DNA of 64,000 nucleotides from a bacterium. Lineage in GTDB: Bacteria > Patescibacteriota > Minisyncoccia > Phycocordibacterales > UBA2100. The notes beneath the pieces were generated by a model, which did no database searches, had not been told where the DNA came from, and worked only from the letters and a program-made list of their open reading frames with translations. The stretch covers positions 15,654-79,653 of the forward strand of contig JAUSGQ010000006.1 in assembly GCA_030674455.1 (NCBI GenBank), in the 5' to 3' direction. Positions 1 through 64,000 of the stretch are shown here, one piece after another; within the stretch, counting starts at the first letter, position 1; each line of letters opens with the position of its first letter. The position numbers and the translations under genes are program-made.

Positions 1-70
1 TTAATCCCGAGGTGAGTCCTCGGCTCCGAGAGGTCTCTCCCTCGGGTGACTTCGGAGAAGAGTCATGTAT

Positions 71-111
71 CCAAGGTTAAACCTTAATAATCCCCAAGGT
101 TTAACCTTGAA
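71..111. repeat. 41-bp direct repeat (copy 1), built of palindromes AAGGTTAAACCTT + CCAAGGTTTAACCTTG; second copy at 402-443
   Basis: The same ~41-nt string occurs at 71-111 and 402-443, flanking the small ORF at 160-369. Confidence 0.6.
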
Positions 112-159
112 TACCCCTAAATTTGCTACCGGCTACCGAAAAGTCTCCCCTCGGAATAA

Positions 160-369
160 TTGTGCCTGTCCCCCTTGTCCCCGCTCTACCAACACTATTT
201 GCAGATGGGCGGCGCGAGCGTCATTCCGTGCCCCGCAGTTGCCACAGGCGCGGATTGCGCCCAGCGATATCTCTTTGAATTCGGATACATTACTTTCCCG
301 CTTATGTCCTTCACCATTTTCGCATTTCTTATCATTGTGATGCTGTTTGTACGGAATCGTAAAGTCTAA
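160..369 (+). CDS. small hypothetical protein with hydrophobic C-terminus (may start at internal Met ~211)
   Basis: 69-aa ORF ending in TM-like FTIFAFLIIVMLFV. It is followed by a perfect hairpin at 368-392 and bracketed by direct repeats. No homology recognised. Confidence 0.25.
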   Translation: MCLSPLSPLYQHYLQMGGASVIPCPAVATGADCAQRYLFEFGYITFPLMSFTIFAFLIIVMLFVRNRKV

Positions 370-392
370 ATTGGACATCGGATGTCCAATTT
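368..392. terminator. perfect palindrome AAATTGGACATCGGATGTCCAATTT directly after the ORF stop
   Basis: 12-bp arms with a 1-nt centre, overlapping the stop codon at 367-369. Confidence 0.4.
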
Positions 393-401
393 AGAAGGCA
401 T

Positions 402-443
402 TTAAGGTTAAACCTTTAAAATCCCCAAGGTTTAACCTTGAAG
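402..443. repeat. 41-bp direct repeat (copy 2)
   Basis: Near-identical to 71-111. Confidence 0.6.
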
Positions 444-451
444 CGTGAAAA

Positions 452-2155
452 CTACCGTTTCAAAATACTCCGTTCAATATCCGCGATAGTTCCGCCGACT
501 TTCTTTCCGGGGTTCAGGATGTTGAGCGGGTCGAAAATCTTTTTCACCTGCGCAAAAATCTCACACATCTTATCTCCGAACATAATGCGCAGATACGGCG
601 TGCGGATGATTCCGTCGTTGTGCTCGCCGTCTATCGAGCCGTGGTATTTTGCCACCAACTCGTACACTTTCGGTTGAAGTTCGAGGATTGCCTTTTTGCT
701 CTCGGGCTTGTTCAAGTCCATGAGCGGAATGATGTGAAAATTTCCTTCGCCCGCGTGTCCCGCTATCGTGTAGATAAGGTTGTAGTTAGCAAGCAGCTTA
801 TTAAGTTCCGGCAGGAATGTCGGGTAGTCATCGGGATGCACGACGATGTCGTCGATGAAAGGCGAGGCGTAGAGGCCTTTAAGATTCTTGCGCAGAAGAG
901 CGAAACTCTCGCGCCGGATTGTCCAGTATTTTGCCGCCTGCGTTTCGCTTTTGGCGATTCTCGCGCGCATGGCGAGTCCGTGAAGAGCTCTCTGCGCGGC
1001 TTCTGCTTGGAACAGTGCGTCATGCGGAGTTTCAGCGGCAAATTCTGCCATGAGGACGAGCTTCGGCACTCCTCCAAAAAGAACCATCATCATTTCAGGA
1101 ACGAACGCGATGCCGAGCTTTATCATCTGTACGATTCCGAAATGTCCGATTATCTGCGGAATGAATCGCACGGCGAGTTTGAAGGTTTGGTCGTCGTAGG
1201 ATTCAAATGATTCCGGATTGAACTTCAGAACCCGATGCACGATTTCCGGCAGGATGCCGATATCGGAAAGAAAGACAACGAGCATCGCGCGGTGCGGCTC
1301 TTTATGCACGAGCCCCATTTTTGCTTTTGTCACGAATGCGAGAGTGCCTTGCGAACCGGCGATGAGTTGCGTGAGGTCAAATGTATTTTGCTTTTTGTCA
1401 TAGACGTTCCACAAGGCATAGCCCGCGGAATTCTTCGCAACGGTAGGCCGTGCCTTCTCGATTTCCTCGGCGTTGTTTGTTATGAGCTCGTGGATTTCGC
1501 GGTAGATAGAACCTTCCAGGGATTGCTGCGCTTCTTTTACTTTGAGTTCATTTGCAGAGAGCGGGTGCAGTGTTGCGCGCGAGCCGTCGGAGAGCACGAC
1601 ATCAAGTTCCCTGATGTAGCGATTTGTTTTTCCATACTGGAGCGTCAATTCGCCGCCGGAATTGTTGTTTATCATTCCGCCCAGAGCGCATATTTCGCGC
1701 GAGGCGGGGAACGAGGGAAGAATCTCTCCTTTGTGCGCCAGAGTCGCTTTCTCAAAATCGCGATAGTAGACGCCAGGCTCGGTGACCGCGAAGTCATCGG
1801 TTATTTCGCCGATATGGTTCATGTACTTCGTAAAGACGAGCGAGACGGAATCGGTCAGGTCGCCTCCCGACATGTCCGTGCCGGCCGAACGCGCGGCTAC
1901 GGAGATTTTGTCGCCGTGCATTTTTGCCTCGTGAACGTAATGTAGAACGGCGGAAACATCATCGGCGTTTTTCGGATATACGACAATTTTTGGCGTGCGC
2001 TCAAAAATGCTCGTATCACGACTGTATTTTTTCAGGGTTTCTGCGTCGTCGGCGGTTTCCACATCGAGTAGCGTGGCGAAACGATGCCGGAGAGTGTCAT
2101 GGCGGGAAATGGGTCGAGCGCCTACGAAGGTCATCGCTAATATAGTAGCATCCAA
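452..2155 (-). CDS. FAD-linked oxidase / D-lactate (glycolate-oxidase GlcD-like) dehydrogenase family
   Basis: 567 aa. N-terminal FAD-binding PCMH-type domain (ADDVSAVLHYV...GGDLTD, ALGGMINNNSGG) and a C-terminal FAD-oxidase domain. Confidence 0.8.
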   Translation of the reverse strand: MDATILAMTFVGARPISRHDTLRHRFATLLDVETADDAETLKKYSRDTSIFERTPKIVVYPKNADDVSAVLHYVHEAKMHGDKISVAARSAGTDMSGGDLTDSVSLVFTKYMNHIGEITDDFAVTEPGVYYRDFEKATLAHKGEILPSFPASREICALGGMINNNSGGELTLQYGKTNRYIRELDVVLSDGSRATLHPLSANELKVKEAQQSLEGSIYREIHELITNNAEEIEKARPTVAKNSAGYALWNVYDKKQNTFDLTQLIAGSQGTLAFVTKAKMGLVHKEPHRAMLVVFLSDIGILPEIVHRVLKFNPESFESYDDQTFKLAVRFIPQIIGHFGIVQMIKLGIAFVPEMMMVLFGGVPKLVLMAEFAAETPHDALFQAEAAQRALHGLAMRARIAKSETQAAKYWTIRRESFALLRKNLKGLYASPFIDDIVVHPDDYPTFLPELNKLLANYNLIYTIAGHAGEGNFHIIPLMDLNKPESKKAILELQPKVYELVAKYHGSIDGEHNDGIIRTPYLRIMFGDKMCEIFAQVKKIFDPLNILNPGKKVGGTIADIERSILKR

Positions 2156-2312
2156 AATTGAAGTGTGTGCTAAAATATACTCATTATAATTAACAACTAT
2201 TCATACACTATGGCAAAAGGAAATAATTCCCAGAGAAAGGAGGCCAAGAAGCCGAAGAAGAATAAGAAATAGGAACAAGCGCGTCCGCCACCTGGCGGAC
2301 GCGCTGGCTAAT

Positions 2313-2567
2313 ATGAACAGGGAAATAAAACGAGCGCTCGTTCTATCCGCAGGGGTAATCTTTTTAATACTTGGTGTGGTAGGCCTCGGCACGCCGTTTC
2401 TTCAGGGCATTCTATTTATTGCAATAGGATTGACGCTACTTTCTATCGCGTCGGTAAAGGCGCGCAGATGGATCGAATTGCACACGAAGCGTTTTCCGAG
2501 AATTCAATCAGTAGTCCAGAAAATCGAAAAGCAGCTGAACGCTCTTATTGGTGGATTTCGAGATTAG
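2313..2567 (+). CDS. small two-TM membrane protein (DUF454/YbaN-like)
   Basis: 84 aa with two hydrophobic helices. The resemblance to YbaN-family proteins is weak. Confidence 0.35.
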   Translation: MNREIKRALVLSAGVIFLILGVVGLGTPFLQGILFIAIGLTLLSIASVKARRWIELHTKRFPRIQSVVQKIEKQLNALIGGFRD

Positions 2568-2618
2568 CTATAAGAGCGCGCCCTTTTTGGGGAGGTGCCA
2601 CAAAATATGGATATTGAA

Positions 2619-4082
2619 CTATTGCACTGCGTTCAGCTTCGCGCGCGTGTTTGGGCCGACTGTGCCGTATCCGGTTTTTCCCTTTTTCGCAACACCGTAT
2701 TTCTCCTGAAAAAGCCCGACTGCTTTTTCCGTAGCAGGACCATAAAAACCTGTAACGGCTCCTGCCGGATAGATTGCGGGATATAGCGCGAGAAATTTCT
2801 GCAATGCCGTCACATCCGCATTTCTAGAACCGCGCATGAGCGGGCGGCTGAAAATATATTTCAATGAATTTGCCTTGGCTGGAGGAAGTTGCCCTTGCGT
2901 CGTTGTGGCCGAGGAAGATGATGCTACAGAAGCGGAAGGCGATTGAGATTTAGTCGGTGAAGAAAGAACAGTTCCCGCGGGATAAACAGTAATGTTCAAT
3001 GTGCGCGATGATGTTACGAAATATGTCCCGTTAGAATCTTGGGGCATAAGCATTGCTTCGAGGCTGAAGCTGTAACCGTTGGCGTTAGCAATTGAAACGG
3101 TAGTCGTGCCGGATGGCGCAAGCGGCGCCGCAAACGCTTGCGTTCCGCAAGGAAGTTTTATCTTTGTTGTTGAACTGACGGCGAATACAGAGATGCCTTC
3201 TTGGCAGGAGAATTTGATGTTAGCCCCTGCACTATTCTGCGTTGCCCACGAAAAATCGACTGAATCGTTTGATACCAGGCGTGCGACCGAGCTTTTAAAC
3301 TCACTCGCAGAAGGACTCGCCGGCATCTGCGCTCCGAGAACCGTGAAGTCCGCAGAAAGCGAATGTGTCGCATCGTAAATATTTCCTCCGATATCCGGCA
3401 GGACAGTGACTCTCATGGAAACTGGCGTGCGCGACGAATTTATGGGATACACGATAAGGGATCCGGAAATCGCCTTGTCTTGTGAGAATGCCGGTTTTCC
3501 GCATGGGAGTGAATCTGTGCCGGAAGCTGAAGTGCGGACGCGGATTGATTCCGCGCATCCGAACTGGACATTTACGCCGCCTGCGTCGACGCCTTTCCAC
3601 GTGAGTGTCAGGGGTGCCCCCGAGGCAATTGATGTGCTCGATAGCGAGAAATCAATGATTGGTTGCGCTGACGTTTGAACTGAAAGTGTGAGATTAGCGG
3701 TAACCCCGTTATAACGAACTCCCGAAGCGTCTTTTGGATAAAGCGTCACGGGAACATTTTGCGAAACACCGCTTACGTTGATAATGGTGAATCCGGCCGC
3801 ATCCAAAGGATTTCCGCTTACCGATTGCCGCGTTTTGCACGGAAAACTGGAACCGCTGACATTCTTAATAGTTACGCCCTGGGGACAATTGAAGTAAATT
3901 TCTTGTCCGGCGCTGTTTGATATATTCCATGAAATCGACGTGGACCAATTGTTGGGCAGTGATTGCGGATTGGCAGTGAAAGAATTTACTATTGGAGCAT
4001 CCGCGAGCGCGGCTTCCGCCGAAATCACAGAGAGGAAAACAATACCAAGGAGAATTCTTGTTCGTGCATGGCCTCGTGACAT
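2619..4082 (-). CDS. secreted protein with three Cys-bracketed Ig-like repeats and a C-terminal peptidoglycan-binding domain
   Basis: Signal peptide MSRGHARTRILLGIVFLSVISAEAALA. Repeated modules: SW..NSAG....F.C....(30 aa)...PC. C-terminal PG_binding_1-like LQKFLA...GFYGPATEKAVGLFQEKYGVAKKGKTGYGTVGPNTRAKLN. Confidence 0.7.
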   Translation of the reverse strand: MSRGHARTRILLGIVFLSVISAEAALADAPIVNSFTANPQSLPNNWSTSISWNISNSAGQEIYFNCPQGVTIKNVSGSSFPCKTRQSVSGNPLDAAGFTIINVSGVSQNVPVTLYPKDASGVRYNGVTANLTLSVQTSAQPIIDFSLSSTSIASGAPLTLTWKGVDAGGVNVQFGCAESIRVRTSASGTDSLPCGKPAFSQDKAISGSLIVYPINSSRTPVSMRVTVLPDIGGNIYDATHSLSADFTVLGAQMPASPSASEFKSSVARLVSNDSVDFSWATQNSAGANIKFSCQEGISVFAVSSTTKIKLPCGTQAFAAPLAPSGTTTVSIANANGYSFSLEAMLMPQDSNGTYFVTSSRTLNITVYPAGTVLSSPTKSQSPSASVASSSSATTTQGQLPPAKANSLKYIFSRPLMRGSRNADVTALQKFLALYPAIYPAGAVTGFYGPATEKAVGLFQEKYGVAKKGKTGYGTVGPNTRAKLNAVQ

Positions 4083-4216
4083 ATAGTAAGAGTGTAATGC
4101 GCATAGCAGAGAGTGGCAACGCGCTAGGGTGCGTTAGCCGCGAGCGCGCTCTATCTATTTGAATCAAAATACTGTAAGTTCTTCAGATGAATTATTCGAA
4201 ATTGAACTAACCGGGT

Positions 4217-5800
<1,584 letters not shown>

Positions 5801-5904
5801 GGATTATATTGACAGCCTGATAATTGTAATATTAACTCCGCCCAGGGTTTGAAAATCAAACTGATTTTTTAAGCTGTTCATTTCCTAATCTGAAGGAGAA
5901 TGGG

Positions 5905-6234
5905 ATGTCGAAAAAGATTGTGGCAGATAGGGTCATTAGAATTGCGTTGTCGGCAGCGCGCCCGAAAAGTCAGCCGCTATGCCAGAGCGTCAAGCTTTCA
6001 GGAGAATATGTGGAATATTACAATTTCCTGAGAGAGAACGGGTTTGAAAACAGCTCGCTAATGCTGAAACTCGGCAAGAAACTACTGGCATTTGTGGTTG
6101 CACAAGACCAGCTTGGCAGAGCAATTCTCGTCGGACCCAACGACGCGCATGTACCAGAAGATACGACCCTAATTGAGGCGCTAAATCTGGGACCCGATAG
6201 CAAGAAGAGGGTCGCAAAACGGAGCGCGGAATGA
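5905..6234 (+). CDS. hypothetical protein
   Basis: 109-aa ORF with GGAG about 8 nt upstream. No recognisable domain. Confidence 0.35.
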   Translation: MSKKIVADRVIRIALSAARPKSQPLCQSVKLSGEYVEYYNFLRENGFENSSLMLKLGKKLLAFVVAQDQLGRAILVGPNDAHVPEDTTLIEALNLGPDSKKRVAKRSAE

Positions 6235-6267
6235 TGCGAGTTTGTTTCGGGTCGGAGCAGACAGACG

Positions 6268-6300
6268 CCCGGTGGAAACCCAGTCCACCGGGTTTTCATT
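6268..6300. terminator. bidirectional rho-independent terminator between convergent genes
   Basis: Stem CCCGGTGGA/TCCACCGGG followed by TTTTCATTTT. Confidence 0.55.
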
Positions 6301-7176
6301 TTAAAACCCCAGCGCTTTCAGGAAATCTTGCAATTCTTTTCCCTGAATAGGGCGGTGTTCGCCTGGCTGTAGGTGGCCCAGTTTTACATTCATAATTCTT
6401 TTTCTTTCAATTCCGGATGCGTCGAGGCCGAAGACTCCGCACATTCTTCTTATCTGATGCTTCTTGCCTTCGGTGAGTGTTATCGAAAATTTGTTATAGC
6501 TTAAGAGTTCAATTTTGCATGGCTTGGTTACGTAGCCGCCGATATCTATCCCTTTTTCCATTTTCTCTTTGAAATCAGCGGACAAGTTTGTGGTACAAGT
6601 GACCCAGTATTCTTTTTCATGCACGAAGTCGGGATTAAGAAGCGGGTCTACGATTCTTCCGTCGTCGGTGAGAATAATTAATCCGAACGAATCCTTGTCC
6701 AATCGGCCGACTGGGAAGACGTTCTTGAGATTCTTCGGCAATATCATCGCAATATCTTCTTCCTTTTCGCCCCGTCTACACGGCGAATCAGCAGATTCGT
6801 GGCTTGGCCTGCCGATACCCGCCTTATCGGCCTGCGGGGAGTGAGTGATAATTCCTCGCGGTTTGTTGTAGGCGTAGTACCTGCAATTCTTCGCGCGCCA
6901 TTTCACATCCACGACATCTTTCTCGGTAATTTTATCGCCAAGCACCGCAACTCTTCCATTGATAAAAACTTTGCCCTGTTTTATCACTTCATCCGCCTCG
7001 CGCCGCGTGCAGTACTTCTTAGAAGCGAGGTACTTATTAATCCGCATTGGGTATGCGGGCTTGATGATTGAGGGAGTCGGTTTATTGTTGGCCATGCAGA
7101 AGAGTATAGGCATTTCAGATTTATCCACAACTCCAGAATATTCCAACATTCTCAAGAATGTTGGAATATCATACAA
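6301..7176 (-). CDS. rRNA pseudouridine synthase, RsuA/RluB family (S4 domain + catalytic domain)
   Basis: N-terminal S4 RNA-binding domain (MRINKYLASKKYCTRREADEVIKQGKVFINGRV). Catalytic motif GRLDKDSFGLIILTDDG. Confidence 0.85.
   Translation of the reverse strand: MYDIPTFLRMLEYSGVVDKSEMPILFCMANNKPTPSIIKPAYPMRINKYLASKKYCTRREADEVIKQGKVFINGRVAVLGDKITEKDVVDVKWRAKNCRYYAYNKPRGIITHSPQADKAGIGRPSHESADSPCRRGEKEEDIAMILPKNLKNVFPVGRLDKDSFGLIILTDDGRIVDPLLNPDFVHEKEYWVTCTTNLSADFKEKMEKGIDIGGYVTKPCKIELLSYNKFSITLTEGKKHQIRRMCGVFGLDASGIERKRIMNVKLGHLQPGEHRPIQGKELQDFLKALGF
7141..7166. promoter_or_regulatory. perfect palindrome TTCCAACATTCTCAAGAATGTTGGAA, 25 bp upstream of the ArsR-like gene
   Basis: Copy of a 26-30-nt palindrome also present at 7460-7489 and 26983-27012, with a half-site at 9737-9757. 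Confidence 0.5.
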
Positions 7177-7191
7177 TAGACGGACAGCAGT

Positions 7192-7476
7192 ATGAATTCG
7201 GTTAAGACATCAAAACAAATGGAGCGGCATTTTAAGGGCATCGCTAATCACTGGCGAATCGACATCATTCAAATCGTTCGCAACCACCCAGGCATCACTG
7301 TCGACGGAATAGCTGAAATTGCCAACGGAAACTTCAAGACTATTTCGGAACATACGCGCCGTCTCGTGCATGCTGGTCTCATCAATAAGGAATATTCAGG
7401 GAGGTCTGTTACGCACACCTTATCTCCATATGGAAAAATCTTTTCGCGCTTTATAGAAACATTCCAACATTCTTGA
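7192..7476 (+). CDS. ArsR/SmtB-like winged-helix transcriptional regulator
   Basis: 94-aa wHTH pattern (IIQIVRNHPGITVDGIAEIANGNFKTISEHTRRLVHAGLINKEYSGRSVTHTLSPYG). Confidence 0.55.
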   Translation: MNSVKTSKQMERHFKGIANHWRIDIIQIVRNHPGITVDGIAEIANGNFKTISEHTRRLVHAGLINKEYSGRSVTHTLSPYGKIFSRFIETFQHS

Positions 7477-7489
7477 GAATGTTGGAATG
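7460..7489. promoter_or_regulatory. perfect 30-nt palindrome CATTCCAACATTCTTGAGAATGTTGGAATG overlapping the ArsR-like gene stop
   Basis: Second copy flanking the regulator. Confidence 0.5.
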
Positions 7490-7535
7490 TTCTGTGACAG
7501 TGAAATATTTTGTTCAAGAATGTTAAAGTAACTAC

Positions 7536-8435
7536 ATGTCGCTCATGACAGAGCCAAGAAAAGGTGAGTGGCTCATATTTTCCAATGCAATATTGTGGGC
7601 ATTTTTTCCTGTCATTACGGCTCTCACGTACCGCTCCATCGGGGGAGCGGTATCTCTTTTGTTGAGTACTGTCATTACGCTGCTCTTTTTTACCGCGGTA
7701 ATGTTTTACAGGCGAAAATGGAGAGAATTAAAAAATGCACTGCTATGGAAGTATGGGTTGCTGACAGCGATTTTCATCGGAGTTTTGTATTACTCATTAA
7801 TTTTTATCGGACTGGAAACAACTTCACCCGGCAACGTGGCAATTCTGCTCCTGTGCGAAGTACTCACTTCCTTCTTGCTTTTTAATGTTTACAAAAAAGA
7901 AGCATTTCCCTCCGAGTACATTGTCGGGGCGATTCTAATGGTAATGGGAGCCGGAATTATACTCGTACGCGATTTCTCGGGAATTAACATGGGTGATTTA
8001 TTTGTGCTTGCCGCCACATTCTTCGCTCCAATCGGAAATGTATATCAGCAAAAGGCACGCACCATTGCATCAAGCGAATCGATTATGTTTCTGCGAGTCC
8101 TGCTTACAATTCCTGCGCTCGCTGTCCTCGCATATTTCCTCGGAGCGCCTACGTCCCTTGCAGATTTGCGCGCATCGCTCCCATTTTTGCTGATTAACGG
8201 AATTCTTGTACTCGGTCTCTCAAAAATATTATGGATTGAAGCAATACATCGAATATCCGTGACGAAGGGTGTAGCGCTCGGCAGCATCGCTCCTTTTTTG
8301 ACGCTTATCATAGCGTGGGCAATCTTGAAGCAAGTTCCAAGCGTGTGGCAGATTGTGTCCCTCGTTCCGCTCACTCTCGGTGTTTTGCTTTTGACGGATA
8401 ATTTGAAACGCACTCATCTTTCTTATCGACAGTAA
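7536..8435 (+). CDS. EamA/DMT-family 10-TM transporter
   Basis: 299 aa with two EamA-like 5-TM halves. Confidence 0.7.
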   Translation: MSLMTEPRKGEWLIFSNAILWAFFPVITALTYRSIGGAVSLLLSTVITLLFFTAVMFYRRKWRELKNALLWKYGLLTAIFIGVLYYSLIFIGLETTSPGNVAILLLCEVLTSFLLFNVYKKEAFPSEYIVGAILMVMGAGIILVRDFSGINMGDLFVLAATFFAPIGNVYQQKARTIASSESIMFLRVLLTIPALAVLAYFLGAPTSLADLRASLPFLLINGILVLGLSKILWIEAIHRISVTKGVALGSIAPFLTLIIAWAILKQVPSVWQIVSLVPLTLGVLLLTDNLKRTHLSYRQ

Positions 8436-8518
8436 TCGGGGAGGGTGGCCTACCGCAAGCTTTAGCCGAGTGGGGATAATTGCGGAGTCTGTATCCATGA
8501 GGTATATAATGCCGGCAT

Positions 8519-9421
8519 ATGGATTTCATGTCGCCACAGAGTTTTGTTCCGCAGGCGGCGGCTCCTGTTGCCAAGATTGGCAAGTGGAAGGCAAGCAAGA
8601 TGGTTGTTAGAGAATCGTGGACACTGCTCAAGAAAGACAAGGAAATTTTATGGTTCCCAATTCTTTCTGCAATCCTGGTTCTTGCAGCGTATGTCGTTAT
8701 CGGCGCGGTCTACTTTTTTTATGTTTTAAATGGCAGTTTCGCGAGTCTCGAGACCGCGGATTATAAAACGGACTATGTTTCGTATGCTTTTTTGTTTGTG
8801 AGCTACATTATCTCGTTTCTCATCGTCAATTTCTTTCAGGCCGGAATCATGATAATTGTCCATGGGCGATTCAATGGTCAGGATTTGGGATTTGGCGACG
8901 GTATCCGCGGAGCTTCGGACAAAATCGGCAAGATATTTGTATGGTCTATCATTTCGGCGACTGTCGGAATCATTCTTGCTCAGATTTCTAATCGGTCGAA
9001 AACGCTCGGGAAAATAGTCGCGGCGCTTTTCGGCGCGGCATGGACAATTCTTACATTCTTTAGTTTACCGGCGCTCGTCATTGGCAACGCCACGATTAAG
9101 GAATCTTTTCTCGAGTCCGCTTCGGTGATTCGAAAGACATGGGGCGAAACTATCATTGTTTCGGTTGGGGTCGGCCTTTTCTTTGCACTCTTGATAATTG
9201 CGGGTTTCGTTCTAGTTCTCATTGCGTCCATTCTCTTTGGCGACCTAATTATTGCCATTGTTCTTGGGGTCCTTTTTGTCTTGTACATTATTGTCCTTGC
9301 AGTTATCTCTTCCGCCCTCAGCTCTATCTTCAAACTCGCTCTTTATGAATATGCAAAAACTGGGAATGTACCCCAGGGTTTTTCTCAGGATTTGATTCAA
9401 AATGCGATTGTCAAAAAATAA
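8519..9421 (+). CDS. polytopic membrane protein of unknown function
   Basis: 300 aa with 6-7 predicted TM helices. Confidence 0.5.
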   Translation: MDFMSPQSFVPQAAAPVAKIGKWKASKMVVRESWTLLKKDKEILWFPILSAILVLAAYVVIGAVYFFYVLNGSFASLETADYKTDYVSYAFLFVSYIISFLIVNFFQAGIMIIVHGRFNGQDLGFGDGIRGASDKIGKIFVWSIISATVGIILAQISNRSKTLGKIVAALFGAAWTILTFFSLPALVIGNATIKESFLESASVIRKTWGETIIVSVGVGLFFALLIIAGFVLVLIASILFGDLIIAIVLGVLFVLYIIVLAVISSALSSIFKLALYEYAKTGNVPQGFSQDLIQNAIVKK

Positions 9422-9683
9422 CAATACGCCGTTACGCTATTTCACTTACATTCTCGAATGTGCCGACAAGACGCTCTACGTCGGATGCACGAATAATCTT
9501 GAGAAAAGATTGCGCGAACACAATGGCGCGAAAAACGGCGCGCACTACACCAAAATCCGCCGGCCGGTGATTCTGAAACATTCCGAGAAATTTCGCTCGC
9601 TCGCAAAAGCGCGGGCTCGCGAAGCAGAGATTAAGCGGTGGACGCGAAAACAAAAAATTGCTTTTCTGCGCAAGAATTCTTGA
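9402..9683 (+). CDS. GIY-YIG domain protein (UPF0213-like small nuclease)
   Basis: YFTYILECADKTLYVGCTNNLEKRLREHN matches the GIY-YIG core. Confidence 0.75.
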   Translation: MRLSKNNNTPLRYFTYILECADKTLYVGCTNNLEKRLREHNGAKNGAHYTKIRRPVILKHSEKFRSLAKARAREAEIKRWTRKQKIAFLRKNS

Positions 9684-9687
9684 AATA

Positions 9688-9757
9688 GGACATTCTCACA
9701 TTCCGTCTGCAGGTGCCGATAACGAATCTATCGGCCTCAAGAATGTTGGAATGTCCT
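9688..9757. repeat. composite palindromic element: AGGACATTC...GAATGTCCT arms enclosing a CCGTCTGCAGGTG-hairpin (Element C-like)
   Basis: Left arm AGGACATTCTCACATTCC. Right arm CTCAAGAATGTTGGAATGTCC, a half of the 30-nt palindrome. Inner GCCGATAACGAATCTATCGGC hairpin. Confidence 0.45.
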
Positions 9758-9788
9758 AAATCGTGCTCAATCGTGATAGCATGCTGAA

Positions 9789-10772
9789 ATGCTCGTAGAT
9801 GAAGTAACAATAAGATTGCACGCCGGAAATGGCGGCCGCGGGGCGGTCGCTTTCAATAAGGTCAAACTATCGCAGGGTCCGGTGGGCGGCGATGGAGGCA
9901 ACGGCGGCAACGTCTATTTTGAAGGCATTTCCAACATCAATGCGCTCATGTCATACGCGAGCAACAAAGTAATGAAAGCCGAAGATGGCAAGAACGGGCG
10001 CGGCCAATTTTTGGATGGACGACGCGGAGAAGACCTCGTCCTGAAAATTCCTACAGGAACCACCATCACAAATCTTGGCACCGGATACAAGCAGGAAATG
10101 GTAAACGTCGGTCAGAGGATATTGGCGGCAGGCGGAGGCATGGGCGGAAAAGGGAATTTCAAATATCGTTCTGCAATAAACACGACGCCGATGCAATTTC
10201 AGGAAGGTCTTGCCGGCGACGTTTGCGAATATCACCTTGAGCTCCGGCTTATCGCCGATGTCGGCCTCGTCGGTTTGCCCAATGCGGGGAAGTCGAGTCT
10301 CCTCAATGAACTTACGGCGGCCAAAGTTAAGGTTGCGAATTACGCGTTCACGACGCTTGAGCCGCACTTAGGCGCGTACTACGAACTCATCATCGCCGAT
10401 ATTCCGGGGCTCATTGAAGGCGCGTCGGCGGGGAAGGGACTCGGCGTTAAATTTCTCAAGCATATCGAAAGAACCACCACGATATTCCATTTGATATCCG
10501 CGGAGTCGGAAGACCCCGCGCGGGATTACGAAATAATCCGCAATGAGCTTGAAGTCCACAATCCGCTTCTCTCGATAAAAACGGAATATGTATTTCTCAC
10601 CAAGACCGATGCAGTTGCTCCGAAAGTCGTGAAAGATAAAGTCGCTGCTTTGAAGAAAATCGGATTAAAGCCGATTTCAATCTCCATTTTGGAAAACGAG
10701 ACACTCGATGAGGTGAAAAAGATACTCAATAAAATAAAGTCTGAGAAGTTGAAATCAGTCGCAGAGCAATAA
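9789..10772 (+). CDS. obg: GTPase Obg
   Basis: Obg fold N-terminal glycine-rich repeats (GGDGGNGGNVYFEG) plus G domain (GLVGLPNAGKSSLLN; DIPGLIEGA). Confidence 0.95.
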   Translation: MLVDEVTIRLHAGNGGRGAVAFNKVKLSQGPVGGDGGNGGNVYFEGISNINALMSYASNKVMKAEDGKNGRGQFLDGRRGEDLVLKIPTGTTITNLGTGYKQEMVNVGQRILAAGGGMGGKGNFKYRSAINTTPMQFQEGLAGDVCEYHLELRLIADVGLVGLPNAGKSSLLNELTAAKVKVANYAFTTLEPHLGAYYELIIADIPGLIEGASAGKGLGVKFLKHIERTTTIFHLISAESEDPARDYEIIRNELEVHNPLLSIKTEYVFLTKTDAVAPKVVKDKVAALKKIGLKPISISILENETLDEVKKILNKIKSEKLKSVAEQ

Positions 10773-10779
10773 CACCAGA

Positions 10780-10827
10780 TTCCAAGGGTAGTCCTTGGAG
10801 AGTGATTCCTAAGGACTACCCTTGGAA
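10780..10827. terminator. 17-bp-stem hairpin between convergent genes (loop GAGAGTGATTCCT)
   Basis: TTCCAAGGGTAGTCCTTGG / AAGGACTACCCTTGGAA. The loop is shared with the hairpin at 24899-24938. Confidence 0.5.
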
Positions 10828-10850
10828 TCAAAAGCTTTCGAGATGCTCTC

Positions 10851-12098
10851 CTACACGTTGTTTCCGGCGACGTAGCCCGTTGTCCAGCACATCTGAAGCG
10901 AATATCCGCCCGATGGGCGATTAATGTCCAAGACGTCGCCGGTCAGGTACAGATTCTTTACAATTAGCGACCCACAGGTGCGCGTGTCGACTTCGGAGAG
11001 TGGCACGCCTCCGTCTGAAATGACGGCACGGTCGAATCCCATAAGGCCGGTTATGGTAAGAGGCGCGCCTTTCAAAATATGCACCAGCCGTTTGCGTTCT
11101 TCTTTCGTAACGCTGTGAGATTTTATATTCGGTTCTGTTAGCGCCATCAATCGAGAAACTGCGCGCGCCATTCCCGCAGGCGCGACTTTCTCCAACACAT
11201 TCTTGAAATCTTTATTTTTGTTCGCATCAATTTCAGAAAGAAGGTTCTTTTCCAGTTCGGCAAAATCCGTATCCGGGAACATATCTATCATTGCCGTTAC
11301 ATCGCCCTCCGAAAGCAGCTGGCCGACCTTACTTGCGCTATTCAATATAAGAGGGCCGGAAAGTCCGAAGTGGGTAAACAGAAGCGGACCTGTTTTCGAG
11401 AACGCCTTTTTTCCATCAGTAAAAAATGTGATTTTCATGTTTGAAAGAGTCACGCCGGGTTGAGCTTTGACCCATGCTTCATGTACTTTGATGGGAACAA
11501 TCGTCGGGGTTGCCGGTTGTATAGCGTGGCCGAGAGATGCAAGCCACTTGAATCCGTCGCCGGTAGAACCGGTTTCCGGATGCGAAACGCCTCCGGTTGC
11601 GATAACAAAACTATTCGCAGTATATATACCTCGAGAAGTTATCGCTTCAACAATCAGGCCATTTTCAGCATGCAAGTCATTTACAGTTGTTTTTGTGAGG
11701 ACATCAACATGATTATCCGCAAGATATTTCTTTAACACTTTCGTAACGTCTGTAGCTTTTTGCGTTTCAGGAAATGCGCGCTTACGCGCCTCCGTCACAA
11801 GAGGAAGCCCGCATCGAGAGAAGAAGTCAAAGGTATCTTGCACGCCGTATACCGAAAGCGGGGAATAGAGAAACTGCTGCGCCTCGCCGTAATTCTTGAG
11901 AAATGCGTGCTTATCAAATTCCGCGTTCGTAATATTGCATCGTCCGCCGCCGGTGATATTGAGTTTCTTTCCCACCTCGGAATTCTTTTCGATGAGCAAA
12001 ACGGATTTCCCGCGCTCTCCCGCACGCCCGGCCGCCATCATTCCGGAAGCTCCGCCGCCGATTACGATGACGTCATATTTTTCTACTGTGCCTCTCAT
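10851..12098 (-). CDS. HI0933-like (BaiN/aminoacetone-oxidase family) FAD-dependent oxidoreductase
   Basis: YDVIVIGGGASGMMAAGRAGERGKSVLLIEKN Rossmann dinucleotide motif. Start placed at the internal Met; the track ORF extends to 12173. Confidence 0.8.
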   Translation of the reverse strand: MRGTVEKYDVIVIGGGASGMMAAGRAGERGKSVLLIEKNSEVGKKLNITGGGRCNITNAEFDKHAFLKNYGEAQQFLYSPLSVYGVQDTFDFFSRCGLPLVTEARKRAFPETQKATDVTKVLKKYLADNHVDVLTKTTVNDLHAENGLIVEAITSRGIYTANSFVIATGGVSHPETGSTGDGFKWLASLGHAIQPATPTIVPIKVHEAWVKAQPGVTLSNMKITFFTDGKKAFSKTGPLLFTHFGLSGPLILNSASKVGQLLSEGDVTAMIDMFPDTDFAELEKNLLSEIDANKNKDFKNVLEKVAPAGMARAVSRLMALTEPNIKSHSVTKEERKRLVHILKGAPLTITGLMGFDRAVISDGGVPLSEVDTRTCGSLIVKNLYLTGDVLDINRPSGGYSLQMCWTTGYVAGNNV

Positions 12099-12186
12099 GG
12101 ACAAGGTATAACAGGATTCGGTGTATCGAGCGAGAGCCCGAGTTCTTATTTGCTTATTCGCGCGAATAAGCAAGTATTACGTAGAA

Positions 12187-12215
12187 TTTGACGGACTTAA
12201 GCAAACGTGATATTA
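12187..12215 (+). promoter_or_regulatory. sigma70-type promoter TTGACG-N17-TATTAT
   Basis: Consensus -35/-10 with 17-nt spacer. An ATG lies about 10 nt downstream, which would make a leaderless transcript. Confidence 0.5.
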
Positions 12216-12224
12216 TGAACTTTA

Positions 12225-12402
12225 TATGACACCAGCAAAAACACCAGCAAAAACATTTCAATGGCGAGGCAAATTTGTCGCCAAACCGGAGCGCGAAAAG
12301 GCGCCCGTTTGCGCCTGTGGAAATAAGTACCTAAAGACCCGCAAGAATCAGAAGGAGTGCTTGCGGTGCATCCTGAATAAGAACAGAACTCCGGTCAGGT
12401 AA
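12225..12402 (+). CDS. small (about 58 aa) Cys4 zinc-ribbon protein, leaderless; below the ORF-track size cutoff
   Basis: MTPAKTPAKTFQWRGKFVAKPEREKAPVCACGNKYLKTRKNQKECLRC... read directly from sequence. Followed by a 15-bp-stem hairpin at 12408-12441. Confidence 0.3.
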
Positions 12403-12407
12403 TTTCT

Positions 12408-12441
12408 GGCAGTCTGACTGCCAAACGGCAGTCAGACTGCC
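12408..12441. terminator. hairpin GGCAGTCTGACTGCC-AAAC-GGCAGTCAGACTGCC
   Basis: Perfect 15-bp stem. Its AGTCTGACT core is shared with hairpins at 17389-17440 and 50610-50660. Confidence 0.45.
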
Positions 12442-12598
12442 TTAATCTCGTGCTAGAATGGAGCATTACAAGAACGGATAAATTTCACATGGCAAAAAAG
12501 AAAAAGAGGAATTACTCAAAGGTCCCGGGCGGAAAGCGCCGGATGAGACATAGGTAATTTCGCAGGTATCGGGAAAGGTGTTTGCTTGTTAAAATAAT

Positions 12599-13336
12599 GT
12601 GATGGAGTATCAGTACACGTACTTACTTCTAGGCGCGTTTTTCGTTGCAGGCTGGTTTTTCCTATACATCAGAAGAAAAGACGAGCGCCGCGAACTTTTG
12701 ATGCTCTCTTCCATGTTTGCAGTATTCGGCGTCGCCTCTGACTTTTTGTACATTCAAGACTGGTGGACACCGCTCAGTGTTCTTGGAACACCTCCATTTA
12801 CCGGAGAGTCACTCATCACTGCCTTTGGGATTGTCGGAGTCGGTGCGGTTTTACCTGAATATTTACTCCGTCTAAAAGACACGTCGTGTGGACGTGTTTT
12901 TACACACAGAGAGGTTAGAGTGTTATGCATTTCTGTTTTCACGATGGCCATACTCTTTTATGGGAGTTTTTATTTGTTGGGTGTAAACAGCTTAGTGGCG
13001 ACAATTTTGGCGCTGGCAATCCCCACTGCTTTTATGTGGGGTAGCAGACCTGATCTCATATCAACTGCTTTTATCAACGGACTAGCCCTAGTCGTTTTTA
13101 CGGTCGTAATTTATACAGCAGTTGAGTTTATAACACCAGGATGGGTAAATGCATTTTTTTTATTTAAAAATACTCCACATATCATTTTACTAAACGTACC
13201 AATTGATGACGTGGTTTTTTATTTCTGCGCGGGATTATTTTTCGGAACTTTTTATGAGTGGTGGCAGGGTATCAAAAGAGTCCCCTTACGGAATAAAAGT
13301 AAGAAAATTAGGCCTGTCTTTTTGTCGTGTAAGTAG
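12599..13336 (+). CDS. polytopic membrane protein of unknown function
   Basis: 245 aa with about 7 hydrophobic helices. Confidence 0.5.
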   Translation: MMEYQYTYLLLGAFFVAGWFFLYIRRKDERRELLMLSSMFAVFGVASDFLYIQDWWTPLSVLGTPPFTGESLITAFGIVGVGAVLPEYLLRLKDTSCGRVFTHREVRVLCISVFTMAILFYGSFYLLGVNSLVATILALAIPTAFMWGSRPDLISTAFINGLALVVFTVVIYTAVEFITPGWVNAFFLFKNTPHIILLNVPIDDVVFYFCAGLFFGTFYEWWQGIKRVPLRNKSKKIRPVFLSCK

Positions 13337-13396
13337 GCCGATGCTTTTCTCGGGAAAAAGAACGCTACCCGCTTTTCTGTGTGATATATTATTTGC

Positions 13397-13699
13397 ATGG
13401 ATAATCTAAAAGACGAACTCCGAAGCAAAGTTCTCGCATATATCGGCGGAGGTTTCGGATTGGTCGCAGGCCTCGCATGGAATGATGCGATAAAGGAATT
13501 GATCCAATATTTATTCCCGCTGGCAACGGATACATTACGAGCTAAATTTATTTATGCCGCCCTCATTACTGTAGTTGTGGTTGTGATTATCACGTATCTT
13601 GAAAGAATTTTTAATAAACCAGTACCGTGCATAGAGGAAAAGCCGGTCAAGAATGAAGATGGTCATCTTCTGGCCTCGGATTTTCCGAGTACTCAATGA
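13397..13699 (+). CDS. small membrane protein
   Basis: 100 aa with a GGGFGLVAGLAW segment and a TM helix. Confidence 0.4.
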   Translation: MDNLKDELRSKVLAYIGGGFGLVAGLAWNDAIKELIQYLFPLATDTLRAKFIYAALITVVVVVIITYLERIFNKPVPCIEEKPVKNEDGHLLASDFPSTQ

Positions 13700-13780
13700 A
13701 AATGTGGAGAGACACTCCTGTCACTTTCTGAAATCTTTTTGTAAGGAGTATCAAAAATTGCCGTCTTAATCTATACTTCA

Positions 13781-15091
13781 GTGATGAATACAATAATCAA
13801 ACAAAAATCCTTCATGAACTCACAGAATTCTTTTTTAAGAATTCTGGTCTTTTTTGTTTTTGTACTTATTCCCGCCGGAACAAACGCGTTGACGACTAGC
13901 CCAAAGGTTGAAGTCTCCGGCTGGATTCCATATTGGCGGACGGCGACGGGAACCGCGGATGCGATGCAGCATCTTGATGTGTTTACGGAAATCAACCCCT
14001 TCGTGTATACGGTGAAGCTTGATGGCACTTTGTATGATGCCGGCAAAATGGGCGAGGAACCATGGCTCTCTTTGCAAAAAGCGGCTCAGGCCAAAAAGAT
14101 TCGCTACATCCCCACTGTCATGTGGTCTAACGCTGAAGCGATGCATAGAATATTGAGCAAACAGAAAACGCGCATCGCGCTTGAGGATGAAATTACGGCT
14201 CTCGTTAAAGAAAAAGGATTCGACGGGATTGACATTGATTTCGAAGGGAAAAAAGCTGAAACAAAAACTTACTTTTCCACATTCTTGAAAGGACTCTATC
14301 AGAGGATGGGAAAGAAATGGGTCATGTGTACAATCGAATCGCGCACACCGATTGCCGACAGATACTTTGGCGTGACTCCGCCAAAAGATGCCGGCATATA
14401 TTCCAATGATTTTGTAGCTATCAATAAATATTGCGACCGGGTCCGCATCATGGCATACGACCAGCAGGGAATAGACCTCGCTCTCGCAGACAAACATAAA
14501 AGCGAATTGTACGCGCCGGTGGCCGACACAGAGTGGGTAGAGAAAACAATGAAGTTCATCGCAAAAACAATCAGCAAAAAGAAACTGGTAATTGGTGTGC
14601 CGACGTATGGTTACGAATATGATGTGACCGCATACGCAGATGGTTACGTCTACGACCTTCTCTGGTCATTCAATCCCGGATATGCGCTCCCCATCGCGAA
14701 GGCATATGGATTGTCGCCTGTGCGAAGCAGTACCGGTGAATTGAATTTTTCATATACGCCGACGTCCACGATTGCTTCGCTTCCGCCACCGGAAGCTTCC
14801 ACGACCCCCGTAATGATTTCCGCGGACGAAACGTCGGCATCCGGACTCCCGCCCTCTGAAGCATCGACGACTCCAATGACCGCACTGACCTTGGGGAATG
14901 AAGCCGCGAAATTCGCTCTCTATATCGCAAGCTCGACCAATACGCATCTTACATTCCGCAGTATGTGGTGGAGCGATGCGGAAGCGATAAAAAGGAAAAT
15001 CGAGCTGGCAAAAAAACTCGGCGTGCGCGGCATCGCGATTTTCAAGATAGACGGGGGAGAGGATCCGGGGATTTGGAATGTTTTGAAGTAA
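13781..15091 (+). CDS. secreted glycoside hydrolase family 18 (chitinase-like) protein
   Basis: Signal peptide. GH18 catalytic motif DGIDIDFE (DxxDxDxE). Ser/Thr/Pro-rich linker with repeated PPPEASTTP / PPSEASTTP. Confidence 0.75.
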   Translation: MMNTIIKQKSFMNSQNSFLRILVFFVFVLIPAGTNALTTSPKVEVSGWIPYWRTATGTADAMQHLDVFTEINPFVYTVKLDGTLYDAGKMGEEPWLSLQKAAQAKKIRYIPTVMWSNAEAMHRILSKQKTRIALEDEITALVKEKGFDGIDIDFEGKKAETKTYFSTFLKGLYQRMGKKWVMCTIESRTPIADRYFGVTPPKDAGIYSNDFVAINKYCDRVRIMAYDQQGIDLALADKHKSELYAPVADTEWVEKTMKFIAKTISKKKLVIGVPTYGYEYDVTAYADGYVYDLLWSFNPGYALPIAKAYGLSPVRSSTGELNFSYTPTSTIASLPPPEASTTPVMISADETSASGLPPSEASTTPMTALTLGNEAAKFALYIASSTNTHLTFRSMWWSDAEAIKRKIELAKKLGVRGIAIFKIDGGEDPGIWNVLK

Positions 15092-15174
15092 GGGGTTTTT
15101 CGTTGGCGTTGGAAGTTGTCTATGCGTCACTTGCCAACTTGTGAATCTCAGCAGGTATCTGTTACGATGTACAT

Positions 15175-15417
15175 ATGCGACGTTTTTTTCTCACTATAGG
15201 GTTTGTTTCGGTACTTATCCTTGTTGTCGGTTTTTTCCCACAGAGTAATGAAATTCCTGCGTTGTTTGGATGTGTCCAAGATCCACGTGCTTCGTTTCTG
15301 TCTCCCTGTTTATTGCAGTGGGGCTTAATTTCTGGCGGACTCGCTGTTATTGGAATCATCACATCTCTTGGTTATTTCATTTTTCTTAGACTACGTCGAT
15401 ATAAGCACTCAGAATAG
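15175..15417 (+). CDS. small two-TM membrane protein
   Basis: 80-aa hydrophobic ORF. Confidence 0.3.
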   Translation: MRRFFLTIGFVSVLILVVGFFPQSNEIPALFGCVQDPRASFLSPCLLQWGLISGGLAVIGIITSLGYFIFLRLRRYKHSE

Positions 15418-15461
15418 AAGCACTCCTCCTTTTGGGGGTCGTCGTAAAATAGACAAAAACA

Positions 15462-15490
15462 TTGACGCGGAGCGTTTTTTTCGCTATGAT
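15462..15490 (+). promoter_or_regulatory. sigma70-type promoter TTGACG-N17-TATGAT upstream of typA
   Basis: Consensus hexamers with 17-nt spacer, 44 nt before the start codon. Confidence 0.5.
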
Positions 15491-15533
15491 GTTGGCTAAT
15501 TCTCGGCGCTCCCGGGTTTTTTAATTTCTCTAT

Positions 15534-17375
15534 ATGGAGATTCGTAACATAGCTATTATTGCCCACGTCGACCATGGGAAGACTACGCTCACCGATGCGC
15601 TTTTGCGGCAGACGGGTGTTGCCGAGGAAGGGGTTTCGATGGACTCAAACGCTTTGGAACTTGAACGAGGCATTACAATTTATTCCAAGAACGCGGCGAT
15701 TCCTTATCGCGACACAAAGATAAATATTGTTGACACTCCCGGCCACGCCGATTTCGGAAGCGAAGTGGAGCGAGTCTTGCGCTCCATTGATTCGGTGCTT
15801 CTCGTCGTTGACGCGCAGGAAGGCCCGATGCCGCAGACGCGTTTTGTTCTCAAGAAATCTCTGGAGCTTGGAATAAAACCAATCGTTGTAATAAATAAAA
15901 TTGACAAGCCGGCGGCCGACCCCGCGCGCACGGAAGAGCAAGTACTGGAACTTTTTATGGAGCTCGGAGCTTCCGACGAGCAGACTAATTTTCCAGTCGT
16001 CTACACCATCGGCAAACAGGGAATCGCAAAAAATAAACTTACTGACGAATCAAAAGATTTGACTCCGCTTTTGGAAACAATTCTCGCTCACGTTCCTGCT
16101 TCGGACCCCGCCAAAAAAACTGCGCCATTGCGTCTTCAGCCGTTCAACCTCGGCTACGACAACTTCCTCGGGCGTCTCGCAGTCGCGCGCGTGTATGAAG
16201 GCACGTTAAAGAACAGCGACAATGTTTTCGTTAAGAAACCAAATGGAGAAACACGAAGCGGAAAAATTACGAAGATTTTCACGTTTCGCGGGTTGCGAAG
16301 AGTCGAAGTCGGCACTGCCGAAGCGGGCTTGCCCGCCGAAGCCTTGGCGGAGGCGGGCGACATTGTTCTAATCGCTGGCCTGCCGGATATTTACATCGGC
16401 GAAACGGTGACGACAGACGCAAACACAGAACCCCTGCCGGCGATTGAAGTCGACCCGCCGACTATCGCACTGAATTTTCTCGTCAACAATTCGCCATTCG
16501 CCGGGCGCGAGGGCAAATTCGTCACATCTCGCCAAATCCGCGAGCGCTTGGAGCGCGAGCTTGAAATTAACGTCGGATTGCGCATTGATTTTGCTCCGGA
16601 AAGAAGCGCGAATGATAGCGGACCAGAAGGATTTAAGGTTTCCGGCCGAGGCGAACTCCACATCGCGATTCTTTTGGAGCAGATGCGCCGAGAGGGTTAC
16701 GAACTTCAGGTCTCACAGCCGCAAGTCATTTTTCACGAGGAAAATGGCCAAAAACTTGAGCCTTTTGAGGAAACCATAGTGGATATTCCGAGCGTATATC
16801 AGGGCGTAATAATTGAGCGTTTGGGACAGCGCAAGTTCGTCATGAAGGATATGAAAATACACGAGAATCAGATGCGCATCACGTTTGAAGGCCCGACGCG
16901 CGGGCTTTTGGGCTACCGCAGTTCATTTATATTGGACACGAAGGGCGACGGCATTCTTGCGTCGCGAGTCATCGGCTTCAAGCCGTACGCGGGAGAAATA
17001 AAGAAACGCGCGGTCGGCTCCATGATTTCAATGACGACAGGGAAGGCGCTCGGATATTCTCTCTGGAATTTGCAGGACAGAGGCGTTCTTTACATAGTGC
17101 CCGCCACGGAAGTGTACGAGGGCATGGTGATAGGCAACACTTCGAAGGGTGAGGAGATGTCTGTGAACCCAACGAAGAACAAAAATCTCACGAACGTCCG
17201 CTCATCTTCTTCCGACGAGGCGCTCACGCTCGTGCCTCCGTTTGAATTAACTATCGAGCGCGGGCTTGAGGTCATGGCGGAAGACGAATATCTGGAAATC
17301 TCTCCCACGAGCGTCCGTTTAAGAAAACAGTTTCTGACAGAGATAGACCGCTCACGAGCGCAAAGGAGGGAATAA
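15534..17375 (+). CDS. typA: translational GTPase TypA/BipA
   Basis: AHVDHGKTTL, DTPGHADF, NKIDK plus EF-G-like domains. Carries an in-frame Element A copy at 16328-16357 (AGLPAEALAEAG). Confidence 0.95.
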   Translation: MEIRNIAIIAHVDHGKTTLTDALLRQTGVAEEGVSMDSNALELERGITIYSKNAAIPYRDTKINIVDTPGHADFGSEVERVLRSIDSVLLVVDAQEGPMPQTRFVLKKSLELGIKPIVVINKIDKPAADPARTEEQVLELFMELGASDEQTNFPVVYTIGKQGIAKNKLTDESKDLTPLLETILAHVPASDPAKKTAPLRLQPFNLGYDNFLGRLAVARVYEGTLKNSDNVFVKKPNGETRSGKITKIFTFRGLRRVEVGTAEAGLPAEALAEAGDIVLIAGLPDIYIGETVTTDANTEPLPAIEVDPPTIALNFLVNNSPFAGREGKFVTSRQIRERLERELEINVGLRIDFAPERSANDSGPEGFKVSGRGELHIAILLEQMRREGYELQVSQPQVIFHEENGQKLEPFEETIVDIPSVYQGVIIERLGQRKFVMKDMKIHENQMRITFEGPTRGLLGYRSSFILDTKGDGILASRVIGFKPYAGEIKKRAVGSMISMTTGKALGYSLWNLQDRGVLYIVPATEVYEGMVIGNTSKGEEMSVNPTKNKNLTNVRSSSSDEALTLVPPFELTIERGLEVMAEDEYLEISPTSVRLRKQFLTEIDRSRAQRRE

Positions 17376-17388
17376 GTGAATAGCACTC

Positions 17389-17440
17389 CACACAAGTCTG
17401 ACTTGTCTAACAAGTCAGACTTGTGTGGAGTGCAACGGAA
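17389..17440. terminator. 24-bp-arm perfect hairpin after typA
   Basis: GCACTCCACACAAGTCTGACTTGT-CTAA-ACAAGTCAGACTTGTGTGGAGTGC. Confidence 0.55.
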
Positions 17441-17490
17441 ATTGAAATGAAGGTGGGTGTGAAGGCAGTAAGACTACCTCATTTCTTGAT

Positions 17491-17530
17491 TCTAAAATAT
17501 CAGCTGTTCTGTGCCATGGCACAGAACAGC
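17491..17530. repeat. 17-bp-arm perfect palindrome ATCAGCTGTTCTGTGCC-ATGG-CACAGAACAGCTGAT
   Basis: Seen directly in sequence. Could be a terminator or a protein-binding site. Confidence 0.45.
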
Positions 17531-17744
17531 TGATGTGGATTTTGAGCATGTATTTTGCGCGAAGGTTTTTTAATATTCCTATCTTTTGATATTCCTTTTG
17601 CCCGCGTCGGAGTTATCCACTCTCACATCTTGTCGCTCGCGGAAAACAGAAGCACAATTGTAAGTACATAAATTATTATCGGGCGCTTGGCGCTCGATGT
17701 GTCGTTAGTCTTGAGAATTATTAATTATTAATAAATAAAATAGT

Positions 17745-20700
17745 ATGCAGAAGGTACATGGGTTCAGCGCGCGCGTGTTTCTTACCTCGTCCGCGATTTT
17801 GGTCGCGGCGATTTTATTATCAGCTTCCATGGTTAGCAAGGCGGACGCGGCCATAGGTCTCGATGTAACCGCATCACTCACCACTTTTAATCAGACAATC
17901 AAGGCCTCCAGCACGCCAACGGCAGTCATCGGGCTTAATCTTATAAGTGTAGCGAGTCCGGGTGTAGAGACCCTTGCATCCACAAGCATCGCCTTTTTTG
18001 GCGCGGGATTCGCGACCACTACTGACCTCGCGCCGCTCGGAACCGCTACGTCCTCCGGCGTAGCGCTCTATCGCGACGACGCTTCGGCGGGTACGCAGGG
18101 CGCTTTTGACGCATTCGACGACGTCGTTCCTCTTCAGAGCGCGTCGTGGGATGTCGCGGGCGCTACGACGACGTTATCATTCCTTACAAACGAAACAGTT
18201 CCAGTTAACGATACCGGCAACAACGCTGGCAACGACTACTTTATAGTAATACAGACCGCGGGGGGAGCTGTAAACCTTCATGCCTTTACGGCAAATATGT
18301 ATCCCGGCTCAATTCAATGGAACGCAAGTACGCCTACGGCGACTCCGATAGCATTGTCCACAAATACGGTAACGATAGACACAGCAGCGCCGACTCTAGA
18401 CACAAGCATGTCTGGACCAGCGAACGGTTCAACAGGTGTTCCTGTTTCCACCTTCATCCATCTCGGCTTCAGCGAGAACCTCGACCAGACGACACTGAAC
18501 CCGAACAACGTCACGCTTACTAGGGGCGGCAATGCGGTTGGAACGGCGATTCGTCCGTTTCCGAACGGCTTTGATTTGGTTGCATCCAGTCCTCCTACGT
18601 ACACGGCATCTTCGCGATTCGCGAAAGCAGACACGGTCAGCACCGGATTCTTCCAGATAAACGGCAGTAACCAGATATTCCCGCAGGGCGGATATTCGGC
18701 GCCGACGCGAGGAGACATCGTCTACACGCAAACGGATACTTTCCCGCCTGAAGTCGGAGTCATAACAAACGCCACTCTCACATCCGGCACCTTCGCGATA
18801 AACAACAACCCCGCGTTCCGTCCTCTACAGATAACCAAATTTGCTTCTCCAACGGTCGCGGGATACACGGGGGACGGCGCGGTTGTTGGAGTAGGCGATC
18901 TCCTTGTCGCGAATACTTCCGCAAAACCTTCCAACGTGCGTTACAACTGGCACATCGTAACGACAGGCCAGGCCCTTAACAATGCGGGCTTGCGCCTGGA
19001 CGGCGAAGATGCGGCTCCTACATACGCGACGACTACATTCGCGCGCCTTTTGCCCGCCGCGACCTCTACTATTGACGCATCGCAACTGTTCACAGCAACG
19101 ACTACCCTTATGGCCGGCGACCTTGTGTTTGCCAAAGTTGTGAGAGGCGGAGACAACCTGAATACATACGCGTGGCATCTTGTGACCACCGCAGAGACCA
19201 ACGATACAGTCACGGCGGCTCCGCCACAGGGAGCGACAGGTACTACGACCGCGCTTCGCCTAGACGGCGCGGCGGTCGCGCCGACATTCGCTGCGAGTTC
19301 AGTGGTTGCGGTTCTTGGTTTTGCCGCACAGGGGGTTCTTGACGGAGCAGTTGCACAGGATGCCACAGTTTTTAGTTTCGGGGACATAATGTTCGCAAAA
19401 ACAACAGATAATGCGGCCAATAACGGCTCTTATGCGTTCCACCTAGTGTCCAACGGCGCGACTGGCGCCACTTCTACCTCGCTCCGTCTTGACAACTCGG
19501 CGTCGAATCTTACTTCTTCCGCTTCCTATGTGATTACCGCGGGTACGGGTATAAAAGATTCCGCGGGCAACGCATTGGCCGCAACATCAACTATTACATT
19601 CACCACTGGCTCAACTGGCGGAACCAACACGACTCCTCCGGCGGTTCAAAACTCCCAACCGCAGGCGGGCAATCAATCGTTTGCTCCAAACGCTCCAATC
19701 AAGCTGATATTTTCTGTAGCTATGGAAGCGGGAAGCACAAGCGGGGCGAACTCGGTTACGAATACCGCCGTCGTCAAACTTTCAACAAGCGTGAACGGCA
19801 CGCCAACAACGCAGGTGACATCGGGCGTAACGAACAGCTACGACTCAACAACGAACACGCTGACAATCGCGCACACGAGCGCTCTTACAGTGAGTACTGA
19901 TTATGTAGTACAAGTGACAACCGCGGCAAAAAGTTCAACGGGCGCTTCGTTCCCGATGGAATATCGCCTCTACTTCAGGACAGGCACTGCTTCCGACAGC
20001 ACGGCGCCGACTATCCTCGGAGTCTCCCCGACAAATTCTTCGACGGGAGTTTCCATGAGCCCCGTTATTACAGCCGGATTCTCGAAAGACATGAATCCCG
20101 CGACGCTAACTACAACGACCGTAAAACTTGTGGAGACATTAAACAATAGCAATGCAGTTGCAGGAGGCGTTTCGTACAGCCCAAACAGCCGTTCCGTGAA
20201 CTTCGTTCCTTCTACCCCGCTTACAGCCAACACAGGATATTCATTCGTAATCGTTGGTGGTGCATCCGGCGTCACGGACCTCTCGAACAACGCTCTGGCG
20301 AGCCACTCCACTACAACCTTCACAACAACGGCAACCGTCGACGTCATCGCGCCTTCCGTCAACTTTGCCAACGCCGATGACTTCGGAATCGCTATCACGT
20401 TCTCCGAGCCGATGAAATCGGGAGGCGGTCCGAACGCCGCCGACAATGTCGCGAACTATACGCTTGAGAGTCCTACAGGCACCTCGATTTCTCTAGGAGG
20501 GAAAACCATAACGTATGACTCGGGCTCAAAAACCGCGCGCATCACGGGCTTGGCGCTTCAGAATGGCAACGGATACAAAGTTACTGTAGCGTTGCCGGTA
20601 CAAGACCTTGCCAGCAACGCTATTTCGATAGTCGGCACTCCAGCGGGCAACCTTGCCTTCGGTACTGTACAAAATTCCACAGCGACGGGCGGCCAGCTCG

Positions 20701-23700
20701 GGCCTGGCGGCGGAACGATGAACTTCAGCATGCAGGGCATGAACCCGACGCGCGTTTCTCCGGAAAGCCGCTCCGCTGGAGTAACGTCAAATTACAAAGT
20801 TGAATTCTTGGCCACTACAGCAATTCCTATCGGCGGGCAGATTCAGCTTGTCTTCCCGAGCGGATTCACGATTACAAATGCATCAACTACTGCCGCGGCA
20901 ACGTCGTTCTGCAACGCGGACCTGAACGGTCCGATGCCTGGGGTTCCCTCAATCGCCACGGTGACCAACGATAATTCTTCAGGAATCATCACGATAACCA
21001 CCGCCGCTTCTTCAACAGGCGCCTCCGCGTTCGTGTGCTTGGACGTAACGGGAGTTGTCAATTCAGCCGTTCCAAATTCAAGCGGATACACAGTAGACAT
21101 AAAGACCCGCGATACGGGAGACAATAATCGCGCGATACTTGAGACGAAGACATCATCGCCATTCTTCCTCGGGCAAGCGGGTTCCCGCACGCTCATTGCA
21201 AACGTATTCAACGACGGCAACGCTAACGGTGAGAAAGACGCGAATGAGGGCATAGCGGATGTGCGCGTATTCCTCTTCTCTCCGGCATCTGGAGGAAATT
21301 CAACTACTACAACCGCGACCGGCGTAGCGACATTCAACTCTCTTTCCGATGGCGACTATATGCTTGGACTCGACCCCGGGTCGTTGGCTAGCGCTTCTTC
21401 GACGGTTACGTTTAATTCCATGCCTCAGCCATTCATGGTATCCGCTACAAATCTGACGAAGAACTTTATAGTTTCCGGAGGAGGGAGCAGCGTGAACATA
21501 TCTGGAACTGTCACAGGCCCATCCGGCACAGCGGTTGACATCTTTGCTTCCAGCAACAACGGCTTTTCGAGAAAGACCGTAACGCTTTCAGGCGGAGCGG
21601 ACGACTATTCGATTCCCGTGAGTACGAATACAATTTACAACGTAGGAGTCGGCCCGGCGATGCCTGAAGCATTCTTCACTCCAGGAGCCCCTCCGCCTCC
21701 GCCGCCTACATTCACCTTCATGCCGCCTCCTAATATCACGGTAACTGTCGCGACAACGTCAATAACGGGCAAAGATTTCTCGCTTACAACCGCGAGTAAA
21801 ACGATTACCGGAACGGTGCGCGATTCTACTGGAGCCGCAGTTTCAAACGCCGGCGTATTCGCTCGGCCTATGTCGAACTCATCGGGCGCGGAAGTCGGTT
21901 TTGGAACCGGAGGACAAACGAATACTTCCGGCTCGTTCACTCTTAACGTAGTACCCGGAACGTATCTGGTCGGCGTATTCAAAGGCGGAATGCCGAATGT
22001 GCCGGACCAGCAAATTACAGTTCCATCTAGCGGGGCCAACACTCCTGCCTCGCTCGCGTTTTCTCTGGGGGCTGGAACGTCTATAACGATTTCCGGAACG
22101 GTGAAAGACGATGGAGGCAACGCGATTCCTTACGCGGGCGTAAACGCGCGCAAAGTGAACTCGTCATCCGACACGACGTCTATGGGCGGAGGCTCGCAAA
22201 ACTTCGTCGGAGGTCCGACGGATTCCAACGGCGCGTACACGCTCTATGTCGACTCGGGAACTTGGGTAGTTGAGGCGTTTGCCCCCGGATTCGGCAGGCT
22301 CGGCCAGAAAACTCTGTCAGTTACGGCAAGCCTCTCCGGACAGGACTTCTCAGCGCAGACGCTTTCTATCGGAACCATAACCGGCACAACTACCAAAGCA
22401 AGCGTCGAGCAACAAGGCGTAATGGTGCGGGCTGACGGCGCGGCGGGCTCCAACATGGCTGTCTCGGATGCTTCCGGCGTATACACGCTGAAAGTCCCGG
22501 CCGGAACTTATAACCTTACCTGTTTCTTCCCGGGTGTCGGCGAATCCGCGCCATTAACGGGAGTCGTGGCAGTAGTGAACGAGACGTCATACAATAATAA
22601 TTGTACTCTTGCTTCTCCCATAACCATTACTGTCAATCTGACGGACGGTACCAATCCGATTACCGGCGCGTACATAGACGTGCGCGATTCGAACGGCCGC
22701 GGAAATGGAACAAACGTTTCGGCCACCTCTAGCACTCTCGCGACCTACACGGTTACCGTGCCTCCGGGAACATATACGGTGCGTGCGGGACATCCAGCGT
22801 ACGGAACGATAGGAAGCACTGGCAACGTCTCCACAACCCAAACTATTACCTACACTACGACTGCGGGCGCTACGAGGGCAATTACGGGCACCGTTTCTGA
22901 CGGCTCGGCCGGAATCAACGGGGCATGGGTGTCGCTCACCGGAACTCCGACAGGTCAAACTAATACGATAAATACTGGAGCGCAGACAGATTCCACGGGT
23001 GCCTTCACGCTCAATGTTCCTGCAGGGGGCTATACAATCCACGCAAACAAAGGGGGATATATAGCTTCCGGCGCTGACTCAACGGTTACAGTCGCTGGAG
23101 CGGCGGTTTCGGTAGGTACCATAACTCTTACGGCCTCAACGCAAACGATATCAGGCACAGTAACATTGGATAATGTTGGTGTTTCCGGCGCTTATGTAGA
23201 CGCCTCCGCCCCCGGCGGCGGATTTGCGGTGTCGCAAACCGATTCCGCCGGCGCGTACTCGCTTGCTGTGAAGAATGGCACGTGGACAGTGCGCGCTCAC
23301 GCGATGGGATATGAAGGCGGGCCCACTACGGTCACGGTCGCGGGCAACAGCCCGACACAGGGAATTGCACTCACTGCAATTACGGGCTTCGTCTCAAAGC
23401 CCGAACATCAGGAGACAGTAACGCCCACCTCGGGAGGATATCTGACGAACTCCGACATCGGGGACAAGTTCAAAATGAGCATTCCGGCTAACGCCTTGGG
23501 CACGGGTTCAAACGCGGTCACTGTGAAAACCCAGGCGTACACGACTCTTCCTAACCCGTCATCGGGCAGCGTTCTTGCTAAAAATGGACTCTCGTTCTCC
23601 GCGGTTGATTCTTCCGGCCAGCCGATAAAAACTCTGAACAGTCCTATCACGATAGTTATTCCTTATACTGAAGCCGATATACCGACAGGAAAGACTGAAG

Positions 23701-24887
23701 CGGACCTAGTGTTCGGAACATGGAATGGAACCGACTATGAGACCTTGCCGACAACAGTAGACACGGTAAACAACACCTTGACGGTAACCATCTCGCACTT
23801 CTCCAGTTTCGCTCCGTTGGTGCAGGGTAATGTCGCAGTGGCAGCCGCTGCGGCTGCAACTACGGCCACGGTTAGTCCCGGCGGCGGGGGAGTCATGGGA
23901 GGAGGCGGGGCTACGAACATTCCGAAAGCACGCGCTCAAATTATTTATCCTGATGGACGCATCGCCTACGTAGACCAGATAGGAGGGGAATCTGCTCCTT
24001 CCGCGAGCGCAACTGCGGGAGCGAGTTCCGCATCTGCATCTTCGGCAGTCTCGGCCTCGGCCAAGTTCACCGCGCTTTTGAAACAGGGCTCCAAGGGTTC
24101 GGATGTTAAGCGACTCCAGAAACTTCTTGGTGTTGAGGAAACGGGATTCTTCGGCGCGCTTACGCGCGCCGCAGTTGAGCAATTCCAAATAAAGTATGGA
24201 ATTGCAAAGAAAGGACAAGCTGGTTTTGGAACTCTTGGACCCAAGACAAGAGCTAAAATCGCAGAGGCATTTAGTTCGACAGCAGCGGCTAGCTCCCCGC
24301 AGGCAGGCACTGCGGCTCCCGAAATCGGTTCGCTTGCGATACTTGCCGGAGGCCAGTTTGTTCGTTCGCTCAATCTTCGCGCGAAGGGAAGCGACGTGCG
24401 TACTCTTCAACAAATTTTGAACAGCGACCCAGACACGCGCGTCTCATCCGAAGGCGCAGGTTCTCCGGGCGGCGAAACGACTTTCTTTGGCGGCGCAACT
24501 CTGAAAGCCGTGCAGAAATTCCAAGTGAAGCATGATATCGCGAAGCCAGGCAATATCGGATACGGAAATGTCGGGCCGAAAACAAGGGCTAAGCTGAACG
24601 AACTCCTAAATGCATCAAGTTCCGGAGGTGTCTCCCTGCCTACCGGCCAGGCAGGCTCACCTTTAGGGGGAGGTGACTCCTCGGGAACATCTGCCTCCAC
24701 TGCCAACACAGCATCCGCATCTGCCGAAGCTTCAACCGCGGCAGCAGTAACCGCGACAACAACCCCGACGTCGTTAGTCGGGGCTCCGACCGAAAGCGTC
24801 GGAGCTGAAACTGCCGCAACGACCACTGCCGCGACAACAGTAGCGGCTACAGCAACTACCACCGCAACTTCCACAGCGAGCAATTAA
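17745..24887 (+). CDS. giant (2380 aa) secreted surface protein: Ig-like/Big and carboxypeptidase-regulatory-like repeats, C-terminal tandem peptidoglycan-binding domains
   Basis: Signal peptide. Repeated SPxNxxTGV Big-like modules and many VSGTVxD...G beta-sandwich repeats. Two PG_binding_1-like modules near the C-terminus (GSDVKRLQKLLGV...GFGTLGPKTRAKI; GSDVRTLQQIL...GYGNVGPKTRAKL) and a low-complexity Ala/Thr tail. In-frame Element B copy at about 24640-24700. Confidence 0.85.
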   Translation: MQKVHGFSARVFLTSSAILVAAILLSASMVSKADAAIGLDVTASLTTFNQTIKASSTPTAVIGLNLISVASPGVETLASTSIAFFGAGFATTTDLAPLGTATSSGVALYRDDASAGTQGAFDAFDDVVPLQSASWDVAGATTTLSFLTNETVPVNDTGNNAGNDYFIVIQTAGGAVNLHAFTANMYPGSIQWNASTPTATPIALSTNTVTIDTAAPTLDTSMSGPANGSTGVPVSTFIHLGFSENLDQTTLNPNNVTLTRGGNAVGTAIRPFPNGFDLVASSPPTYTASSRFAKADTVSTGFFQINGSNQIFPQGGYSAPTRGDIVYTQTDTFPPEVGVITNATLTSGTFAINNNPAFRPLQITKFASPTVAGYTGDGAVVGVGDLLVANTSAKPSNVRYNWHIVTTGQALNNAGLRLDGEDAAPTYATTTFARLLPAATSTIDASQLFTATTTLMAGDLVFAKVVRGGDNLNTYAWHLVTTAETNDTVTAAPPQGATGTTTALRLDGAAVAPTFAASSVVAVLGFAAQGVLDGAVAQDATVFSFGDIMFAKTTDNAANNGSYAFHLVSNGATGATSTSLRLDNSASNLTSSASYVITAGTGIKDSAGNALAATSTITFTTGSTGGTNTTPPAVQNSQPQAGNQSFAPNAPIKLIFSVAMEAGSTSGANSVTNTAVVKLSTSVNGTPTTQVTSGVTNSYDSTTNTLTIAHTSALTVSTDYVVQVTTAAKSSTGASFPMEYRLYFRTGTASDSTAPTILGVSPTNSSTGVSMSPVITAGFSKDMNPATLTTTTVKLVETLNNSNAVAGGVSYSPNSRSVNFVPSTPLTANTGYSFVIVGGASGVTDLSNNALASHSTTTFTTTATVDVIAPSVNFANADDFGIAITFSEPMKSGGGPNAADNVANYTLESPTGTSISLGGKTITYDSGSKTARITGLALQNGNGYKVTVALPVQDLASNAISIVGTPAGNLAFGTVQNSTATGGQLGPGGGTMNFSMQGMNPTRVSPESRSAGVTSNYKVEFLATTAIPIGGQIQLVFPSGFTITNASTTAAATSFCNADLNGPMPGVPSIATVTNDNSSGIITITTAASSTGASAFVCLDVTGVVNSAVPNSSGYTVDIKTRDTGDNNRAILETKTSSPFFLGQAGSRTLIANVFNDGNANGEKDANEGIADVRVFLFSPASGGNSTTTTATGVATFNSLSDGDYMLGLDPGSLASASSTVTFNSMPQPFMVSATNLTKNFIVSGGGSSVNISGTVTGPSGTAVDIFASSNNGFSRKTVTLSGGADDYSIPVSTNTIYNVGVGPAMPEAFFTPGAPPPPPPTFTFMPPPNITVTVATTSITGKDFSLTTASKTITGTVRDSTGAAVSNAGVFARPMSNSSGAEVGFGTGGQTNTSGSFTLNVVPGTYLVGVFKGGMPNVPDQQITVPSSGANTPASLAFSLGAGTSITISGTVKDDGGNAIPYAGVNARKVNSSSDTTSMGGGSQNFVGGPTDSNGAYTLYVDSGTWVVEAFAPGFGRLGQKTLSVTASLSGQDFSAQTLSIGTITGTTTKASVEQQGVMVRADGAAGSNMAVSDASGVYTLKVPAGTYNLTCFFPGVGESAPLTGVVAVVNETSYNNNCTLASPITITVNLTDGTNPITGAYIDVRDSNGRGNGTNVSATSSTLATYTVTVPPGTYTVRAGHPAYGTIGSTGNVSTTQTITYTTTAGATRAITGTVSDGSAGINGAWVSLTGTPTGQTNTINTGAQTDSTGAFTLNVPAGGYTIHANKGGYIASGADSTVTVAGAAVSVGTITLTASTQTISGTVTLDNVGVSGAYVDASAPGGGFAVSQTDSAGAYSLAVKNGTWTVRAHAMGYEGGPTTVTVAGNSPTQGIALTAITGFVSKPEHQETVTPTSGGYLTNSDIGDKFKMSIPANALGTGSNAVTVKTQAYTTLPNPSSGSVLAKNGLSFSAVDSSGQPIKTLNSPITIVIPYTEADIPTGKTEADLVFGTWNGTDYETLPTTVDTVNNTLTVTISHFSSFAPLVQGNVAVAAAAAATTATVSPGGGGVMGGGGATNIPKARAQIIYPDGRIAYVDQIGGESAPSASATAGASSASASSAVSASAKFTALLKQGSKGSDVKRLQKLLGVEETGFFGALTRAAVEQFQIKYGIAKKGQAGFGTLGPKTRAKIAEAFSSTAAASSPQAGTAAPEIGSLAILAGGQFVRSLNLRAKGSDVRTLQQILNSDPDTRVSSEGAGSPGGETTFFGGATLKAVQKFQVKHDIAKPGNIGYGNVGPKTRAKLNELLNASSSGGVSLPTGQAGSPLGGGDSSGTSASTANTASASAEASTAAAVTATTTPTSLVGAPTESVGAETAATTTAATTVAATATTTATSTASN

Positions 24888-24898
24888 AGAGGCGGGAA

Positions 24899-24938
24899 AA
24901 GGTGAGACCTTGGGAGTGATTCTTTAAGGTCTCACCTT
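24899..24938. terminator. hairpin AAGGTGAGACCTT / AAGGTCTCACCTT with loop GGGAGTGATTCTTT
   Basis: Loop is near-identical to the loop of the 10780-10827 hairpin. Confidence 0.5.
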
Positions 24939-24955
24939 GAAAGGACAAGGTGTTT

Positions 24956-25060
24956 CCTCAGGCATAGCCGGAGGTGACTCCTTGTCCGCATCCCGCACAA
25001 AGAAATTCCCGAGGTGACTCCTTGGCATTTGCAAGGTGTCTCCTCGAGAATTCTTGAAAT
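24956..25060. repeat. cluster of Element B (GAGGTGACTCC / GGAGTCACCTC) palindromic repeats
   Basis: CCGGAGGTGACTCC and CCCGAGGTGACTCCTTGGCATTTGCAAGGTGTCTCCTCGAGAATTC. Related copies at 31281-31345, 34761-34830, 48381-48430 and 7-53. Confidence 0.6.
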
Positions 25061-25074
25061 GGTAGAATAACGGG

Positions 25075-25692
25075 ATGGATATCTTTTCACACGGGCTTTG
25101 GGCAGGTGCGGCAGCGAAAGCCGCAAACAAAATAAGTTCCCGAGGTGACTCCCTGCCTGCCTCTGGCAGGCTCACCGAAGGGGGAGGCGACTCCTCACGT
25201 AGGGAGGTGTCGCCTCCATGCAGCTCAAAACTAAACGTCTGGCACGCGGCCGCGTGGGGAGTGTTTCCGGATTTGTTTGCGTTCACTCCGGCATTCATCG
25301 GCCTCTTTTGGTTACTCGCCACAGGCCAGATGAGTTTATCAGAGTGGCCGGGTCGGCATGGCGGCGAGCCCTCACCGGGCGACTCGCTTCCCGTATTTCA
25401 ACTCGCTGGCCAGCTCTACAATTTCAGCCACAGCATTTTTGTGTTTGCGATCGTGTTTTGCATTGTGTGGTTCATGCGAAAAAAGCCAGTGCTTGAAATG
25501 GGCGGCTGGCTTCTCCACATCATCATGGATATCCCGACGCATTCATACGCGTTCTATCCGACGCCCGTCTTCTGGCCGCTCTTTGGATGGAAATTCAACG
25601 GCATTCAGTGGGCGCAGCCGTGGTTTTTGATTCTCGATTACGGCTTATTGATTTTGGTGTATTGGTTGTTGAGGGAGAAGAAAATCAAATAA
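25075..25692 (+). CDS. membrane protein, possibly DUF457/YdjM-like metal-dependent hydrolase; N-terminal region carries in-frame repeat elements
   Basis: N-terminal MDIFSHGLWAGAAA, hydrophobic helices, HIIMDIPTHSYAF. Residues 20-60 are encoded by Element A/B copies at 25141-25215. Confidence 0.4.
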   Translation: MDIFSHGLWAGAAAKAANKISSRGDSLPASGRLTEGGGDSSRREVSPPCSSKLNVWHAAAWGVFPDLFAFTPAFIGLFWLLATGQMSLSEWPGRHGGEPSPGDSLPVFQLAGQLYNFSHSIFVFAIVFCIVWFMRKKPVLEMGGWLLHIIMDIPTHSYAFYPTPVFWPLFGWKFNGIQWAQPWFLILDYGLLILVYWLLREKKIK

Positions 25693-25758
25693 AGAAATAT
25701 AAAAAATGGGAGCGACCGCAGCCGCTCCCCTAAGATCTGCCCTCTATCGTGACCCAGG

Positions 25759-26076
25759 TTATTCCTGGATGTTGGCGCCAATGATCGAGGCAGCTTCGCG
25801 AAACCCTGCCTCAAGTGACTGGATGCTTCCCTCCGACGTTTCCGGTTGACCGCTTTCTTCCATGATCTCGGCCAGATTCAACGGATAAACCGTCGTCTTA
25901 CCGAAAACAGTGCCCAGGATAGAAAACCCCAGGATTCCCTCATTTGTCATGTGTTGCAAGAGGGCACTGCCGCACCGGAACATCTCCACCAACTGCGGTT
26001 CAAGTACCATTGGTTCTCCCGCTTTTATTGACTGCAAACATATATAGGTCGTCAAAAAATAACGACCTACCCCCAC
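25759..26076 (-). CDS. hypothetical protein
   Basis: 105-aa ORF with no recognisable domain. Confidence 0.3.
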   Translation of the reverse strand: MGVGRYFLTTYICLQSIKAGEPMVLEPQLVEMFRCGSALLQHMTNEGILGFSILGTVFGKTTVYPLNLAEIMEESGQPETSEGSIQSLEAGFREAASIIGANIQE

Positions 26077-26136
26077 CGCACAAAGAACAACATAAGATCT
26101 GCGCGGCTACGAAAAAGTATACACCCCTCACCAATC

Positions 26137-26165
26137 TTGACAAGTGGGTGCAAATAATATATAAT
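26137..26165 (+). promoter_or_regulatory. perfect consensus sigma70 promoter TTGACA-N17-TATAAT driving the sortase gene
   Basis: Exact consensus hexamers. The ATG lies 10 nt after the -10, so the transcript is near-leaderless. Confidence 0.6.
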
Positions 26166-26175
26166 TTCGACCGCT

Positions 26176-26934
26176 ATGGAAATCGAGAATACGCCCATTT
26201 TGAGTCATAAAAAGCCTGCCTGCGTTGCGAACGCGACAGGCAGGCCGCCCACGGCCGTCTTTTTGGCTACCGCCTTTGTCATATTCGTTCTTACTCTTTC
26301 GGCGGCGGATTCTATTGGATTCGTTCCAAATTATATTGATGGTTCGACCGAGGAAAGCGCGGCAGAACCTGCGGACTTCCTGCCACTCGCATCTCTCCCA
26401 CAGCTCGGCGGTCTGCCGTCCATTGAATCGATTACCGCGGAAATTGCCGAACCGGTCGCACTTCCTAATCGTATCGTAATTCCTGCAATAAAAATGGACC
26501 TTCCAATCCAAAACCCATCGACAAAAGACATCAATAAGCTTACCGAAGTTCTTAAAGCTGGCCCCGCTCGATATGTGGACTCCGCGCAACTGGGTGAGAA
26601 AGGGAACATGCTTGTATTCGGACACAGCTCACAGTTGCCGGTTGTTAAAAATCAGATGTACAAGGCGTTCAATAATATTTCAAAACTAAAACAGGGCGAC
26701 ACTATTACGGTATATGGCGGGCCGTCTACAGGTGCCGCCACAACCAGCGGTGGACATGCGTATCTCTATAGCGTGGTCAGCGTGCGGGAAGGGGATGCGA
26801 ATGAAGATGTAATCGACCTCTCGAAAAATAAGGGTACGAGGATAACGCTTGTGACCTGCAACACGCTTGGCGAAAAAAGCGCGCGATGGATAGTGGAAGC
26901 CGAATTCGTTGGCGTTCTTCCTTCGTCAGATTAG
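26176..26934 (+). CDS. sortase-family transpeptidase (membrane-anchored)
   Basis: N-terminal TM anchor. Sortase beta-barrel with catalytic ITLVTCNTL (TLxTC) motif and an upstream conserved His region (LVFGHSSQ). Confidence 0.8.
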   Translation: MEIENTPILSHKKPACVANATGRPPTAVFLATAFVIFVLTLSAADSIGFVPNYIDGSTEESAAEPADFLPLASLPQLGGLPSIESITAEIAEPVALPNRIVIPAIKMDLPIQNPSTKDINKLTEVLKAGPARYVDSAQLGEKGNMLVFGHSSQLPVVKNQMYKAFNNISKLKQGDTITVYGGPSTGAATTSGGHAYLYSVVSVREGDANEDVIDLSKNKGTRITLVTCNTLGEKSARWIVEAEFVGVLPSSD

Positions 26935-26982
26935 ATTGAGATGTCATCTCAATGGGTTTCGTATAAAAAGCTTGACCAACGA

Positions 26983-27012
26983 CATTCCAACATTCTCAAG
27001 AATGTTGGAATG
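26983..27012. repeat. third copy of the 30-nt perfect palindrome CATTCCAACATTCTCAAGAATGTTGGAATG
   Basis: Lies between the convergent sortase and toxin genes. Confidence 0.5.
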
Positions 27013-27023
27013 TTATCCATACG

Positions 27024-27302
27024 TTACCGATAGATGTCGTGCAAGCCAATATCCAAAAAGAGAACGCGATTGTTTCCAAGAAATGAGAATTTGATTCTAT
27101 ATTTTCTGTCCACCGAGAATCCCCATGCGTTTTTATCTTTACCGTGCAGTTTGTGGGTTTCCAGACTGGGATGGAATGGATTTATGCGAAATATCGCCTC
27201 CTTTTCCTTTGCAAGCTCTTTCAGTCTTTTCGGTAATTTGCGGTAGTGTTTATCAAATCTCGGAGATGACTCGATATGCATATATCTCGAGAAGTATTTC
27301 AA
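27024..27302 (-). CDS. type II toxin, RelE/ParE (YafQ-like) family
   Basis: 92 aa, FDKHYRKLPKRLKE...THKLHG...WGFSVDRKYRIKF, typical of RelE-fold mRNA interferases. Confidence 0.7.
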   Translation of the reverse strand: MKYFSRYMHIESSPRFDKHYRKLPKRLKELAKEKEAIFRINPFHPSLETHKLHGKDKNAWGFSVDRKYRIKFSFLGNNRVLFLDIGLHDIYR

Positions 27303-27541
27303 TCTAGATCGGCCAGAGAACGTAGTGTGCGTGTTCTTCCATACCGATAATCCCGCAATCCTTCTTCTACGAGCTTATCCAAACGTTTCGCCGCTTTACC
27401 GGTCAAGTAATATTCGGGAATAGAGGCCTTAACAAGCCGCTCATACTCCTTTATTGGGAGTACAACAACGCCCCTTTGTTTCTGAACAGACTTCTGGGAA
27501 AGTGTAATCATTTTCATAAAGGACAGTATACCATAATTCAT
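27299..27541 (-). CDS. antitoxin, Phd/YefM-like
   Basis: 80-aa ORF overlapping the toxin start by 4 nt, with GVVVLPIKEYERLV. The start may lie at an internal Met. Confidence 0.5.
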   Translation of the reverse strand: MNYGILSFMKMITLSQKSVQKQRGVVVLPIKEYERLVKASIPEYYLTGKAAKRLDKLVEEGLRDYRYGRTRTLRSLADLD

Positions 27542-27841
27542 CTTTTGGGCCGCTCGGCGCGTTCATCGGCGCGGAGCGGGCGAGGTGTCACTGTGTCGGG
27601 ATTTCGTAAATCCCCATACCTGATGCGTCGAATTCTCGACCTACACTAAGGTTACGCTATCGCGCAAGCTTAGTGTATCCCCAAATTAGTGGCTATAGCT
27701 TCAAATTTGGGGATATGGGTTTCTGCGCATTTATTCGTATGAATTGAAATGTTGCGTTCGGACGTTTTGGGTAGTCTAATGATTTCAAGCCGCCGAAAGG
27801 ATGGGCTCACGATTTAGGTCATTCACTCGAGGAGAGTCAAA

Positions 27842-28069
27842 ATGGGCAAAAGATTGCTCAAAGTTTTAGCCGCGCTGTTCGGCGCGGTAATGTTGGCCGG
27901 ATGTGTTTCATTGCGTGGTCCTATAGATGACTACGCAGAAGTTCCAGAGGCGGAATGGAATGCTCGATGCGGCGATTTGCGTCCCTATGAATCCGAATGT
28001 GTGATTCGGGTTCGTACATTGCCCGATGGTCGGGTCGAAGAGGTTTATCTTTGGGTGCGCAGGTATTGA
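27842..28069 (+). CDS. small lipoprotein (lipobox LAGC)
   Basis: MGKRLLKVLAALFGAVMLAGC signal/lipobox. Paralogous N-terminus to the gene at 28445. Confidence 0.45.
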   Translation: MGKRLLKVLAALFGAVMLAGCVSLRGPIDDYAEVPEAEWNARCGDLRPYESECVIRVRTLPDGRVEEVYLWVRRY

Positions 28070-28071
28070 GC

Positions 28072-28110
28072 TGGGGCAGCAGGTGGTGACCACCTGCTGC
28101 CCTTGTGTTT
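28072..28110 (+). terminator. rho-independent terminator
   Basis: 13-bp stem GGGCAGCAGGTGG/CCACCTGCTGCCC followed by a T-tract. Confidence 0.6.
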
Positions 28111-28195
28111 TTCGCCCGAATTCATGAAATTCTCATCTTGAGAGAATAGAATCACTAAGGTCAATATTTGGCTTGATTGAGCGCCATATTAGGAC

Positions 28196-28223
28196 TTGAC
28201 AAGCACAAAGGAGGTGATATAAT
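28196..28223 (+). promoter_or_regulatory. consensus sigma70 promoter TTGACA-N16-TATAAT with a ~220-nt leader
   Basis: Exact hexamers. The downstream leader contains TAGAAGC x3 repeats before the ATG at 28445. Confidence 0.55.
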
Positions 28224-28444
28224 ATACATCGACTTAAAAAGCCAGCATCTTGCTTACGTTTCTGAATTTCCTAGAAGCTAGTGACTAGAAGCTAGAAGCT
28301 GTGCCACCAATTGTGTTCGTTCGAAAGCATTGGATAAACTCTAATGCTCCCGACCCGACGCAATGCTTGTTTAGATTGTTGAGGGTGCTCATTTAAATCG
28401 TCTCCGGTTCATTGGAGACTTCATCAACCAAGAGAGAGGTCACT

Positions 28445-28957
28445 ATGGGCAAATTCGCCCTTACGCTTTGCCTCGCGCTGTTCGGCGCGGGAGTAGTACC
28501 GGCAGTCGCACAAAACACTTTTGACCCGTCCTGGACAGCGTCGTTCAGACATGGTTTCTGGGATCAAATGGGACGGACTGGCGTACCGATGCTATTCGGG
28601 GGAGTGCGGTATCTTACGATGCCATACTCCGGTCCGTTTCCCACGAACTACGCGGCTCCAGCGGGATGTCAAATCGGGTATGCGTGCGTTCGACAAGACT
28701 ACGTTCAGCAGCACTTGGTGTATCTCGGCAGGATATATGTCCCCGTCGGGAAACCGGGCAATACCCAGCCCACTCCTCCAGCACTTCCTGTAAAAACGCA
28801 GGTTAGCGGCTGGCAGGAATACGGCGGGGCGACGAACCCAGCTTGTGCAACGGAGGTCAAGGGGAAACCCGAGGACTCCGCCTGTTATTGGGCGACCAAT
28901 GCGCAAAAACAACGCGTCTGGCGCTGTCCCAATAGCGAATGCAATCCCAAGCAATGA
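28445..28957 (+). CDS. secreted Cys-rich protein
   Basis: MGKFALTLCLALFGAGVVPAVAQN signal peptide. Start chosen at the ATG with AGAGAGAGG upstream; the track ORF begins at a TTG at 28412. Confidence 0.5.
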   Translation: MGKFALTLCLALFGAGVVPAVAQNTFDPSWTASFRHGFWDQMGRTGVPMLFGGVRYLTMPYSGPFPTNYAAPAGCQIGYACVRQDYVQQHLVYLGRIYVPVGKPGNTQPTPPALPVKTQVSGWQEYGGATNPACATEVKGKPEDSACYWATNAQKQRVWRCPNSECNPKQ

Positions 28958-29155
28958 CCTCTCCGGTCGAACGGCCTCCTCGTAGGTCGTGTGTGGGAAG
29001 TGTAGCGCTCCGCTCGCTTCCCACACGAAGCTGTTTTTATCCAAAGGAATTTGAGAAATCGAACTTCTTTGGATCCAAGCATCAAAAACTGGGATCCTTT
29101 CATCCTTTTTGGATGACTGTGGTCTTTTTCAATTCAATCCTGAAAGGAAGTCGCC

Positions 29156-29869
29156 ATGTATACGCGAGTGTGTGCGGTAGTTTTTTTTGCAGTATTCGTT
29201 GCAGGTTGCGGCGAAAAAGGTCCGACACTGGACCAGCGCGTGGCTGCGTTGGAAAAGGATCAAGTTGTGGTTGCCGACCACAACAAGCTAGTCAACGCGC
29301 ATAACAGCCTTAATAAAAAAGTGGAGGCGCTTCAGGGCACGGTTACTGCTCTGGAGAAAAAAGAACAAGAGCGCGCAGAGGCAGAGAAGGAAAAAGAAGA
29401 AACTGCTGAAAAAGCGGCTGAAGAAAGAAAAGCCGCGGCGAAAAAGGCGGCGAAGCCAAAAACTCCGAGCGCCGCAACCATCGGCAAATGGCAAGGGCGC
29501 ACTGACCTTGCCAAAAACCCAATCGCTCGCGGGAACGAGCGCCGCGGGCTGCCGAGCGGGTTCGTGAAAGCGTGCGACGTGAAAGGTAAGCCCGGGGTAA
29601 AGGGCTATCCGATCAATTTTGATCGGGAAAAGAATACCTTCACGGAGTGCGCCGAAATTGTAAAGTCCACTTGCCGTGACCCCCTGATCGGCAAAGTGGA
29701 AACCTTCGCCGGACTCTGCAAGATGAGAGTCGGCGAAGAGTTGAAGGAGGTTTCGCTTGGTGACCTACTTCCGCAACGTTGGGTGAGGTGCCAGACCCCC
29801 GAGGTGGAGATGGAGGGCACCAAGCTCAACATGGACGCACATTTCAAGTGCATCCGGCCGATGCCGTAG
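29156..29869 (+). CDS. lipoprotein with Lys/Glu-rich coiled-coil segment
   Basis: Signal/lipobox VFVAGCG. Central KEQERAEAEKEKEETAEKAAEERKAAAKKAAK low-complexity region. Confidence 0.5.
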   Translation: MYTRVCAVVFFAVFVAGCGEKGPTLDQRVAALEKDQVVVADHNKLVNAHNSLNKKVEALQGTVTALEKKEQERAEAEKEKEETAEKAAEERKAAAKKAAKPKTPSAATIGKWQGRTDLAKNPIARGNERRGLPSGFVKACDVKGKPGVKGYPINFDREKNTFTECAEIVKSTCRDPLIGKVETFAGLCKMRVGEELKEVSLGDLLPQRWVRCQTPEVEMEGTKLNMDAHFKCIRPMP

Positions 29870-30018
29870 GGGCGGCGCGGCATTAGGGAATGGGGGCGGA
29901 CGACACTTTGCGTAAAGCCGCCCCCAACCCATTTTTTTCTTGGAGTTCGAAACATTAATACGTTTTTTAATGTTTCGAACTCTCGGAAAAAGCGAGAGTT
30001 TCGGCCTTGTCGAAGGCC

Positions 30019-30047
30019 TTGACAGATTAAAGTATTAAGAGTATAAT
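30019..30047 (+). promoter_or_regulatory. perfect consensus sigma70 promoter TTGACA-N17-TATAAT; leaderless transcript
   Basis: The -10 ends 8 nt before the ATG at 30056. Confidence 0.6.
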
Positions 30048-30055
30048 TAACTTAT

Positions 30056-31543
30056 ATGAAAACTATAAACACGTTTGTCGCGATAGCTTTATTTGCGTTT
30101 GGTGCGCCTTTTTTTGCGTTTGCCGATGATAACGTCGGTGACGGCAATGTAATTCCGCCTCCGGGTTATACGGATTATATTCCTACTCCCGGCTATACAG
30201 ACTACATTCCGACCCCGGGATACACGGATTATGTTCCATCGTACGGCTCTCAAGCCTACGATGTCTACGACGTTTACGGAACTTCTCCGACTTACGACTA
30301 CTACTCCACGTCTCCGAATTACTACGCTACCACTCCTAATTATTACTCTAGTCCAAGTTACTACAGTTCCACACCGACTTATTACCCGACGACTCCGGTA
30401 TATTCGTCTCCGGGTGTAGCTGCAGCTCCTATTTACTCTTACTCGCCTACGAATACGACAATAACAGAGACCACTTCAACTTGGGCTCCTTCGGAAGTTT
30501 ACACTTACGCGCCGACCTCAACGTGGGCGCCGACAGAAATATATTCTCCGAGCGAAATTTACACTTACTCGCCTACGACAGTTTCCAATTACTCTCCAAC
30601 AAGTATCTACGCTCCGAACGACAGCCACGATTACGCCCCGACTACGGTTACCACAGACAGCCACAACTACACCGGTCCGGTTACCATCTCGGTAGTCTCG
30701 CAAGCCCCAGCGCAAAGCCCTGTGCAATACGTTTCGGGAGGCGGAACGTACTTCAACAACTCTCCTTCGTACAACAATTCTCCCTCGTACTACAACACGC
30801 CGAGCTACTTCCCGCCGGCGCCTGCGCCTTCTTGCAGAATCGTTGCCAGCGGTGGATACGGCTCCGGCTACGGTAACAATGCAGTTGTACTCTCTTGGAC
30901 TTCTTCGAATGCCAACAGCGGATACATCTCTCCGCTCGTAGGCACTGTCGCTCCTTCCGGCTCGACGACTGTTTACCCGAACGCCAATACTCTCTACACG
31001 CTCACGGTTTCGGGCAATGGCGGAACTTCTTCCTGCCAAACGTATGCCGGTTACAGCAACTATGTTGCTCCTGCCGCTCCGGTCTACACAGCTCCGGTTG
31101 CGCAAGCGGCCGCAGTAGCTCCGTATGTCGCCCTCACGCAGATTCCTTACACGGGATTTGACTTCGGCACCTTCGGCAACGCCATGTACTGGCTCGTGCT
31201 TGCGGGATTCGCTGTCGCCGCTTCCTACCTTGTACTCTACTTCCGCGGTGGCGCATTCGCGCTCGTCGGCTCGATGTTGCGAGGAAAGAATTCTCGAGGA
31301 GACACCTCCCCCTTGGGGGTGAGGAGTCACCTCGGAAATGCCGGAAAGACCGCTGAATTCGCGACGTCACGAGTTTCCGAGGAGACACCTTCCCTGCCCG
31401 CCGAAGCTTCAGCGCAGGCAGGCAAAAGCGAAGGAGTCACCTCGAACCTCGGAACTTCTGCCCGTGGCACGAATGATTCAATGATTTCCGTCGGTTCAGT
31501 AGAGGGCGGAATGGGTCCGCGCATCGTAGTACTCCGCGCTTAA
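30056..31543 (+). CDS. secreted Ser/Thr/Tyr/Pro-rich repeat surface protein with C-terminal IPYTG-TM-basic tail (candidate sortase substrate)
   Basis: Signal peptide. PTPGYTDYIPTPGYTDYIPTPGYTDYVP repeats. A Cys-bracketed LSWTSSNANSG domain like those in the 2619-4082 protein. IPYTG at 31142-31156 followed by a hydrophobic helix and RGG...R. The cytoplasmic tail is extended by Element A/B insertions. Confidence 0.7.
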   Translation: MKTINTFVAIALFAFGAPFFAFADDNVGDGNVIPPPGYTDYIPTPGYTDYIPTPGYTDYVPSYGSQAYDVYDVYGTSPTYDYYSTSPNYYATTPNYYSSPSYYSSTPTYYPTTPVYSSPGVAAAPIYSYSPTNTTITETTSTWAPSEVYTYAPTSTWAPTEIYSPSEIYTYSPTTVSNYSPTSIYAPNDSHDYAPTTVTTDSHNYTGPVTISVVSQAPAQSPVQYVSGGGTYFNNSPSYNNSPSYYNTPSYFPPAPAPSCRIVASGGYGSGYGNNAVVLSWTSSNANSGYISPLVGTVAPSGSTTVYPNANTLYTLTVSGNGGTSSCQTYAGYSNYVAPAAPVYTAPVAQAAAVAPYVALTQIPYTGFDFGTFGNAMYWLVLAGFAVAASYLVLYFRGGAFALVGSMLRGKNSRGDTSPLGVRSHLGNAGKTAEFATSRVSEETPSLPAEASAQAGKSEGVTSNLGTSARGTNDSMISVGSVEGGMGPRIVVLRA

Positions 31544-31574
31544 CAGGTTGCCGCCGGGTCTATTGGTGTAGTGA

Positions 31575-31660
31575 ATAGACACCTGTAGACGGCCTATCGT
31601 TTGTGATAGGCACCTGTAGACGGCCTATCGTTCATGATAGACACCTGTAGACGGTCCGTG
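31575..31660. repeat. three tandem 31-bp copies of Element C (CACCTGTAGACGG core)
   Basis: ATAGACACCTGTAGACGGCCTATCG(TTTGTG) repeated three times. Confidence 0.65.
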
Positions 31661-31783
31661 AGCTCCCCCTCCTTCGCCTCCTCCTTCGCATAAAGCTACG
31701 GAAGGACAAAGAAGGCTTCGGAGGGCAAAGAAAGCGAAAGCAACAAAAACCGCCTCAATGGCGGTTTTTGTTTTGTGGCTATA

Positions 31784-31993
31784 TCAATGTGAGAGTGCCT
31801 CTAATTTTGTCACTCGGACTTCCAGCTTGAGACGTTTATCAAGTCCATTTTCCACATCTTTCTTTATTTGAGTGAGGTCACGCGAGTGTTCGTCAAGTGT
31901 TACGTCCATTTTCTCGACTTTTTCTTTAATAAAAATAACAGTCTCAAGAATCGCCTCCACATTCTTTTCCATTTTTAAAGTCTTTGTAGCCAT
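31784..31993 (-). CDS. small coiled-coil hypothetical protein
   Basis: 69-aa ORF. Confidence 0.3.
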   Translation of the reverse strand: MATKTLKMEKNVEAILETVIFIKEKVEKMDVTLDEHSRDLTQIKKDVENGLDKRLKLEVRVTKLEALSH

Positions 31994-32084
31994 ACTTACT
32001 TGGTTTCCGTAAGTTTATAACGCTTTAGAATTCGCGCAATAGGCTCGAAAGCGATTTCTAGCATTAGGCGCTAGTATTTCGTCT

Positions 32085-32169
32085 TTGCGAGTGCAGCGAA
32101 GCAATCTAGAGAAAACTACAAATCGGGAAATATGTATCGTCGCCCTAGATTGCTTCGCGTTGCTCGCAA
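32085..32169. repeat. Element D: 23-25-bp inverted repeat TTGCGAGTGCAGCGAAGCAATCTAG ... CTAGATTGCTTCGCGTTGCTCGCAA around a ~35-nt spacer
   Basis: Second copy at 37594-37662. Both are intergenic. Confidence 0.55.
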
Positions 32170-32267
32170 TGACGCCGTACACGCGTTACTGGCGACGTAG
32201 AGCGAGTGAGATGCGGAAGCTTAGCTTCCGCATCTCCGAGCCGAGGAGCCAGCAAACCGGAGCCGGT

Positions 32268-34118
32268 TTACAAAGCGCGCGATGAAATTTCCTGTTTGAG
32301 TTTATTTATAATTTCCTCAACGGAAAGAGCACCAATTTTTCCTTTGCTTCTGCTTTCCAGCGTCGCCGTTTTTGATTTTATTTCTGCATCGCCGACAACT
32401 AGCGTGTAGGGGACTTTCTCCAGTTTTGCATTCCGTATGCGTTTACCCAAGGTATCGTTCGAATCATCGAGCTCGACTCGGATGGCCGCGTCTCGAAGTT
32501 GTGTAAAAATCTCTTTCGCATAACTCGCCTGCTTTTCAGATATCGGAATGATTTTTGCCTGTACAGGCGCGAGCCAAAGAGGGAAGGCGCCCGCAAAGTG
32601 CTCTATTAGGAATCCTATTAGCCGCTCGTGCGTACTAAGCGGAGCGCGATGGATGCACAAAGGCGTTTTTTGTTTGCCATCTTTGTCGGTGTAAACGAGG
32701 CCGAAGCGGGCGGGAACTGCAAAATCAACCTGATTGGTCGCAAGCGTGAACTCGCGGCCGATAGCGCTCCATATCTCTACATCTATCTTCGGACCATAGA
32801 ACGCCGCCTCGTCCTCGGCCTCCGTGAATGGGACATTGAGCTCCGTGAGGCATCGCCGCACCATTTCCTCCGTCTTGAGCCAAAGCTTCGGCTCATTGAT
32901 GTATTTCTTTCCGAGATTCTCCGGCGCGTGCCGAGATAGGCGCATCACGTATTTTTGTATTCCGAATATCTTGAAGTAGGAGAGGTAAAGCTCCGTGACT
33001 TTCCGGAACTCGTCGGCGAATTGTTCCTCGCTGCAGTAGATGTGCGCGTCGTTCATCTGCATCGAGCGCACGCGCATGAGGCCGAAGAGCTCGCCGGATT
33101 TTTCATAGCGGTAGCACGTGCCGTACTCCGCGAGGCGCACGGGCATGTCGCGCCAGCTTTTTGGGCGCGCCGCGAATATCTTGTGATGATGCGGGCAGTT
33201 CATCGCTTTCAAATAGTAGTTCACGCCCTCGCACTTCATCGGCGGGTACATGCTGTCTTTGTAATAGGGGAGGTGGCCGCTCGTCGTGTATAGGCTTTCC
33301 TTGGCGATGTGCGGCGTACGGACGCGAAGATAACCGCTCTTATCCTCCATTTCTTTCGCGAGTTTTTCCAACTCGTCTATCATGGCAGCGCCGTTGGGAA
33401 GCCACAGCGGAAGTCCCGGACCGACATCATCATCAAACGTGAAGATACCAAGCACGGTCCCGAGCTTGCGATGGTCGCGCTTCTCGGCTTCCTCGCGCGC
33501 TTCCAAAAATGTTTGGAGCTCCTCTTTTGAAGCAAAAGCGAGGCCGTAGATCCGCGTGAGCATCTTGTTCTTTTCGTCGCCGCGCCAGTAGGCGCCCGCG
33601 ATGCGGTCGAGTTTGAAGGAATCAGGCGCAATATCGCGTGACGGGTTTTCCGCATGGCCACCGCGGCACAGGTCGGTAAAGCTATGTGCATCCGAAGATG
33701 TACCCTTTAAAGATTTCTTGTAGCTCGCAGGCGGGCACGTGTAGAAAGTTATTTTTGTTCCGGCTTTCTGCAAGTCTTTTATCAGCTCAAGCTTGTACGG
33801 ATTGCCTTTGAAATACGCGCTCGCGCTGCGCGCCGAAACCTCTTCTCTATCAAAACCGGTCCACGCGCGGAGCATCTCGCGCATCGTCTTTTCCAGCTTA
33901 GGCAGATCCTGCGTGCTCGGCGCTTCGCCTTTAGGAAATTCAAAATCGTAGTAAAAGCCGTCGTCTATCGCGGGTCCGATAGAGGGTTTTGCTTTCGGGT
34001 AGTGCTTCTTTACTGCGGCGGCAAGCAGGTGCGCGAGGGTGTGCCGTACGTTCCCAATGTTGTCGGCCAACCCATTAGAAATCGGTGGTGCATCTTTAGG
34101 ATCGGAGTGTTTGCTCAT
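32268..34118 (-). CDS. thrS: threonyl-tRNA synthetase
   Basis: Class II aaRS core (RDHRKLG, GLPLWLPNG), editing-domain remnant with HxxxH, and a C-terminal anticodon-binding domain. Confidence 0.9.
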   Translation of the reverse strand: MSKHSDPKDAPPISNGLADNIGNVRHTLAHLLAAAVKKHYPKAKPSIGPAIDDGFYYDFEFPKGEAPSTQDLPKLEKTMREMLRAWTGFDREEVSARSASAYFKGNPYKLELIKDLQKAGTKITFYTCPPASYKKSLKGTSSDAHSFTDLCRGGHAENPSRDIAPDSFKLDRIAGAYWRGDEKNKMLTRIYGLAFASKEELQTFLEAREEAEKRDHRKLGTVLGIFTFDDDVGPGLPLWLPNGAAMIDELEKLAKEMEDKSGYLRVRTPHIAKESLYTTSGHLPYYKDSMYPPMKCEGVNYYLKAMNCPHHHKIFAARPKSWRDMPVRLAEYGTCYRYEKSGELFGLMRVRSMQMNDAHIYCSEEQFADEFRKVTELYLSYFKIFGIQKYVMRLSRHAPENLGKKYINEPKLWLKTEEMVRRCLTELNVPFTEAEDEAAFYGPKIDVEIWSAIGREFTLATNQVDFAVPARFGLVYTDKDGKQKTPLCIHRAPLSTHERLIGFLIEHFAGAFPLWLAPVQAKIIPISEKQASYAKEIFTQLRDAAIRVELDDSNDTLGKRIRNAKLEKVPYTLVVGDAEIKSKTATLESRSKGKIGALSVEEIINKLKQEISSRAL

Positions 34119-34213
34119 ATTTTCTTATCTGTCGGCAATCTGATGATTTTGTAATTTTCGCATTTCTAACGGGGCAAGTATTTTTAAACAGAATAACGTA
34201 CCTAGGCTATTTC

Positions 34214-37200
34214 TCAAAGCGCCTTAGCCTTTTCCACCACGAAGCTGGACTCTCCGTTGCGCAATGAGAATTTGCCTTTCAGCATGACGCATGTACCGGC
34301 GATTATGCTCGGTTCGTTTTCTTTGAGCGTGCGAGGGAAAAGGACTATTTCAACGCTTCCCGAATAATCAGAGAGGCGGCCGAATGCCATGCGCTCGCCG
34401 TTCTTGGTCAGAATGTACTGGAGATTCTCGAGCAGTCCTGCGATGACAGTTTCTGTTCCTTTGGGGAACGTTTCTTTCGCGACGCCGATGGCCATCTTTT
34501 GTTTCGCCAGTTTTTCTTTATGCGCGTCCAAAGGATGGCCTGATACGTACAATCCGAGAAGTTCCTTCTCCCAGGTTAGCCGCTGTGTCATTGTGGCGGG
34601 CGGTGCAGGTTTAAGGGAGAGCTTTGCCGGAAAGAACGCACCTCCGCCGGAGGCGGATCCGCCTCCGGCGGAGAATAGGGAACTCTGATTAGTCGGAATG
34701 TCGGTATGTTCTTTGTGAAAGCTCAAAAGTAGGTCGATGTTCGCGAGAAGCTGTCCGCGGGTGTCCGCATCAGAGGTGACTCCTCCTTTGGAGGTGTCTC
34801 CTCGGATGCTGGAGGAGTCACCTCGGGCTAGTTCGTCCAATGCTCCGCATTTAATAAGAGACTCGAGAGATTTTTTATTTAAGTTTTTGTCCGGAACTCT
34901 GCTTAAGAAATCTCCAACGTCGGTAAACTTCTTTCCTTTCTCCATTGCTATCATTATGGAGTCGGCGACACCCGTGCCGAAATTCTTTATCGAGTATAAG
35001 CCAAATCTAATGCTCTTGTCGTCCACTACCGTAAAATTTCCCTGGCTCTCGTTGACGGACGGCGGAAGAATCTTCAATCCCATGCGCGCGCATTCCGCGA
35101 CGACGATAGCCACTTTATCCACATCGCCTGCGTCCGCGGTAAGGACAGAAGCCATGTAGTCGACAGGGAAATTAGCCTTCATGTAAGCCGTTTTATAGGC
35201 TAAGTTACCGTAAGATGCCGCGTGCGCTTTGTTGAAACCATACGCGGCAAAAGTCTCGATTTGTTCCCAGAGTTTCTGGACGAGTGCCTCTTTCATTCCA
35301 TGTTTCAAGCAACCGCGAGTAAATTTCTCTTTTTGCGCGCGCATCTCAACAGGGATTTTCTTTCCCATTGCTTTACGGAACTTATCGGCTTCAAGCCACG
35401 TATAACCTGCGATTTTAGTTGCAATTTCCAAGACATCGTCCTGATATGTGATAACTCCATACGAATTTTTTAGAATCGTTTCCATGCGCGGGTCCAAATA
35501 TTCCACCTGCTCCGGATGCTTCTTGCGCTCGATGTAATTGGGGATGAATGCCATGGGGCCCGGCCGATAGAGCGCGACCATCGCGTTGATGTCGTGAATG
35601 CTTGTGGGCTCGAGATTGATGAGGTGGCTCGTCATGCCTGCGCTCGCGAGCTGGAACACGCCGAGTGTTTCTCCGCGCCCGAGCATCTCGAACGTTTTTT
35701 TGTCGTCGAGCGGTAGGCGGTCAAGATCGATTTTTATTTGCAAACGCTTTTCCACGCGCACGATTGAATCCGCAAGAACGGAAAGGTTCGTGAGTCCCAA
35801 GAAGTCGAATTTCAGAAGCCCCGCGTCTTCCACCGCATACATATCGTATTGCGTTATTTTCTTTCCTCCTTTCGGGTCGAGTTGCACGGGGACGTAATCG
35901 GTGACCGGCCCCGGCGCAATGACGACGCCCGCGGCGTGAACGCCCATGTGCCGCGCGTTTCCCTCGACTTTTTTGGACAGGTTGATAATTTCCCGCGCAT
36001 CCGGGTCGCGCTTGTACATTTCTTTAAGCTCCGGAACTTCCTCGAGCGCGCCGTCTATGGTGACGGGGAATCCCTGCTTGCCGAACGGTATCAGCTTCGC
36101 GATGGTGTCGCCCGTGCCGTATGCGTGGCCGAGCGCGCGGGAGACATCGCGCACCGCCGCGCGCGCCATCATGGTGCCGAACGTCCCTATTTGCGCAACA
36201 TGGTTTTCTCCGTACTTTTCGCGCACGTAATCAATGAGCTCGTCGCGCCGGTTGTCCGCGAGGTCCATATCGATATCGGGCGGGGATGGGCGCTCGGGGT
36301 TTAGGAATCGTTCAAAGGGAAGCTGATACTCTATCGGGTTCACCGTGGTAATGCCCGAAAGATACGAAACAAGCGAGCCGGCAGCCGACCCCCTCGTGTT
36401 GGTAAGAATTCCTTTTTCTCGCGCGTGCCGCAAAAGGTCTGCGACCACGAGAAAGTACGGAGAATAGCCTTTCTCCTCAATGACCGAAAGTTCGTACTCC
36501 ACGCGTTTCTTGTTTTTTTCCGTTTCTGACATTCCACGTTCCTTGAATCCCGCGTATGCCATTTCGCGTAGAACATCGTTGTGGGATGTACCTTTGGGAA
36601 CCGGAAATTCAGGGAATACCCACGTGCCGAGCTTCAGTTCGAGGTTGCAGGCCTCGGCGATATTAACGGAATTCGCAAGCGCTTCGGGATATTTTGCAAA
36701 AATCTCCATCGCTTTCGCGCGCGTCATGAATGAAAAATCGGGCGCATTTTCTGCGAAGTCGCGGTTCAAGACGCTCGCCGAACGGATTTTATCCACGAGC
36801 TCGCGCGCAAGCGCGTCCTCCTTTTCCATGTAGTAGACCTCCTGCGAGGCGACTAGGCCGATGCCCGATTCCCGCGCAAGCGAAGCGATACTTTTCATCA
36901 ATTTCTCGTGCCCTTCGATTTCCGGATGATGCGTGATCTCTGCGTAACATCCGCCGGCGGGCGGAGAGCCGAAAACGGAAACATGCCAGCGCGCGGAATC
37001 CTTTGCCCGCTCTATCGCTTTATCTTTGAGCGCGCGGGAATGCTCGCCGTCTTGCGCCGGCAAAATCGCTATCAAACCCTCGCGATGCATTTCAATAAGC
37101 TCGCGGTCAACGCGGGGACGCACAAAGAATCCTTCCAGATGCGATTTTGTGACAAGTTGTATGAGATTGCGATATCCCTCTTTATTCTTTGCCAATAGAA

Positions 37201-37471
37201 CGAGGCGTGTCGGCGAATCGTCAACGCGATGTTCTTTGTCGCGCATCGTGCGCGTCGCGACAAAGAAATCGACGCCGATTATCGGCTTTATTCCTTTCCC
37301 CTTGCATTCTTTGTAGAACTCAATCGCTCCATAAAGATTTCCGTTATCGGTTAGCGCGAGTACTCGTTGTCCGTCGGCAGCGGCAGCATCAACAAGAGTG
37401 GGAATTTGAGGCAGAGCCTCGAGAAGCGAATAATGAGAATGCGTATGCAGGTTAACGAAATCGGGTTCCAT
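34214..37471 (-). CDS. dnaE: DNA polymerase III alpha subunit
   Basis: N-terminal PHP domain (VNLHTHSHYSLLEA), polymerase core and C-terminal OB fold. Contains an in-frame 32-nt perfect palindrome at 34642-34673 and an Element B cluster at 34761-34830. Confidence 0.95.
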   Translation of the reverse strand: MEPDFVNLHTHSHYSLLEALPQIPTLVDAAAADGQRVLALTDNGNLYGAIEFYKECKGKGIKPIIGVDFFVATRTMRDKEHRVDDSPTRLVLLAKNKEGYRNLIQLVTKSHLEGFFVRPRVDRELIEMHREGLIAILPAQDGEHSRALKDKAIERAKDSARWHVSVFGSPPAGGCYAEITHHPEIEGHEKLMKSIASLARESGIGLVASQEVYYMEKEDALARELVDKIRSASVLNRDFAENAPDFSFMTRAKAMEIFAKYPEALANSVNIAEACNLELKLGTWVFPEFPVPKGTSHNDVLREMAYAGFKERGMSETEKNKKRVEYELSVIEEKGYSPYFLVVADLLRHAREKGILTNTRGSAAGSLVSYLSGITTVNPIEYQLPFERFLNPERPSPPDIDMDLADNRRDELIDYVREKYGENHVAQIGTFGTMMARAAVRDVSRALGHAYGTGDTIAKLIPFGKQGFPVTIDGALEEVPELKEMYKRDPDAREIINLSKKVEGNARHMGVHAAGVVIAPGPVTDYVPVQLDPKGGKKITQYDMYAVEDAGLLKFDFLGLTNLSVLADSIVRVEKRLQIKIDLDRLPLDDKKTFEMLGRGETLGVFQLASAGMTSHLINLEPTSIHDINAMVALYRPGPMAFIPNYIERKKHPEQVEYLDPRMETILKNSYGVITYQDDVLEIATKIAGYTWLEADKFRKAMGKKIPVEMRAQKEKFTRGCLKHGMKEALVQKLWEQIETFAAYGFNKAHAASYGNLAYKTAYMKANFPVDYMASVLTADAGDVDKVAIVVAECARMGLKILPPSVNESQGNFTVVDDKSIRFGLYSIKNFGTGVADSIMIAMEKGKKFTDVGDFLSRVPDKNLNKKSLESLIKCGALDELARGDSSSIRGDTSKGGVTSDADTRGQLLANIDLLLSFHKEHTDIPTNQSSLFSAGGGSASGGGAFFPAKLSLKPAPPATMTQRLTWEKELLGLYVSGHPLDAHKEKLAKQKMAIGVAKETFPKGTETVIAGLLENLQYILTKNGERMAFGRLSDYSGSVEIVLFPRTLKENEPSIIAGTCVMLKGKFSLRNGESSFVVEKAKAL

Positions 37472-37593
37472 AAAAGATAGTATTTAGTATGCGGTATTTT
37501 GTATTCGGTAGGACCTACACAAGGAGATCAAAAGACAGTGTAAAACCGAGCTTTTCGTCTACAGATGCCGATGCATACTTCATCGGCCAGTCT

Positions 37594-37662
37594 TTGCGAG
37601 CGAAGCGAAGCAATCCAGGAACTACGGCTCCAACCCTAGATTGCTTCGGCAAAGCCTCGCAA
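37594..37662. repeat. Element D copy 2
   Basis: TTGCGAGCGAAGCGAAGCAATCC ... CTAGATTGCTTCGGCAAAGCCTCGCAA. Confidence 0.55.
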
Positions 37663-37721
37663 GGACGATTCAGATGTTGCGTAAGTCCTATTCGGTGTAA
37701 ATGCATACGGTATACGGAATA

Positions 37722-38285
37722 CTATATACTGAATACTTTTTTCTGCCTCAGGTGCACGAAGCCGGTAAGCGCGCTGAAGGCGAAAGCGAACGTGGGAAAC
37801 AAGCTTTGCGCTAAAGTCCATGTGCCGCCCGCGAATATATTGGCCGCCGCCCCAAACGCGTTCACGAACCACATCCACGATTGTTTTCGTTCGGGTACTT
37901 GATACCCGCGCACAACGCTCGGAATTCCGGCTGTGTATTTTCCAATGGTGAGAAGAACGAGAGCGGTAAGCGGTCCGCCAAAGTACCACCCTATGAGCGA
38001 AACTGCTGCGATTGCCGTACACGCCGTTTCGAGAAAGCCCCATCCCCATGTACCTTTAAATAGAAGAGCCAGTGCAACGAGCGTCGCCCCTACAAGGAAT
38101 CCCATAGGAAGATAGGGAGCGGGCGCGCCCGCATATATTGAGGCCGCGAGAATGCACGCGTCAATGAGTGCCCACATGACCCATGTGGCCAGATTGAGGT
38201 GCATCGTGCCGTTCAAGATGCCGCGGATCCAGACGAGGTGTCCTAAAATAGCGGCTATTCCACCGGCAATAGCAAGAGTCTGCAT
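37722..38285 (-). CDS. polytopic membrane protein of unknown function
   Basis: 187 aa with about 6 TM helices. Confidence 0.45.
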   Translation of the reverse strand: MQTLAIAGGIAAILGHLVWIRGILNGTMHLNLATWVMWALIDACILAASIYAGAPAPYLPMGFLVGATLVALALLFKGTWGWGFLETACTAIAAVSLIGWYFGGPLTALVLLTIGKYTAGIPSVVRGYQVPERKQSWMWFVNAFGAAANIFAGGTWTLAQSLFPTFAFAFSALTGFVHLRQKKVFSI

Positions 38286-38308
38286 TCTGAAATGGTAGCA
38301 TATATAGA

Positions 38309-38917
38309 ATGGGTGAATTTATCGTAGGAATAGACGAGGTGGGAAGAGGTCCGCTCGCGGGACCGGTTTTTGTCGGCGCAGTGGCAGTTACGCGCGATTT
38401 TGACTGGCAGTCTATTAAAGGGGTGCGGGATTCCAAGAAGCTATCACCGCAGCAAAGAAAAGATTGGTACTTGAAGATTGATTCCTTGCGCAACTCGGGA
38501 GAGCTCAATTTCGTCGTTCGGTCATCTCCCTCGGAAATGATAGATGCGCACGGCATTGTCTATTCCATTCAATCGGCATTAGACGCCTGCCTTCTGGGTC
38601 TTGGAGCTGAACCCGGAACATGCGAGATTCGCTTGGACGGCACCTTGCACGCGCCGGAGCATTTTCCGTTTCAACAGACTATTATTCATGGCGATGATAT
38701 AGAACCGATAATTTCAATGGCATCTATCGTTGCGAAAGTGGAGCGTGATTTTTTGATGGGCGAGTTTGCCATCAAATATCCGAAGTACGGATTTGAATCA
38801 CACAAGGGATATGGCACGCCAGCGCACTGCGCGCTCATCAAAAAGCACGGTCTCTGTGTATTGCATAGGAAGTCGTTTTGCACCCGCCTTGAAATAAAAG
38901 TATCAAGTTTCAAGTAA
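38309..38917 (+). CDS. rnhB: ribonuclease HII
   Basis: GIDEVGRGPLAGPVFVGAV N-terminal catalytic motif. Length 202 aa. Confidence 0.9.
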   Translation: MGEFIVGIDEVGRGPLAGPVFVGAVAVTRDFDWQSIKGVRDSKKLSPQQRKDWYLKIDSLRNSGELNFVVRSSPSEMIDAHGIVYSIQSALDACLLGLGAEPGTCEIRLDGTLHAPEHFPFQQTIIHGDDIEPIISMASIVAKVERDFLMGEFAIKYPKYGFESHKGYGTPAHCALIKKHGLCVLHRKSFCTRLEIKVSSFK

Positions 38918-39003
38918 CAAGTATCAAGTGTTTAAGTAGCAAAAAGCATTTACTTGATACCTGATACTTGCTACCTGATACTTCCGCCAGTATACTGGCG
39001 GTT

Positions 39004-39273
39004 ATGGTTGTACGAATGCGGGCAAACCGCTCAAAGACAGGAATGCGCCGCAGCCATGCCGCAATTTCCGGTACGCGCCTTTCGAGATGCGAGTGCGGGG
39101 CAAACAGGATTCCTCATCGCGCCTGCGCCGCTTGCGGAAAATACAACGGCAACGTGATTATTGATATTGTCGCCAGAACCGAGCGCGAACAGCGCCGGAC
39201 CAAGCGACACGAAAAAGAATTAAAAGAATCCGGAAAGGATGTTAAAGAAAAAGAAACGTCCGAAAAAACTTAG
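39004..39273 (+). CDS. rpmF: 50S ribosomal protein L32 (bL32) with Lys/Glu-rich C-terminal extension
   Basis: MVVRMRANRSKTGMRRSHAAIS...CECG...CAACG, an L32 zinc-ribbon pattern. Start taken at the internal ATG; the track ORF begins at 38968. Confidence 0.7.
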   Translation: MVVRMRANRSKTGMRRSHAAISGTRLSRCECGANRIPHRACAACGKYNGNVIIDIVARTEREQRRTKRHEKELKESGKDVKEKETSEKT

Positions 39274-39420
39274 AGTAACGTAGGTTTTTCTGCTCTTTCA
39301 TGAAAATAATGAGCGCCAGCAAATATATTTTCTTGACCCAGCACCTTTGTTCAAAGGTGCTGGGTGTAAGAAATTCTAACCTCATGCTCACTACATTCGC
39401 ATTGGGTAACAATTTCTAAC

Positions 39421-40338
39421 ATGGCTAACAGACATCTCGCCCGTTCGGTAGTTCTGCAAGTTCTCTTCGAGAGGGATTCTTCCGGCGGAAAAATGACTCA
39501 GCAGGATGGAATGGATCGGCTGGCCAACTACGCAAAAGAATTTGGCGCGCGAGAATCGGATATGCCGTTCATGACCGACCTTCTAAAGACCGCCATTTCA
39601 AAACAAAAAGAAATCGACGAGGTAATACGGGGCGCTGCCCCGGAATGGCCGATAGAAAAAATCGCAGCCGTAGACCGCAACATCCTGCGACTCGGACTTA
39701 CGGAATTGCTGTATGCGGATAAGGCGCAGGTACCTGAAAAAGTCGCGATTAACGAGGCGATAGAATTGGCGAAGACATTCGGAGGCGCCTCCTCAAGCCG
39801 TTTCGTGAACGGCGTCTTGGGCGCCGTATATGTGGAACTCGGGGAACCCGGGAAATCGGAAGGTAACGCCAGAAAAAAAGACGGGACGCGTTCCGGCGGA
39901 ATGTCGGTGGAAGAATTAATAGGCGCAGTCGTGTATGCGCGCGATGGCGGCGAGGTATACCTCGCGCTCGTTCACGATATTTTCGGACATTGGACTCTTT
40001 CGAAGGGCAAGTTACTGCCGGAGGAGACGCACGAGGCGGGCGTTAAGAGAAAGGTCAAAGACGAAGTCGGGCTTGACGTCGATGTGGAAGACCAGCTCGG
40101 AGAAAATGAATACATCGCGAACGATTCCACAGGCGGCGGAAAAGGGAAGAAGCGCCGTCACGCGACGTATTTTCTTGCGAGAGGAAAATTCCAAGATTTG
40201 CAAACAAGAAAAGAGGGAGGACTTGACGATGCACAATGGTTCCCGCTCGCTTCGGTGGGAGACCTCAACTTCTACGACGACATTCTTCCAGTAGTCACGC
40301 GCGCAATTAATTTGCTCGCGCAGAAAGACAGGAAATAG
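39421..40338 (+). CDS. nusB: NusB antitermination factor fused to a C-terminal NUDIX hydrolase domain
   Basis: Residues 1-140 match NusB (DRNILRLGLTELLY, VAINEAIELAKTFGG, FVNGVLG). Residues about 165-300 carry the Nudix box G-x5-E-x7-RKVxDEVGL. Confidence 0.7.
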   Translation: MANRHLARSVVLQVLFERDSSGGKMTQQDGMDRLANYAKEFGARESDMPFMTDLLKTAISKQKEIDEVIRGAAPEWPIEKIAAVDRNILRLGLTELLYADKAQVPEKVAINEAIELAKTFGGASSSRFVNGVLGAVYVELGEPGKSEGNARKKDGTRSGGMSVEELIGAVVYARDGGEVYLALVHDIFGHWTLSKGKLLPEETHEAGVKRKVKDEVGLDVDVEDQLGENEYIANDSTGGGKGKKRRHATYFLARGKFQDLQTRKEGGLDDAQWFPLASVGDLNFYDDILPVVTRAINLLAQKDRK

Positions 40339-40416
40339 GTTTTAGGTTGCAGGTCACAGGTTCTAGGAATACTCTACACAGACCTGAAACCTATAACCTG
40401 ATACCTTTATAAAAAT

Positions 40417-41103
40417 ATGAACTTTAGCGAATTTGAAGATAAAATCGGATATCATTTTGAAAACCAGAGCTTGCTCCAGCAGGCGTTCACGCACCGTTCG
40501 TATTTGAATGAGAATCGGGCATCCGGCCGTCAACATAATGAACGGCTAGAATTTCTGGGCGATGCGGTACTTGAACTTGTCGTGACCGAATTTCTTTATG
40601 CAAAATATCCCGATAAGGCAGAGGGAGATCTGACCTCGTATCGCGCTGCGCTCGTGAACACCGTGAGTATTTCTGATGCGGCCACGAAGCTTGGAATGAA
40701 TGAATTTTTATTGCTATCACGCGGGGAAGCAAAAGATACCGGCCGCGCGCGCGCGATAATACTTGCCAACGCGTTTGAGGCGTTGATAGGCGCAATATAC
40801 CTCGACCAAGGGTATGAGCCGGCGAAGAAATTTATTTCAGAACAGCTTTTTTATAAAACGGATGAGGTGGTGTCCAAAGGATTATGGCAGGATGCGAAAA
40901 GCCGATTCCAGGAAATTGCGCAAGATAAGGAGACGGTGACCCCTTCTTACGATGTCTTGAGCCAGACAGGTCCGGACCATGACAAGAATTTCGTCGTCGG
41001 CGTGTACTTAGGAGAAAAGCGCATTGCTACAGGAGAAGGAAGGTCAAAACAAGAAGCGGAACAAGACGCCGCCCGCAAAGCTCTCGTAGCCAAGGGTTGG
41101 TAA
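40417..41103 (+). CDS. rnc: ribonuclease III
   Basis: ERLEFLGDAVLELVVTEFLY signature plus C-terminal dsRBD. Confidence 0.95.
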   Translation: MNFSEFEDKIGYHFENQSLLQQAFTHRSYLNENRASGRQHNERLEFLGDAVLELVVTEFLYAKYPDKAEGDLTSYRAALVNTVSISDAATKLGMNEFLLLSRGEAKDTGRARAIILANAFEALIGAIYLDQGYEPAKKFISEQLFYKTDEVVSKGLWQDAKSRFQEIAQDKETVTPSYDVLSQTGPDHDKNFVVGVYLGEKRIATGEGRSKQEAEQDAARKALVAKGW

Positions 41104-41147
41104 GAGTTCGCGATAAAAAACATGAAAAAAACGAGTCCGAATCATAT

Positions 41148-41185
41148 ACCATAGTTGTACATATGTGCAACTATGGTATATGGAA
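41148..41185. promoter_or_regulatory. palindrome ATACCATAGTTGTACATATGTGCAACTATGGTAT just downstream of the regulator gene
   Basis: Related to the palindrome at 41755-41790; shared core ACCATAnTTGTACA. Confidence 0.45.
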
Positions 41186-41186
41186 A

Positions 41187-41747
41187 TCAGAGGATTTTAA
41201 ACTTACGTTTGAGGGCGATTGCTCCGCCAATACTTGTTGCAGTGACAAAAGAAATGTATGGGGTAATGCCATAGAAATTTGTTATTTCGCGAACCGCGGC
41301 TTCTACTGGATGAGGATATATCCACACCGATCGCTGATAAAAAACGAGCCCCAAACCTTGGAGATGCCTTATGAATGGGATCCGAAAACGCGACTTCTCA
41401 GCCGGTATATCAAATATGACAAGATGCCACGCTCTAGCCCACCGCCTTGGCGTCGGTATTTTCAAATCCCACAAATCTTCTTCTTCCAAGATGCTTCTTC
41501 CATTATCGGTCACAAGATATCTATCGCCGCTTTCAGTGATATAACCGCGATACTTTAAATCAAGAATCTTGCGTCTCACTCGTTTACGATCTTCAGGCGT
41601 ATCTTTCGAGACAAGTTCGCGGATAATTCGCGGAATCGCCCATGGCGGTGGAACGGCACCGATTCCAACAAGTAAAACACCCAAAGCGACCATCTTCAAA
41701 ATTCGAACAGTTTGCTCTCGACGGCGTTTACCATGTGGAGCCAACAT
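41187..41747 (-). CDS. membrane-anchored winged-helix protein with a C-terminal Cas2-like/PaaX_C-like beta-alpha-beta segment (identity uncertain)
   Basis: TM helix. wHTH-like LDLKYRGYITESGDRYLVTDNGRSIL. C-terminal WHLVIFDIPAEKSRFRIPFIRHLQGLGLVFYQRSVWIY resembles the Cas2 fold pattern. Start moved to the internal Met because the first 16 track codons are encoded by the palindrome. Confidence 0.35.
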   Translation of the reverse strand: MLAPHGKRRREQTVRILKMVALGVLLVGIGAVPPPWAIPRIIRELVSKDTPEDRKRVRRKILDLKYRGYITESGDRYLVTDNGRSILEEEDLWDLKIPTPRRWARAWHLVIFDIPAEKSRFRIPFIRHLQGLGLVFYQRSVWIYPHPVEAAVREITNFYGITPYISFVTATSIGGAIALKRKFKIL

Positions 41748-41754
41748 TACTTCT

Positions 41755-41790
41755 AATATACCATACTTGTACATTTGTACAAGTATGGTA
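41755..41790. promoter_or_regulatory. palindrome ATACCATACTTGTACATTTGTACAAGTATGGTAT at the 5' end of the regulator gene
   Basis: Perfect 16-bp arms. Confidence 0.45.
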
Positions 41791-41855
41791 TACACGATAA
41801 ATCATTAAATCATTCCTGCTTGCGATATATATTTGGTACAATGAGATTCAATGTA

Positions 41856-42082
41856 TCCCGTTAGAAGTTACGGAAGGTCTGATAAGCAAATATCCGCGGA
41901 ATGTTTTGCATTGGTCGATTATTTACCAGGAACGAACAACGAGACGGAAGCGCAAGCTTCCTACCTGCCCGCCAAAGCCAGAGCGGGGCAAATGGCATGA
42001 AGACAAACGCAAAGTATTTATTAGTTAATCAAGTTCGCCACGACCGTCGCTTCAGGCGATGGCAGGCGGGCTTCTAACGGGA
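41856..42082 (+). mobile_element. 227-bp non-coding TIR element (MITE-like) inserted in the SMC-like gene start codon; TIR TCCCGTTAGAAG, TSD TGTA
   Basis: Left end TCCCGTTAGAAG (41856-41867). Right end CTTCTAACGGGA (42071-42082). TGTA occurs at 41852-41855 and 42083-42086. The final A of the element plus the TSD TG rebuilds ATG at 42082. Confidence 0.7.
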
Positions 42083-44358
42083 TGTACCTAAAGTCCATTG
42101 AGCTTACGGGGTTCAAATCGTTCGGCAAAAAGACCGACATAGTTTTTGCTTCCCGCATTTCTTCTATCGTGGGTCCGAATGGTTCCGGAAAATCAAATGT
42201 CGCGGAAGCATTCAGATTCGTGCTCGGAGAACAATCAATGAAATCACTGCGCTCCAAGCGCGGGGAGGATTTGATATGGGGAGGGTCGCCGACACTGCCG
42301 AGGAGCAATAGAGCCGGCGTGAAAGTCGTTTTTGATAATTCCCTGCCTGCCGCGCAGGGCACGGCGCAGGCAGGCACGCGGCTTTTGGATTTGGATTTTA
42401 ACGAGGTCGCCGTTGAACGAATCGTGTATCGCGACGGCGAGAACGAGTATCTATTGAATGGAACCAAGGTGCGCCTCAAGGACGTCATCCGTTTGCTCGC
42501 GGGCGCCAACATCGGCGGCTCCGGATACCAGATAATTTCACAGGGAGAAGCCGACAGGATCCTGAATGCGAGTCCTCGCGAGCGCAGAGAGATGGTGGAA
42601 GATGCTCTCGGTCTCAAGCTCTACCAGCACAAAAAAGCCGAGAGCGAGCGAAAGCTCGAGGAGACGGCATCAAATATTGATAAAACAAAATCGCTCCGGC
42701 GCGAGATAACCCCGCATCTGAATTTCTTGCGCTCTCAAGTCCAGAAAATCGAGAAAGCGCGGGAGATGAAGGAGATGCTCGCGGCAAAACTTTCCGAATA
42801 TCTTGCGCGTGAACACGCGTGGATAACTTCGGAAGACAAGCGGCTTAGTGCGGAAGAGCGTTCGCAGGAAACAGAATTAAAGACTCTTGGAAATCGAGCC
42901 AATGAGGCGCGGGGAAAGCGCCCGAGCCAAAGCGCCGGCGTTCTGCAGGAACTGAAGGGAAAGATAATTGAGCGCGAGCAAAAACTTAGTGAGGCCCGGC
43001 GCGAGAGCGAGAAACTCACACGCGAACTCGGGCGGGCCGAAGGCGTTGCAGAAGCCAATACGGTGATGGTGGAGCAAATCGTCGCCGTGCCGCATGTGAG
43101 GCAGTTTGCCCGCGAGGTTAGCGAGGCGATTTCGGAAGCTTTGCGCAACGACGACATGCCTTCCGTGCGCGTGCTTCTTTTGCACATTAAGGACCGCATT
43201 CAATCATTCGTCGACGGTCTTTCCGGTTCGGCGCCGGATACGAAAGAAGAATCGCAGCAACAGGTGAAAGCAATCGCGAATTCTTTGGAGCGCGTCCAAA
43301 AAGAGGAAACGGCGCTCGCGCAGGAGCTGGAGGCATTGCGAGCGCAAATTACACAGGTGCGCGATGCCGGTTTTGCGGCGGAGCGCGATTTAATCGAACT
43401 TGAATCTGCTGTGCGCGAAGCGCAGGGAAAGCTCGGTTCTGTGCAAAACGCGCGCATGACCATAGCGACTTTGCGCCAGGCATTTGAGGACGAAGTGCGC
43501 GAAGGCATCGCTCTCGTCGGTGCCGCTATCCATGATTGGGAAAAGCCCCTCCGCCAGCCGGCGGATGGCGGAGCGGGGGATGAGGTGCTTACTGGCGACG
43601 ACCGCCCCGCGCAGGAAAAAAGGCGGCGGGAGATCGAGCGGTTGAAAATAAAGATAGAGGAATCTGGAATTGGAAACGGCGATGCGGTCGTGCGCGAGTT
43701 CAATCAGACCAGAGAACGCGACGAATTTCTCGGACGCGAGCTTGTAGACCTTGAGCGCTCCGCGGCGTCGCTCAAAGATATTATTGTGGAACTGGAGAAG
43801 ACTATTGATGCCAAATTTACGGAAGGCCTCAAATTGATAAACGCCACGCTCGGCGATTTCTTTATGAAATTGTTCGGCGGAGGCGCAGCCAAGCTGGAAG
43901 TGGAGGAACCCCGCCTTCGCCGAGGCTCCGGCGGGCAAAGCCCGAAAAGCGATGAGGACTTAATGGATGAGGAGGAAGAAATGACCGAGGAAGAGGAATT
44001 GTACGCGGGACTTTCTATCTCGGTCCATCTTCCGCGCAAAAAAGTTCACGGGCTTGAAGTACTTTCCGGAGGCGAGCGCGCGCTCACTTCTATCGCGCTT
44101 ATATTCTCGATGTCGCAGGTTAATCCTCCGCCGTTCTTGGTTTTGGACGAAACAGATGCCGCTCTTGATGAGGCCAACAGCAAGCGATACGCAGATATGA
44201 TTCGCGAGCTTGGCTCCAAAAGCCAGCTTATCGTTATCACGCACAACCGCTCGACAATGGCCGCGGCAGGAGAACTTTATGGAGTTACGATGGGGAACGA
44301 CGGGGTCTCGAAAATGTTGTCCGTTAAATTGGAAGAGGCCGAAAAGGTTGCAAAATAA
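42082..44358 (+). CDS. SMC-family chromosome-segregation ATPase (short, 758 aa; hinge not recognised)
   Basis: N-terminal Walker A GPNGSGKSN, long coiled-coil, C-terminal LSGGERALTSIALIF and Walker B LVLDETDAALDEAN. Confidence 0.75.
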   Translation: MYLKSIELTGFKSFGKKTDIVFASRISSIVGPNGSGKSNVAEAFRFVLGEQSMKSLRSKRGEDLIWGGSPTLPRSNRAGVKVVFDNSLPAAQGTAQAGTRLLDLDFNEVAVERIVYRDGENEYLLNGTKVRLKDVIRLLAGANIGGSGYQIISQGEADRILNASPRERREMVEDALGLKLYQHKKAESERKLEETASNIDKTKSLRREITPHLNFLRSQVQKIEKAREMKEMLAAKLSEYLAREHAWITSEDKRLSAEERSQETELKTLGNRANEARGKRPSQSAGVLQELKGKIIEREQKLSEARRESEKLTRELGRAEGVAEANTVMVEQIVAVPHVRQFAREVSEAISEALRNDDMPSVRVLLLHIKDRIQSFVDGLSGSAPDTKEESQQQVKAIANSLERVQKEETALAQELEALRAQITQVRDAGFAAERDLIELESAVREAQGKLGSVQNARMTIATLRQAFEDEVREGIALVGAAIHDWEKPLRQPADGGAGDEVLTGDDRPAQEKRRREIERLKIKIEESGIGNGDAVVREFNQTRERDEFLGRELVDLERSAASLKDIIVELEKTIDAKFTEGLKLINATLGDFFMKLFGGGAAKLEVEEPRLRRGSGGQSPKSDEDLMDEEEEMTEEEELYAGLSISVHLPRKKVHGLEVLSGGERALTSIALIFSMSQVNPPPFLVLDETDAALDEANSKRYADMIRELGSKSQLIVITHNRSTMAAAGELYGVTMGNDGVSKMLSVKLEEAEKVAK

Positions 44359-44485
44359 TTTTCAATTTCCAATTTTGCAATTTCCAATCAATTCACAATA
44401 TCTAATGTTTTGATTTTGGAAATTAAGGTTTGAAAATTCATTGAAAAGTGAGAATTGCAAATTGGAAATTCGGGGTCAAAAAATG

Positions 44486-44514
44486 TTGACCCGAAGCTTG
44501 ATACCTGTTAGAGT
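44486..44514 (+). promoter_or_regulatory. sigma70-type promoter TTGACC-N17-TAGAGT upstream of rpsP, followed by a ~100-nt structured leader
   Basis: The leader contains the inverted pair ACCCCATTAGAAAT (44521) and ATTTCTAACGGGG (44611), related to the TIR of the 227-bp elements. Confidence 0.45.
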
Positions 44515-44621
44515 GTCGCGACCCCATTAGAAATGTTCATTTTATGGGGTGTCCAAGTACACAGATTCATTCTGCCATTCAATAATTTAGCCAGAGCAAT
44601 TTTTAATTTCTAACGGGGTAT

Positions 44622-45080
44622 ATGTTAATGATACGAATGCAGAGAATAGGCCGCAAAAACATGCCGGCTTTTCGTATTATTGTCGCCGAACACACCCGTG
44701 GCCCGAAGACCGGCAACATCGTTGAAAAGGTGGGCACCTACAATCCGAAGACGAAAGAGAAGCAGTTCAACGCGGACAGGATTAAATACTGGCTTTCTGT
44801 CGGAGCAAAGGCCAGTGCCACAGTTCACAACATGCTCGTTTCCGAGAAAATCATCACTGGAGCAAAAATTGCAAAACACCAAGAGAAACCGGCAGAACCG
44901 GTGGCGGCTAAAACCGCCGACCTGCCCGCCGAAGCCTCGGCGCAGGCGGGAGGCGGTTCGCCCGACTCTTCGCAAAGCGAAGAGGTTAGGGAAGTAAAGG
45001 CCGAGGCAAAGGCACCAGAGGCAGAAACCGCTCCAGCAGCTGAAGAAAAAGTTGAGGCAAAAGAAGAAAAGGTTGCCTAA
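44622..45080 (+). CDS. rpsP: 30S ribosomal protein S16 with Ala/Glu/Lys-rich C-terminal extension
   Basis: MIRMQRIGRKNMPAFRIIVAEHTRGPKTGNIVEKVGTYNP is bS16. The tail carries an in-frame Element A copy (LPAEASAQAGG, 44922-44950). Confidence 0.85.
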   Translation: MLMIRMQRIGRKNMPAFRIIVAEHTRGPKTGNIVEKVGTYNPKTKEKQFNADRIKYWLSVGAKASATVHNMLVSEKIITGAKIAKHQEKPAEPVAAKTADLPAEASAQAGGGSPDSSQSEEVREVKAEAKAPEAETAPAAEEKVEAKEEKVA

Positions 45081-45110
45081 ATGCCAAGGGCGCCCCTTGG
45101 CATTGGCATT
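45081..45110 (+). terminator. rho-independent terminator after rpsP
   Basis: ATGCCAAGGG-CGC-CCCTTGGCAT followed by a T-rich run. Confidence 0.6.
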
Positions 45111-45317
45111 TTCCTTGACACATTGGTGAATCCCTGCTACACTTCAACTATCAACTCTTCTCGTTGGTTTTTGTCTTGGGAGATACCAAGGCCATCCCAC
45201 ACAGTCGGGGTGAAACTCTCCTGAGACGCGTTGTAGCAAAGATGCGGGATTACCCTATCTTTCCGGCGTTCATATTTGCTAGAACCTAAAACCTAGTCCC
45301 TATAACCTAATTAATAC

Positions 45318-46703
45318 ATGTTTAGTCATAGCCCAAGCGGCAAATCTGGAGTTCATCATGGCAGACCGTCTACAGGTGCCGGCGCCCGCCATGCCGGCCC
45401 CTCATCGAGAGGGGCTTATTCCCCGCGCCGTTCGTTTGGGCATTCCTCGCATCGCGCTCCGGCGAGCCGTCGACAGGTCTCGCCATACCCGGCGAGCAGA
45501 GGTTTTCACAAAAGTTACGCACCGACCCGCCTTCGCCGAGGCTTCGGCGGGCAAGGGCGGGGGTTCGGTAGTCGCGGAGGTGCCCGTGGAGGTGAACGCA
45601 TCGACATCTCGCGATTCATCAACAAGGCCGTCATCACGGAAACTACCGAGCATTTCAAGCCCGAGCATCATTTCATGGATTTTGCCATCGACGAGCATTT
45701 GAAGAAAAATATTTTGGCAAAGGGGTATTTCGAGCCGACGCCAATCCAAGACAGAGCCATCCCGCATGTGCTAAACGGCGAAGATGTTTTCGGAGTCGCC
45801 AACACGGGGACAGGAAAAACGGGCGCATTTCTCATTCCGCTTATTGATAAAGTAATTCGAGACAGAAAGAATCGCGTACTCATAATGGTGCCGACGCGCG
45901 AACTTGCACGGCAGATAGAGGACGAGTTCTGGAGCTTTGCGAATCATATGCGAATCGGCGCCGTCTCATGCGTCGGAGGAGCAAATATCGGTCCGCAAAT
46001 CGCGACTCTGCGCAGACACCCGAACTTCGTTATCGGAACTCCCGGCCGCTTGAAAGACATAATGGAGCGCCGCGCGATTAATCTTTCCGAGTTCAGCACG
46101 GTTGTTTTGGACGAAGCCGACAGAATGTTGGACATGGGCTTCATCGCCGACATGCGGTTCATTCTTTCTCTGGTTCCGAAAGAGCGGCACACTCTTTTCT
46201 TCTCGGCGACTCTTTCGCGCGACATAGAAAAACTCATCGGAGAATTCTTGAAAGACCCCGTGCGCATTTCGGTCAAAACGCGCGACACCGCTTCAAGCGT
46301 TGACCAGGATATTGTGCGCGTACCGGTGGGTAAGACAAAAATTGAAGTATTGCGGGACATGTTGATAAAGCCTGATTTCGGCAAAGTGCTTATTTTCGGA
46401 CGCACGAAGCACGGAGTGGAGAAACTCGCGAAAGAATTGGTGCATCTTGGATTCAAGGCGGCATCTATTCACGGCAACAAAACGCAAAGCAATCGCCAGA
46501 GAGCATTGGACGCATTCAAGCACGACAGGACGCAAATTCTTGTGGCGACAGACGTTGCGGCGCGCGGATTGGACATTCCAAAAGTCTCTCACGTCATCAA
46601 CTTTGACGTCCCCAATACATACGACGACTACGTGCACCGCATCGGCCGTACCGGCCGCGCTGGGGAAAAAGGCCAGGCGCTTACGTTTGTGGAGGGGAGA
46701 TAG
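45318..46703 (+). CDS. DEAD-box ATP-dependent RNA helicase (N-terminal Arg/Gly/Ser-rich extension; alternative start at 45675)
   Basis: Q motif, Walker A ANTGTGKTGAF, DEAD box, SAT, HRIGRTGRAG. The first ~119 codons are low-complexity and include Element C (45366-45382) and Element A (45526-45555) copies. Confidence 0.9.
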   Translation: MFSHSPSGKSGVHHGRPSTGAGARHAGPSSRGAYSPRRSFGHSSHRAPASRRQVSPYPASRGFHKSYAPTRLRRGFGGQGRGFGSRGGARGGERIDISRFINKAVITETTEHFKPEHHFMDFAIDEHLKKNILAKGYFEPTPIQDRAIPHVLNGEDVFGVANTGTGKTGAFLIPLIDKVIRDRKNRVLIMVPTRELARQIEDEFWSFANHMRIGAVSCVGGANIGPQIATLRRHPNFVIGTPGRLKDIMERRAINLSEFSTVVLDEADRMLDMGFIADMRFILSLVPKERHTLFFSATLSRDIEKLIGEFLKDPVRISVKTRDTASSVDQDIVRVPVGKTKIEVLRDMLIKPDFGKVLIFGRTKHGVEKLAKELVHLGFKAASIHGNKTQSNRQRALDAFKHDRTQILVATDVAARGLDIPKVSHVINFDVPNTYDDYVHRIGRTGRAGEKGQALTFVEGR

Positions 46704-46854
46704 AAGTTTGTTGAGCATGGATTTACCATGAAAGGGTTTATGGCTAAATTAAATCGAGCTCGCAAGCCCTTTATTAAGTGTGGATAACTTGATTCGACTA
46801 TATACATTTGGTATACTTTTTGCATGTGGATGCCTACCCCGCAAGGGGTAGCGT

Positions 46855-47223
46855 TCACAAAGTACCCAATGTTTTGTGGAAATTGGTTATTTTGTGAACT
46901 TTACCCGGAGGCAAATATTTAAAGAATCCCGTTTCATTTAAGAGGGCTGGTTGGCTGTCCTCCATATTTCGTGCCGCTATTTTATACAGAGGTGGCATTC
47001 CTCGTTTAGTAAATTGTCTAAGAAGAGACCTCAGTTTCAGGTTTGAAATGTAAGAAAATAAGTCTGCTAATTCCAAACCAGGGCATTCACCGAGTTTAGT
47101 CTCAAATTTGATGCTCGCTACTCGATTACGCATTGCATCAGATTGACGCGACAGTACGGATTCGCTTCCCTGCAAATCATAGAAATTTCGTGGATTCTTA
47201 GATTCAAGAAAGGATGTCAACAA
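46855..47223 (-). pseudogene. possible C-terminal fragment of a frameshifted DUF3800 gene, or an independent small ORF
   Basis: 122-aa ORF in a different frame, 25 nt downstream of the DUF3800 ORF, whose length is shorter than expected. Confidence 0.25.
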
Positions 47224-47248
47224 TGAGTGATCGGCTTCTAGTCGTGAT

Positions 47249-47749
47249 TCAGCAACTTATTGAGCCACGATACGAATCGTTCTTCAAAACTTTGTTTGAA
47301 AACCAGAAAAACAAATGACCGGACAAAATGTCATATCCAATATCTCGCACCTGAACACCAACAGCTGTGCGTCTAAATTGATTAGGTATTAAATTCCTAG
47401 GAAGGCGCAAAGCTTTGCGAAGCACCGATTTCTTGAGTGCTACGACTTTGTATTTAATTGGTGCTAACGCTATAAATTCCCCTAAAGAGTCCGCCAAGGC
47501 TCGATCATTTTTATTTGTAAGATAGTTTAAAGAATCTTTTAGTTCAAAAATATCTACAGAATGAAATGTATGGCCTTTGTTAATTCCGTACTTTCTTTTT
47601 AATACATCAAACCAACCAGACAATTCGTTGTCCCGCGGATGTTCAATGGCTAAACCTGTTAGAATAAAATATTCGGACCTCTTATCGCTTAGCCCCGCTG
47701 TTCCAGATTCATCGACATATAATGTAAATTTCTTACTATTGGGTGACAT
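47249..47749 (-). CDS. DUF3800-family protein (possibly truncated)
   Basis: FTLYVDESGTAG matches the DUF3800 N-terminal motif. Start moved to the internal Met; the track ORF overlaps the divergent gene. Confidence 0.5.
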   Translation of the reverse strand: MSPNSKKFTLYVDESGTAGLSDKRSEYFILTGLAIEHPRDNELSGWFDVLKRKYGINKGHTFHSVDIFELKDSLNYLTNKNDRALADSLGEFIALAPIKYKVVALKKSVLRKALRLPRNLIPNQFRRTAVGVQVRDIGYDILSGHLFFWFSNKVLKNDSYRGSISC

Positions 47750-47840
47750 GTAAAAATGATACAACTTCTTGCGCGGAAGTCCAAAACTCAAATTCTTGTA
47801 TTCTCTTGAAATCGAGTATTGTGGTACAATCTTTTTTTCC

Positions 47841-48371
47841 ATGAATATTCATCCGCTCTTCGTGCATTTTCCTATCGCGCTTCTTGTCGTCTACGCGATT
47901 ATGGAGCTCATACATACGAACAGATTTACTCACAGCAACACCTATGCAAAAGTAAAAGGCTTTCTCGTTATTCTCGGAACATTTTCGGCATATTTGACGC
48001 TGGCGACCGGCGAGCTTGCGAGCGAATTGTTAGTCCAAAGCAGACCGGAACTCGAAAGACTTATTGAAACTCATGCGACGCTGGCGGGCGCATCGACGGC
48101 GATATTCTCCATACTCGCATTGTCATATTTGATTAAATTTCTTCTTGATTCCAAGCACGCAGCGGCCCCTGTCCTTGCGGCAAAGCTATTTTCGAACATC
48201 GTGGCGGCATTAAAGTGGTATTCAGAGGCGATTCGGGAGCATGTACTCGGCCAGATGCTCGCGCTTGCCGGAATTATTTGTATAACCATCGCCAGCGCCC
48301 TCGGCGCGGCAATCGTTTACGGGCCCGACGTAGACCCACTCGTTAATTTCATTTACCGGATGTTCTTTTAG
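47841..48371 (+). CDS. membrane protein, DUF2231-like (HPLFVHFPIAL motif)
   Basis: MNIHPLFVHFPIALLVVYAI plus further TM helices. Start at the internal ATG. Confidence 0.45.
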   Translation: MNIHPLFVHFPIALLVVYAIMELIHTNRFTHSNTYAKVKGFLVILGTFSAYLTLATGELASELLVQSRPELERLIETHATLAGASTAIFSILALSYLIKFLLDSKHAAAPVLAAKLFSNIVAALKWYSEAIREHVLGQMLALAGIICITIASALGAAIVYGPDVDPLVNFIYRMFF

Positions 48372-48380
48372 TTTTAGGAA

Positions 48381-48430
48381 TTTCCGAGGAGACACCTCCC
48401 CACACATGGGTGAGGAGTCACCTCGGAAAT
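48381..48430. repeat. Element B copy (TTTCCGAGGAGACACCTCC...GGGTGAGGAGTCACCTCGGAAATGCC), intergenic
   Basis: 24 nt are identical to 31325-31348. Imperfect ~20-bp hairpin with TTTCCGAGG/CCTCGGAAA ends. Confidence 0.65.
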
Positions 48431-48655
48431 GCCCAAGGTTGGACATTGGGTCAAATACATTGAGATGACATCTCAATGTATTTGACAGAAATACGAAGTC
48501 TGTTAACATTATTATATGAATCGGAAATTCACATCTTCGGTCGTCGTCCTCGTCGTTGCGCCGCTAGAGCGGGGACTGTAATACTGGAATAATAAACAAA
48601 GTATAACAGAAAACCCGCCAAACAGCGGGTTTTCTGCTAAACTACCAACAATATT

Positions 48656-50341
48656 ATGGAAAAGATATCAGGAGCCCAAGCATTAATGAAGTCCCTCTTG
48701 CGGGAGGGAGTTGATACTATTTTCGGATATCCTGGAGGAGCGATAATGCCGGTGTACGACGCGCTCTATGATTACAAGGATTCCATCCGGCACGTCTTGG
48801 TGCGCCACGAGCAGGGAGCCGCGCACGCGGCCGAAGGGTATTCGCGGCTTTCGGGGAAGCCCGGCGTGTGCATGGTGACATCGGGGCCCGGTGCGACGAA
48901 TCTTGTGACCGGCATTGCCGACGCGATGAGCGATTCAATTCCGATCGTTTGCATAACGGGACAGGTGACAGCGGCGGCGCTTGGAACCGATGCGTTCCAA
49001 GAAGCTCCTGTTATCGGCATCGTTACTCCAGTGACCAAGTGGTGCTACCAAATCACGAACGCGGCGGAAATTCCGCACATTGTTGCAAAAGCATTTCACA
49101 TCGCTTCATCAGGCAGGAAAGGCCCGGTTCTCATAGACATCACAAAAGACGCGCAATTCGAATTGTGCGAGTACGATGACTCTATTCAAACGATAACGCT
49201 GAAGAGCAGGCACGACCCGCACTTCGCCAAGAAGCTGGATCGGGCGGCAGCGCTTCTCAACTCCGCAAAACGCCCGTACGTTCTTTTTGGCCACGGCATA
49301 TCTTTGTCAAAAGCGGAGAATGAACTCGTGCAATTTGTCGAACAAGGCGGATTTCCTGCGGCCAGCACTCTGCTCGGACTTTCCTCGATGCCCAAAAGCC
49401 ATCCGCTCTACATGGGTATGCTCGGCATGCACGGCAATTACGCTCCCAACAAACTGACCAACAAAGCCGACGTGATATTTGCGATAGGCATGCGTTTCGA
49501 CGACCGCGTAACGGGTGATATCAAAAAGTACGCTCCGCAGGCAAAAATAATCCACGTGGACATTGACCATGCAGAATTAGATAAGGTCATAACGGCGGAC
49601 ATCGCGATTCACGCGGATGCCAAGGAATTTCTTGCACAAATAACCCCGCTCATAAAATCTCGGAAGCATGACGAGTGGATAGGACAATTCAAGAAATTAG
49701 ATACGGAGGAGCGAGAGGTAGTGGTGGATGCGGAACTCTATCCGAAATCGGGAGAGATAAGCATGGCAGAGGTGGTGAGGATTGTGAGCGAAAAGACAAA
49801 GGGCAAAGCTGTCATCGTGGCCGATGTGGGGCAGCACCAGATGGTTTCCGCCCGCTACTACGGTTTTGAGAATTCGGACAGCTTCATCACGTCTGGCGGT
49901 TTGGGGACGATGGGTTTCGCCCTTCCCGCGAGCATCGGCGCCAAGATTGCGGGGCCGAAGAGGGAAGTAATCGCGATTATCGGCGATGGCTCCTTCCAGA
50001 TGAACATTCAGGAACTCGGAACCATCATGCAGGAGAAACTATCGGTGAAGATAATTATTCTCAACAACCGGCACCTCGGCATGGTGCGCCAGTGGCAGGA
50101 ACTCTTCTTTGAAGAGCGGTACTCATTCGTACACATGGAAAATCCCAACTTCAATAAGATTGCCGACGGGTATTCCATTCCGAATGAGTTGGTGGAGGAA
50201 CGAAAGGACTTAGCACCCGCCTTGGACCGGATGCTGAAAGCAGAGGGAAGTTATCTTCTCGACATTATGGTGAAGAGGGACGAGAATGTGTTCCCGATGA
50301 TACCAAGCGGCGCTGCCGTGGACGAAGTGCGGCTTAAATAA
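48656..50341 (+). CDS. ilvB: acetolactate synthase large subunit (TPP-dependent)
   Basis: GYPGGAIMPVYDAL, TPP-binding GDGSFQMNIQEL, 561 aa. Confidence 0.9.
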   Translation: MEKISGAQALMKSLLREGVDTIFGYPGGAIMPVYDALYDYKDSIRHVLVRHEQGAAHAAEGYSRLSGKPGVCMVTSGPGATNLVTGIADAMSDSIPIVCITGQVTAAALGTDAFQEAPVIGIVTPVTKWCYQITNAAEIPHIVAKAFHIASSGRKGPVLIDITKDAQFELCEYDDSIQTITLKSRHDPHFAKKLDRAAALLNSAKRPYVLFGHGISLSKAENELVQFVEQGGFPAASTLLGLSSMPKSHPLYMGMLGMHGNYAPNKLTNKADVIFAIGMRFDDRVTGDIKKYAPQAKIIHVDIDHAELDKVITADIAIHADAKEFLAQITPLIKSRKHDEWIGQFKKLDTEEREVVVDAELYPKSGEISMAEVVRIVSEKTKGKAVIVADVGQHQMVSARYYGFENSDSFITSGGLGTMGFALPASIGAKIAGPKREVIAIIGDGSFQMNIQELGTIMQEKLSVKIIILNNRHLGMVRQWQELFFEERYSFVHMENPNFNKIADGYSIPNELVEERKDLAPALDRMLKAEGSYLLDIMVKRDENVFPMIPSGAAVDEVRLK

Positions 50342-50364
50342 GAAAATCGTTAACAAAATCTAAC

Positions 50365-50607
50365 ATGAGATACGTCCTCACAATAAAATCAGAAAATGCT
50401 CCGGGTACGCTTTATCGAATTGCCGGGCTTCTGTTGCGCAAGAAAATAAACATTGAGTCTCTGCATGTAAAGGAAATAGACCGGAAAAAACACATTTCAC
50501 TTTTTACGATTGAGATATTCCTCTCGACGCACCTGATGGCGAAACTTATTAAACAGATTGATAGGGTTGTTGAAGTGACGCACGCGGAGTACCGACGGAT
50601 GCAGTAG
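50365..50607 (+). CDS. ilvN: acetolactate synthase small (regulatory) subunit, short ACT-domain form
   Basis: 80-aa ACT-like beta-alpha-beta-beta-alpha-beta immediately downstream of ilvB. Confidence 0.6.
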   Translation: MRYVLTIKSENAPGTLYRIAGLLLRKKINIESLHVKEIDRKKHISLFTIEIFLSTHLMAKLIKQIDRVVEVTHAEYRRMQ

Positions 50608-50609
50608 CC

Positions 50610-50660
50610 AGGTTAGAGGTTAGTCAGACTAACCTGCCGTTAGTCTGACTAACCTCATGC
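50610..50660. terminator. hairpin GAGGTTAGTCAGACTAACCT-GCCG-TTAGTCTGACTAACCTC
   Basis: AGTCAGACT core between convergent genes. Confidence 0.5.
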
Positions 50661-51991
50661 TATCTGCGCTTTTTGTTCCTACCTTTAGGTTTACCGTTGT
50701 TTTTCGAGCTCAAGCTCTTAAGCGCTCTTACATACGCGGCTTCTCGCAAGGGAATTTTATGCTCCGCAGAAATGTCGTGCACGTCTTCACACGCGCTTTC
50801 CATCTTTTCTTTCAATTTCTTGAAGACTTTATCTTGGCTCCAGCGCTCCCTGTGCATGTTCTGATACCACTCGAAGTAGCTCACTGCCACGCCTCCGGAG
50901 TTGGCGAGGACGTCGGGAATCACGGTAACGCCTGCAGACCTAAATATCTCATCTGCTTCCGCGGTCGTGGGGCCGTTCGCTAATTCGAGAACTACGCTTG
51001 CCTTTACCTTTTTTGCGTTTTCTTTGGTGAGAGCGTTCTCCAGCGCGGCAGGCACCAAGACATCAACGGGAAGCTCCAATATTTTTTCCGGCGAAATCTC
51101 TTTTCCGCCAAGCTTTTTCATATTGCTAATATCGCATACGGAGCCAATACAGTAGCATCCGGCAAGTTTGCCGCTTTTGTCTTTGCACTTCTGAACTTCG
51201 CGTATGCTTGGAATGCCCGCGGGCATGTATATGCCTCCCTTTGAATCCGACAGTGCGACGACTTTCATGCCGGCTTCCTCAAGATACTGTGCCAAAAAGC
51301 TGCCGACATTTCCAAATCCCTGGATTGCGACAGTGAGACCCTCGGGTTTTCGTTTCTGCATTTTCAGAATGGAAAGCAACGCATAGCAGCCGCCTAGGCC
51401 TGTCGCTTCGGGCCGGCCGAGAGAGCCGCCGCGCTCCAGTGGCTTTCCCGTAATGACCGCTTCTGGGTTTTCATTTTTGACTTTTGACTTTTGACTTTTG
51501 ATTTTTTGTATATATTCCTCCAAAATCCATGTCATTATTTTCCCGTTCGTGTTGACGTCTGGCGCAGGAACATCGAGATTCGGCCCGATTACTGGCGTTA
51601 GCTTTCGGCCAAACTCTCTCGTGAGCCTTTCTAGCTCTCTTTCGGACAATTCCTTCGGGTCGACGTTCACCCCGCCTTTTCCTCCGCCGAACGGAACGCC
51701 GATAATCGCGTTCTTCATGGTCATCCAAAAAGCGAGCGCCTTAACTTCATCCATATCAACGCGCGGATGGTAGCGCAGGCCGCCTTTGTACGGACCGAGT
51801 ATATTATTGTGCTGGACTCTGAAGCCCTGGTACACGTGTATGCTTCCGTCATCCATCTTCACCGGTACGGAAACCTCTACTATCCGGTCGGGATGCTCGA
51901 GACGCGCTAAGAGTAGGGGGTCAATCGGGAAATTACTTGCCGCAGTTTGTAATTGTTTTTTTGCTCTGGTCCACGGATTATTGTCTGCCAT
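50660..51991 (-). CDS. gdhA: Glu/Leu/Phe/Val dehydrogenase family, probably NAD(P)-glutamate dehydrogenase
   Basis: Catalytic lysine region GVPFGGGKGGV and an NAD-binding GFGNVGS Rossmann motif. Contains an in-frame TTTTGAC x3-4 microsatellite at 51471-51505. Confidence 0.85.
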   Translation of the reverse strand: MADNNPWTRAKKQLQTAASNFPIDPLLLARLEHPDRIVEVSVPVKMDDGSIHVYQGFRVQHNNILGPYKGGLRYHPRVDMDEVKALAFWMTMKNAIIGVPFGGGKGGVNVDPKELSERELERLTREFGRKLTPVIGPNLDVPAPDVNTNGKIMTWILEEYIQKIKSQKSKVKNENPEAVITGKPLERGGSLGRPEATGLGGCYALLSILKMQKRKPEGLTVAIQGFGNVGSFLAQYLEEAGMKVVALSDSKGGIYMPAGIPSIREVQKCKDKSGKLAGCYCIGSVCDISNMKKLGGKEISPEKILELPVDVLVPAALENALTKENAKKVKASVVLELANGPTTAEADEIFRSAGVTVIPDVLANSGGVAVSYFEWYQNMHRERWSQDKVFKKLKEKMESACEDVHDISAEHKIPLREAAYVRALKSLSSKNNGKPKGRNKKRR

Positions 51992-52123
51992 AGATTAATA
52001 TTTATTTCTAACGCAAGGAGTAAAAGTATACTCCTTATAATTGGTCCTGTCTTTGAATTAATGTTTGACAAACCTTCTTAGAATAGTAAAGTCGCAAAAA
52101 GAACTTCACATCGCCATCATGGA

Positions 52124-52350
52124 TCCCGTTAGAAGTCGCGAAAGTCTGGAATATGGTACATTCAATATATGTTTCTAATTTGTCGTTTGCTTACGAACAC
52201 TAACTTTTGAGTCGGAAGCGCAAGCTTTCTACCTGCCCGCCAAAGCCAGAGCCGAGCGAGTAATATGAAAACAAACATGAGACATTATCAGCTAATCAAG
52301 TTCATTGCTACCGTCGCTTTCAGGCGATGGCAGGCGGGCTTCTAACGGGA
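52124..52350 (+). mobile_element. 227-bp non-coding TIR element (MITE-like) inserted in the inositol-monophosphatase start codon; TSD TGGA
   Basis: Ends TCCCGTTAGAAG (52124-52135) and CTTCTAACGGGA (52339-52350). TGGA at 52120-52123 and 52351-52354. ATG rebuilt at 52350. Same length as the copy at 41856-42082, with conserved blocks. Confidence 0.7.
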
Positions 52351-53117
52351 TGGACACATTCATAAAGAAAATAACAAAAGAAGCAGGCAAGGCCGTTTTG
52401 AAGCGGTTCGGGAAAGACGGTGTTCACTACTCAAAATCAAAGCATGCCTACGATGTCGTTACCAAAGCGGATCTTCTTTCGGAGAAAATAATTATTTCCG
52501 CGATTCGGAAATATTATCCCGCACACAGCATTCTTTCCGAAGAAGAGGGAGAGATAAACGCCGGTTCGGACTATCGATGGATAATAGACCCCGTGGACGG
52601 CACTATGAATTTTGCCTCGTCTGTGCCGATGTTCGGCGTAATGGTTTGTCTGGTGTATAAAAATACCGTTAAGCTCTCTGCGATATATCTTCCGGTGACG
52701 GACGAATTATTTTTTGCGAAAGCGGGGAGGGGGGCATATTTAAACGGCAAGCGAATATATTGCTCGCAGACGAAAAGTCTTGATACGAGTACCGGCTGCG
52801 GTTTTGTCGGTTCACGAAAACGGACATTGCACTTCGTTAAGAAATTGCTCGGCGTCGTGCGCGGGGAAGGATTGTTTCTCAACTCATTCGGATGCATTTC
52901 CATGAATTCATGCTATGTAGCGTGCGGAAGAAAGGACTGGGCCGTGTCGCTCTATGGAGCTGTACACGACTTTGCGCCGACCTATCTCATTCTCAAAGAA
53001 GCGGGATGCAAGGTTACAAATTGCAAAGGCAAGTCGTGGAAAATCGGCGATAACGAAGCGGTTGCGGCCAATGAGACCTTGCATCGGCAACTGTTGAAGC
53101 TTACAAAAGACGTCTAA
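52350..53117 (+). CDS. inositol monophosphatase family protein (SuhB/ImpA-like)
   Basis: WIIDPVDGTMNF metal-binding motif. Start at the ATG regenerated by the element; the track ORF at 52305 begins inside the element. Confidence 0.8.
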   Translation: MDTFIKKITKEAGKAVLKRFGKDGVHYSKSKHAYDVVTKADLLSEKIIISAIRKYYPAHSILSEEEGEINAGSDYRWIIDPVDGTMNFASSVPMFGVMVCLVYKNTVKLSAIYLPVTDELFFAKAGRGAYLNGKRIYCSQTKSLDTSTGCGFVGSRKRTLHFVKKLLGVVRGEGLFLNSFGCISMNSCYVACGRKDWAVSLYGAVHDFAPTYLILKEAGCKVTNCKGKSWKIGDNEAVAANETLHRQLLKLTKDV

Positions 53118-53160
53118 TTATCATGGCGGGGGTAGGACAGAGCGTGGTACAATCTCGTCC

Positions 53161-55440
53161 ATGCCCGGTAGTATGGTAGAAAAAATGTTGCGTTGGACAG
53201 CGCTTGCAGGGATTTTTGCGCTCCCATTTATTGTTTTCATAGTAGCGAATTCACTCTTCTTTCCGTACATCACGGGAAAGAACTTCGCGTTTAGGATAAT
53301 CGTAGAAATTATTACCGCTTCGTGGCTGGCGCTTGCTCTCATTAATCCTGCATATCGTCCTAAGAAGACGTGGCTTCTTGCCGCCTTCGCGGCATTTGTT
53401 GCGATTATTGCCGTCGCGGATGCTACTGGCGTCAATCCGTTCAAGAGTTTTTGGAGCAATTACGAGCGCATGGACGGATGGGTGACTCTTGCGCACCTCT
53501 TCGCCTACTTTGTCGTTGCGGGCTCAATTCTTGGGGCGAAGAAACTCTGGAGAAGATTTTGGCTTTTATCTCTTGGCGTGTCCGTCATTTCCGTTTTTAT
53601 GGGAGTGAAACAGTTTATCGGGATTTCAGCCTCGGCGAGCGGGCTCACGGCGCGATTGGATTCAACTTTCGGCAATCCGATTTATTTGGCTGTCTTCATG
53701 CTCTTCAATATTTTTATAGCGGCGTTTTTGTGGGCAGAAAGCTGGCGCGAGCGCCAGCCGGGTAAGCGCCTTGGAATTTCGTTGGCATACGGAGGCATTA
53801 TCGCGCTCGACACCATCATTCTTCTCTTGACCGGAACGCGCGGGACAATACTCGGCCTGGTGGGCGGAGCGATTCTCGCTTTTCTTATCTACGCTTTTCT
53901 AAATCAAGGGCAGAGTTCTACCCGCCTGCGCGTAATTGCCGTCGGGTCTATCGCCGCGATTGTCATTGCGGGTGGAAGCTTATGGCTTGCACGAGATACG
54001 GCGTTCGTGAACCGAGTTGGATTCCTCGGCCGGCTTGCGTCCATTTCGCTCCAGGATAACACCACTAAATCTCGTTTTATGAACTGGGGTATGGCATGGG
54101 AGGGAGTAAAAGAACGCCCGCTTCTCGGATGGGGGCAGGAAAATTACGCGATTGTTTTTGATAATTACTATAACCCCGGAATGTACGCTCAGGAACAGTG
54201 GTTTGACCGCGTACACAACATAATTTTCGACTGGCTTGTTGCCGGCGGGTTTCTTGGCCTCATTAGTTACCTCCTGCTATTTATATCCGCTCTTTGGATT
54301 ATTTGGAGAGGCGGTGGCGCTTCCGTGCCAATACAGGCTGGACGTCAAAAAGAAAAGAATGCCGCAAACAGCACAGTAGTTTTTTCTTTCGCCGAGCAAT
54401 GTATTTTGACCGGCCTTCTTGCGGGGTACTTTTTCCATAATCTTTTCGTTTTTGATAACATTTCCAGCTATATTTTGTTCACGACTATCCTCGCTTACAT
54501 CGCTTCGCGCTACGCGGCTGTCCGCAATGCGCCGACCCTGCTTCCCATGGGGAGCCTTCCGCGCGCGGCGACACCAATTGTTGCGGTTGCGGCCATAGTT
54601 TTGGCAGTGGGGTCTGCTTGGGGAGTAAACAACCGCGCGCTCGCGCAAAATCGCGCGCTCTTGCAGGCAATCGCTCCGCATCAGGAGGGAATCACTGTAA
54701 ATCTCAAATACTTTCAAGAGGCGGTAGCTTATCAAAGCCTTGGAACGCAAGAAGCGCGCGAACAGCTTGCTCAAGTGGCTTCGCAAATTGCAGGTAACCA
54801 GCAGATGCCGGATGATGTTAAACAAAAATTCGGCTCTTTGGCTGCAAACGAGATGATTCTTCAGGAAAAAGCTTCGCCGCTGGATGCCCGTTTTCCGCTC
54901 TTTTTGGGAATTGTATATAAGGCATACGGAGATTATGAAAATGCAGGAAAAGCATTCGCGCGCGCACATGAACTTTCGCGGGGCAAACAATCAATACTTT
55001 TCGAGATGGGCGCGAACGCTCAATCACTTGGCAAGAACGATGAAGCAATTCAGGACTTCAAAGAAGCGTTTGAACTTTTGCCGGAGTATAATAGCGCGCG
55101 CGTCTACTACGCCGCCGCACTGATTCGCGCGAAGCAAGAGTCGCTCGCGGAGGAGATACTGGCCCCCGCCGTGGAATCGGGCGCTGCCGCAGACCCGAAT
55201 ATTGCATCTGCATATGTTTCAATAGGACGCTACGACAAGATAGTGGAGATTTGGCGCGCACGCGTAAAAGCAATGCCGAACGACATGCAGGCCAGATTTA
55301 CTCTTGCGGCAGCACTGTATCAGGTGGGTAATCCTTTGCAGGCAATAGCAGTTCTTGAGGAAGTTAAGACTATAGACCCAAGCACCAAAGCTCAGGCAGA
55401 AGAATTTATCAAGCAGATAAAAAGCGGGTCGGGAATCTAA
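53161..55440 (+). CDS. O-antigen ligase/Wzy_C-like polytopic membrane protein with C-terminal TPR repeats
   Basis: About 12 TM helices with a large periplasmic loop typical of the O-antigen ligase fold, then TPR-like repeats (YKAYGDYENAGKAFARAHEL...). Confidence 0.6.
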   Translation: MPGSMVEKMLRWTALAGIFALPFIVFIVANSLFFPYITGKNFAFRIIVEIITASWLALALINPAYRPKKTWLLAAFAAFVAIIAVADATGVNPFKSFWSNYERMDGWVTLAHLFAYFVVAGSILGAKKLWRRFWLLSLGVSVISVFMGVKQFIGISASASGLTARLDSTFGNPIYLAVFMLFNIFIAAFLWAESWRERQPGKRLGISLAYGGIIALDTIILLLTGTRGTILGLVGGAILAFLIYAFLNQGQSSTRLRVIAVGSIAAIVIAGGSLWLARDTAFVNRVGFLGRLASISLQDNTTKSRFMNWGMAWEGVKERPLLGWGQENYAIVFDNYYNPGMYAQEQWFDRVHNIIFDWLVAGGFLGLISYLLLFISALWIIWRGGGASVPIQAGRQKEKNAANSTVVFSFAEQCILTGLLAGYFFHNLFVFDNISSYILFTTILAYIASRYAAVRNAPTLLPMGSLPRAATPIVAVAAIVLAVGSAWGVNNRALAQNRALLQAIAPHQEGITVNLKYFQEAVAYQSLGTQEAREQLAQVASQIAGNQQMPDDVKQKFGSLAANEMILQEKASPLDARFPLFLGIVYKAYGDYENAGKAFARAHELSRGKQSILFEMGANAQSLGKNDEAIQDFKEAFELLPEYNSARVYYAAALIRAKQESLAEEILAPAVESGAAADPNIASAYVSIGRYDKIVEIWRARVKAMPNDMQARFTLAAALYQVGNPLQAIAVLEEVKTIDPSTKAQAEEFIKQIKSGSGI

Positions 55441-55475
55441 ACGGCCTGCCTAGCTGCGCTTCCGAAAGAGAACAA

Positions 55476-55496
55476 AAACGCAGTACCCGCCGAAGG
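55476..55496 (+). terminator. hairpin AGTACCCGCC-GAAG-GCGGGTACT
   Basis: Perfect 10-bp stem 35 nt after the stop codon. Confidence 0.5.
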
Positions 55497-55867
55497 CGGG
55501 TACTTACGCGACTTTCAGGAGAGCCACAAGCTTTTATGGCACTCACACAAGCACTATACCGTAGACGTGGCGTCAGGCAATACTTCTTTGTGGATTACTT
55601 ACATATGACGCTTGCTTTCCCGGCCGGGAGGGCAAGCGTCATATGGCATGTGGACAGTGCATCTAATTTTATTGCGGCTAGCGAGGAGCGAAGTGGGAGC
55701 TTGCTCACACTTCGTCCGAGCGAAGACGCAACACAGGTTGAATAGCTCGCAGCTTGCTGCGAGAATGCGCGAGTGAAGCGAGCTCCGACAATGCCTCGGG
55801 GCTTGCCCCGAGGAACCTTTATTGCATTGTCAAACGGGTCTCAAATGCTATCCTTATAACAGATTCC

Positions 55868-55975
55868 GACACAGCCCGACTTCGTCCCTACTTCGTTAAG
55901 ACTATGTAAGGGCGCAGCAAGACTACGTCGGACACAGCCCGACTTCGTCAAGACTACGTCGGACACAGCGCGGAG
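55868..55975. repeat. degenerate ~31-bp tandem/direct repeats (GACACAGCCCGACTTCGTC and AAGACTACGTCGGACACAGC, two copies each)
   Basis: Lies inside a 1.2-kb non-coding region. Confidence 0.5.
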
Positions 55976-56351
55976 GACGGCGGCACTCACATTGACTTTC
56001 ACTTTGGAGCTCGCACCTGTCCTCCGCATTGTGTCCAGAGAGGAATTTCCAAAAAATCAATTTGCAATTTGCAAAGAATATTCAAATTCCAAATTCTAAA
56101 CACTTCCGGAATAATAAGTTCATTATTTGAGTGATTGAAAATCGGAAATTAATTTGCAAATTAGGAATTGCAAAGTGCAAATTCCCAAATCATTTTCTGC
56201 GAAAATGGTTTTGGAAAGTTATCCACTTATGTGCGCGCAAAAAAACAATTTGCGAAATATTGGTGCAATAATGAATTGGAAAACGCATCTTCGCGTCTCA
56301 AAATTGCGCAAGTGCGGGTCGAGTTTAGAACTGAGAGTTATATATACATAA

Positions 56352-56399
56352 TATGGCAAAGAAAAAGAAGGCGAAGAAGAAGGCGAAGAAGCACCGCTA
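56352..56399 (+). CDS. tiny Lys-rich peptide ORF MAKKKKAKKKAKKHR; similar tiny ORFs at 2209-2271 and 12489-12557
   Basis: ATG preceded by TATATA and followed by a strong terminator. Three MAK..K-rich mini-ORFs occur in the window; whether they are real genes is unproven. Confidence 0.25.
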
Positions 56400-56426
56400 G
56401 TGTTTCTCTGGGCTAAAACGCTCAAA

Positions 56427-56462
56427 ACAATCTCTCCTATGCGGAGAGATTGTTTGTTTTCA
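56427..56462 (+). terminator. rho-independent terminator upstream of secA
   Basis: AACAATCTCTCC-TATGC-GGAGAGATTGTT followed by TGTTTTCA. Confidence 0.55.
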
Positions 56463-56651
56463 GGGAAATTTCCTTCTATAAGAAAATCATGGAAGCAAAC
56501 GCTATCAAATGATAGGATGACCGGATGCCCAGACACTAAATTTGCCGTCGCCACTATGTACCAAATTACTACAAATACATTCGCAACATTTAGTTGGAAA
56601 CGCCGAATATTCGGGAATTGCTTTAGCGCGAAATTACGGCAAACTTAGTGT

Positions 56652-59228
56652 ATGGGGATGTCATTTTGGAAGGGGCTTTTAGGGGACGATAATTCCGCCG
56701 CTCTTAAGCGCGCACAGCCTATTGTCACTCAAGTTAACGCGCTTGAGAACGAAATGCGCGCTTTATCAGACGCGGAATTGATCGATACAACAAATAAACT
56801 TCGTCAGGAGCTTGAATCGGGAAAGACCCTTGATGAAATTGCTTCGCGGGCGTTTGCGCTCGTGCGCGAATCCTCGAGGCGTACGCTCGGAGAGCGCCAT
56901 TTTGATGTTCAGCTCATCGGCGGCATGATCCTGCATAATGGAGACATAGCGGAAATGAGAACTGGCGAAGGAAAGACGCTCGTCGCAACCTTACCCGCGT
57001 ATCTAAACGCTCTTTCGGGTAAAGGTGTGCATATTGTTACGGTCAACGACTATCTATCTCGCCGCGATGCGGTGTGGATGGGGCAGATATACCACGCCCT
57101 CGGTTTGTCTGTAGGAGTCATCAATAATGACAGTTCATTTTTATACGACCCAAGCAGTGTGTCTGAAAGTACGTCGGGCGAAAGCTCCAAGCTCCAAGCT
57201 CCAAGCTCCAATCAAAATCCAAATACCAATGATCAAAATCAAAAACTGGACGAAATTCGGGACGCAACAGGGAGTTTCCACGTAGTCCATGAATTCCTGC
57301 GCCCGTGTTCCCGTACGGAGGCGTATGCGGCCGATATTACGTACGGAACGAATAATGAGTTCGGCTTCGATTACTTGCGCGACAACATTGAATACACTCC
57401 TGCCACGCTCCGGCAACGCGGATATAACTATGCGATAGTAGACGAAATAGACTCCATATTGATAGACGAGGCGCGCACTCCGCTCATCATATCCGCGCCC
57501 GTTGCGGATGCCGAGCGCCTGTATGACCGATTCGCGGTAATTGCAAGGAAGCTTATTCCAAAGGAGGATTATACGATTGACGAAAAACATAAACAAATAG
57601 AGCTTTCCGACTCTGGAATTGAAAAGGCGCAACTCGAACTCGGAGTCGGAAACATATATACCGAAAAGGGAATTAAATACGTACACCATTTAGAGACAGC
57701 GGTGCGCGCGGAGGCGCTTTTTCATAAAGACAAAGAGTACGTTGTTCGCAATAATGAGGTCGTAATAGTCGACGAATTTACGGGCAGATTACAGCCGGGG
57801 AGGCGGTGGAGCGAAGGGCTGCACCAGGCTATTGAAGCCAAGGAGGGAGTTAGCGTTCAACAAGAATCGCGCACCTTTGCCTCGATTACATTCCAGAATT
57901 ATTTCCGCCTGTATGAAAAACTTGGCGGAATGACAGGCACGGCCATGACGTCTTCCGAGGAATTTTATAAAGTGTATGGCCTTAATACCGTTGCCGTGCC
58001 TACAAATAAGCCGTCTGCAAGAATAGACCATGAGGACCTTATCTTTCAGACTGAAGCCGGCAAATATAAAGCGGTTGCAAGAAAAGTGCGTGAACTAAAC
58101 AAAAAAGGTCAGCCGGTTCTTGTGGGGACTGCGTCAGTGGAGAAAAACGAATTGCTAAGTGCGCATTTCAAGCAAGAGGGTATTCCGCACGAAATGTTGA
58201 ACGCGAAGAACCATGAAAGGGAAGGGGAAATAATCGCGCAAGCGGGTCGCTATGGTGCAGTAACCATTGCGACCAACATGGCAGGCCGCGGCGTAGACAT
58301 CAAGCTGGGTGGAAATCCCACGACAGACGAGGAGTACGACAAAGTAAAAGCACTCGGCGGCCTCTATGTGCTTGCGACTGAGCGCCATGAAGCGAGGCGA
58401 ATAGACAATCAATTGCGAGGCCGTTCGGCGCGGCAGGGCGACCCCGGAGAAACTGAATTTTTTGTTTCTCTCGAAGACTCTCTGATGCGTATTTTCGCCT
58501 CGGATATTATCAAGCGGGTTATGGGCACGTTCAAAATTCCGGAGGATGAGCCGATTTACAATTCGATGATAACGAAATCTCTTGAGAAGGCGCAGACTCG
58601 CATCGAGGAGATGAATTTTGATATGCGTAAACACGTTCTCGCGTACGACGATGTTCTCAACATCCAGAGACAGAGTATTTATTCTCGCAGGCGTGCTTTA
58701 TTGGTGGGCGGCAAAGATGCAATCGATTCCGAACTCGCAAGAATCGGCGAAGCTAACGAAAGTTTCAAAGCTGTCGTCTCAGAGAAGAAAACTGAACTCG
58801 GCGCGTCTTTCCACGAATTGGTGCAAAAGTTTTTATTGCAAACAATTGATTTTCTCTGGGTCGATCACCTGGAAGCAATGGAATATTTGCGTTCAAGCGT
58901 AAATCTGCGCGCGTATGGACAGAGAGATCCGCTTGTCGAGTACAAAAGGGAAGGGCTAAAAATGTTCCAACAAATGGAATCTTCGTACGCGATGCAAATT
59001 GAGAATGTACTTCCAAACCTCAAAGGCGAGGTAAATGTAAGCGCAGAAGCCAAAGTTATCCACAACGCAGTTCGCTCGATAACTCTCGGTTCCTCGCTAC
59101 CTAATCAGGAGAAATTCGAGCGCAACGACAAAGTCGTAATTACCGACGGCAAGGAAAACAGAGAGATGAAATTCAAGAAAGCTGAAGCACTTCTTGCAAC
59201 AGGCAAGTGGAAGATAGTTGGGAATTGA
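56652..59228 (+). CDS. secA: preprotein translocase ATPase SecA
   Basis: DEAD-like motor domains (MRTGEGKTL; DEVDSILIDEARTPLII), preprotein cross-linking domain and helical scaffold. 858 aa. Confidence 0.95.
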   Translation: MGMSFWKGLLGDDNSAALKRAQPIVTQVNALENEMRALSDAELIDTTNKLRQELESGKTLDEIASRAFALVRESSRRTLGERHFDVQLIGGMILHNGDIAEMRTGEGKTLVATLPAYLNALSGKGVHIVTVNDYLSRRDAVWMGQIYHALGLSVGVINNDSSFLYDPSSVSESTSGESSKLQAPSSNQNPNTNDQNQKLDEIRDATGSFHVVHEFLRPCSRTEAYAADITYGTNNEFGFDYLRDNIEYTPATLRQRGYNYAIVDEIDSILIDEARTPLIISAPVADAERLYDRFAVIARKLIPKEDYTIDEKHKQIELSDSGIEKAQLELGVGNIYTEKGIKYVHHLETAVRAEALFHKDKEYVVRNNEVVIVDEFTGRLQPGRRWSEGLHQAIEAKEGVSVQQESRTFASITFQNYFRLYEKLGGMTGTAMTSSEEFYKVYGLNTVAVPTNKPSARIDHEDLIFQTEAGKYKAVARKVRELNKKGQPVLVGTASVEKNELLSAHFKQEGIPHEMLNAKNHEREGEIIAQAGRYGAVTIATNMAGRGVDIKLGGNPTTDEEYDKVKALGGLYVLATERHEARRIDNQLRGRSARQGDPGETEFFVSLEDSLMRIFASDIIKRVMGTFKIPEDEPIYNSMITKSLEKAQTRIEEMNFDMRKHVLAYDDVLNIQRQSIYSRRRALLVGGKDAIDSELARIGEANESFKAVVSEKKTELGASFHELVQKFLLQTIDFLWVDHLEAMEYLRSSVNLRAYGQRDPLVEYKREGLKMFQQMESSYAMQIENVLPNLKGEVNVSAEAKVIHNAVRSITLGSSLPNQEKFERNDKVVITDGKENREMKFKKAEALLATGKWKIVGN

Positions 59229-59497
59229 GCTTGTCTCGGACCTCCGAGATGTTCCGATATATCGAGCCATCTCGGACGTGTCTCGGATTACCATGTGGTT
59301 CATATGCATTGGTGAATGGAAGCTCAAATTTGCAAAATACAATTTGCAATTTGCAAATTAAATCTAAAATCGCAATTCTCAAGCTATACCATCATGAAAA
59401 CACGGCCGATGCAAATGCCTTTTGTAATTTCTGTATTGTGATTTTGTTTGCAAATTATGGTTTGGAGCTTGCAAATTCAACGTGTTACAGTGCCCGC

Positions 59498-61528
59498 ATG
59501 GCAACATACGTTCCCACGATAGGACTTGAGATTCATGCCGAGCTCAAAACCAGGACCAAAATGTTCTGTAGTTCAAAGAACGATGCCGACGAAGTGCGCC
59601 CAAATTTTAATGTCTGCCCCGTCTGCCTCGCGCATCCGGGCACGCTTCCTGTTATCAACCAGGAAGCCGTGAGGCACGTACTGCGGGTAGGGAACGCGCT
59701 TAAGGGAACTATCGCCGATTATACGGAATTCGATAGAAAGAATTATTTTTATCCCGACCTTCCGAAGGGCTATCAAATTAGCCAATACGAATACCCCTTA
59801 GTTTCTGGGGGCTCGCTTAACGAGGTGCAGATTACAAGAATCCATCTCGAGGAAGACACCGCCTCGCTGATGCACGCCGAAGAACATCAGCGGATATCCG
59901 CGGATATGAATCTGCGACAATCTGCGTCCTTGGTGGATTACAATCGCGCAGGAGTACCACTGATGGAGTTGGTGACAGAACCAGTTATCAAAAGTGCGGA
60001 AGAAGCCGGAACGTTTGCCCGAGAATTACAGCTGCTTCTTCGATACTTGAACGCTAGCGAGGCGAATATGGAAAAGGGAGAAATGCGCGTAGAAGCCAAC
60101 GTCTCTGTCGCTAAAGCGCCAGAGACCGCGGATTCACGCGGATACGAAGAGCGGATTCACGCGGATACAGAAGACACGAAGTTGTTATATAAGGAATTGA
60201 CTTATAAAATCAGGGGAGCCGCATTTGCAGTCTATAACGTCCTTGGTAGCGGCCACAAAGAATCCGTATATCAAAATGCTTTTGCGGAACATTTAAAAAA
60301 GGTAGGTATTTCATACGCAAAAGAGCAGAGCATTGGCGTGTCTTATGAAGGGAAACGGGTAGGGAGTTATCAGCCGGACTTCGTGATAGACAATAAAATC
60401 ATAATAGAATTAAAGGCACTTCCGTTTGTCGGGGATATAGAGAGAAGGCAAGTTCGTTACTATCTCAAAAACTCATCCTATCGACTCGCGTTACTCATCA
60501 ATTTCGGTTCGAGCCCCATCGGTATTGAAAGGATCGTATACGATCATATCCGCCATCAAACGCAGATAAGCGCTGATTCCCATCCGCGGATATCCGCTGA
60601 TAATCCGCGTATATCTGCGGAGTTAGGCACAAAGGTAGAGATAAAGAACCTGAACTCGTTTCGCATTATGGAAAAAGCAGTCGCGTATGAAATTAAACGC
60701 CAACAAGAATTGCTTGAACGTGGCGAGAAAGTTGCGCAGGAGACCAGGGGGTGGGATGAGAAGACAGGCAAAACGTTCTCACAACGGGTGAAAGAGGGTA
60801 GCGCTGACTACCGATATTTCCCCGATCCTGACTTACCATCATTGAAATTATCTGAAGTTGAAGAATTCCTAACCGACGCACTCCTAAAAGATATGCCGGA
60901 GCTACCCGCAGAACGCAGGGCGCGTTATAAAGGCCTTGGCATAAAGGCTGAAGACGCCGACTTGTATGTACGCGAGACTCGTCTCGGAGGGTACTTTGAA
61001 GCTGTTGTTGAGGGTTACAAGCCGCAATCTCGCGAGCTTATTCTGGCATCTAACTACATCGCGAATGACCTTGTTAAGATTATCCGACTTCGCTCCGCCG
61101 AAGCTCGTAAGAGCGAAGGAGAGGATAAGGGAGCTCCGTCGAGACAAGTCCGAGATATGGAAGAACGAGATTCAGAAGTCCAACCCGAGTTTCTTATATC
61201 AGCTCGATATTTCCAAGAGATAATTAGGATGCTCTGTGCCAACGAAATATCTTCTAGAGCGGCTAAAGACTTGCTCGCCTTGTCTATCTCGGAGAAGCGG
61301 AGCCCGTCCGAGATTGCTAAAGAAAAGGGTTTATTCCAAACGATTTCGACATCGGATATCGAGGCAGTCATTGCGGAGGTAATCTTGAAGAATCCCAGGG
61401 TTGTGTCTGATTTTAAGGCCGGTAAGACAGCTTCATTGGAGTATCTGATTGGGCAGTGTATCAAAGCATTGCGCGGCGCAGGCGACCCTATAATGCTTAG
61501 GGCGCTCATTTTGAAGCAACTAGAATAA
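59498..61528 (+). CDS. gatB: Asp/Glu-tRNA amidotransferase subunit B with a ~170-aa in-frame insertion carrying a GxxExxY PD-(D/E)XK nuclease domain
   Basis: GatB core (MATYVPTIGLEIHAELKT, CPVCLAHPGTLPV, HLEEDT, ELGTKVEIKNLNSF, DYRYFPDPDLP, C-terminal YqeY-like domain). The insert at about 60110-60619 contains GSGHKESVY and PDFVID...IIELK. Start placed at the internal Met, since the first 97 track codons lack GatB homology. Confidence 0.85.
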   Translation: MATYVPTIGLEIHAELKTRTKMFCSSKNDADEVRPNFNVCPVCLAHPGTLPVINQEAVRHVLRVGNALKGTIADYTEFDRKNYFYPDLPKGYQISQYEYPLVSGGSLNEVQITRIHLEEDTASLMHAEEHQRISADMNLRQSASLVDYNRAGVPLMELVTEPVIKSAEEAGTFARELQLLLRYLNASEANMEKGEMRVEANVSVAKAPETADSRGYEERIHADTEDTKLLYKELTYKIRGAAFAVYNVLGSGHKESVYQNAFAEHLKKVGISYAKEQSIGVSYEGKRVGSYQPDFVIDNKIIIELKALPFVGDIERRQVRYYLKNSSYRLALLINFGSSPIGIERIVYDHIRHQTQISADSHPRISADNPRISAELGTKVEIKNLNSFRIMEKAVAYEIKRQQELLERGEKVAQETRGWDEKTGKTFSQRVKEGSADYRYFPDPDLPSLKLSEVEEFLTDALLKDMPELPAERRARYKGLGIKAEDADLYVRETRLGGYFEAVVEGYKPQSRELILASNYIANDLVKIIRLRSAEARKSEGEDKGAPSRQVRDMEERDSEVQPEFLISARYFQEIIRMLCANEISSRAAKDLLALSISEKRSPSEIAKEKGLFQTISTSDIEAVIAEVILKNPRVVSDFKAGKTASLEYLIGQCIKALRGAGDPIMLRALILKQLE

Positions 61529-61647
61529 GATATCTCGGTATCTGCGAGAATCTGCGGGAATTTCCTGCGAGAATCTGCGTCTAGAGTAATCCACAGGTAG
61601 GCCCCAGGAGGACATCATAAGGGAATATCTGGTATATAATAAAATGC

Positions 61648-62673
61648 ATGTCAGACGAACTAACAATCGACTCGCAGACTTTTATCTCGTCTAAACGAGC
61701 ATCGGAGTTAAGCGGATATGAGCAGGATTACATAGGCCAGCTTTGTCGTGGAGGTAGCATAACTGCGCGCAGAGTGGGTGGGCTTTGGTATGTGTCGGAA
61801 GAATCTCTTATGAGCTATAAAAAGGGTGCCGCGCAGTATAAGCCGGAGCCACCGCTAAATACCGGCGAGATAGCTCGACCGGATTCATTGGTTTCTTTTG
61901 ACGGCAGGGGTTATATCTCAACATCCCGCGCGGCGAAAATTACCGGATACACACCAGATTATGTGGGACAAATGGCCAGAGCCGGCATTATCCCGTCACG
62001 GCAGGTAGGAAATCGATGGTATGTCGAGCAATCGGGCATATTGAGGCACAAGGAGAGTAAGGACGCCCTATTAGCGGCCGTACAGGTTCAATCTGTTGGT
62101 ATTACGAATCAGAAAGCCACGGAAGTTGAGAGTGATATGGCCGTGGCACCATTACTGAAGTATGTCAGCGATAATCGCGAACTCCTCCCATCTATGGGCG
62201 AATCAGCAGACCGTCTACAGGTGCCGACCATAGACCGGTCGGCCCGTCTACAGGCGAATCAGCAGACTTCGTGGCTCGGCCTGCCGATGCCTACCCCATC
62301 GGCCTTCGTGGCTAGGCCTGCCGATATCAGATCTCCTGAAGCGGAGATGGCAAACGAGGAGGTTGCAGAGCAGGAACATGTCATCCCGATACGGATACAT
62401 CATAATAGCCGAAATATTGCTAAGAATAAGGCCTTTTTTAAGCCAGTGGCTGTAATACCAAGAAAGTCCTTATTGCCGATGTTGTTGCCGGTTGGAATGT
62501 TCACGATAGTGATTGTCCTTTCGCTTGGATTCGTTTCTCTGAAAAGGTCATCCACCTATACAAGCCGCGGAACAGCCCAATTGGCGAGCGTAGGCATGAA
62601 CTTCGTAGGAAAAGTCGGAGATTCCCTTGAGAACTGGTTCATACCTGAAATCGTTTACCAAAGGACCAATTAA
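61648..62673 (+). CDS. membrane protein with two N-terminal excisionase/MerR-type HTH repeats (...GxWYV)
   Basis: ISSKRASELSGYEQDYIGQLCRGGSITARRVGGLWYV and ISTSRAAKITGYTPDYVGQMARAGIIPSRQVGNRWYV. C-terminal TM helix. In-frame Element C copy at 62221-62265. Confidence 0.5.
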   Translation: MSDELTIDSQTFISSKRASELSGYEQDYIGQLCRGGSITARRVGGLWYVSEESLMSYKKGAAQYKPEPPLNTGEIARPDSLVSFDGRGYISTSRAAKITGYTPDYVGQMARAGIIPSRQVGNRWYVEQSGILRHKESKDALLAAVQVQSVGITNQKATEVESDMAVAPLLKYVSDNRELLPSMGESADRLQVPTIDRSARLQANQQTSWLGLPMPTPSAFVARPADIRSPEAEMANEEVAEQEHVIPIRIHHNSRNIAKNKAFFKPVAVIPRKSLLPMLLPVGMFTIVIVLSLGFVSLKRSSTYTSRGTAQLASVGMNFVGKVGDSLENWFIPEIVYQRTN

Positions 62674-62814
62674 GGCCGATAAAGTTATTCGACAGAAGTT
62701 CCGAGTTACTTACTCGGAGTCTCTTCGGGATTTCGCGCAAAGTTTATCCACAGCATACTCACACATTATCCACACGTTATCAAGAATATCTAGTAGAATT
62801 ATAGGTATTCTTGC

Positions 62815-64000
62815 ATGTCCACAGACGAAATCTTTTTCGATGGGACCCCATATATTTCTGCAGTTGCCGCTGCACAGGAAAGTAATCTGACGCGCGATTA
62901 TATCGCGCGTCTTTGCCGGGAGGGACGTATTCGCGCAAAGCGGGTCGGCAAGAATTGGTATGTCGACCACCCATCTCTCAAATCGTTTCTTGTGGAGCAT
63001 AAATTTTCCCTCGATAAACATCGCGCCGAGTTGGCGCGCGAGCGGGCACATGAATATCGGGCCAGTGTAAATAAATCGGTCAAGCCTAGTATCAGCAGCG
63101 ACATCAGGAGTCGCGCGGAAGCAGTGTCGGCGCCGGCTCCTGACCACTCGGTTCCTCCGCGAACCTTGCCGAATTTCAAAGAGCAGGTTCTGCGAAAATT
63201 CTCCTCGAGAAATATTTCTTTGCCGGTTGGAATTGGAGACTCAGCACTGCGTCTTGCGACGCATGCGACAACCACTCTTAATCCTTTGCCGGTAGAAATC
63301 CTGCATAAACTTACCGCGCTTCTTGTTGCGCTTTCTTTAACAGTGGGAACATACGCCATGACGGACGCAGGCGCCTCTGAATTCGCTAAGGAGATGATGC
63401 GGAGTACGGCTCTCGCAGTCAGTCATCCAAGCGAGATTCCACTCGTGCAGGATATGAAAAGCCAGCTCGCCGCCGTCCTTGACCCCGCGTGGCCGTCTAC
63501 AGGTGCCGATGCCAAACTCATCGGCAAGTTCATGGGAGCTGTTAAGAATTTCGCGCGCTTGTTCAACGAAAGCGTCGACCGAGCCGTCTACGCGATTGCA
63601 TTTACGGATTCTCTGCTGCAATTACCGAACTCTCTTTCAGAAGATAGCTATTTTGCAGGTTCCGGAACGCGCGCATCTGTCGCGGTACGCGTTGACGGGC
63701 GCGCTCCTATAAACGTTCCGCAAAGCGGAACGTCGGTTAAAGCCCCTGACTCTTCGAAGAACGTTTTTGCCGGAACGACCATCATCAACAACAATCCCGT
63801 CGTCGAGCGCGTCCTCCAAACAGAACGCGTTGTTGCAATGGGAGGAATATCCGAAGATGTTTTGAACCAAAAAATCAACCAGCTGGACAACAAGCTGACA
63901 AGCAAAATGTTCTCGCTTTCAGCGGCAAATTCAACAACAATTGCACAGAACTATGTGGTAACCGCCCACTCAAACAAAATCGACCAGCTCAATAGCGTGA
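62815..64000 (+). CDS. paralogous HTH (GxWYV-type) protein, partial (runs off the window)
   Basis: ISAVAAAQESNLTRDYIARLCREGRIRAKRVGKNWYV. Open reading frame with no stop to the window end; not in the track because no stop was found. Element C copy at 63492-63525. Confidence 0.45.
   Translation, partial: MSTDEIFFDGTPYISAVAAAQESNLTRDYIARLCREGRIRAKRVGKNWYVDHPSLKSFLVEHKFSLDKHRAELARERAHEYRASVNKSVKPSISSDIRSRAEAVSAPAPDHSVPPRTLPNFKEQVLRKFSSRNISLPVGIGDSALRLATHATTTLNPLPVEILHKLTALLVALSLTVGTYAMTDAGASEFAKEMMRSTALAVSHPSEIPLVQDMKSQLAAVLDPAWPSTGADAKLIGKFMGAVKNFARLFNESVDRAVYAIAFTDSLLQLPNSLSEDSYFAGSGTRASVAVRVDGRAPINVPQSGTSVKAPDSSKNVFAGTTIINNNPVVERVLQTERVVAMGGISEDVLNQKINQLDNKLTSKMFSLSAANSTTIAQNYVVTAHSNKIDQLNSV

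Follow-up and report, generated by a model that had tools for sequence, protein, structure and literature searches.

Start-codon inserts of 227 bp in a Patescibacteria genome: probable members of a miniature mobile family with a GIY-YIG nuclease parent

Within the window, i.e. the whole 64,000-nt stretch of Patescibacteria DNA analysed here, an SMC-like gene and an IMPase (SuhB-like) gene are each headed by a 227-bp sequence that seems to have split the start codon and rebuilt it on its far side, which raises the question of what kind of sequence this is and how the gene behind it is still expressed. Our best explanation, to which we give a probability of roughly 80% with its inferred steps included, is that the pair are non-autonomous (MITE-like) members of a Patescibacteria miniature mobile family whose parent form carries a GIY-YIG nuclease. 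The two units are laid out as follows.

41834..41842, forward strand: extended -10 element of the SMC unit, TGgTACAAT, read from the sequence
41851-41853, forward strand: old SMC start ATG, the pre-insertion codon
41852-41855 and 42083-42086, forward strand: left and right copies of the target duplication TGTA
41856..42082, forward strand: element copy 1, T41856 to A42082, 227 bp, without the GIY-YIG ORF
41856-41867 and 42071-42082, forward strand: arms of copy 1, TCCCGTTAGAAG and CTTCTAACGGGA, read from the sequence
41868-41963, forward strand: left domain of copy 1, closed by helix P2 (41872-41876 with 41957-41961)
41964-42070, forward strand: nested core module of copy 1, 107 nt
42082..44358, forward strand: SMC-like ORF, 758 codons, beginning MYLKSIELTGFKSF
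52065..52092, forward strand: promoter-like TTGACA-16-TAAAGT upstream of the IMPase unit
52119-52121, forward strand: old IMPase start ATG, the pre-insertion codon, opening a 19-codon uORF
52120-52123 and 52351-52354, forward strand: left and right copies of the target duplication TGGA
52124..52350, forward strand: element copy 2, T52124 to A52350, 227 bp, without the GIY-YIG ORF
52124-52135 and 52339-52350, forward strand: arms of copy 2, identical to those of copy 1
52136-52231, forward strand: left domain of copy 2
52232-52338, forward strand: core module of copy 2, 107 nt
52350..53117, forward strand: IMPase (SuhB-like) ORF, 255 codons

Direct reading confirms what the first-pass annotation had described, namely two elements of equal length with terminal inverted repeats perfect over 12 bp, TGTA and TGGA duplications, and a new ATG at the right edge (42082-42084 for SMC, 52350-52352 for IMPase) whose A is the final base of the element. 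The insertion splits the host start codon after its A, with a 4-bp TGNN duplication, and the codon is restored as the duplicated TG follows the A (or G) that ends the element. The exact 12-mer arm occurs four times in the window, always in these two copies, which are 82% identical in an alignment taking in about 26 nt of flank at either end. The conserved internal blocks reported earlier are invariant, but most of them belong to the separate nested 107-nt module (41964-42070, 52232-52338) and not to the element as a whole. This core and a 27-nt hairpin are separate inserts, since the members of a tandem pair at locus L043 are identical except for them and 118 + 107 = 225. The old SMC ATG now opens a non-conserved uORF of 49 codons; the uORFs of both copies are short and non-conserved, and because their arrangement varies from copy to copy a conserved uORF relay was rejected.

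Two shorter relatives lie elsewhere in the window, and for both of them the earlier description needs adjustment.

44522..44618, forward strand: hairpin relative in the rpsP leader, C...G-ended, CCCCATTAGAAAT...ATTTCTAACGGGG
34071..34174, reverse strand: thrS arm pair, CCCCGTTAGAAAT at 34174-34162 and ATTTCTAATGGG at 34082-34071

A relative closing the rpsP leader had been proposed and is present; it fills the leader as a C...G-ended hairpin with one A.C mismatch and no flanking duplication, and stops 3 nt short of the ATG at 44622 instead of reaching it. The supposedly solitary half-site upstream of thrS has a partner arm at 34071-34082, inside the thrS coding sequence. The two pair over 12 bp, one of the pairs being G.U, and the stem so formed encloses both the start codon (34118-34116) and the first 12 codons.

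Scans of public collections found about 90 related loci (33 genome and 55 metagenome), nearly all in Patescibacteria and with several copies per MAG. The expectation that copies elsewhere would sit at start codons with TGNN duplications is borne out in many genomes, and the host genes downstream are unrelated (SMC, IMPase, Ddl, GltX, ProB-like, HAD, glycosyltransferases and others). Arm stems measure 12-14 bp, a few 9-11, over 101 arm pairs of these loci. Where an arm pair is followed by ATG or GTG and an ORF 60 or more codons long (56 pairs), a perfect TGNN duplication together with an old upstream ATG is found in 33, against a chance of 1/256 per pair for a 4/4 flanking duplication. The duplication is sometimes 3 or 6 bp long, and about a third of copies have no recognisable duplication or upstream ATG, which we interpret as decay. 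Five IMPase orthologue loci (four distinct sequences, 65-87% protein identity) are empty and read ATGGA(C/T), as predicted from the ATG|GA reconstruction, while filled orthologous sites are seen at L085, L055 and L012; in the SMC orthologue L085 the element occupies the same site as copy 1. Tandem and nested copies occur, and the start codons of L031, L043 and L081 have been hit more than once; some of these multiple hits are tandem duplications. No carriage of the element was found on the viral contigs scanned, and no description of such an element was found in the full-text literature.

The source of the rebuilt codon is seen at L107, where a C...G-ended copy has turned the host ATG start into GTG, so that the first base of the new codon comes from the element, in agreement with the first-pass annotation. 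The same locus (ATGAA site, C...G element, host GTG) rules out a 5-bp duplication with the terminal A taken from the target. A P-nucleotide origin, in which the T before CCCG would copy the last duplicated base, is ruled out by TGAG|T and TGAT|T sites. C...G-ended relatives also occur with non-TG duplications (CAAG, CGCG, CGGG, TTCTTG), placed in hairpin loops, between genes or, in frame, within long ORFs; 27-nt and 57-nt hairpins of the family sit in frame in long ORFs as well, and at L027/L036 the entire element is read in frame into the host protein. T...A-ended copies are nearly all at start codons (exceptions were seen at L004 and L027/L036), with intergenic positions exceeding start positions about 100:1. 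Around start-codon sites the only common flanking pattern is ATG-R-A, as ordinary second-codon usage would give. The idea that the element targets leaderless genes through their open promoter complex was rejected, as a -10 box lies 4-9 nt upstream of the ATG in only 17 of 44 sites and some sites are ATGA overlaps internal to operons.

Full-length relatives are 281 bp long and wholly taken up by an ORF of 94 codons, which encodes a stand-alone GIY-YIG nuclease of UPF0213/SLX1 type. A GIY-YIG ORF stands between the same arms at L089, L097, L044 and L070, and copies longer than those of the window, with these arms and the same core junction, encode the domain (Pfam PF01541, E=1e-16). Codon 1 of the nuclease is the host's old ATG, and the arms are encoded as the ends of the protein, M-x-PVRD...FLSLTG, the 5' arm being codons 3-5, P-V-R (CCC GTT AGA), and the 3' arm the last codons, L-T-G (CTA ACG GGA). 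When the duplication begins with TGA, the nuclease stop codon TGA overlaps the rebuilt host ATG (ATGA); such overlaps, with their duplications, are seen in the DNA of L089, L097 and L107. The nuclease has 1955 homologues, and among the best 120 of these 93 begin M-x-[PSTA]VR[DEN], 91 end FLSLTG and 86 are exactly 94 residues long; about 90 show the arm-to-arm layout, and 281 bp leave no room for another ORF. Of the 96 homologues beginning M-x-[PSTA]VR, 89 have N, S or I as residue 2, corresponding to TGAA, TGAG and TGAT duplications and thus to a supplied TGA stop. Catalytic-type residues are conserved over 102 intact homologues with a mean pairwise identity of 72%, at the Y, Y, R, H, E and N positions common to the UPF0213/SLX1 fold. 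The nearest solved structures are UPF0213 proteins (1zg2, E=2.5e-5) and, weakly, SLX1, and with the NCBIfam group I intron endonuclease model the protein reaches 21 bits, where the cut-off is 56. All 94 residues are catalytic domain, the C-terminal DNA-binding domain being absent. Recent jumps were sought as identical nuclease proteins at different loci and none was seen, each identical protein recurring across many samples at one locus only; the copies look old. That the ORF-less copies derive from the ORF form is indicated by the arms and junction they have in common and also by L031, a locus of a sister subfamily at which the first ~33 nt of a copy lacking the ORF are shared with an adjacent, degenerate copy that has it. 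Nucleotide similarity between the left domain of the window copies and the nuclease ORF fell short of significance (p = 0.04-0.9), the two having no more in common than a collinear ACGGAAGCG block and the 3' junction, and was dropped as proof of this derivation.

The ORF-less copies fold as a whole, with P1 (the arms), P2 and the core helix bringing the two ends together at a stability of z about -4 in the window copies. P1 is fully paired (100%), two of its pairs covarying, and is stacked directly on the core helix in a rod of about 28 bp; P2 has compensatory changes at four of five pairs, a score reached in 0 of 500 shuffles. The paired positions of the core helix are invariant, so that covariation there is uninformative either way. 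Non-Watson-Crick stem positions, read on the sense strand, are 27 G.U against 2 A.C. The covariation is as expected equally of RNA folding and of a folded single DNA strand. Over the whole element the SMC and the IMPase orthologous pairs are each 85% identical, as against 62% at synonymous third positions of the IMPase pair and 45% (SMC) and 60% (IMPase) over the 60 nt upstream of the old ATG, and by these comparisons the ORF-less copies appear to be under purifying selection in place. Rfam searches at gathering scores gave no match in the whole window, and at E<=10 the element gave two weak unrelated matches (a plant miRNA precursor and an lncRNA region), far below gathering scores; on this result the element was no longer read as a group I intron, a ribozyme or a riboswitch. 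The first-pass annotation had counted a covarying fold as a sign against mobility. The fold was found, but it stands before unrelated genes and not as one conserved leader, so mobility is not overturned and the reading as a mobile start-codon MITE is supported.

Both host genes have candidate promoters upstream of the insert. The extended -10 of the SMC unit, missed by a simple scan for two hexamers, stops 8 nt short of the old ATG, so that the unit would have been leaderless or nearly so; this layout recurs at many window genes and is conserved in the orthologue L085. The same type of scan found no promoter-like site inside either window copy, where the 3' arm is a poor -10 match, and an internal promoter feeding the host gene was therefore set aside. 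No Shine-Dalgarno use was seen in the genome, many genes are leaderless, and the rebuilt ATG abuts the 12-bp stem.

The strongest competitor, a real possibility though clearly short of even odds, is that insertion has little site preference and that start codons are merely where inserts of 110-390 bp ending in A or G spare the gene and escape removal by imprecise deletion. The C...G-ended relatives at other sites with non-TG duplications, the flanks that share only ATG-R-A, the scarcity of -10 boxes (17/44) and the old look of the copies all fit such survivorship; the near confinement of T...A-ended copies to start codons despite the ~100:1 intergenic excess does not, nor do an ORF form that has no start codon of its own and whose stop/start overlap looks adapted to this niche, or the repeated hits on three start codons, some by tandem duplication. 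It is improbable, in our judgement, that the arms belong to a conventional MITE of a DDE insertion sequence encoded elsewhere, with the GIY-YIG ORF as cargo or coincidence. A 4-bp duplication is the typical footprint of a DDE transposase and is classic for such transposons together with inverted repeats of 12-13 bp, and to our knowledge GIY-YIG enzymes are hydrolytic nucleases with no strand-transfer activity and are not known to integrate DNA, which counts against mobility driven by the nuclease. However, no DDE transposase is encoded between the arms, where the PF01541 ORF is the sole one and fills the space in about 90 of the best 120 homologues; no transposase gene adjoins any arm in 682 kb of related loci; and stems tolerant of G.U, with covariation in the non-terminal P2, are unexpected for repeats recognised as double strands by a protein.

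Other alternatives concern the RNA. The P1/core rod might be cut by RNase III or another RNase, or cleave itself, so that the host mRNA starts near the rebuilt AUG; we consider this unlikely, though less so than a DDE parent. A freed mRNA would suit an organism that translates leaderless messages in a genome without Shine-Dalgarno sites, P1 stacks on the core helix, the ORF-less copies are under constraint where they sit, non-intron insertions in the rRNA genes of CPR can contain GIY-YIG ORFs (PMC11270868) and RNase III is kept in CPR (PMC12641178). Against it, the element has no Rfam ribozyme or intron match at E<=10, the 281-bp form has P1 alone, and the in-frame translation at L027/L036 means that no removal takes place there. 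A self-splicing intron with a homing endonuclease that is read in frame from the upstream exon, on the pattern of organellar group I introns, is very improbable: the ORF is in frame with the upstream ATG, U precedes CCCG, G ends CGGG and the structured RNA has a GNRA hairpin, but there is no match to Intron_gpI or another relevant Rfam family at E<=10, the full-length form is wholly coding, introns make no target duplications, the nuclease is of UPF0213/SLX1 type without a homing DNA-binding domain, and excision of CCCG...CGGG would leave a duplicated M-X. Hardly any more credit can be given to an immobile, gene-specific cis-regulatory leader (riboswitch or protein-binding) with coincidental flanking repeats. 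The stable fold, its covariation and conservation above synonymous sites would suit one, yet the same sequence heads dozens of unrelated genes, close orthologues are without it, and there are 33 perfect 4-bp duplications, nested and tandem copies and a protein-coding parent form. As sole explanation it is already refuted; it is possible that individual copies have been exapted as regulators.

We return to the mobile family with a GIY-YIG parent as the preferred reading. Here the nuclease would mobilise both full-length and ORF-less copies, probably by acting on the arm hairpin or cruciform. The full-length form would be expressed parasitically from the host promoter and initiation codon, in this genome often by leaderless initiation, and would hand ribosomes on to the host gene by termination-reinitiation at ATGA. 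Behind an ORF-less copy, the host gene would be transcribed through the element from the upstream promoter, and a compact fold and/or short uORFs ending at the TAA/TGA of the 3' arm may keep the rebuilt ATG usable, which would explain the purifying selection on these copies. Tentatively, and at a little below even odds, we propose that the 281-bp unit is an autonomous transposon that seeks start codons, steals the host's transcription and initiation signals and returns the ribosome by a stop/start overlap, with ORF-less descendants made harmless or useful by the fold that joins their ends.

Prokaryotic MITEs such as the Correia elements of Neisseria and MITEAba12 are likewise short and multi-copy with inverted repeats and a short duplication, and like them the window copies have no coding capacity, would become part of host transcripts, are found at unrelated loci with empty sites and have an ORF-bearing form with the same ends. 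Known MITEs, however, are derivatives of DDE insertion sequences and occupy intergenic targets defined by their sequence, TA for instance, whereas here the ORF-bearing relative encodes only a GIY-YIG nuclease, the copies lie inside start codons and rebuild them, and G.U pairs are tolerated in the stems of one strand. Rickettsia palindromic elements also survive within genes by being compatible with translation, but have no known autonomous parent, start-codon niche or stop/start coupling. Free-standing GIY-YIG homing genes (phage T4 seg, the I-TevI family) are selfish nuclease genes wedged between host genes and often linked to them in translation; their enzymes have a C-terminal DNA-binding domain, and the genes spread by repair-mediated copying to the cognate allele, creating neither inverted repeats nor duplications, in contrast to a bare 94-aa catalytic domain at many unrelated loci with both. 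REP/REPIN sequences with their RAYT (HUH) and IS200/IS605 are comparably very small, hairpin-based and strand-specific in folding, with many non-autonomous hairpin copies per autonomous gene, but they depend on an HUH tyrosine (Y1) transposase instead of GIY-YIG; IS200/IS605 makes no target duplication, has subterminal hairpins without end-to-end pairing and inserts by a fixed tetra- or pentanucleotide, and REPINs are extragenic. IStrons and RNase III-excised rRNA intervening sequences limit damage at the RNA level through a terminal structure that joins both ends; our element has no ribozyme signature, its removal from RNA is hypothetical, and damage limitation by the full-length form appears to be translational (borrowed ATG, ATGA overlap). 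UPF0213 (YhbQ/BH0048) and SLX1, the closest relatives with solved structures, share the minimal GIY-YIG fold but are regarded as cellular proteins of repair or unknown function, are not bounded by repeats and do not have ends constrained to encode them. As in riboswitches the structure is conserved and covarying, but the downstream genes form no coherent set.

If the nuclease is the mobilising enzyme, it would be a new class of enzyme in prokaryotic transposition and, at about 280 bp, the element would be the smallest autonomous transposon known (IS200 is about 700 bp) and the first prokaryotic one driven by GIY-YIG. The architecture would amount to a new parasitic strategy, in which an element lacking any promoter, ribosome-binding site or start codon takes over those of the host gene and restores them on its far side. 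For annotation, hundreds of Patescibacteria genes named as GIY-YIG nuclease family, some as excinuclease ABC subunit C, would be mobile elements, and 110-390-bp "leaders" before housekeeping genes would be element relics, into which gene callers extend ORFs. Since essential genes evidently function behind a structured insert of 227 nt, the family also opens a route into translation initiation in the Shine-Dalgarno-poor, leaderless CPR bacteria.

Direct reading of the sequence confirms the two 227-nt copies of the first-pass annotation, with their terminal inverted repeats (arms), 4-bp duplications and an ATG rebuilt at the right edge. Copy 1 runs from T41856 to A42082 and copy 2 from T52124 to A52350; both start with TCCCGTTAGAAG and end with CTTCTAACGGGA, and the exact arm 12-mer occurs four times in the window, always at an end of copy 1 or copy 2. 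The flanking direct repeats are TGTA at 41852-41855 and 42083-42086 for copy 1, and TGGA at 52120-52123 and 52351-52354 for copy 2. An ATG (41851 and 52119, respectively) lies immediately 5' of each copy, and the terminal A of each supplies the first base of a second ATG, from which a long ORF starts.

ORFs opened by the rebuilt start codons (window positions)
42082-44358: SMC-like ORF; the A of its ATG is the last base of copy 1
52350-53117: IMPase (SuhB-like) ORF; the A of its ATG is the last base of copy 2

The copies are 82% identical in an alignment that includes about 26 nt of flank per side, with invariant blocks between poorly alignable stretches. Structurally, they are MITEs by every criterion. 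Neither the whole window nor the element matched any Rfam family.

The mobile-element interpretation is supported, and extended, by start-codon copies with duplications elsewhere, by empty sites and by a nuclease-encoding parent. The predicted empty orthologous sites were found for IMPase: orthologues without the element in L093, L096, L113 and L114/L115 (78%, 65%, 84% and 87% protein identity, respectively; L-numbers denote related loci from public genome and metagenome collections) start ...ATGGAT or ...ATGGAC as reconstructed, which is the sequence expected on deleting the element and one TGGA from the window. Filled orthologous sites are present in L055 and L012 (IMPase) and in L085 (SMC). 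The IMPase orthologue of L094/L095 (86% identity) has no arms, and a copy of the core, the 107-nt module nested in the window copies, lies 57 nt 5' of its ATG (1334-1443), in the same GDH-IMPase intergenic region as the window element; it is either a remnant or an independent insertion.

Scanning one genome per species with one invariant 21-mer returned 33 loci, 31 of the 33 from Patescibacteria MAGs (labelled Kaiserbacteria, Taylorbacteria, 'Saccharibacteria' or Patescibacteria group), with up to seven loci per MAG. A metagenome scan with a two-block pattern added 55 further loci, chiefly from groundwater, and 101 distinct arm pairs occur in the 682 kb of fetched DNA. At the related loci, an ATG and a long ORF with a normal N-terminus (for example Ddl, MKSVAVIFGGRSVEH; GltX, ...RFAPSPTG; SMC, MYLKSIEL) come after the 3' arm when the strand that bears the conserved interior is read. 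The family is thus large, with nearly all copies at start codons, and the expectation that other copies stand there between duplications is borne out: of the 56 arm pairs that precede an ATG or GTG and an ORF of 60 codons or more, 33 combine a perfect (4/4) duplication with an upstream ATG, 5 match at 3/4 positions and 18 at two or fewer, the upstream copy of these 18 being decayed or absent. Such decay is expected, since the upstream copy is no longer the start codon of anything conserved. At the end of contig JAUYLR010000001.1 (L022), the two flanks of one copy mirror each other as a long, perfect inverted repeat; this looks like an artefact of hairpin assembly.

Four loci (L008, L044, L069 and L070) hold longer elements that share these arms. 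An ORF starts at the upstream ATG and continues through the 5' arm in L044, L069 and L070; L008, whose 5' end lies outside the fetched stretch, has an interior in common with the other three. The ORF encodes a GIY-YIG catalytic domain (PF01541, E=1e-16), for which 1955 homologues came up in a protein search, most of them 94-aa Patescibacteria entries named 'GIY-YIG nuclease family protein'. Among the best 120 of these 1955, 93 start with M-x-[PSTA]-V-R-[DEN], 91 end in FLSLTG and 86 are exactly 94 aa long. The DNA of L089 reads ...caaaaATGAA|T CCC GTT AGA ... CTA ACG GGA|TGAAaaa, where the 5' arm encodes P-V-R and the 3' arm L-T-G; the ATG of the nuclease ORF is the old host start codon and overlaps the stop of the upstream gene, and the TGA stop overlaps the rebuilt ATG of a downstream epimerase gene. 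Because the ORF ends in the arms, borrows its ATG and overlaps TGA with ATG, the 281-bp element consists of this one ORF from end to end and, by this layout, lacks its own start codon, promoter and ribosome-binding site. Of the 96 proteins among the best 120 homologues that start M-x-[PSTA]VR, 89 have N, S or I as second residue; these residues correspond to the duplications TGAA, TGAG and TGAT, exactly those that supply the TGA stop. L107 has a copy with C...G instead of T...A as terminal bases at an ATGAA site, where GTG has become the start of the host gene; the element thus supplies the first base of the rebuilt codon, as the first-pass annotation held, and the duplication is 4 bp.

Among solved structures, UPF0213 proteins (1zg2, E=2.5e-5) come nearest to the nuclease, with SLX1 as a weak match; these relatives are structure-specific nucleases, not I-TevI-type homing enzymes. 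Retention of the Y, Y, R, H, E and N positions across 102 intact homologues, at a mean identity of 72%, argues for selection on the protein. The window also holds a stand-alone, UPF0213-like GIY-YIG ORF of 94 codons (9402-9686, + strand). It shares 37% identity with the nuclease of the element across 67 residues and is devoid of arms and of M-x-PVRD/FLSLTG ends; it may be a paralogue with a cellular role, or may serve the ORF-less copies in trans.

Length classes of the family, and position of the core in the window
27 nt: hairpins, arms only
42-129 nt: C...G-ended hairpin elements
110-120 nt: 'mini' elements, arms plus left domain
200-241 nt: mini plus core
275 nt between terminal bases: full ORF
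383 nt: ORF plus core
41964-42070 (copy 1), 52232-52338 (copy 2): core, 107 nt

Copies 1 and 2 belong to the mini plus core class (118 + 107 = 225 nt between terminal T and A). The core, which runs CCTGCCCGCCAAAGCCAGAGC ... GGCGATGGCAGGCGGG, is a separate insert in the element: two adjoining copies in L043 are identical but for the core and a nested, CAAG-flanked 27-nt hairpin in one of them, and the core junction, GCTTCCTA|CCTGCC, is common to ORF-bearing and ORF-less elements. Armless cores occur too in other Patescibacteria; some lie between direct repeats of 9-11 bp, and some 5' of a promoter instead of in a leader. Across distant Patescibacteria (core loci L007, L015, L017, L025, L032, L033, L048, L058, L066, L077 and L094) its ends are nearly invariant and its interior variable, and a lone core sometimes lies near repeated ATACGAAT motifs; the core is perhaps a second mobile module, perhaps a helix that binds a protein. 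The 27-nt hairpin CCCCGTTAGAAGCGGAGCTTCTAACGGGG is nested, with a flanking CAAG repeat, in the GNRA loop of the larger element's GGAAGC-GCAA-GCTTCC hairpin (L004, L014, L043, L049, L060, L064, L065, L078, L079 and L087), and is a mobile element within a mobile element.

The left domain of the window copies has no significant similarity to the nuclease ORF, except for a collinear ACGGAAGCG block and the 3' junction. In a sister subfamily, a degenerate ORF-bearing copy at L031 adjoins an ORF-less copy, the first ~33 nt being common to both, and internal deletion as the origin of ORF-less copies is thereby documented there; we infer that the window copies were likewise derived from the ORF-bearing form.

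The folding energies of both window copies lie far below those of shuffled controls (z about -4). Across 22 elements of the window-copy class, P1, the terminal stem of the arms, is paired in 100% of cells, with two compensatory pairs and four others that change to G.U only. P2, which closes the left domain (5' GGAAG with 3' CUUCC), has compensatory changes at four of five pairs (variants GGACG/CGUCC and GGGCG/CGCCC, and GAAAG/CUUUC in copy 2). The observed covariation score was reached by 0 of 500 shuffles, and slid registers collapse. The core helix is continuous with P1, giving a rod of about 28 bp, and is uninformative on covariation because it is invariant. A covarying fold at one conserved leader had been named as favouring a riboregulator over a mobile element; the fold is present, with covariation in P1 and P2, and the single leader is not, as copies head many genes. 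Non-Watson-Crick positions in 26 distinct arm pairs are 27 G.U versus 2 A.C on the host-gene strand, which points to that strand as the folded species, either as RNA or as single-stranded DNA.

Identity within orthologous pairs (SMC, window and L085; IMPase, window and L055)
Whole element: SMC 85%, IMPase 85%
Left domain without arm: SMC 81%, IMPase 87%
60 nt upstream of old ATG: SMC 45%, IMPase 60%
Synonymous third positions of adjacent gene: SMC not usable (indels), IMPase 62%

Compared with flanks and synonymous sites, this conservation indicates that the ORF-less copies are under purifying selection in place, or are being homogenised.

No Shine-Dalgarno sequence precedes any of 34 likely window genes, and a strong (TGn)TAnAAT -10 box ends 6-8 nt before the ATG of many, including SMC (examples at 25060-25077, 26150-26178, 30035-30058, 53140-53163 and 61625-61650); this organism therefore appears to make wide use of leaderless mRNAs. 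The largest ORF in the window (17745-24887, + strand) has 2380 codons. The insertion geometry, the borrowed and rebuilt start codons, the ATGA overlap and the fold can be read from the sequences themselves. The full-length form would express its nuclease from the host promoter and host start codon, in the window genome often a leaderless AUG, and terminating ribosomes would reinitiate at the overlapping host ATG; for mobility, the SLX1-like nuclease would act on a hairpin or cruciform made by the arms.

The 3' arm (TTCTAACGGGATGA) is predicted to make every reading frame harmless: one frame meets a TAA stop 4 nt before the ATG, another a TGA overlapping it, and the third continues in frame into the host gene. 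An ORF-less element of 225 nt in L027 (3899-4125, - strand) and L036 has no rebuilt ATG, and the upstream ATG reads all of it as a 78-residue N-terminal extension of a 614-codon membrane-protein ORF. As to whether the element carries a promoter, a question raised at the first pass, no promoter-like site was found inside either window copy, so that host transcription behind them is assigned to upstream promoters. Ribosomes could reach the rebuilt AUG beyond the 12-bp stem if the compact fold sets it beside the 5' end, if short uORFs relay them to the arm's TAA or TGA, or if a host RNase cuts the P1/core rod. In copy 1 the uORF from the old ATG terminates at an ATGA where a second uORF begins, and this second one runs to the arm's TAA; the arrangement is not conserved among copies. 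The start codon and first 12 codons of thrS (34071-34174, - strand) lie inside a 12-bp arm-type stem; part of the ThrS N-terminus may stem from an element, or the arm pairing may block initiation. IMPase gene calls run N-terminally into the element (267-273 aa versus 255; proteins P0121-P0123 and P0126), for example from a TTG at 52305 (52305-53117), and such over-calling implies that database entries for host genes behind elements often carry false extensions.

Real targeting of start codons is somewhat more likely than pure survivorship, by which an element with little inherent site preference would be left at start codons as survivors. Survivorship is favoured by the C...G-ended relatives, whose duplications are not TG-specific and which sit in a hairpin loop, in intergenic DNA and in frame within long ORFs (L027 4726-4753 and 6861-6888; L065 1073-1130; ORFs of 299-355 codons), where 27-nt and 57-nt hairpins with the 4-bp duplication add 33 and 63 nt and encode PVRS(G/S)ASNG-like peptides. 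The T...A-ended copies, however, are almost never intergenic, with the exceptions of L004, 3 nt before an ATG, and the in-frame L027, and the ORF-bearing form looks specialised for start codons. Targeting to promoter open complexes, when tested as a model, did not hold generally.

The family does not qualify as DDE insertion sequences or IS200/IS605-RAYT systems, nor as homing endonuclease genes, group I introns or gene-specific leaders. Such an element is undescribed in the full-text literature searched, which covered few subscription journals, and an earlier description is possible. The likeness to Rickettsia palindromic elements lies in compatibility with translation; with IStrons and the intervening sequences of rRNA the family has in common that harm to the host gene is kept small. 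The family itself appears to be a new kind of mobile element.

Follow-up and report, generated by a model that had tools for sequence, protein, structure and literature searches.

REPs are hairpins of 20–40 bp with a terminal tetranucleotide, some of them intragenic, and RAYT is their proposed mobiliser (PMC3733652). They include the GTAG- and CGTC-tagged superfamilies, to which intragenic REPs of Opitutus terrae and the short RPE-4 and RPE-6 of Rickettsia conorii belong, and peptides resembling VMPAEAGI, WMPAFAGMT or IPASAGMT are encoded by the CGTC-1 repeats (PMC3733652). Elements of the IS200/IS605 type are moved as single strands by the 'peel and paste' activity of a Y1 HUH TnpA, and RAYT is a REP-associated TnpA (PMC6006769, PMC8266576). 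Other 5′ tetranucleotide feet, such as CnGA, are found in class 3 of TnpA-Y1 (PMC6006769). Palindromes of the RPE-1 type, ~100–150 bp in length, are confined to Rickettsia (Ogata et al. 2000), and the mechanism of their mobilisation is unsettled (PMC10969869).

The window analysed here is the whole of a 64-kb stretch of bacterial DNA, in which an earlier note had recognised a short palindromic repeat, Element A, in frame in unrelated conserved genes. Element A is probably, at roughly 70%, a non-autonomous, REP-like mobile DNA element of 30 nt that is tolerant of translation. The proposed mobile hairpin is widely spread, and no published description of it was found by full-text search for 17-mers of the element and its encoded peptides or by keyword search for palindromes of candidate phyla and for REPs of Patescibacteria.

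Copies of Element A in the window

The 30-nt unit, C-Y-T-G followed by CCCGCC-GAAGC-YTYR-GCGNA-GGCGGG, has six strong copies in the window, where chance would give 0 (Table 1). With up to 3 mismatches allowed, a pattern search returned five matches (0.00 expected), and relaxation to 7 mismatches gained the copy in ABC-F. All five copies listed in the earlier note were recovered, at 32.6–51.3 bits, by a covariance model built from Element A copies of other genomes, and their peptides had been quoted correctly; the copy in the smc linker had been missed. Pfam confirmed the host genes (ABC_tran twice, TypA/BipA, SMC_N, Ribosomal_S16 and DEAD/Helicase_C), except for the supposed surface protein, a Tyr/Ser/Thr/Pro-rich protein with no Pfam match. 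All six copies lie within ORFs, unpaired with one another, three in each orientation. In this Kaiserbacteria-like genome of a small-genome Patescibacteria bacterium, Element A has inserted at many unrelated places. The insertion in ABC-F is an older one, and directly upstream of the copy in the Tyr/Ser/Thr/Pro-rich protein lies a copy of another repeat (31371–31394).

Table 1. Element A and candidate relatives in the window, with covariance-model scores
Host or context	Position	Strand	Description	Peptide
ABC-F	4514..4546	-	33-nt insertion: 31-nt element (4514–4544; 32.6 bits) with 7-nt left stem, plus 2 nt	PSFAKASAGRG
typA/bipA, domain II	16328..16357	+	Canonical 30 nt; 51.0 bits	LPAEALAEAG
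Tyr/Ser/Thr/Pro-rich protein, C-terminal tail	31393..31422	+	One stem mismatch (GGCAGG); 36.9 bits	LPAEASAQAG
Upstream of smc	41964..41987	+	Element-like stretch, CCTGCCCGCCAAAGCCAGAGCGGG; 13.6 bits, E 1.1; may be a decayed copy	
SMC, N-terminal head	42342..42374	+	33-nt variant: CCTG tail, CCTGCC/GGCAGG stem, different interior; 15.8 bits (weak), E 0.39	LPAAQGTAQAG
smc, variable linker before C-terminal head	43910..43939	-	Canonical 30 nt; 48.2 bits	(P)RLRRGSGGQ
rpsP (ribosomal protein S16), C-terminal tail	44921..44950	+	Canonical 30 nt, CCTGCCCGCCGAAGCCTCGGCGCAGGCGGG; 49.7 bits	(D)LPAEASAQAG
DEAD-box helicase, Arg/Gly-rich N-terminal extension	45526..45555	-	Canonical 30 nt; 51.3 bits	(T)RLRRGFGGQ
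Intergenic	55938..55967	-	Diverged relative, ~1.5 tandem copies (family D3), TGTGTCCGACGTAGTCTTGACGAAGTCGGG; 19.5 bits, E 0.06; membership uncertain	

Weaker matches were judged individually. Among the degenerate relatives that the earlier note proposed, the one in the SMC head proved to be a real insertion, 33 nt long, and, judged from its tail and stem only, would belong to the same family. The other two, at 24635–24655 and 25152–25170, were rejected as members: they are not significant (E 4.2 and 0.74), have only the CCTG tail and the CCTGCC/GGCAGG stem in common and are embedded in another repeat. The stretch upstream of smc is part of a 68-nt repeat (D8) with a second copy at 52209–52276. 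A plain CCCGCC-GAAG-GCGGG hairpin lies downstream of the gene ending at 55440.

Boundaries, hairpin and coding neutrality

The unit is composed of a 4-nt foot, C-Y-T-G, and a 26-nt hairpin. Upwards from its base, the hairpin consists of a 6-bp G+C stem, an internal loop of 3 × 3 purines in which GAA faces GNA, an inner stem of 3 bp and a terminal loop of 2 nt. Across 148 copies, information content is zero immediately after GGCGGG on the 3′ side, and 5′ conservation is limited to the foot and a weak GG preference ahead of it (0.24 and 0.37 bits at −6 and −5), with no fixed upstream target tetranucleotide; the hexamer GCGGGC stands upstream of 10 copies. The foot is present in 30 of 38 copies from Patescibacteria, 18 of 30 viral copies and 32 of 84 from other phyla.

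Pairing is strongly conserved. In 132 distinct copies, 98.5% of the cells are paired and double-change cells number 70, compared with 16.6 in shuffles, a signal that collapses in register-shifted controls. Compensatory stem variants include TCCGCC/GGCGGA, GCTGCC/GGCAGC and ACCACC/GGTGGT, and the pair closing the loop is C-G in 100 copies, T-A in 43, T-G in 5 and C-A in 2 (Fisher p = 2e-29). These data support CCCGCC/GGCGGG plus GCY/RGC as the conserved pairing and a hairpin under selection. The CGCCGA/TCGGCG arms assumed previously form only in copies with a CTCG loop and were discarded because position 19, which in that pairing would face an invariant C, is A in 45 of the 148 copies. Since the folding energies are unexceptional for base composition (z = −0.5 to −2.3), covariation and not thermodynamic stability was used as evidence for the hairpin. 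GAA and GNA are never complementary, whereby strand asymmetry is kept in all copies, and GTAG occurs in Element A solely as an internal-loop variant.

The CTTG, CTCG and TTCG loop variants are free of stop codons in all six frames, and all six are in fact read, in both orientations, giving unrelated peptides. Given that the unit is a multiple of 3 and its common variants are stop-free, insertions into ORFs add a harmless decapeptide. The inserts retain a G+C content of 67–83%, even inside a 36% GC genome.

Filled and empty sites in relatives

Comparison with close relatives (74–81% DNA identity) bore out the view that the copies are insertions with respect to orthologues, placed where unrelated conserved proteins have a loop or a disordered tail, and that the inserts are multiples of 3 that preserve the frame, 30 nt long at the rpsP and typA sites and 33 nt long in ABC-F and the smc-head variant. 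In rpsP, the insert measures exactly 30 nt and no target sequence is duplicated; the empty site, ...ACCGCCGA|AGGCGGT... in two relatives (L153 and L155), forms a CCGCC-GAA-GGCGG mini-hairpin of its own. The typA insert is absent from the 14 closest orthologues (84–93% identity) and has GCGGGC on either flank, the empty site being GTGGAGGCGGGC|GAC. At typA, as at tRNAs, the flanking GCGGG is sequence that the 3′ end of the element itself also has. In the AlphaFold model, the typA insert falls in a low-confidence loop predicted between two beta strands.

The copy in the DEAD helicase is absent from L153 and L154, and the L155 orthologue has its own, independent copy in forward orientation, displaced by a few codons (L155:3983–4012). 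A complete 30-nt unit fits the insert, next to an Arg/Gly-rich stretch that varies in length between relatives. The best match in a metagenome scan for close DEAD helicase relatives was only 72% identical, and so no further filled and empty pairs were obtained from it; the scan supplied an unbiased background of 0.8 Mb. In the smc head, the 33-nt insertion is clean, lying between TCC and ACG without target duplication, and is absent from two relatives (L154 and L155). Relatives differ at the smc linker copy as well, in a region too variable for a clean empty-site comparison.

Some sites recur. The ABC-F insertion, absent from P0242–P0245 (81–82% identity; DNA checked in L236), is found at the same site, again as a 33-nt insert of identical layout, in L237, a Wildermuthbacteria MAG, and in L238, a 36% GC Patescibacteria MAG named Candidatus Pacebacteria. 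The same peptide occupies the same position in other Patescibacteria lineages, in 24 of 120 ABC-F orthologues and 5 of 120 TypA orthologues. The earlier note had regarded such sharing as the mark of ancestral protein sequence; the sharing is real in part, yet the carriers are patchy and polyphyletic, their nearest orthologues lack the insert, and their DNA is recognisable as Element A. Such a pattern speaks for reinsertion at a hot spot, for precise loss or for an exchange of alleles at both sites, and not for ancestral protein sequence. Third-codon positions of ABC-F are conserved at 5 of 8 inside the element vs 69 of 291 in the remaining gene.

Genomic context and distribution

Element A also occurs outside coding DNA. 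At Patescibacteria loci, ORFs of at least 150 aa contain 71% of copies and 79% of random positions, an occupancy close to random. Other copies abut tRNA ends, with which they have GCGGG in common, lie inside RNase P RNA or sit within further repeats. In the RNase P RNA of L099, the interior of the element, GAAGCUUUAGCGAA, alone replaces a helix tip, on a native CCGCCCGCC/GGCGGG stem. Head-to-tail tandems also occur, with spacings of 0–16 nt. Relative to transcription, 15 of 38 Patescibacteria copies have the same orientation and 23 the opposite one.

No transposase domain was detected by Pfam among the 26 window ORFs scanned, and no recurrent neighbour emerged when 2,706 ORFs within 3 kb of copies at 149 loci were clustered, the largest family spanning 6 loci, all from related phages. 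Both results fit mobilisation in trans. Rfam 15 gave no match at gathering score in the window and chance-level matches only, around ~44850–45020, at permissive thresholds. Judged against known architectures, a solitary CRISPR repeat, an integron attC site and a DGR-associated hairpin were set aside, there being no spacer arrays and no GTTRRRY boxes, and the unit being too short.

The repeat is not specific to this kind of genome: its 26-nt core is present in at least 120 genome loci, from Patescibacteria, Acidobacteriota, Bacteroidota, Verrucomicrobiota, Planctomycetota, Proteobacteria and Myxococcota. Viral contigs, 29 of them, carry it as well. Among the genomes, metagenome assemblies predominate; two carriers, Niastella soli and Reyranella soli, are isolates. 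No match came from the reference collections PLSDB (72,556 plasmids) and INPHARED (50,697 phages) or from 5,426 E. coli genomes. Elsewhere the repeat is rare, with 2 copies in 870 kb of unselected loci and 0 in 43 kb of a syntenic relative (GCA_030647595.1), and the density of 6 copies in 64 kb here shows lineage-specific proliferation in the source genome. A simple burst from one master copy does not account for it, because the loop and N positions vary among copies within a single genome. The near-identity across phyla is not accounted for by vertical descent and suggests horizontal spread. Given its presence across many phyla and phages, and in frame in essential genes, the sequence behaves like a tiny, widely travelling mobile element.

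Comparison with known systems

Element A resembles REPs in being an imperfect G+C-rich hairpin of 20–40 nt with an unpaired tetranucleotide at one end and no coding capacity, in having many dispersed copies with stem and loop variants per genome, and in its presence in several phyla and in some ORFs, to whose products it adds peptides. The stem and loop of CGTC-1 repeats (...CCCGC-GAAG-GCGGG...) presumably resemble its outer stem and GAAG. The differences are considerable. The foot is C-Y-T-G rather than GTAG or CGTC, the 3 × 3 purine internal loop and the inner stem are conserved, and the stop-free unit measures exactly 30 nt. A REP family is usually limited to one species or genus, whereas Element A is near-identical in distant phyla. 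Typical REPs are extragenic, often paired as inverted copies (BIME/REPIN) and found flanking a RAYT gene; here, copies are single, the strong ones in the window are all intragenic, and no RAYT gene was seen near them, all of which speaks against a REP-like reading.

With RPEs, it has in common the behaviour of a selfish palindrome that sits in frame in unrelated conserved genes and is absent from orthologues, as observed at typA, rpsP, the DEAD helicase, ABC-F and the smc head, the translated insert being one that the fold tolerates. In contrast to RPEs, it is 30 nt long, unrelated in sequence and present in many phyla. The comparison with RPEs made in the earlier note is therefore apt for in-frame insertion but not for size and architecture, a foot and a short hairpin being REP-like and unlike the ~100–150 bp of RPE-1.

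IS200/IS605 elements offer a working analogy, with their strand-specific subterminal hairpin and short foot, seamless excision and insertion without target duplication. Element A likewise has a strand-specific hairpin, precise empty sites and, in S16 and the smc head, no target duplication, but no TnpA was found among the 26 ORFs, and there is neither an orientation bias in the window nor a fixed upstream target tetranucleotide. IS200/IS605-type elements are usually biased to one replication strand, and the 3:3 orientation, in a window where the cumulative GC skew mostly rises, would weigh against transposition of this type; with six copies, a small sample, this argument is weak. An IS-derived element with terminal inverted repeats and target-site duplication was rejected, as the S16 and smc-head inserts lack duplications and no related IS was seen.

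Other very small repeats are known. The G+C-cluster palindromes of fungal mitochondrial genes are mobile, measure tens of nucleotides, nest and can be intragenic. Elhai and colleagues reportedly described, in 2008, very small dispersed repeats of cyanobacteria that are said to be tens of nucleotides long, to nest and sometimes to lie inside genes. Both differ from Element A in sequence, host and structure, and we know of no report of either as common to different bacterial phyla.

How Element A may spread

If Element A is a REP-like mobile hairpin, it would probably move in trans as a folded single strand, recognised through its foot and asymmetric internal loop by an enzyme for which a Y1/HUH transposase of the RAYT or IS200/IS605 kind would be the closest precedent, a step proposed by analogy only. 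Targets would tend to resemble the stem of the element (GCGGG ends and CCGCC/GGCGG hairpins), and phages may act as carriers between hosts. Insertions survive where a decapeptide can be accommodated, as in a loop in domain II of TypA, in the S16 and DEAD helicase tails and in the SMC linker.

An alternative that is unlikely, although the best of those considered, is homology-guided copying without a dedicated transposase, that is, gene conversion or template switching during replication among short G+C-rich hairpins with a CCCGCC/GGCGGG stem, by which partly element-like sites would become full copies and uniformity would be kept by concerted evolution. In its favour are several of the sites themselves: the empty site in rpsP is a hairpin of this kind, GGAGGCGGGC in typA equals the last 10 nt of the typA copy plus the next base, the 5′ ends of tRNAs have GCGGG in common with the element, and GCGGGC recurs upstream of copies. 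The same-site inserts in non-sister orthologues, the elevated third-codon conservation within the ABC-F copy and the lack of a transposase among the window ORFs and the neighbours at 149 loci would be expected as well. For the recurrence at typA and ABC-F and for the L099 RNase P RNA, where the interior alone was swapped into a native helix, homology-guided conversion fits at least as well as transposition. However, the empty sites in the smc head and ABC-F are unlike the element, and in S16 the whole unit, including its CCTG foot, sits within the old hairpin instead of converting it. A cut-and-join unit would better explain why, across 148 unrelated contexts, the 30-nt boundaries are sharp and the foot is conserved, and arrival in new phyla is left unexplained by copying.

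It is improbable that Element A is instead a functional nucleic-acid signal selected at each place, such as a hairpin for RNA stability or processing, a site bound by a protein or a signal for priming or termination, with a conserved binding partner as the reason for the likeness between phyla. Strong structural covariation with an invariant internal loop, the frequent position of copies next to tRNA genes or after gene ends, the plain hairpin after the gene ending at 55440 and the conserved synonymous sites inside the ABC-F copy are what such a signal would produce, and REPs are thought to be RNA elements in many species (PMC3733652). Nevertheless, not every copy can have an RNA role, because the structure is strand-asymmetric and copies occur in both orientations relative to transcription, in the window as among the 38 Patescibacteria copies. 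Presence or absence differs among close relatives inside essential genes, copies are nested in other repeats and arrayed in tandem, and there is no Rfam family match.

Ancestral or selected protein sequence, an Ala-rich linker motif with DNA similarity as a by-product, is very improbable: the recurrent ABC-F peptide and the related one in TypA would suit it, but it is already contradicted by six-frame usage, which turns the same DNA into unrelated peptides, and by copies in non-coding contexts, RNA genes and phages, while the nearest orthologues lack the insert, carriers are polyphyletic and the G+C content stays high in a 36% GC host. An assembly or sequencing artefact (adaptor or chimeric hairpin), suggested by the predominance of metagenome-assembled genomes, is barely credible in view of independent assemblies from different projects, two isolate genomes, diverged copies that still pair, preserved frames, orthologous sites filled in separate assemblies and absence from the plasmid, phage and E. 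coli collections.

More tentatively, the REP-like element may be among the smallest cellular mobile elements, stop-free and frame-neutral, crossing phyla probably by phage, revisiting or precisely leaving sites in essential genes, proliferating by means of a widespread single-strand DNA enzyme or a host repair pathway that reads its foot and purine internal loop, and continuously seeding protein loops and tails in small-genome bacteria; in its entirety, this extended picture is possible but doubtful.

Implications

With its sharply defined foot, stem and internal loop, the element lends itself to sequence searches and laboratory tests, and it could help to find the enzyme that moves REPs or RPEs. 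It can give rise to spurious 'hypothetical proteins' in annotation and, in phylogenomics, to alignments that are shifted and shared indels that are false in marker genes such as typA, rpsP and RNase P RNA. If Element A is mobile and truly cross-phylum, then either sequence travels between bacteria in sub-gene units or universal machinery is parasitised by a 30-nt hairpin. For Patescibacteria, it would be a concrete source of many lineage-specific insertions in proteins, and would serve as a natural experiment that reveals where proteins can accommodate a decapeptide.

Copies in the window and their host genes

The five copies of Element A put forward in the earlier note, at positions 16328, 31393, 44921, 45526, and 4514, were confirmed by pattern search, in which five places match the consensus with no more than three mismatches (0.00 expected, from 100 shuffles) and the ABC-F copy was recovered once up to seven were allowed. 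That list had missed a sixth strong copy, on the reverse strand in smc. With a covariance model trained exclusively on copies from other genomes, the six scored 51.3, 51.0, 49.7, 48.2, 36.9, and 32.6 bits (E 7e-9 to 8e-5), and no seventh copy appeared anywhere in the window at E < 0.05. Pfam searches bear out the host genes as previously named, that is, an ABC-F-type double ABC_tran protein, TypA/BipA, SMC, ribosomal protein S16, and a DEAD-box helicase; the sixth host, read as a surface protein, gave no Pfam match. The quoted peptides were verified by translation: all three forward copies encode LPAEA[SL]A[QE]AG, and the reverse copies encode PSFAKASAGR (once) and RLRRG[SF]GGQ (twice). The proposed degenerate copies around 24640 and 25150 turned out to be small CCTGCCTRCC...GGCAGG hairpins enclosed in a separate repeat family, TTCCCGAGGTGACTCC....

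Element A copies, other repeats, and associated features (window positions, unless a locus from another genome, L, is named)
Feature	Position	Strand	Context
Element A	4514-4544	-	ABC-F
Element A	16328-16357	+	typA
Element A	31393-31422	+	surface-protein tail
Element A	43910-43939	-	smc linker
Element A	44921-44950	+	rpsP (S16) tail
Element A	45526-45555	-	DEAD helicase N-terminus
Element A variant	42342-42374	+	smc head
CCGTCTACAGGTGCCGAT-loop-ATCGGC	5333-5365, 9703-9735, 26717-26759, 37550-37592, 45361-45403, 62206-62248, 63488-63530; tandem 31575-31667
Palindrome ATTCCAACATTCTCAAGAATGTTGGAAT (family D4)	7140-7175, 7461-7496, 9725-9760, 26984-27019		apparently intergenic
TTCCCGAGGTGACTCC...	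24613-24638, 24959-24984, 24999-25024, 25130-25155
GAATTTCCGAGGAGACACCTCCCC	31288-31311, 31371-31394, 48378-48401
Shared ~110 nt (families D8, D11)	41941-42052, 52209-52319		upstream of smc; upstream of inositol-phosphatase-like gene
Plain CCCGCC-GAAG-GCGGG hairpin	55482-55500		after gene ending at 55440
CTGTGTCCGACGTAGTCTTGACGAAGTCGGG tandem	55868-55967		intergenic
SecA	56652-59228
GatB	59207-61528
tRNA-end overlap, 4-6 nt	L022:6314-6408, L076:848-944, L084:1151-1244, L101:7557-7650, L109:1307-1401, L073:3515-3609
RNase P RNA with Element A	L099:1619-2013	-	Desulfuromonadales MAG
RNase P RNA with Element A	L111:3064-3505	-	Lewinella MAG

Filled and empty sites

The window belongs to a Kaiserbacteria-like member of Patescibacteria, and the next TypA relatives carry the name Kaiserbacteria. 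It was compared with DNA of relatives at 74-81% nucleotide identity, and the comparison rests on S16, the DEAD helicase, typA, the smc head, and ABC-F; the smc linker region, which holds the sixth copy, is highly variable among relatives, and no usable orthologue of the surface protein was found. In S16, the relatives' empty site reads ...AAA ACC GCC GAA GGC GGT..., whereas in the window CCTGCCCGCCGAAGCCTCGGCGCAGGCGGG is added between GCCGA and AGGCGGT, an insert of exactly 30 bases that left no duplication. In the DEAD gene, the additional segment matches the reverse complement of CTTGCCCGCCGAAGCCTCGGCGAAGGCGGG exactly; the Arg/Gly-rich stretch beside it also differs in length between relatives, one of which (L155) has a separate forward copy a few codons off. 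Ten residues of TypA are missing from the 14 closest orthologues (84-93% identical). AlphaFold places them in a loop, itself of low confidence, between two domain II strands; the model predicts domains one and two well but not the C-terminal half. The smc head holds a 33-nt variant with a CCTG foot (the 5' tetranucleotide) and a CCTGCC/GGCAGG stem, sitting cleanly between TCC and ACG and absent from two relatives, and the 33 nt in ABC-F are lacking in the four closest orthologues, as well as in the relative L236.

These orthologues without the insert support the proposed in-frame insertion into genes, and all inserts are 30 or 33 nt, a multiple of three in each case. Given that the 30-nt edges are equally sharp in non-coding contexts, this multiple is a property of Element A and not only a filter imposed by selection. 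Of the loop variants, CTTG, CTCG, and TTCG are free of stop codons in all six frames; TTTA introduces stops in two of them and TTCA in a single one.

The unit and its hairpin

In an alignment of 148 non-identical copies pooled from all sources, information content drops to zero directly past the last G of GGCGGG, and conservation on the 5' side is limited to the four bases C, Y, T, and G, preceded by a weak GG. These edges therefore define a 30-nt unit, CYTG + CCCGCC + GAA + GCY + TY + RGC + GNA + GGCGGG. The two loop-closing positions, unconstrained in the retrieval pattern, covary (C-G 100, T-A 43, T-G 5, C-A 2; Fisher p = 2e-29). Among copies retrieved by the inner core alone, whose flanks are thus unconstrained, compensatory outer stems were seen as TCCGCC/GGCGGA, GCTGCC/GGCAGC, ACCACC/GGTGGT, and CCAGCC/GGCTGG. 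Across 132 distinct sequences, 98.5% of stem cells are paired and 70 are changed on both sides, versus 16.6 in shuffles, a signal lost when the partner is slid by 1-3 columns. The opposed GAA and GNA triplets are never complementary and, except for N, invariant, and the hairpin is therefore strand-specific. The CGCCGA/TCGGCG arms suggested earlier represent an alternative fold, open to CTCG-loop copies only and contradicted by the covariation. Folding energies are ordinary for such G+C-rich sequence; the case for the structure rests on covariation.

Distribution and genomic contexts elsewhere

An exact scan for the 26-nt core in one genome per species gave at least 120 loci, against fewer than about 2 chance matches by our own calculation, even at 70% G+C. 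Among the matches listed, 37 loci are from many classes of Patescibacteria, and other hosts include Acidobacteriota, Bacteroidota, Verrucomicrobiota, Planctomycetota, Alpha- and Gammaproteobacteria, Desulfuromonadales/Geobacter, Myxococcota, Methylomirabilota, and Dehalococcoidales, with two isolates, Niastella soli and Reyranella soli. The core is also found in 29 IMG/VR contigs; no match was found in PLSDB plasmids, INPHARED phages, or E. coli. Four related IMG/VR phage contigs (L139, L144, L132, and L147; ~66% G+C) each carry five or six variants within ~13 kb, differing in compensating stems, a density far above that of most bacterial loci.

Among the Patescibacteria loci listed, 71% of copies lie inside ORFs of at least 150 aa, versus 79% of random positions, and both orientations and all six frames are used. 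Several copies adjoin tRNA genes, with their 3' GCGGG supplying the tRNA's first five bases, the start of the acceptor stem, and there is a second GCGGGC upstream; at L012, L023, and L093, Element A directly follows the tRNA 3' end. In two RNase P RNAs, it lies within the variable helix preceding the conserved UAAGGGUGAAA, and this helix has a native stem, CCGCCCGCC/GGCGGG, that is almost that of Element A: in L099, the helix tip is replaced by the interior of Element A only, and in L111, the whole unit is contained in a 40-nt insertion. Copies also occur as head-to-tail tandems and inside other G+C-rich repeats. One of these, CCTCTCCCCGC...GGGGAGAGG ... GGGTGAGGGG, has Element A at its center in L019, L034, L037, L017, L071, and L072 (Alphaproteobacteria, Myxococcaceae, Verrucomicrobiia, and Kiritimatiellae) and seems to be common to several phyla as well. 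No gene recurs beside the copies among the loci compared, and no transposase domain was found in the 26 window ORFs scanned.

Other repeats and oddities in the window

A second palindromic family, CCGTCTACAGGTGCCGAT-loop-ATCGGC, also appears to insert in frame: one copy lies inside a ~30-40-residue ABC-F insertion near residue 361, ...KPTSKNRVGNKPSTGVYHHPIDHISDGGVRPE, common to only four other orthologues, and another is in the DEAD helicase N-terminus. The palindrome ATTCCAACATTCTCAAGAATGTTGGAAT is perfect and could be an operator or terminator-like repeat. A GAATTTCCGAGGAGACACCTCCCC repeat lies directly 5' of the Element A copy at 31393. The two ~110-nt stretches share 80-85% identity, contain the Element-A-like CCTGCCCGCCAAAGCCAGAGCGGG, and may be a leader/regulatory region or a decayed composite repeat. 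A tandem of ~1.5 copies of a diverged Element A relative, CTGTGTCCGACGTAGTCTTGACGAAGTCGGG, lies ~370 bp downstream of the plain hairpin. GatB, an essential amidotransferase subunit, has an unusual domain insertion, a complete PD-(D/E)XK_3 nuclease domain at residues 329-437 that separates the catalytic domain from the C-terminal one. In SecA, the DEAD-like domain spans residues 9-438 on a 290-position profile, implying an insertion of ~140 residues.

Relation to known repeats and mode of spread

Among described repeats, the nearest to Element A are REPs with GTAG or CGTC as their terminal tetranucleotide, which are present in several phyla and sometimes intragenic, notably in Opitutus terrae and, in Rickettsia conorii, as RPE-4 and RPE-6 (PMC3733652). 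Unlike REPs, Element A has a CYTG foot, an internal loop with an inner stem, and single rather than paired copies that are near-identical across phyla and, in the window's genome, mainly intragenic; it thus has neither the GTAG/CGTC foot nor the extragenic location by which REPs are recognized. Its mode of action resembles that of the larger RPEs (PMC10969869), yet it stands outside that family, and a literature search found no paper with its sequence or its peptides.

We read Element A, with a probability of about 0.7, as a REP-like non-autonomous mobile hairpin. It is a defined unit inserted without target duplication, has a strand-asymmetric structure under selection and no coding capacity, and differs in presence between related lineages; it uses coding sequence near-randomly, with copies surviving in tolerant protein regions. 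It would be mobilized in trans while folded as a single strand, by an enzyme that would read the foot and internal loop, for which REP/RAYT (REP-associated transposase) and IS200/IS605 chemistry provide precedent; a HUH-type step within this scheme is tentative, at best somewhat short of an even chance.

The main rival is spread by homology-guided copying, supported by sites that already resemble the element: the empty site of S16 reads CCGCC-GAA-GGCGG, that of typA has GGAGGCGGGC at its end, 10 of the 148 copies are preceded by GCGGGC, and the same stem is native to the RNase P helix. Inserts also recur at the same site in orthologues that are not nearest relatives of one another, in 5/120 for typA and 24/120 for ABC-F. 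Three ABC-F carriers, drawn from different Patescibacteria classes, have the same 33-nt layout, with third-position identity of 5/8 inside Element A versus 69/291 in the rest of the gene; this pattern points to an old insertion whose DNA has been kept uniform, or else to recurrent precise loss or allele exchange. However, the smc-head and ABC-F empty sites are unlike Element A, and in S16, the complete unit, foot included, was placed within the old hairpin, both of which speak against conversion having acted alone.

The observation in the earlier note is real, and richer than described, but its restriction to genomes of this kind is not borne out, as the same core occurs in many phyla and phages. 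The two matches in 870 kb of unselected sequence both come from Kaiserbacteria relatives, versus six copies in the 64-kb window, and the syntenic relative GCA_030647595.1 has no copies in 43 kb. Given this rarity elsewhere, Element A has undergone a separate proliferation in the window's lineage; all that sets the genome apart is its copy density and the number of essential genes hit.

What the first reader, a model, noticed from the sequence alone, without database searches (positions are those of the whole stretch)
60110..60619. In-frame insertion of a GxxExxY-type PD-(D/E)XK nuclease domain inside gatB, flanked by ATCCGCGGAT-type repeats
GatB is collinear with canonical GatB up to ...VEANVSV and resumes at ELGTKVEIKNLNSF. 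Between them lie about 170 extra residues. They include GSGHKESVY (GxxExxY) and PDFVID...IIELK (D...ExK), hallmarks of the small GxxExxY PD-(D/E)XK nuclease family. This is inference from motifs, not a database hit. The insert is bounded by short direct or palindromic repeats: GCGGATTCACGCGGATAC x2 at 60120-60165, and ATCCGCGGATATCCGCTGATAATCCGCGTATATCTGCGGA at 60588-60627. Related copies lie at 59885-59925 and 61531-61585. There is no intein-like Cys/Ser...His-Asn splice-junction signature. This looks like a selfish nuclease domain domesticated or tolerated in frame in an essential gene.
Basis: partly seen in the sequence, partly recalled or inferred. Interest (0 to 1): 0.8.

Follow-up and report, generated by a model that had tools for sequence, protein, structure and literature searches.

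The report
Mobile nuclease cassette inside gatB
An essential tRNA-amidotransferase gene (gatB) of a tiny "candidate phyla radiation" bacterium carries, in frame in a surface loop, a complete small nuclease gene bracketed by inverted arrays of a 7-base repeat. The same kind of cassette sits in frame in many other housekeeping genes of related bacteria, so it looks like an undescribed type of selfish DNA that lives inside proteins without being spliced out.

Summary
gatB (59498-61528) is interrupted in frame at 60110-60622 by a full-length GxxExxY / PDDEXK_3 nuclease domain (TIGR04256, 1-116/116, E=2e-31). Around it lie inverted arrays of the heptamer ATCYGCG, spaced about 10 bp apart. There is no intein domain and no intron RNA.

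It is not a one-off. About 20 GatB homologues at 49-71% identity carry a nuclease at the same loop. Syntenic relatives have either an empty 5-aa loop or a nuclease-less palindrome of the same heptamers.

An exhaustive search shows the insert's closest relatives are themselves embedded in frame in other proteins: LepA, RecG, LeuRS, a Val/Ile-type synthetase, SecA, DHFR, RtcB, AsnB, glycosyltransferases and more. They always have the same repeat-encoded linkers.

The nuclease keeps its catalytic residues and is under purifying selection (dN/dS about 0.09). Its tree conflicts with the host tree. A LepA-embedded copy is 80% identical to a GatB-embedded one.

Best reading: a mobile, stop-less nuclease cassette that is translated as part of the host protein and tolerated in loops. 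It resembles Rickettsia palindromic elements and inteins, but carries its own nuclease and does not splice. How it moves is inferred, not shown.

The parts
59498..61528 (+). gatB coding sequence (676 aa including the insert). This is the host gene.
   Evidence: GatB equivalog NF004012 scores 507.7 bits (cut-off 338); GatB_N and GatB_Yqey are present. The locus is syntenic (SecA-GatB-HTH_17) with relatives. Host parts have dN 0.09-0.37 with synonymous sites saturated.
59885..59926 (+). Nuclease-less 'solo' heptamer palindrome, inserted in frame in an earlier GatB loop. It encodes HQRISADMNLRQSAS.
   Evidence: Heptamers run < then > >. The same solo is in P0002-4, P0007, P0018 and P0021 but absent in L004, L074, L075 and L076. 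The AF2 model has pLDDT <50 at aa 130-134. In L037 this same loop holds a full nuclease.
60110..60622 (+). The whole in-frame insert (about 171 aa): 5' arm and linker, nuclease, 3' arm and linker. It replaces a loop that is 5 aa long in empty orthologues.
   Evidence: Alignment with 120 GatB homologues and with empty, solo and filled syntenic loci. In solved GatB structures the gap is 4-9 residues.
60127..60166 (+). 5' arm: four heptamers in CGCRGAT orientation, spaced 10, 13 and 10 nt. Translated as the linker ADSRGYEERIHAD.
   Evidence: The arm is identical over about 50 nt in L001/L003 although the host genes are saturated at synonymous sites. pLDDT is <50 at aa 210-226.
60179..60547 (+). 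GxxExxY / PDDEXK_3 nuclease domain (aa 228-350). Motifs: GxxExxY 60245-60271, PD 60374-60391, ExK 60401-60415.
60561..60619 (+). 3' arm: one CGCAGAT, then four heptamers in ATCYGCG orientation spaced 10, 11 and 10 nt. Translated as the linker ISADSHPRISADNPRISA.
   Evidence: It is complementary to the 5' arm; the RNA minimum-energy fold pairs the two arms (z=-3.5). pLDDT is <50 at aa 352-372.
61540..61579 (+). Third heptamer cluster (three ATCTGCG) just after the gatB stop codon. It sits where relatives have a GC-rich hairpin.
   Evidence: As a hairpin it is only weakly better than shuffles (z=-1.9).

Best explanation
The insert is a resident copy of a compact selfish DNA element. Its anatomy is [CGCRGAT heptamers, about 10-bp phase] - GxxExxY PD-(D/E)XK nuclease ORF with no start or stop codon of its own - [ATCYGCG heptamers].

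It sits in frame at the tip of a beta-hairpin of the GatB cradle domain and is translated as part of GatB. The repeat arms become disordered linkers, and the nuclease folds as an independent domain hanging off a still-functional enzyme.

Shown here:
- the anatomy;
- in-frame translation;
- the loop location;
- conservation of the nuclease active site;
- recurrence at the same GatB loop, at a second GatB loop, and in many other housekeeping proteins;
- nuclease-less palindromic derivatives at the same sites;
- phylogenetic conflict between element and host.

Inferred, not shown:
- The nuclease, expressed through the host gene, makes a DNA break at or next to heptamer arrays or empty sites.
- Recombinational repair from a filled copy, with the arms as homology, then copies the cassette in. 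This gives homing-like spread to orthologous sites and occasional jumps to new loops.
- Only in-frame insertions in permissive loops of essential genes survive.
- The solos are either deletion derivatives (the loop of the arm-arm stem lost) or landing pads.
For: Identity and frame:
- HMM hits and a continuous ORF.
- The AF2 model has GatB and the nuclease at pLDDT >90 and the repeat-encoded segments at <50, between strands E196-206 and E380-385.

Recurrence in GatB:
- About 20 of the top 120 GatB homologues carry PF13366 at the identical site.
- Site states among the 120: 55 empty, several solos (P0005, P0006, P0012, P0031, P0045, P0069), about 20 filled.
- Syntenic SecA-GatB-HTH_17 loci exist in all three states.

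Generality:
- About 30 of the 41 best representatives (E<=1e-30 out of 9486 hits) are embedded in longer proteins.
- Hosts confirmed by Pfam: DHFR, LepA, RecG, RtcB, GT2, GT4, LeuRS, Wzy ligase, AsnB, P-type ATPase, transketolase-like, alpha/beta hydrolase.
- Further hosts and sites: a class I Val/Ile-type synthetase, SecA, a second LepA site and the other GatB loop.
- All embedded copies have the same linkers, upstream TQ[IT][DN]AD and downstream [NQ][PQ]RxSA.

Arms:
- In 62 genome loci the upstream flank holds 1.35 '<' heptamers against 0.08 '>'. The downstream flank holds 1.63 '>' against 0 '<'.
- The heptamer variant matches between the two arms of a locus.
- The spacing peak is 9-10 bp (74 of 115).

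Translation through the insert:
- Near-identical loci L001 and L003 differ by +24 and -51 nt in the arrays, both multiples of 3.
- In 8 of 8 tblastn-found loci with a known host on both sides, both host parts share the nuclease frame.

Selection:
- Nuclease dN/dS is about 0.09.
- Catalytic residues are intact in 58-59 of 59 embedded copies.

Mobility:
- Host tree: P0002/3 group with empty-site P0026/34 (90% bootstrap); P0001+2+3 are monophyletic in 0% of replicates; P0023 groups with empties (99.5%).
- Nuclease tree: P0001+2+3+32 form a clade (89.5%); GatB copies P0056/57/265 group with LepA copy P0258 (99%, 80% identity); all-GatB monophyly 0%.
- Nuclease synonymous divergence between the window and L001 is lower than in the host parts (pS 0.59 against 0.74-0.83), and the 5' arm is 87% identical.

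Solos:
- The exact 19-mer arm occurs in 67 metagenome contigs.
- About 27 of these are cargo-less palindromes.
- The nuclease is the only cargo seen between arms.
Against: - No nuclease activity, cleavage site or transposition event is demonstrated.
- There is only one nuclease copy and four array clusters in this 64-kb window, all at gatB, so there is no sign of ongoing proliferation in this genome.
- No target-site duplication was found.
- One whole GatB clade (15 of 15 sampled) carries the nuclease. That fits long stable vertical inheritance, and the strong purifying selection could mean a host-beneficial role. This sample is biased, though, because insert-bearing proteins score higher against the query.
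- The trees are neighbour-joining on short alignments. The lower pS of the nuclease could reflect sequence constraints rather than recent transfer.
- A 125-aa PD-(D/E)XK domain can cut DNA but cannot by itself carry out strand transfer.
- No relatives were found on viral contigs with the patterns used, so no vector is identified.
Confidence: 0.7

Rival explanations
1. Domesticated fusion. An ancient insertion became a useful accessory domain of GatB (and, independently, of other proteins). It is inherited vertically, and the nuclease fold serves a host function such as nucleic-acid binding or quality control.
For: Strong purifying selection and intact catalytic residues in embedded copies. A 15-member GatB clade in which every sampled member has the insert. 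No decaying nuclease remnants in GatB among 120 homologues.
Against: The same domain, with the same repeat-encoded linkers, sits in more than 15 functionally unrelated proteins and at two loops each of GatB and LepA. Presence is patchy among syntenic orthologues, with empty canonical loops. Nuclease and host trees conflict, and there is a GatB-LepA pair at 80% identity. The flanking inverted arrays and the cargo-less solos have no role in a purely protein-level story.
Confidence: 0.12
2. RNA-level intervening sequence. The complementary arms form a stem in the transcript, and the insert is excised (as in rRNA intervening sequences or bulge-helix-bulge introns) and the exons rejoined. Mature GatB would then lack the nuclease.
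Against: No Rfam family matches at E<=1. The frame is open and shared with the host on both sides in every case, including 8 of 8 loci found by tblastn independently of gene calls. Array indels between near-identical loci are multiples of 3. Heptamer position 4 varies without compensation between arms; for example L019 has CGCAGAT upstream and ATCAGCG downstream. None of this would be needed if the RNA were removed. The stem is also an automatic consequence of inverted DNA repeats.
Confidence: 0.07
3. Conventional intein or other protein-splicing element carrying a homing endonuclease.
For: It occupies the same niche: an in-frame insertion of a nuclease at a conserved site of housekeeping proteins, with a patchy distribution.
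Against: No Hint or intein domain in the Pfam or NCBIfam scans. The junction residues are ...ET|AD... and ...SA|ELGTK, with no conserved Cys/Ser/Thr nucleophile or His-Asn across 20 homologues. The flanks are low-complexity repeat-encoded peptides predicted to be disordered.
Confidence: 0.01
4. Assembly chimera or dead pseudogene of no biological meaning.
For: The source is a metagenome-assembled genome, and short repeats can mis-join contigs.
Against: The same architecture appears in independent assemblies from NCBI, JGI, ENA and Logan. The ORF is intact, the host parts are under purifying selection, and GatB equivalog models score above their cut-offs.
Confidence: 0.02

Closest known systems
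Rickettsia palindromic elements (RPEs): in-frame MITE-like selfish DNA in protein-coding genes (reviewed in PMC10969869)
   Same: Palindromic repeat DNA inserted in frame in unrelated housekeeping genes, translated as extra peptide, and placed where protein structure tolerates it. The nuclease-less solos here (59885-59926; L004, L075) behave exactly like this.
   Different: RPEs are about 100-150 bp and carry no enzyme, and no mobilising protein is known for them. Here the full element carries a complete, conserved nuclease domain between the arms. The arms are arrays of a phased 7-mer rather than one long palindrome. The hosts are Patescibacteria, not Rickettsia. Sequence relatedness to RPEs was not tested.
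Inteins carrying homing endonucleases
   Same: An in-frame nuclease-encoding insertion at conserved sites of essential or informational proteins. It is expressed through the host gene, sporadically distributed, recurs at the same site in orthologues, and its tree conflicts with the host tree.
   Different: There is no Hint splicing domain and no junction nucleophiles. The insert apparently stays in the mature protein on flexible linkers. The nuclease is PD-(D/E)XK, not LAGLIDADG or HNH. The element has inverted repeat arms and repeat-only derivatives, which inteins lack.
REP / REPIN sequences with their RAYT transposases, and MITEs with parent IS elements
   Same: Short palindromic repeats vastly outnumber a single associated enzyme gene that is itself flanked by them. 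Here, about 27 cargo-less palindromes appear among 67 metagenome hits to one arm 19-mer, against 4 nuclease-bearing loci. The two arms share the same heptamer variant within a locus.
   Different: The enzyme is a roughly 125-aa PD-(D/E)XK nuclease, not an HUH or DDE transposase. No target-site duplication was seen. REP/RAYT systems are extragenic, whereas this clade lives in frame inside genes.
Free-standing GxxExxY (TIGR04256) / PDDEXK_3 (PF13366) proteins
   Same: Same family by HMM, same catalytic residues, and same inverted heptamer arms.
   Different: Free-standing copies have their own start codon, and a stop codon within 1-10 codons after the domain. The embedded copies have neither. 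The family's function is listed as unknown (PMC3424549).
23S rRNA intervening sequences
   Same: An insertion flanked by complementary arms that can form a stem, sometimes carrying a small ORF. This comparison comes from memory and was not tested here.
   Different: Those sit in rRNA and are removed by RNase III, leaving fragmented rRNA. Here the host is an mRNA and the frame is strictly preserved.

Membership tests
GxxExxY protein family (TIGR04256) / PDDEXK_3 (PF13366) | Score above the curated HMM cut-off over the full model | tested here: met
   TIGR04256 scores 108.9 bits against a cut-off of 35, covering model positions 1-116 of 116. PF13366 scores 109.4 bits against 22.
PD-(D/E)XK nuclease superfamily | Catalytic E...PD...(D/E)xK residues on an alpha-beta-beta-beta-alpha-beta core | tested here: met
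PD-(D/E)XK nuclease superfamily | Demonstrated nucleic-acid cleavage | not testable with these tools
   Needs biochemistry. The literature lists the family's function as unknown.
GatB (Asp/Glu-tRNA amidotransferase subunit B) | Equivalog HMM above cut-off, and colinearity with solved GatB on both sides of the insert | tested here: met
   NF004012 scores 507.7 bits (cut-off 338) and TIGR00133 scores 447.6 (cut-off 314.8). The N part aligns to chain residues up to about 195-205 and the C part from about 200-214 in 3al0_B, 2df4_B, 3h0l_B and 3kfu_F.
Intein | Hint splicing domain | tested here: not met
   The protein hits only GatB_N, PDDEXK_3 and GatB_Yqey at E<=0.01.
Intein | Conserved N-terminal Cys/Ser, C-terminal His-Asn, and a +1 Cys/Ser/Thr | tested here: not met
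   The junctions are variable repeat-encoded peptides, and the +1 residue is Leu or Pro-Leu in 20 homologues.
Group I / group II intron or other curated RNA element | Match to an Rfam covariance model | tested here: not met
   No match at E<=1 in 59000-62000 on either strand.
Homing-endonuclease-type selfish element | The same site is occupied in diverged orthologues, presence is sporadic, and the element tree conflicts with the host tree | tested here: met
   Host: P0002/3 plus empties, 90%. Nuclease: P0001+2+3+32, 89.5%. All-GatB monophyly, 0%.
Homing-endonuclease-type selfish element | The nuclease cleaves the empty allele | not testable with these tools
   Requires a cleavage assay on L074/L076-type empty sites.
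Transposon / MITE | Terminal inverted repeats | tested here: met
   Inverted heptamer arrays bound the element. The asymmetry is strong: 1.35 against 0.08 upstream and 1.63 against 0 downstream.
Transposon / MITE | Target-site duplication | tested here: inconclusive
   No consistent direct repeat lies outside the arms in 11 embedded loci. The loops are too diverged to define exact junctions.
Transposon / MITE | Multiple dispersed copies in one genome | tested here: not met
   The 64-kb window has one nuclease copy, and its array clusters lie only in and next to gatB. The rest of the genome was not available.
REP/RAYT (REPIN) system | HUH (Y1) transposase flanked by its REP sequences | tested here: not met
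   The flanked enzyme is PD-(D/E)XK, not HUH. Only the arrangement is analogous.
Rickettsia palindromic element-like in-frame MITE | Short palindromic repeat inserted in frame and translated, at structurally permissive positions | tested here: met
   The solos at 59885-59926 and in L004 are in frame. They are hairpin-forming (z=-5.3) and fall in low-pLDDT loops.
Rickettsia palindromic element-like in-frame MITE | Sequence homology to RPE families | not tested
   No RPE sequences were compared.

The most novel reading that the evidence does not exclude
GxxExxY nucleases with their phased inverted heptamer arrays form a previously unrecognised class of bacterial mobile element, and the nuclease is the enzyme that mobilises a widespread REP/MITE-like repeat family. 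One clade has lost its start and stop codons and specialised in colonising surface loops of essential proteins in Patescibacteria (GatB, LepA, RecG, aminoacyl-tRNA synthetases, SecA and others). It fills the ecological niche of inteins without any splicing chemistry. These bacteria would therefore run much of their core machinery with a live nuclease domain tethered to it.
Probability: 0.45. Interest if true: 0.88.

Novelty: new variant of a known kind. Interest (0 to 1): 0.8.

Why it matters
1. It gives a first concrete biological context to a large protein family of unknown function: 9486 representative clusters at E<=1e-3. Only three papers in the searchable library even mention its name.

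2. It shows a third way for selfish DNA to live inside essential genes, besides splicing out (introns, inteins) and being tiny (RPEs). The element stays in, as a folded domain on repeat-encoded flexible linkers.

3. It gives a testable system for how new domains enter proteins. The permissive loops of GatB, LepA, RecG, SecA and the synthetases are mapped by nature.

4. It has a practical cost. NCBI's pipeline names this GatB 'GxxExxY protein', so essential genes can vanish from metabolic reconstructions of candidate-phyla genomes.

5. If the nuclease recognises the heptamer arrays, it is a very small sequence-directed nuclease with a defined site.

Tried and rejected
- Intein: rejected. No Hint domain and no junction nucleophiles.
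- Group I/II intron or any Rfam RNA: nothing at E<=1.
- Sequence relatives with a solved structure: none for the insert. The fold search gives only generic PD-(D/E)XK neighbours and no specific functional assignment.
- Further nuclease copies in the window: none by tblastn or HMM.
- Target-site duplications: none convincing.
The single-protein scan of viral contigs found no relatives.
- Other cargo between arms carrying the same 19-mer: none. Only solos or the GatB nuclease were found.
- Co-conversion of host flanks with the element: no clear signal in region-wise identities.
- Comparison with the archaeal GatE insertion domain: GatE chains did not reach the phmmer threshold, so this was left untested.
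- Literature searches for a prior description of in-frame GxxExxY/PDDEXK_3 insertions or of the heptamer arrays found nothing relevant.
- The LepA fragment L006 has a broken ORF inside the nuclease. It was not resolved whether this is decay or sequencing error.
Full report
**1. The observation**

The long ORF listed at 59207-61528 contains gatB, starting at ATG 59498 (MATYVPTIGLEIH...).
- Pfam finds GatB_N in two stretches separated by PF13366 PDDEXK_3 at aa 232-340 (E=1.7e-31), followed by GatB_Yqey.
- NCBIfam finds GatB equivalogs above cut-off. It also finds TIGR04256 'GxxExxY protein' end to end (1-116/116, 108.9 bits against a cut-off of 35) at aa 233-347.

The flanking repeats are real but the reported coordinates are shifted by 6-8 nt.
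- GCGGATTCACGCGGATAC lies at 60128-60145 and 60151-60168.
- The 40-mer lies at 60582-60621.
- ATCYGCGKA occurs 12 times against 2.6 expected (0 of 100 shuffles).
- Clusters of at least three heptamers occur only at four places in 64 kb: 59885-59926, 60127-60166, 60561-60619 and 61540-61579.

**2. Anatomy**

- The 5' cluster holds the heptamer as CGCRGAT and the 3' cluster as ATCYGCG, spaced 10-13 nt apart, so the nuclease ORF is bracketed by inverted arrays.
- The arrays are translated as ADSRGYEERIHAD and ISADSHPRISADNPRISA.
- In the AlphaFold model of the whole protein (mean pLDDT 85.9), the GatB parts and the nuclease (aa 228-350) score above 90.
- The repeat-encoded segments (aa 210-226 and 352-372) score below 50.
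- The insert lies between two strands, E196-206 and E380-385.
- In solved GatB structures the same place is a loop of 4-9 residues.
- There is no intein domain, there are no splice-junction residues, no Rfam family matches, and there is no other copy in the window.

**3. Relatives of the host gene**

- The protein is in NCBI as a metagenome-assembled 'GxxExxY protein [bacterium]'.
- Its closest named relatives are Kaiserbacteria, Parcubacteria and Patescibacteria GatBs.
- About 20 of the top 120 homologues (49-71% identity) also carry PF13366, always after EANVS[VI] and before LGTKVE.
- At that site 55 homologues have the canonical short loop.
- Several have a short peptide made only of the repeat-encoded motifs, for example P0005 ...IADERRENADTNGENLRQSADNLRSSAS....

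I fetched syntenic SecA-GatB-HTH_17 loci in all three states:
- filled: the window, L001-L003 and L005;
- solo palindrome '<< >>>': L004 and L075;
- empty: L074 and L076.

The earlier cluster at 59885-59926 is such a solo in a different GatB loop. It is shared with some relatives and absent in others.

L001 and L003 are near-identical genes that differ by +24 nt in the 5' array and -51 nt in the first-loop solo, both multiples of three.

**4. Relatives of the insert**

An exhaustive HMMER search of 1.84 billion representatives gave 9486 hits at E<=1e-3 and 41 at E<=1e-30. About 30 of those 41 are internal to much longer proteins.

Pfam identifies these hosts:
- GatB
- dihydrofolate reductase
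- LepA and other translational GTPases
- RecG
- RtcB
- GT2 and GT4 glycosyltransferases
- LeuRS
- Wzy-type ligase
- asparagine synthase
- a P-type ATPase
- a transketolase-like enzyme
- an alpha/beta hydrolase

In named GTDB genomes the closest copies (52-62% identity) sit in several places:
- LepA, at two different sites;
- RecG;
- LeuRS;
- a class I Val/Ile-type synthetase;
- SecA, just before its zinc finger;
- GatB at the same loop;
- GatB at the first loop (L037), exactly where the window has a solo.

Every embedded copy has the same linkers, upstream TQ[IT][DN]AD and downstream [NQ][PQ]RxSA, which are the translated arrays.

More distant free-standing copies (Bacteroidota, Omnitrophota and others) have their own start codon and a stop 1-10 codons after the domain. 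They keep the inverted arms:
- upstream flanks hold 1.35 '<' against 0.08 '>' per locus;
- downstream flanks hold 1.63 '>' against 0 '<';
- the heptamer variant (ATTCGTG, ATTAGTG, ATTTGTG, ATCTGTG, ATCCGCG and others) matches between the two arms of a locus;
- the spacing peaks at 9-10 bp.

**5. Is it translated?**

- In 8 of 8 loci found by tblastn (independently of gene calls) with a known host on both sides, both host halves are in the nuclease's frame.
- Array length differences between close relatives are multiples of three.
- The RNA fold does pair the two arms (z=-3.5), but that follows automatically from inverted repeats. It would not require an open, shared frame.
- I therefore take the insert to be retained in the protein.

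**6. Is it selfish and mobile?**

- The nuclease is under purifying selection: between the window and L001, dN is 0.104, pS is 0.59 and dN/dS is about 0.09.
- The catalytic E/D/E/K residues are intact in 58-59 of 59 embedded copies.
- Host synonymous sites are saturated (pS 0.74-0.83) while the nuclease is less diverged, and the 5' arm is 87% identical.

Bootstrapped neighbour-joining trees conflict:
- In the host tree, P0002/3 group with empty-site P0026/34 (90%) and never with P0001 (0%). P0023 groups with empties (99.5%).
- In the nuclease tree, P0001+2+3+32 form a clade (89.5%).
- GatB-embedded nucleases fall into at least three groups.
- One of these groups clusters with a LepA-embedded copy (99%; 80% identity).

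The exact 19-mer of the window's arm occurs in 67 metagenome contigs of GC 0.44-0.72.
- About 27 are cargo-less palindromes with 3-134 nt between the arms, often right after a stop codon.
- Only the GatB loci carry anything between the arms, and that cargo is the nuclease.

Together this indicates repeated gain and loss at one site, jumps between genes, and a large population of non-autonomous derivatives.

**7. Mechanism**

Shown: the anatomy, in-frame retention, loop placement, conservation, recurrence and phylogenetic conflict.

Inferred:
- The nuclease, made as part of the host protein, breaks DNA at heptamer arrays or empty sites.
- Repair from a filled copy, with the arms as homology, copies the cassette in.
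- Selection keeps only in-frame insertions in permissive loops.
- Solos arise by loss of the loop of the arm-arm stem, or serve as landing pads.

Against this:
- no target-site duplication;
- a single copy in this window;
- a GatB clade in which all sampled members are filled (a biased sample);
- no biochemical data at all for the family.

**8. Comparison and novelty**

- The nearest known things are Rickettsia palindromic elements (in-frame translated MITEs), inteins with homing endonucleases, and REP/RAYT systems.
- This element shares the in-frame loop lifestyle with the first, the niche and the nuclease with the second, and the arrangement of many repeats around one enzyme with the third.
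- It fails the defining tests of each: it carries an enzyme, it has no Hint domain, and its enzyme is not an HUH transposase.
- Searches of the available literature found no description of in-frame GxxExxY insertions or of the heptamer arrays. That library is incomplete.
- I rate it a new variant of known kinds of selfish element.
- I give about 45% to the stronger claim that it defines a distinct class, with GxxExxY as the mobilising nuclease.

Noticed in passing
window 59498-61528 (protein P0001): NCBI's annotation names this whole GatB 'GxxExxY protein'. The insert therefore causes an essential gene to be mis-named in public records.
   Followed up: partly
L077-L143 (metagenome contigs): The exact arm 19-mer CGCGGATTCACGCGGATAC occurs in 67 contigs of GC 0.44-0.72. 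About 27 are cargo-less '<< >>' palindromes, often right after a stop codon, so the heptamer arrays are a widespread REP/MITE-like repeat well beyond Patescibacteria.
   Followed up: partly
window about 61584-61597, and the same place in L001, L003, L004, L074-L076: A conserved box GAGTAATCCACAGG lies between gatB and the downstream HTH_17 gene in all syntenic loci. It may be a promoter or regulatory element.
   Followed up: no
window 61540-61579: Three ATCTGCG heptamers sit just after the gatB stop codon, where relatives have a GC-rich hairpin. A repeat array may be acting as, or replacing, the terminator. As a hairpin it is only weakly better than shuffles (z=-1.9).
   Followed up: partly
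P0017 (995 aa, JGI): A GatB with the nuclease insert also carries rve / IS3-type integrase domains in the same predicted protein.
   Followed up: no
P0263, P0268, P0276, P0281 and about 30 others: A large group of proteins of about 265 aa consists of two tandem GxxExxY domains.
   Followed up: no
P0372, P0380; P0292, P0302, P0303, P0318, P0322, P0327: GxxExxY domains are fused at the N terminus of type IV pilin-like (N_methyl) proteins and of proteins with 300-400 aa regions that have no Pfam match. In L022 the same downstream gene is separated from the nuclease by a stop codon, so the fusions look like read-through variants of an upstream insertion.
   Followed up: partly
L006 (LepA fragment P0183): A LepA-embedded nuclease whose ORF breaks after ELKALP, followed by a second ORF. 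This is either a decaying copy or a sequencing frameshift.
   Followed up: no
window about 61100-61190 (GatB aa about 535-565): Another lineage-specific, charged, low-confidence segment (pLDDT <50 at aa 550-555) in the helical/tail region of GatB. It has no heptamers.
   Followed up: no
window 56652-59228 (SecA): SecA contains a Ser/Asn/Gln-rich low-complexity stretch (SVSESTSGESSKLQAPSSNQNPNTNDQNQK). In another genome (L016) SecA hosts a full GxxExxY cassette near its C terminus.
   Followed up: no
GatB insertion loop in P0035, P0086, P0038/48/50, P0043, P0058 and P0089: The same GatB loop also holds other short inserts unrelated to the heptamers (for example KSQITNHKSQ repeats and PLRSD-type peptides). 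The loop is a general hotspot for insertions.
   Followed up: no
window 17745-24887: A 2380-aa protein with Big_5, CarboxypepD_reg and PG_binding domains, probably a giant surface protein. The rest of the window is ordinary housekeeping: DnaE, SMC, a class II tRNA synthetase, a DEAD helicase, and a Wzy ligase without an insert.
   Followed up: no
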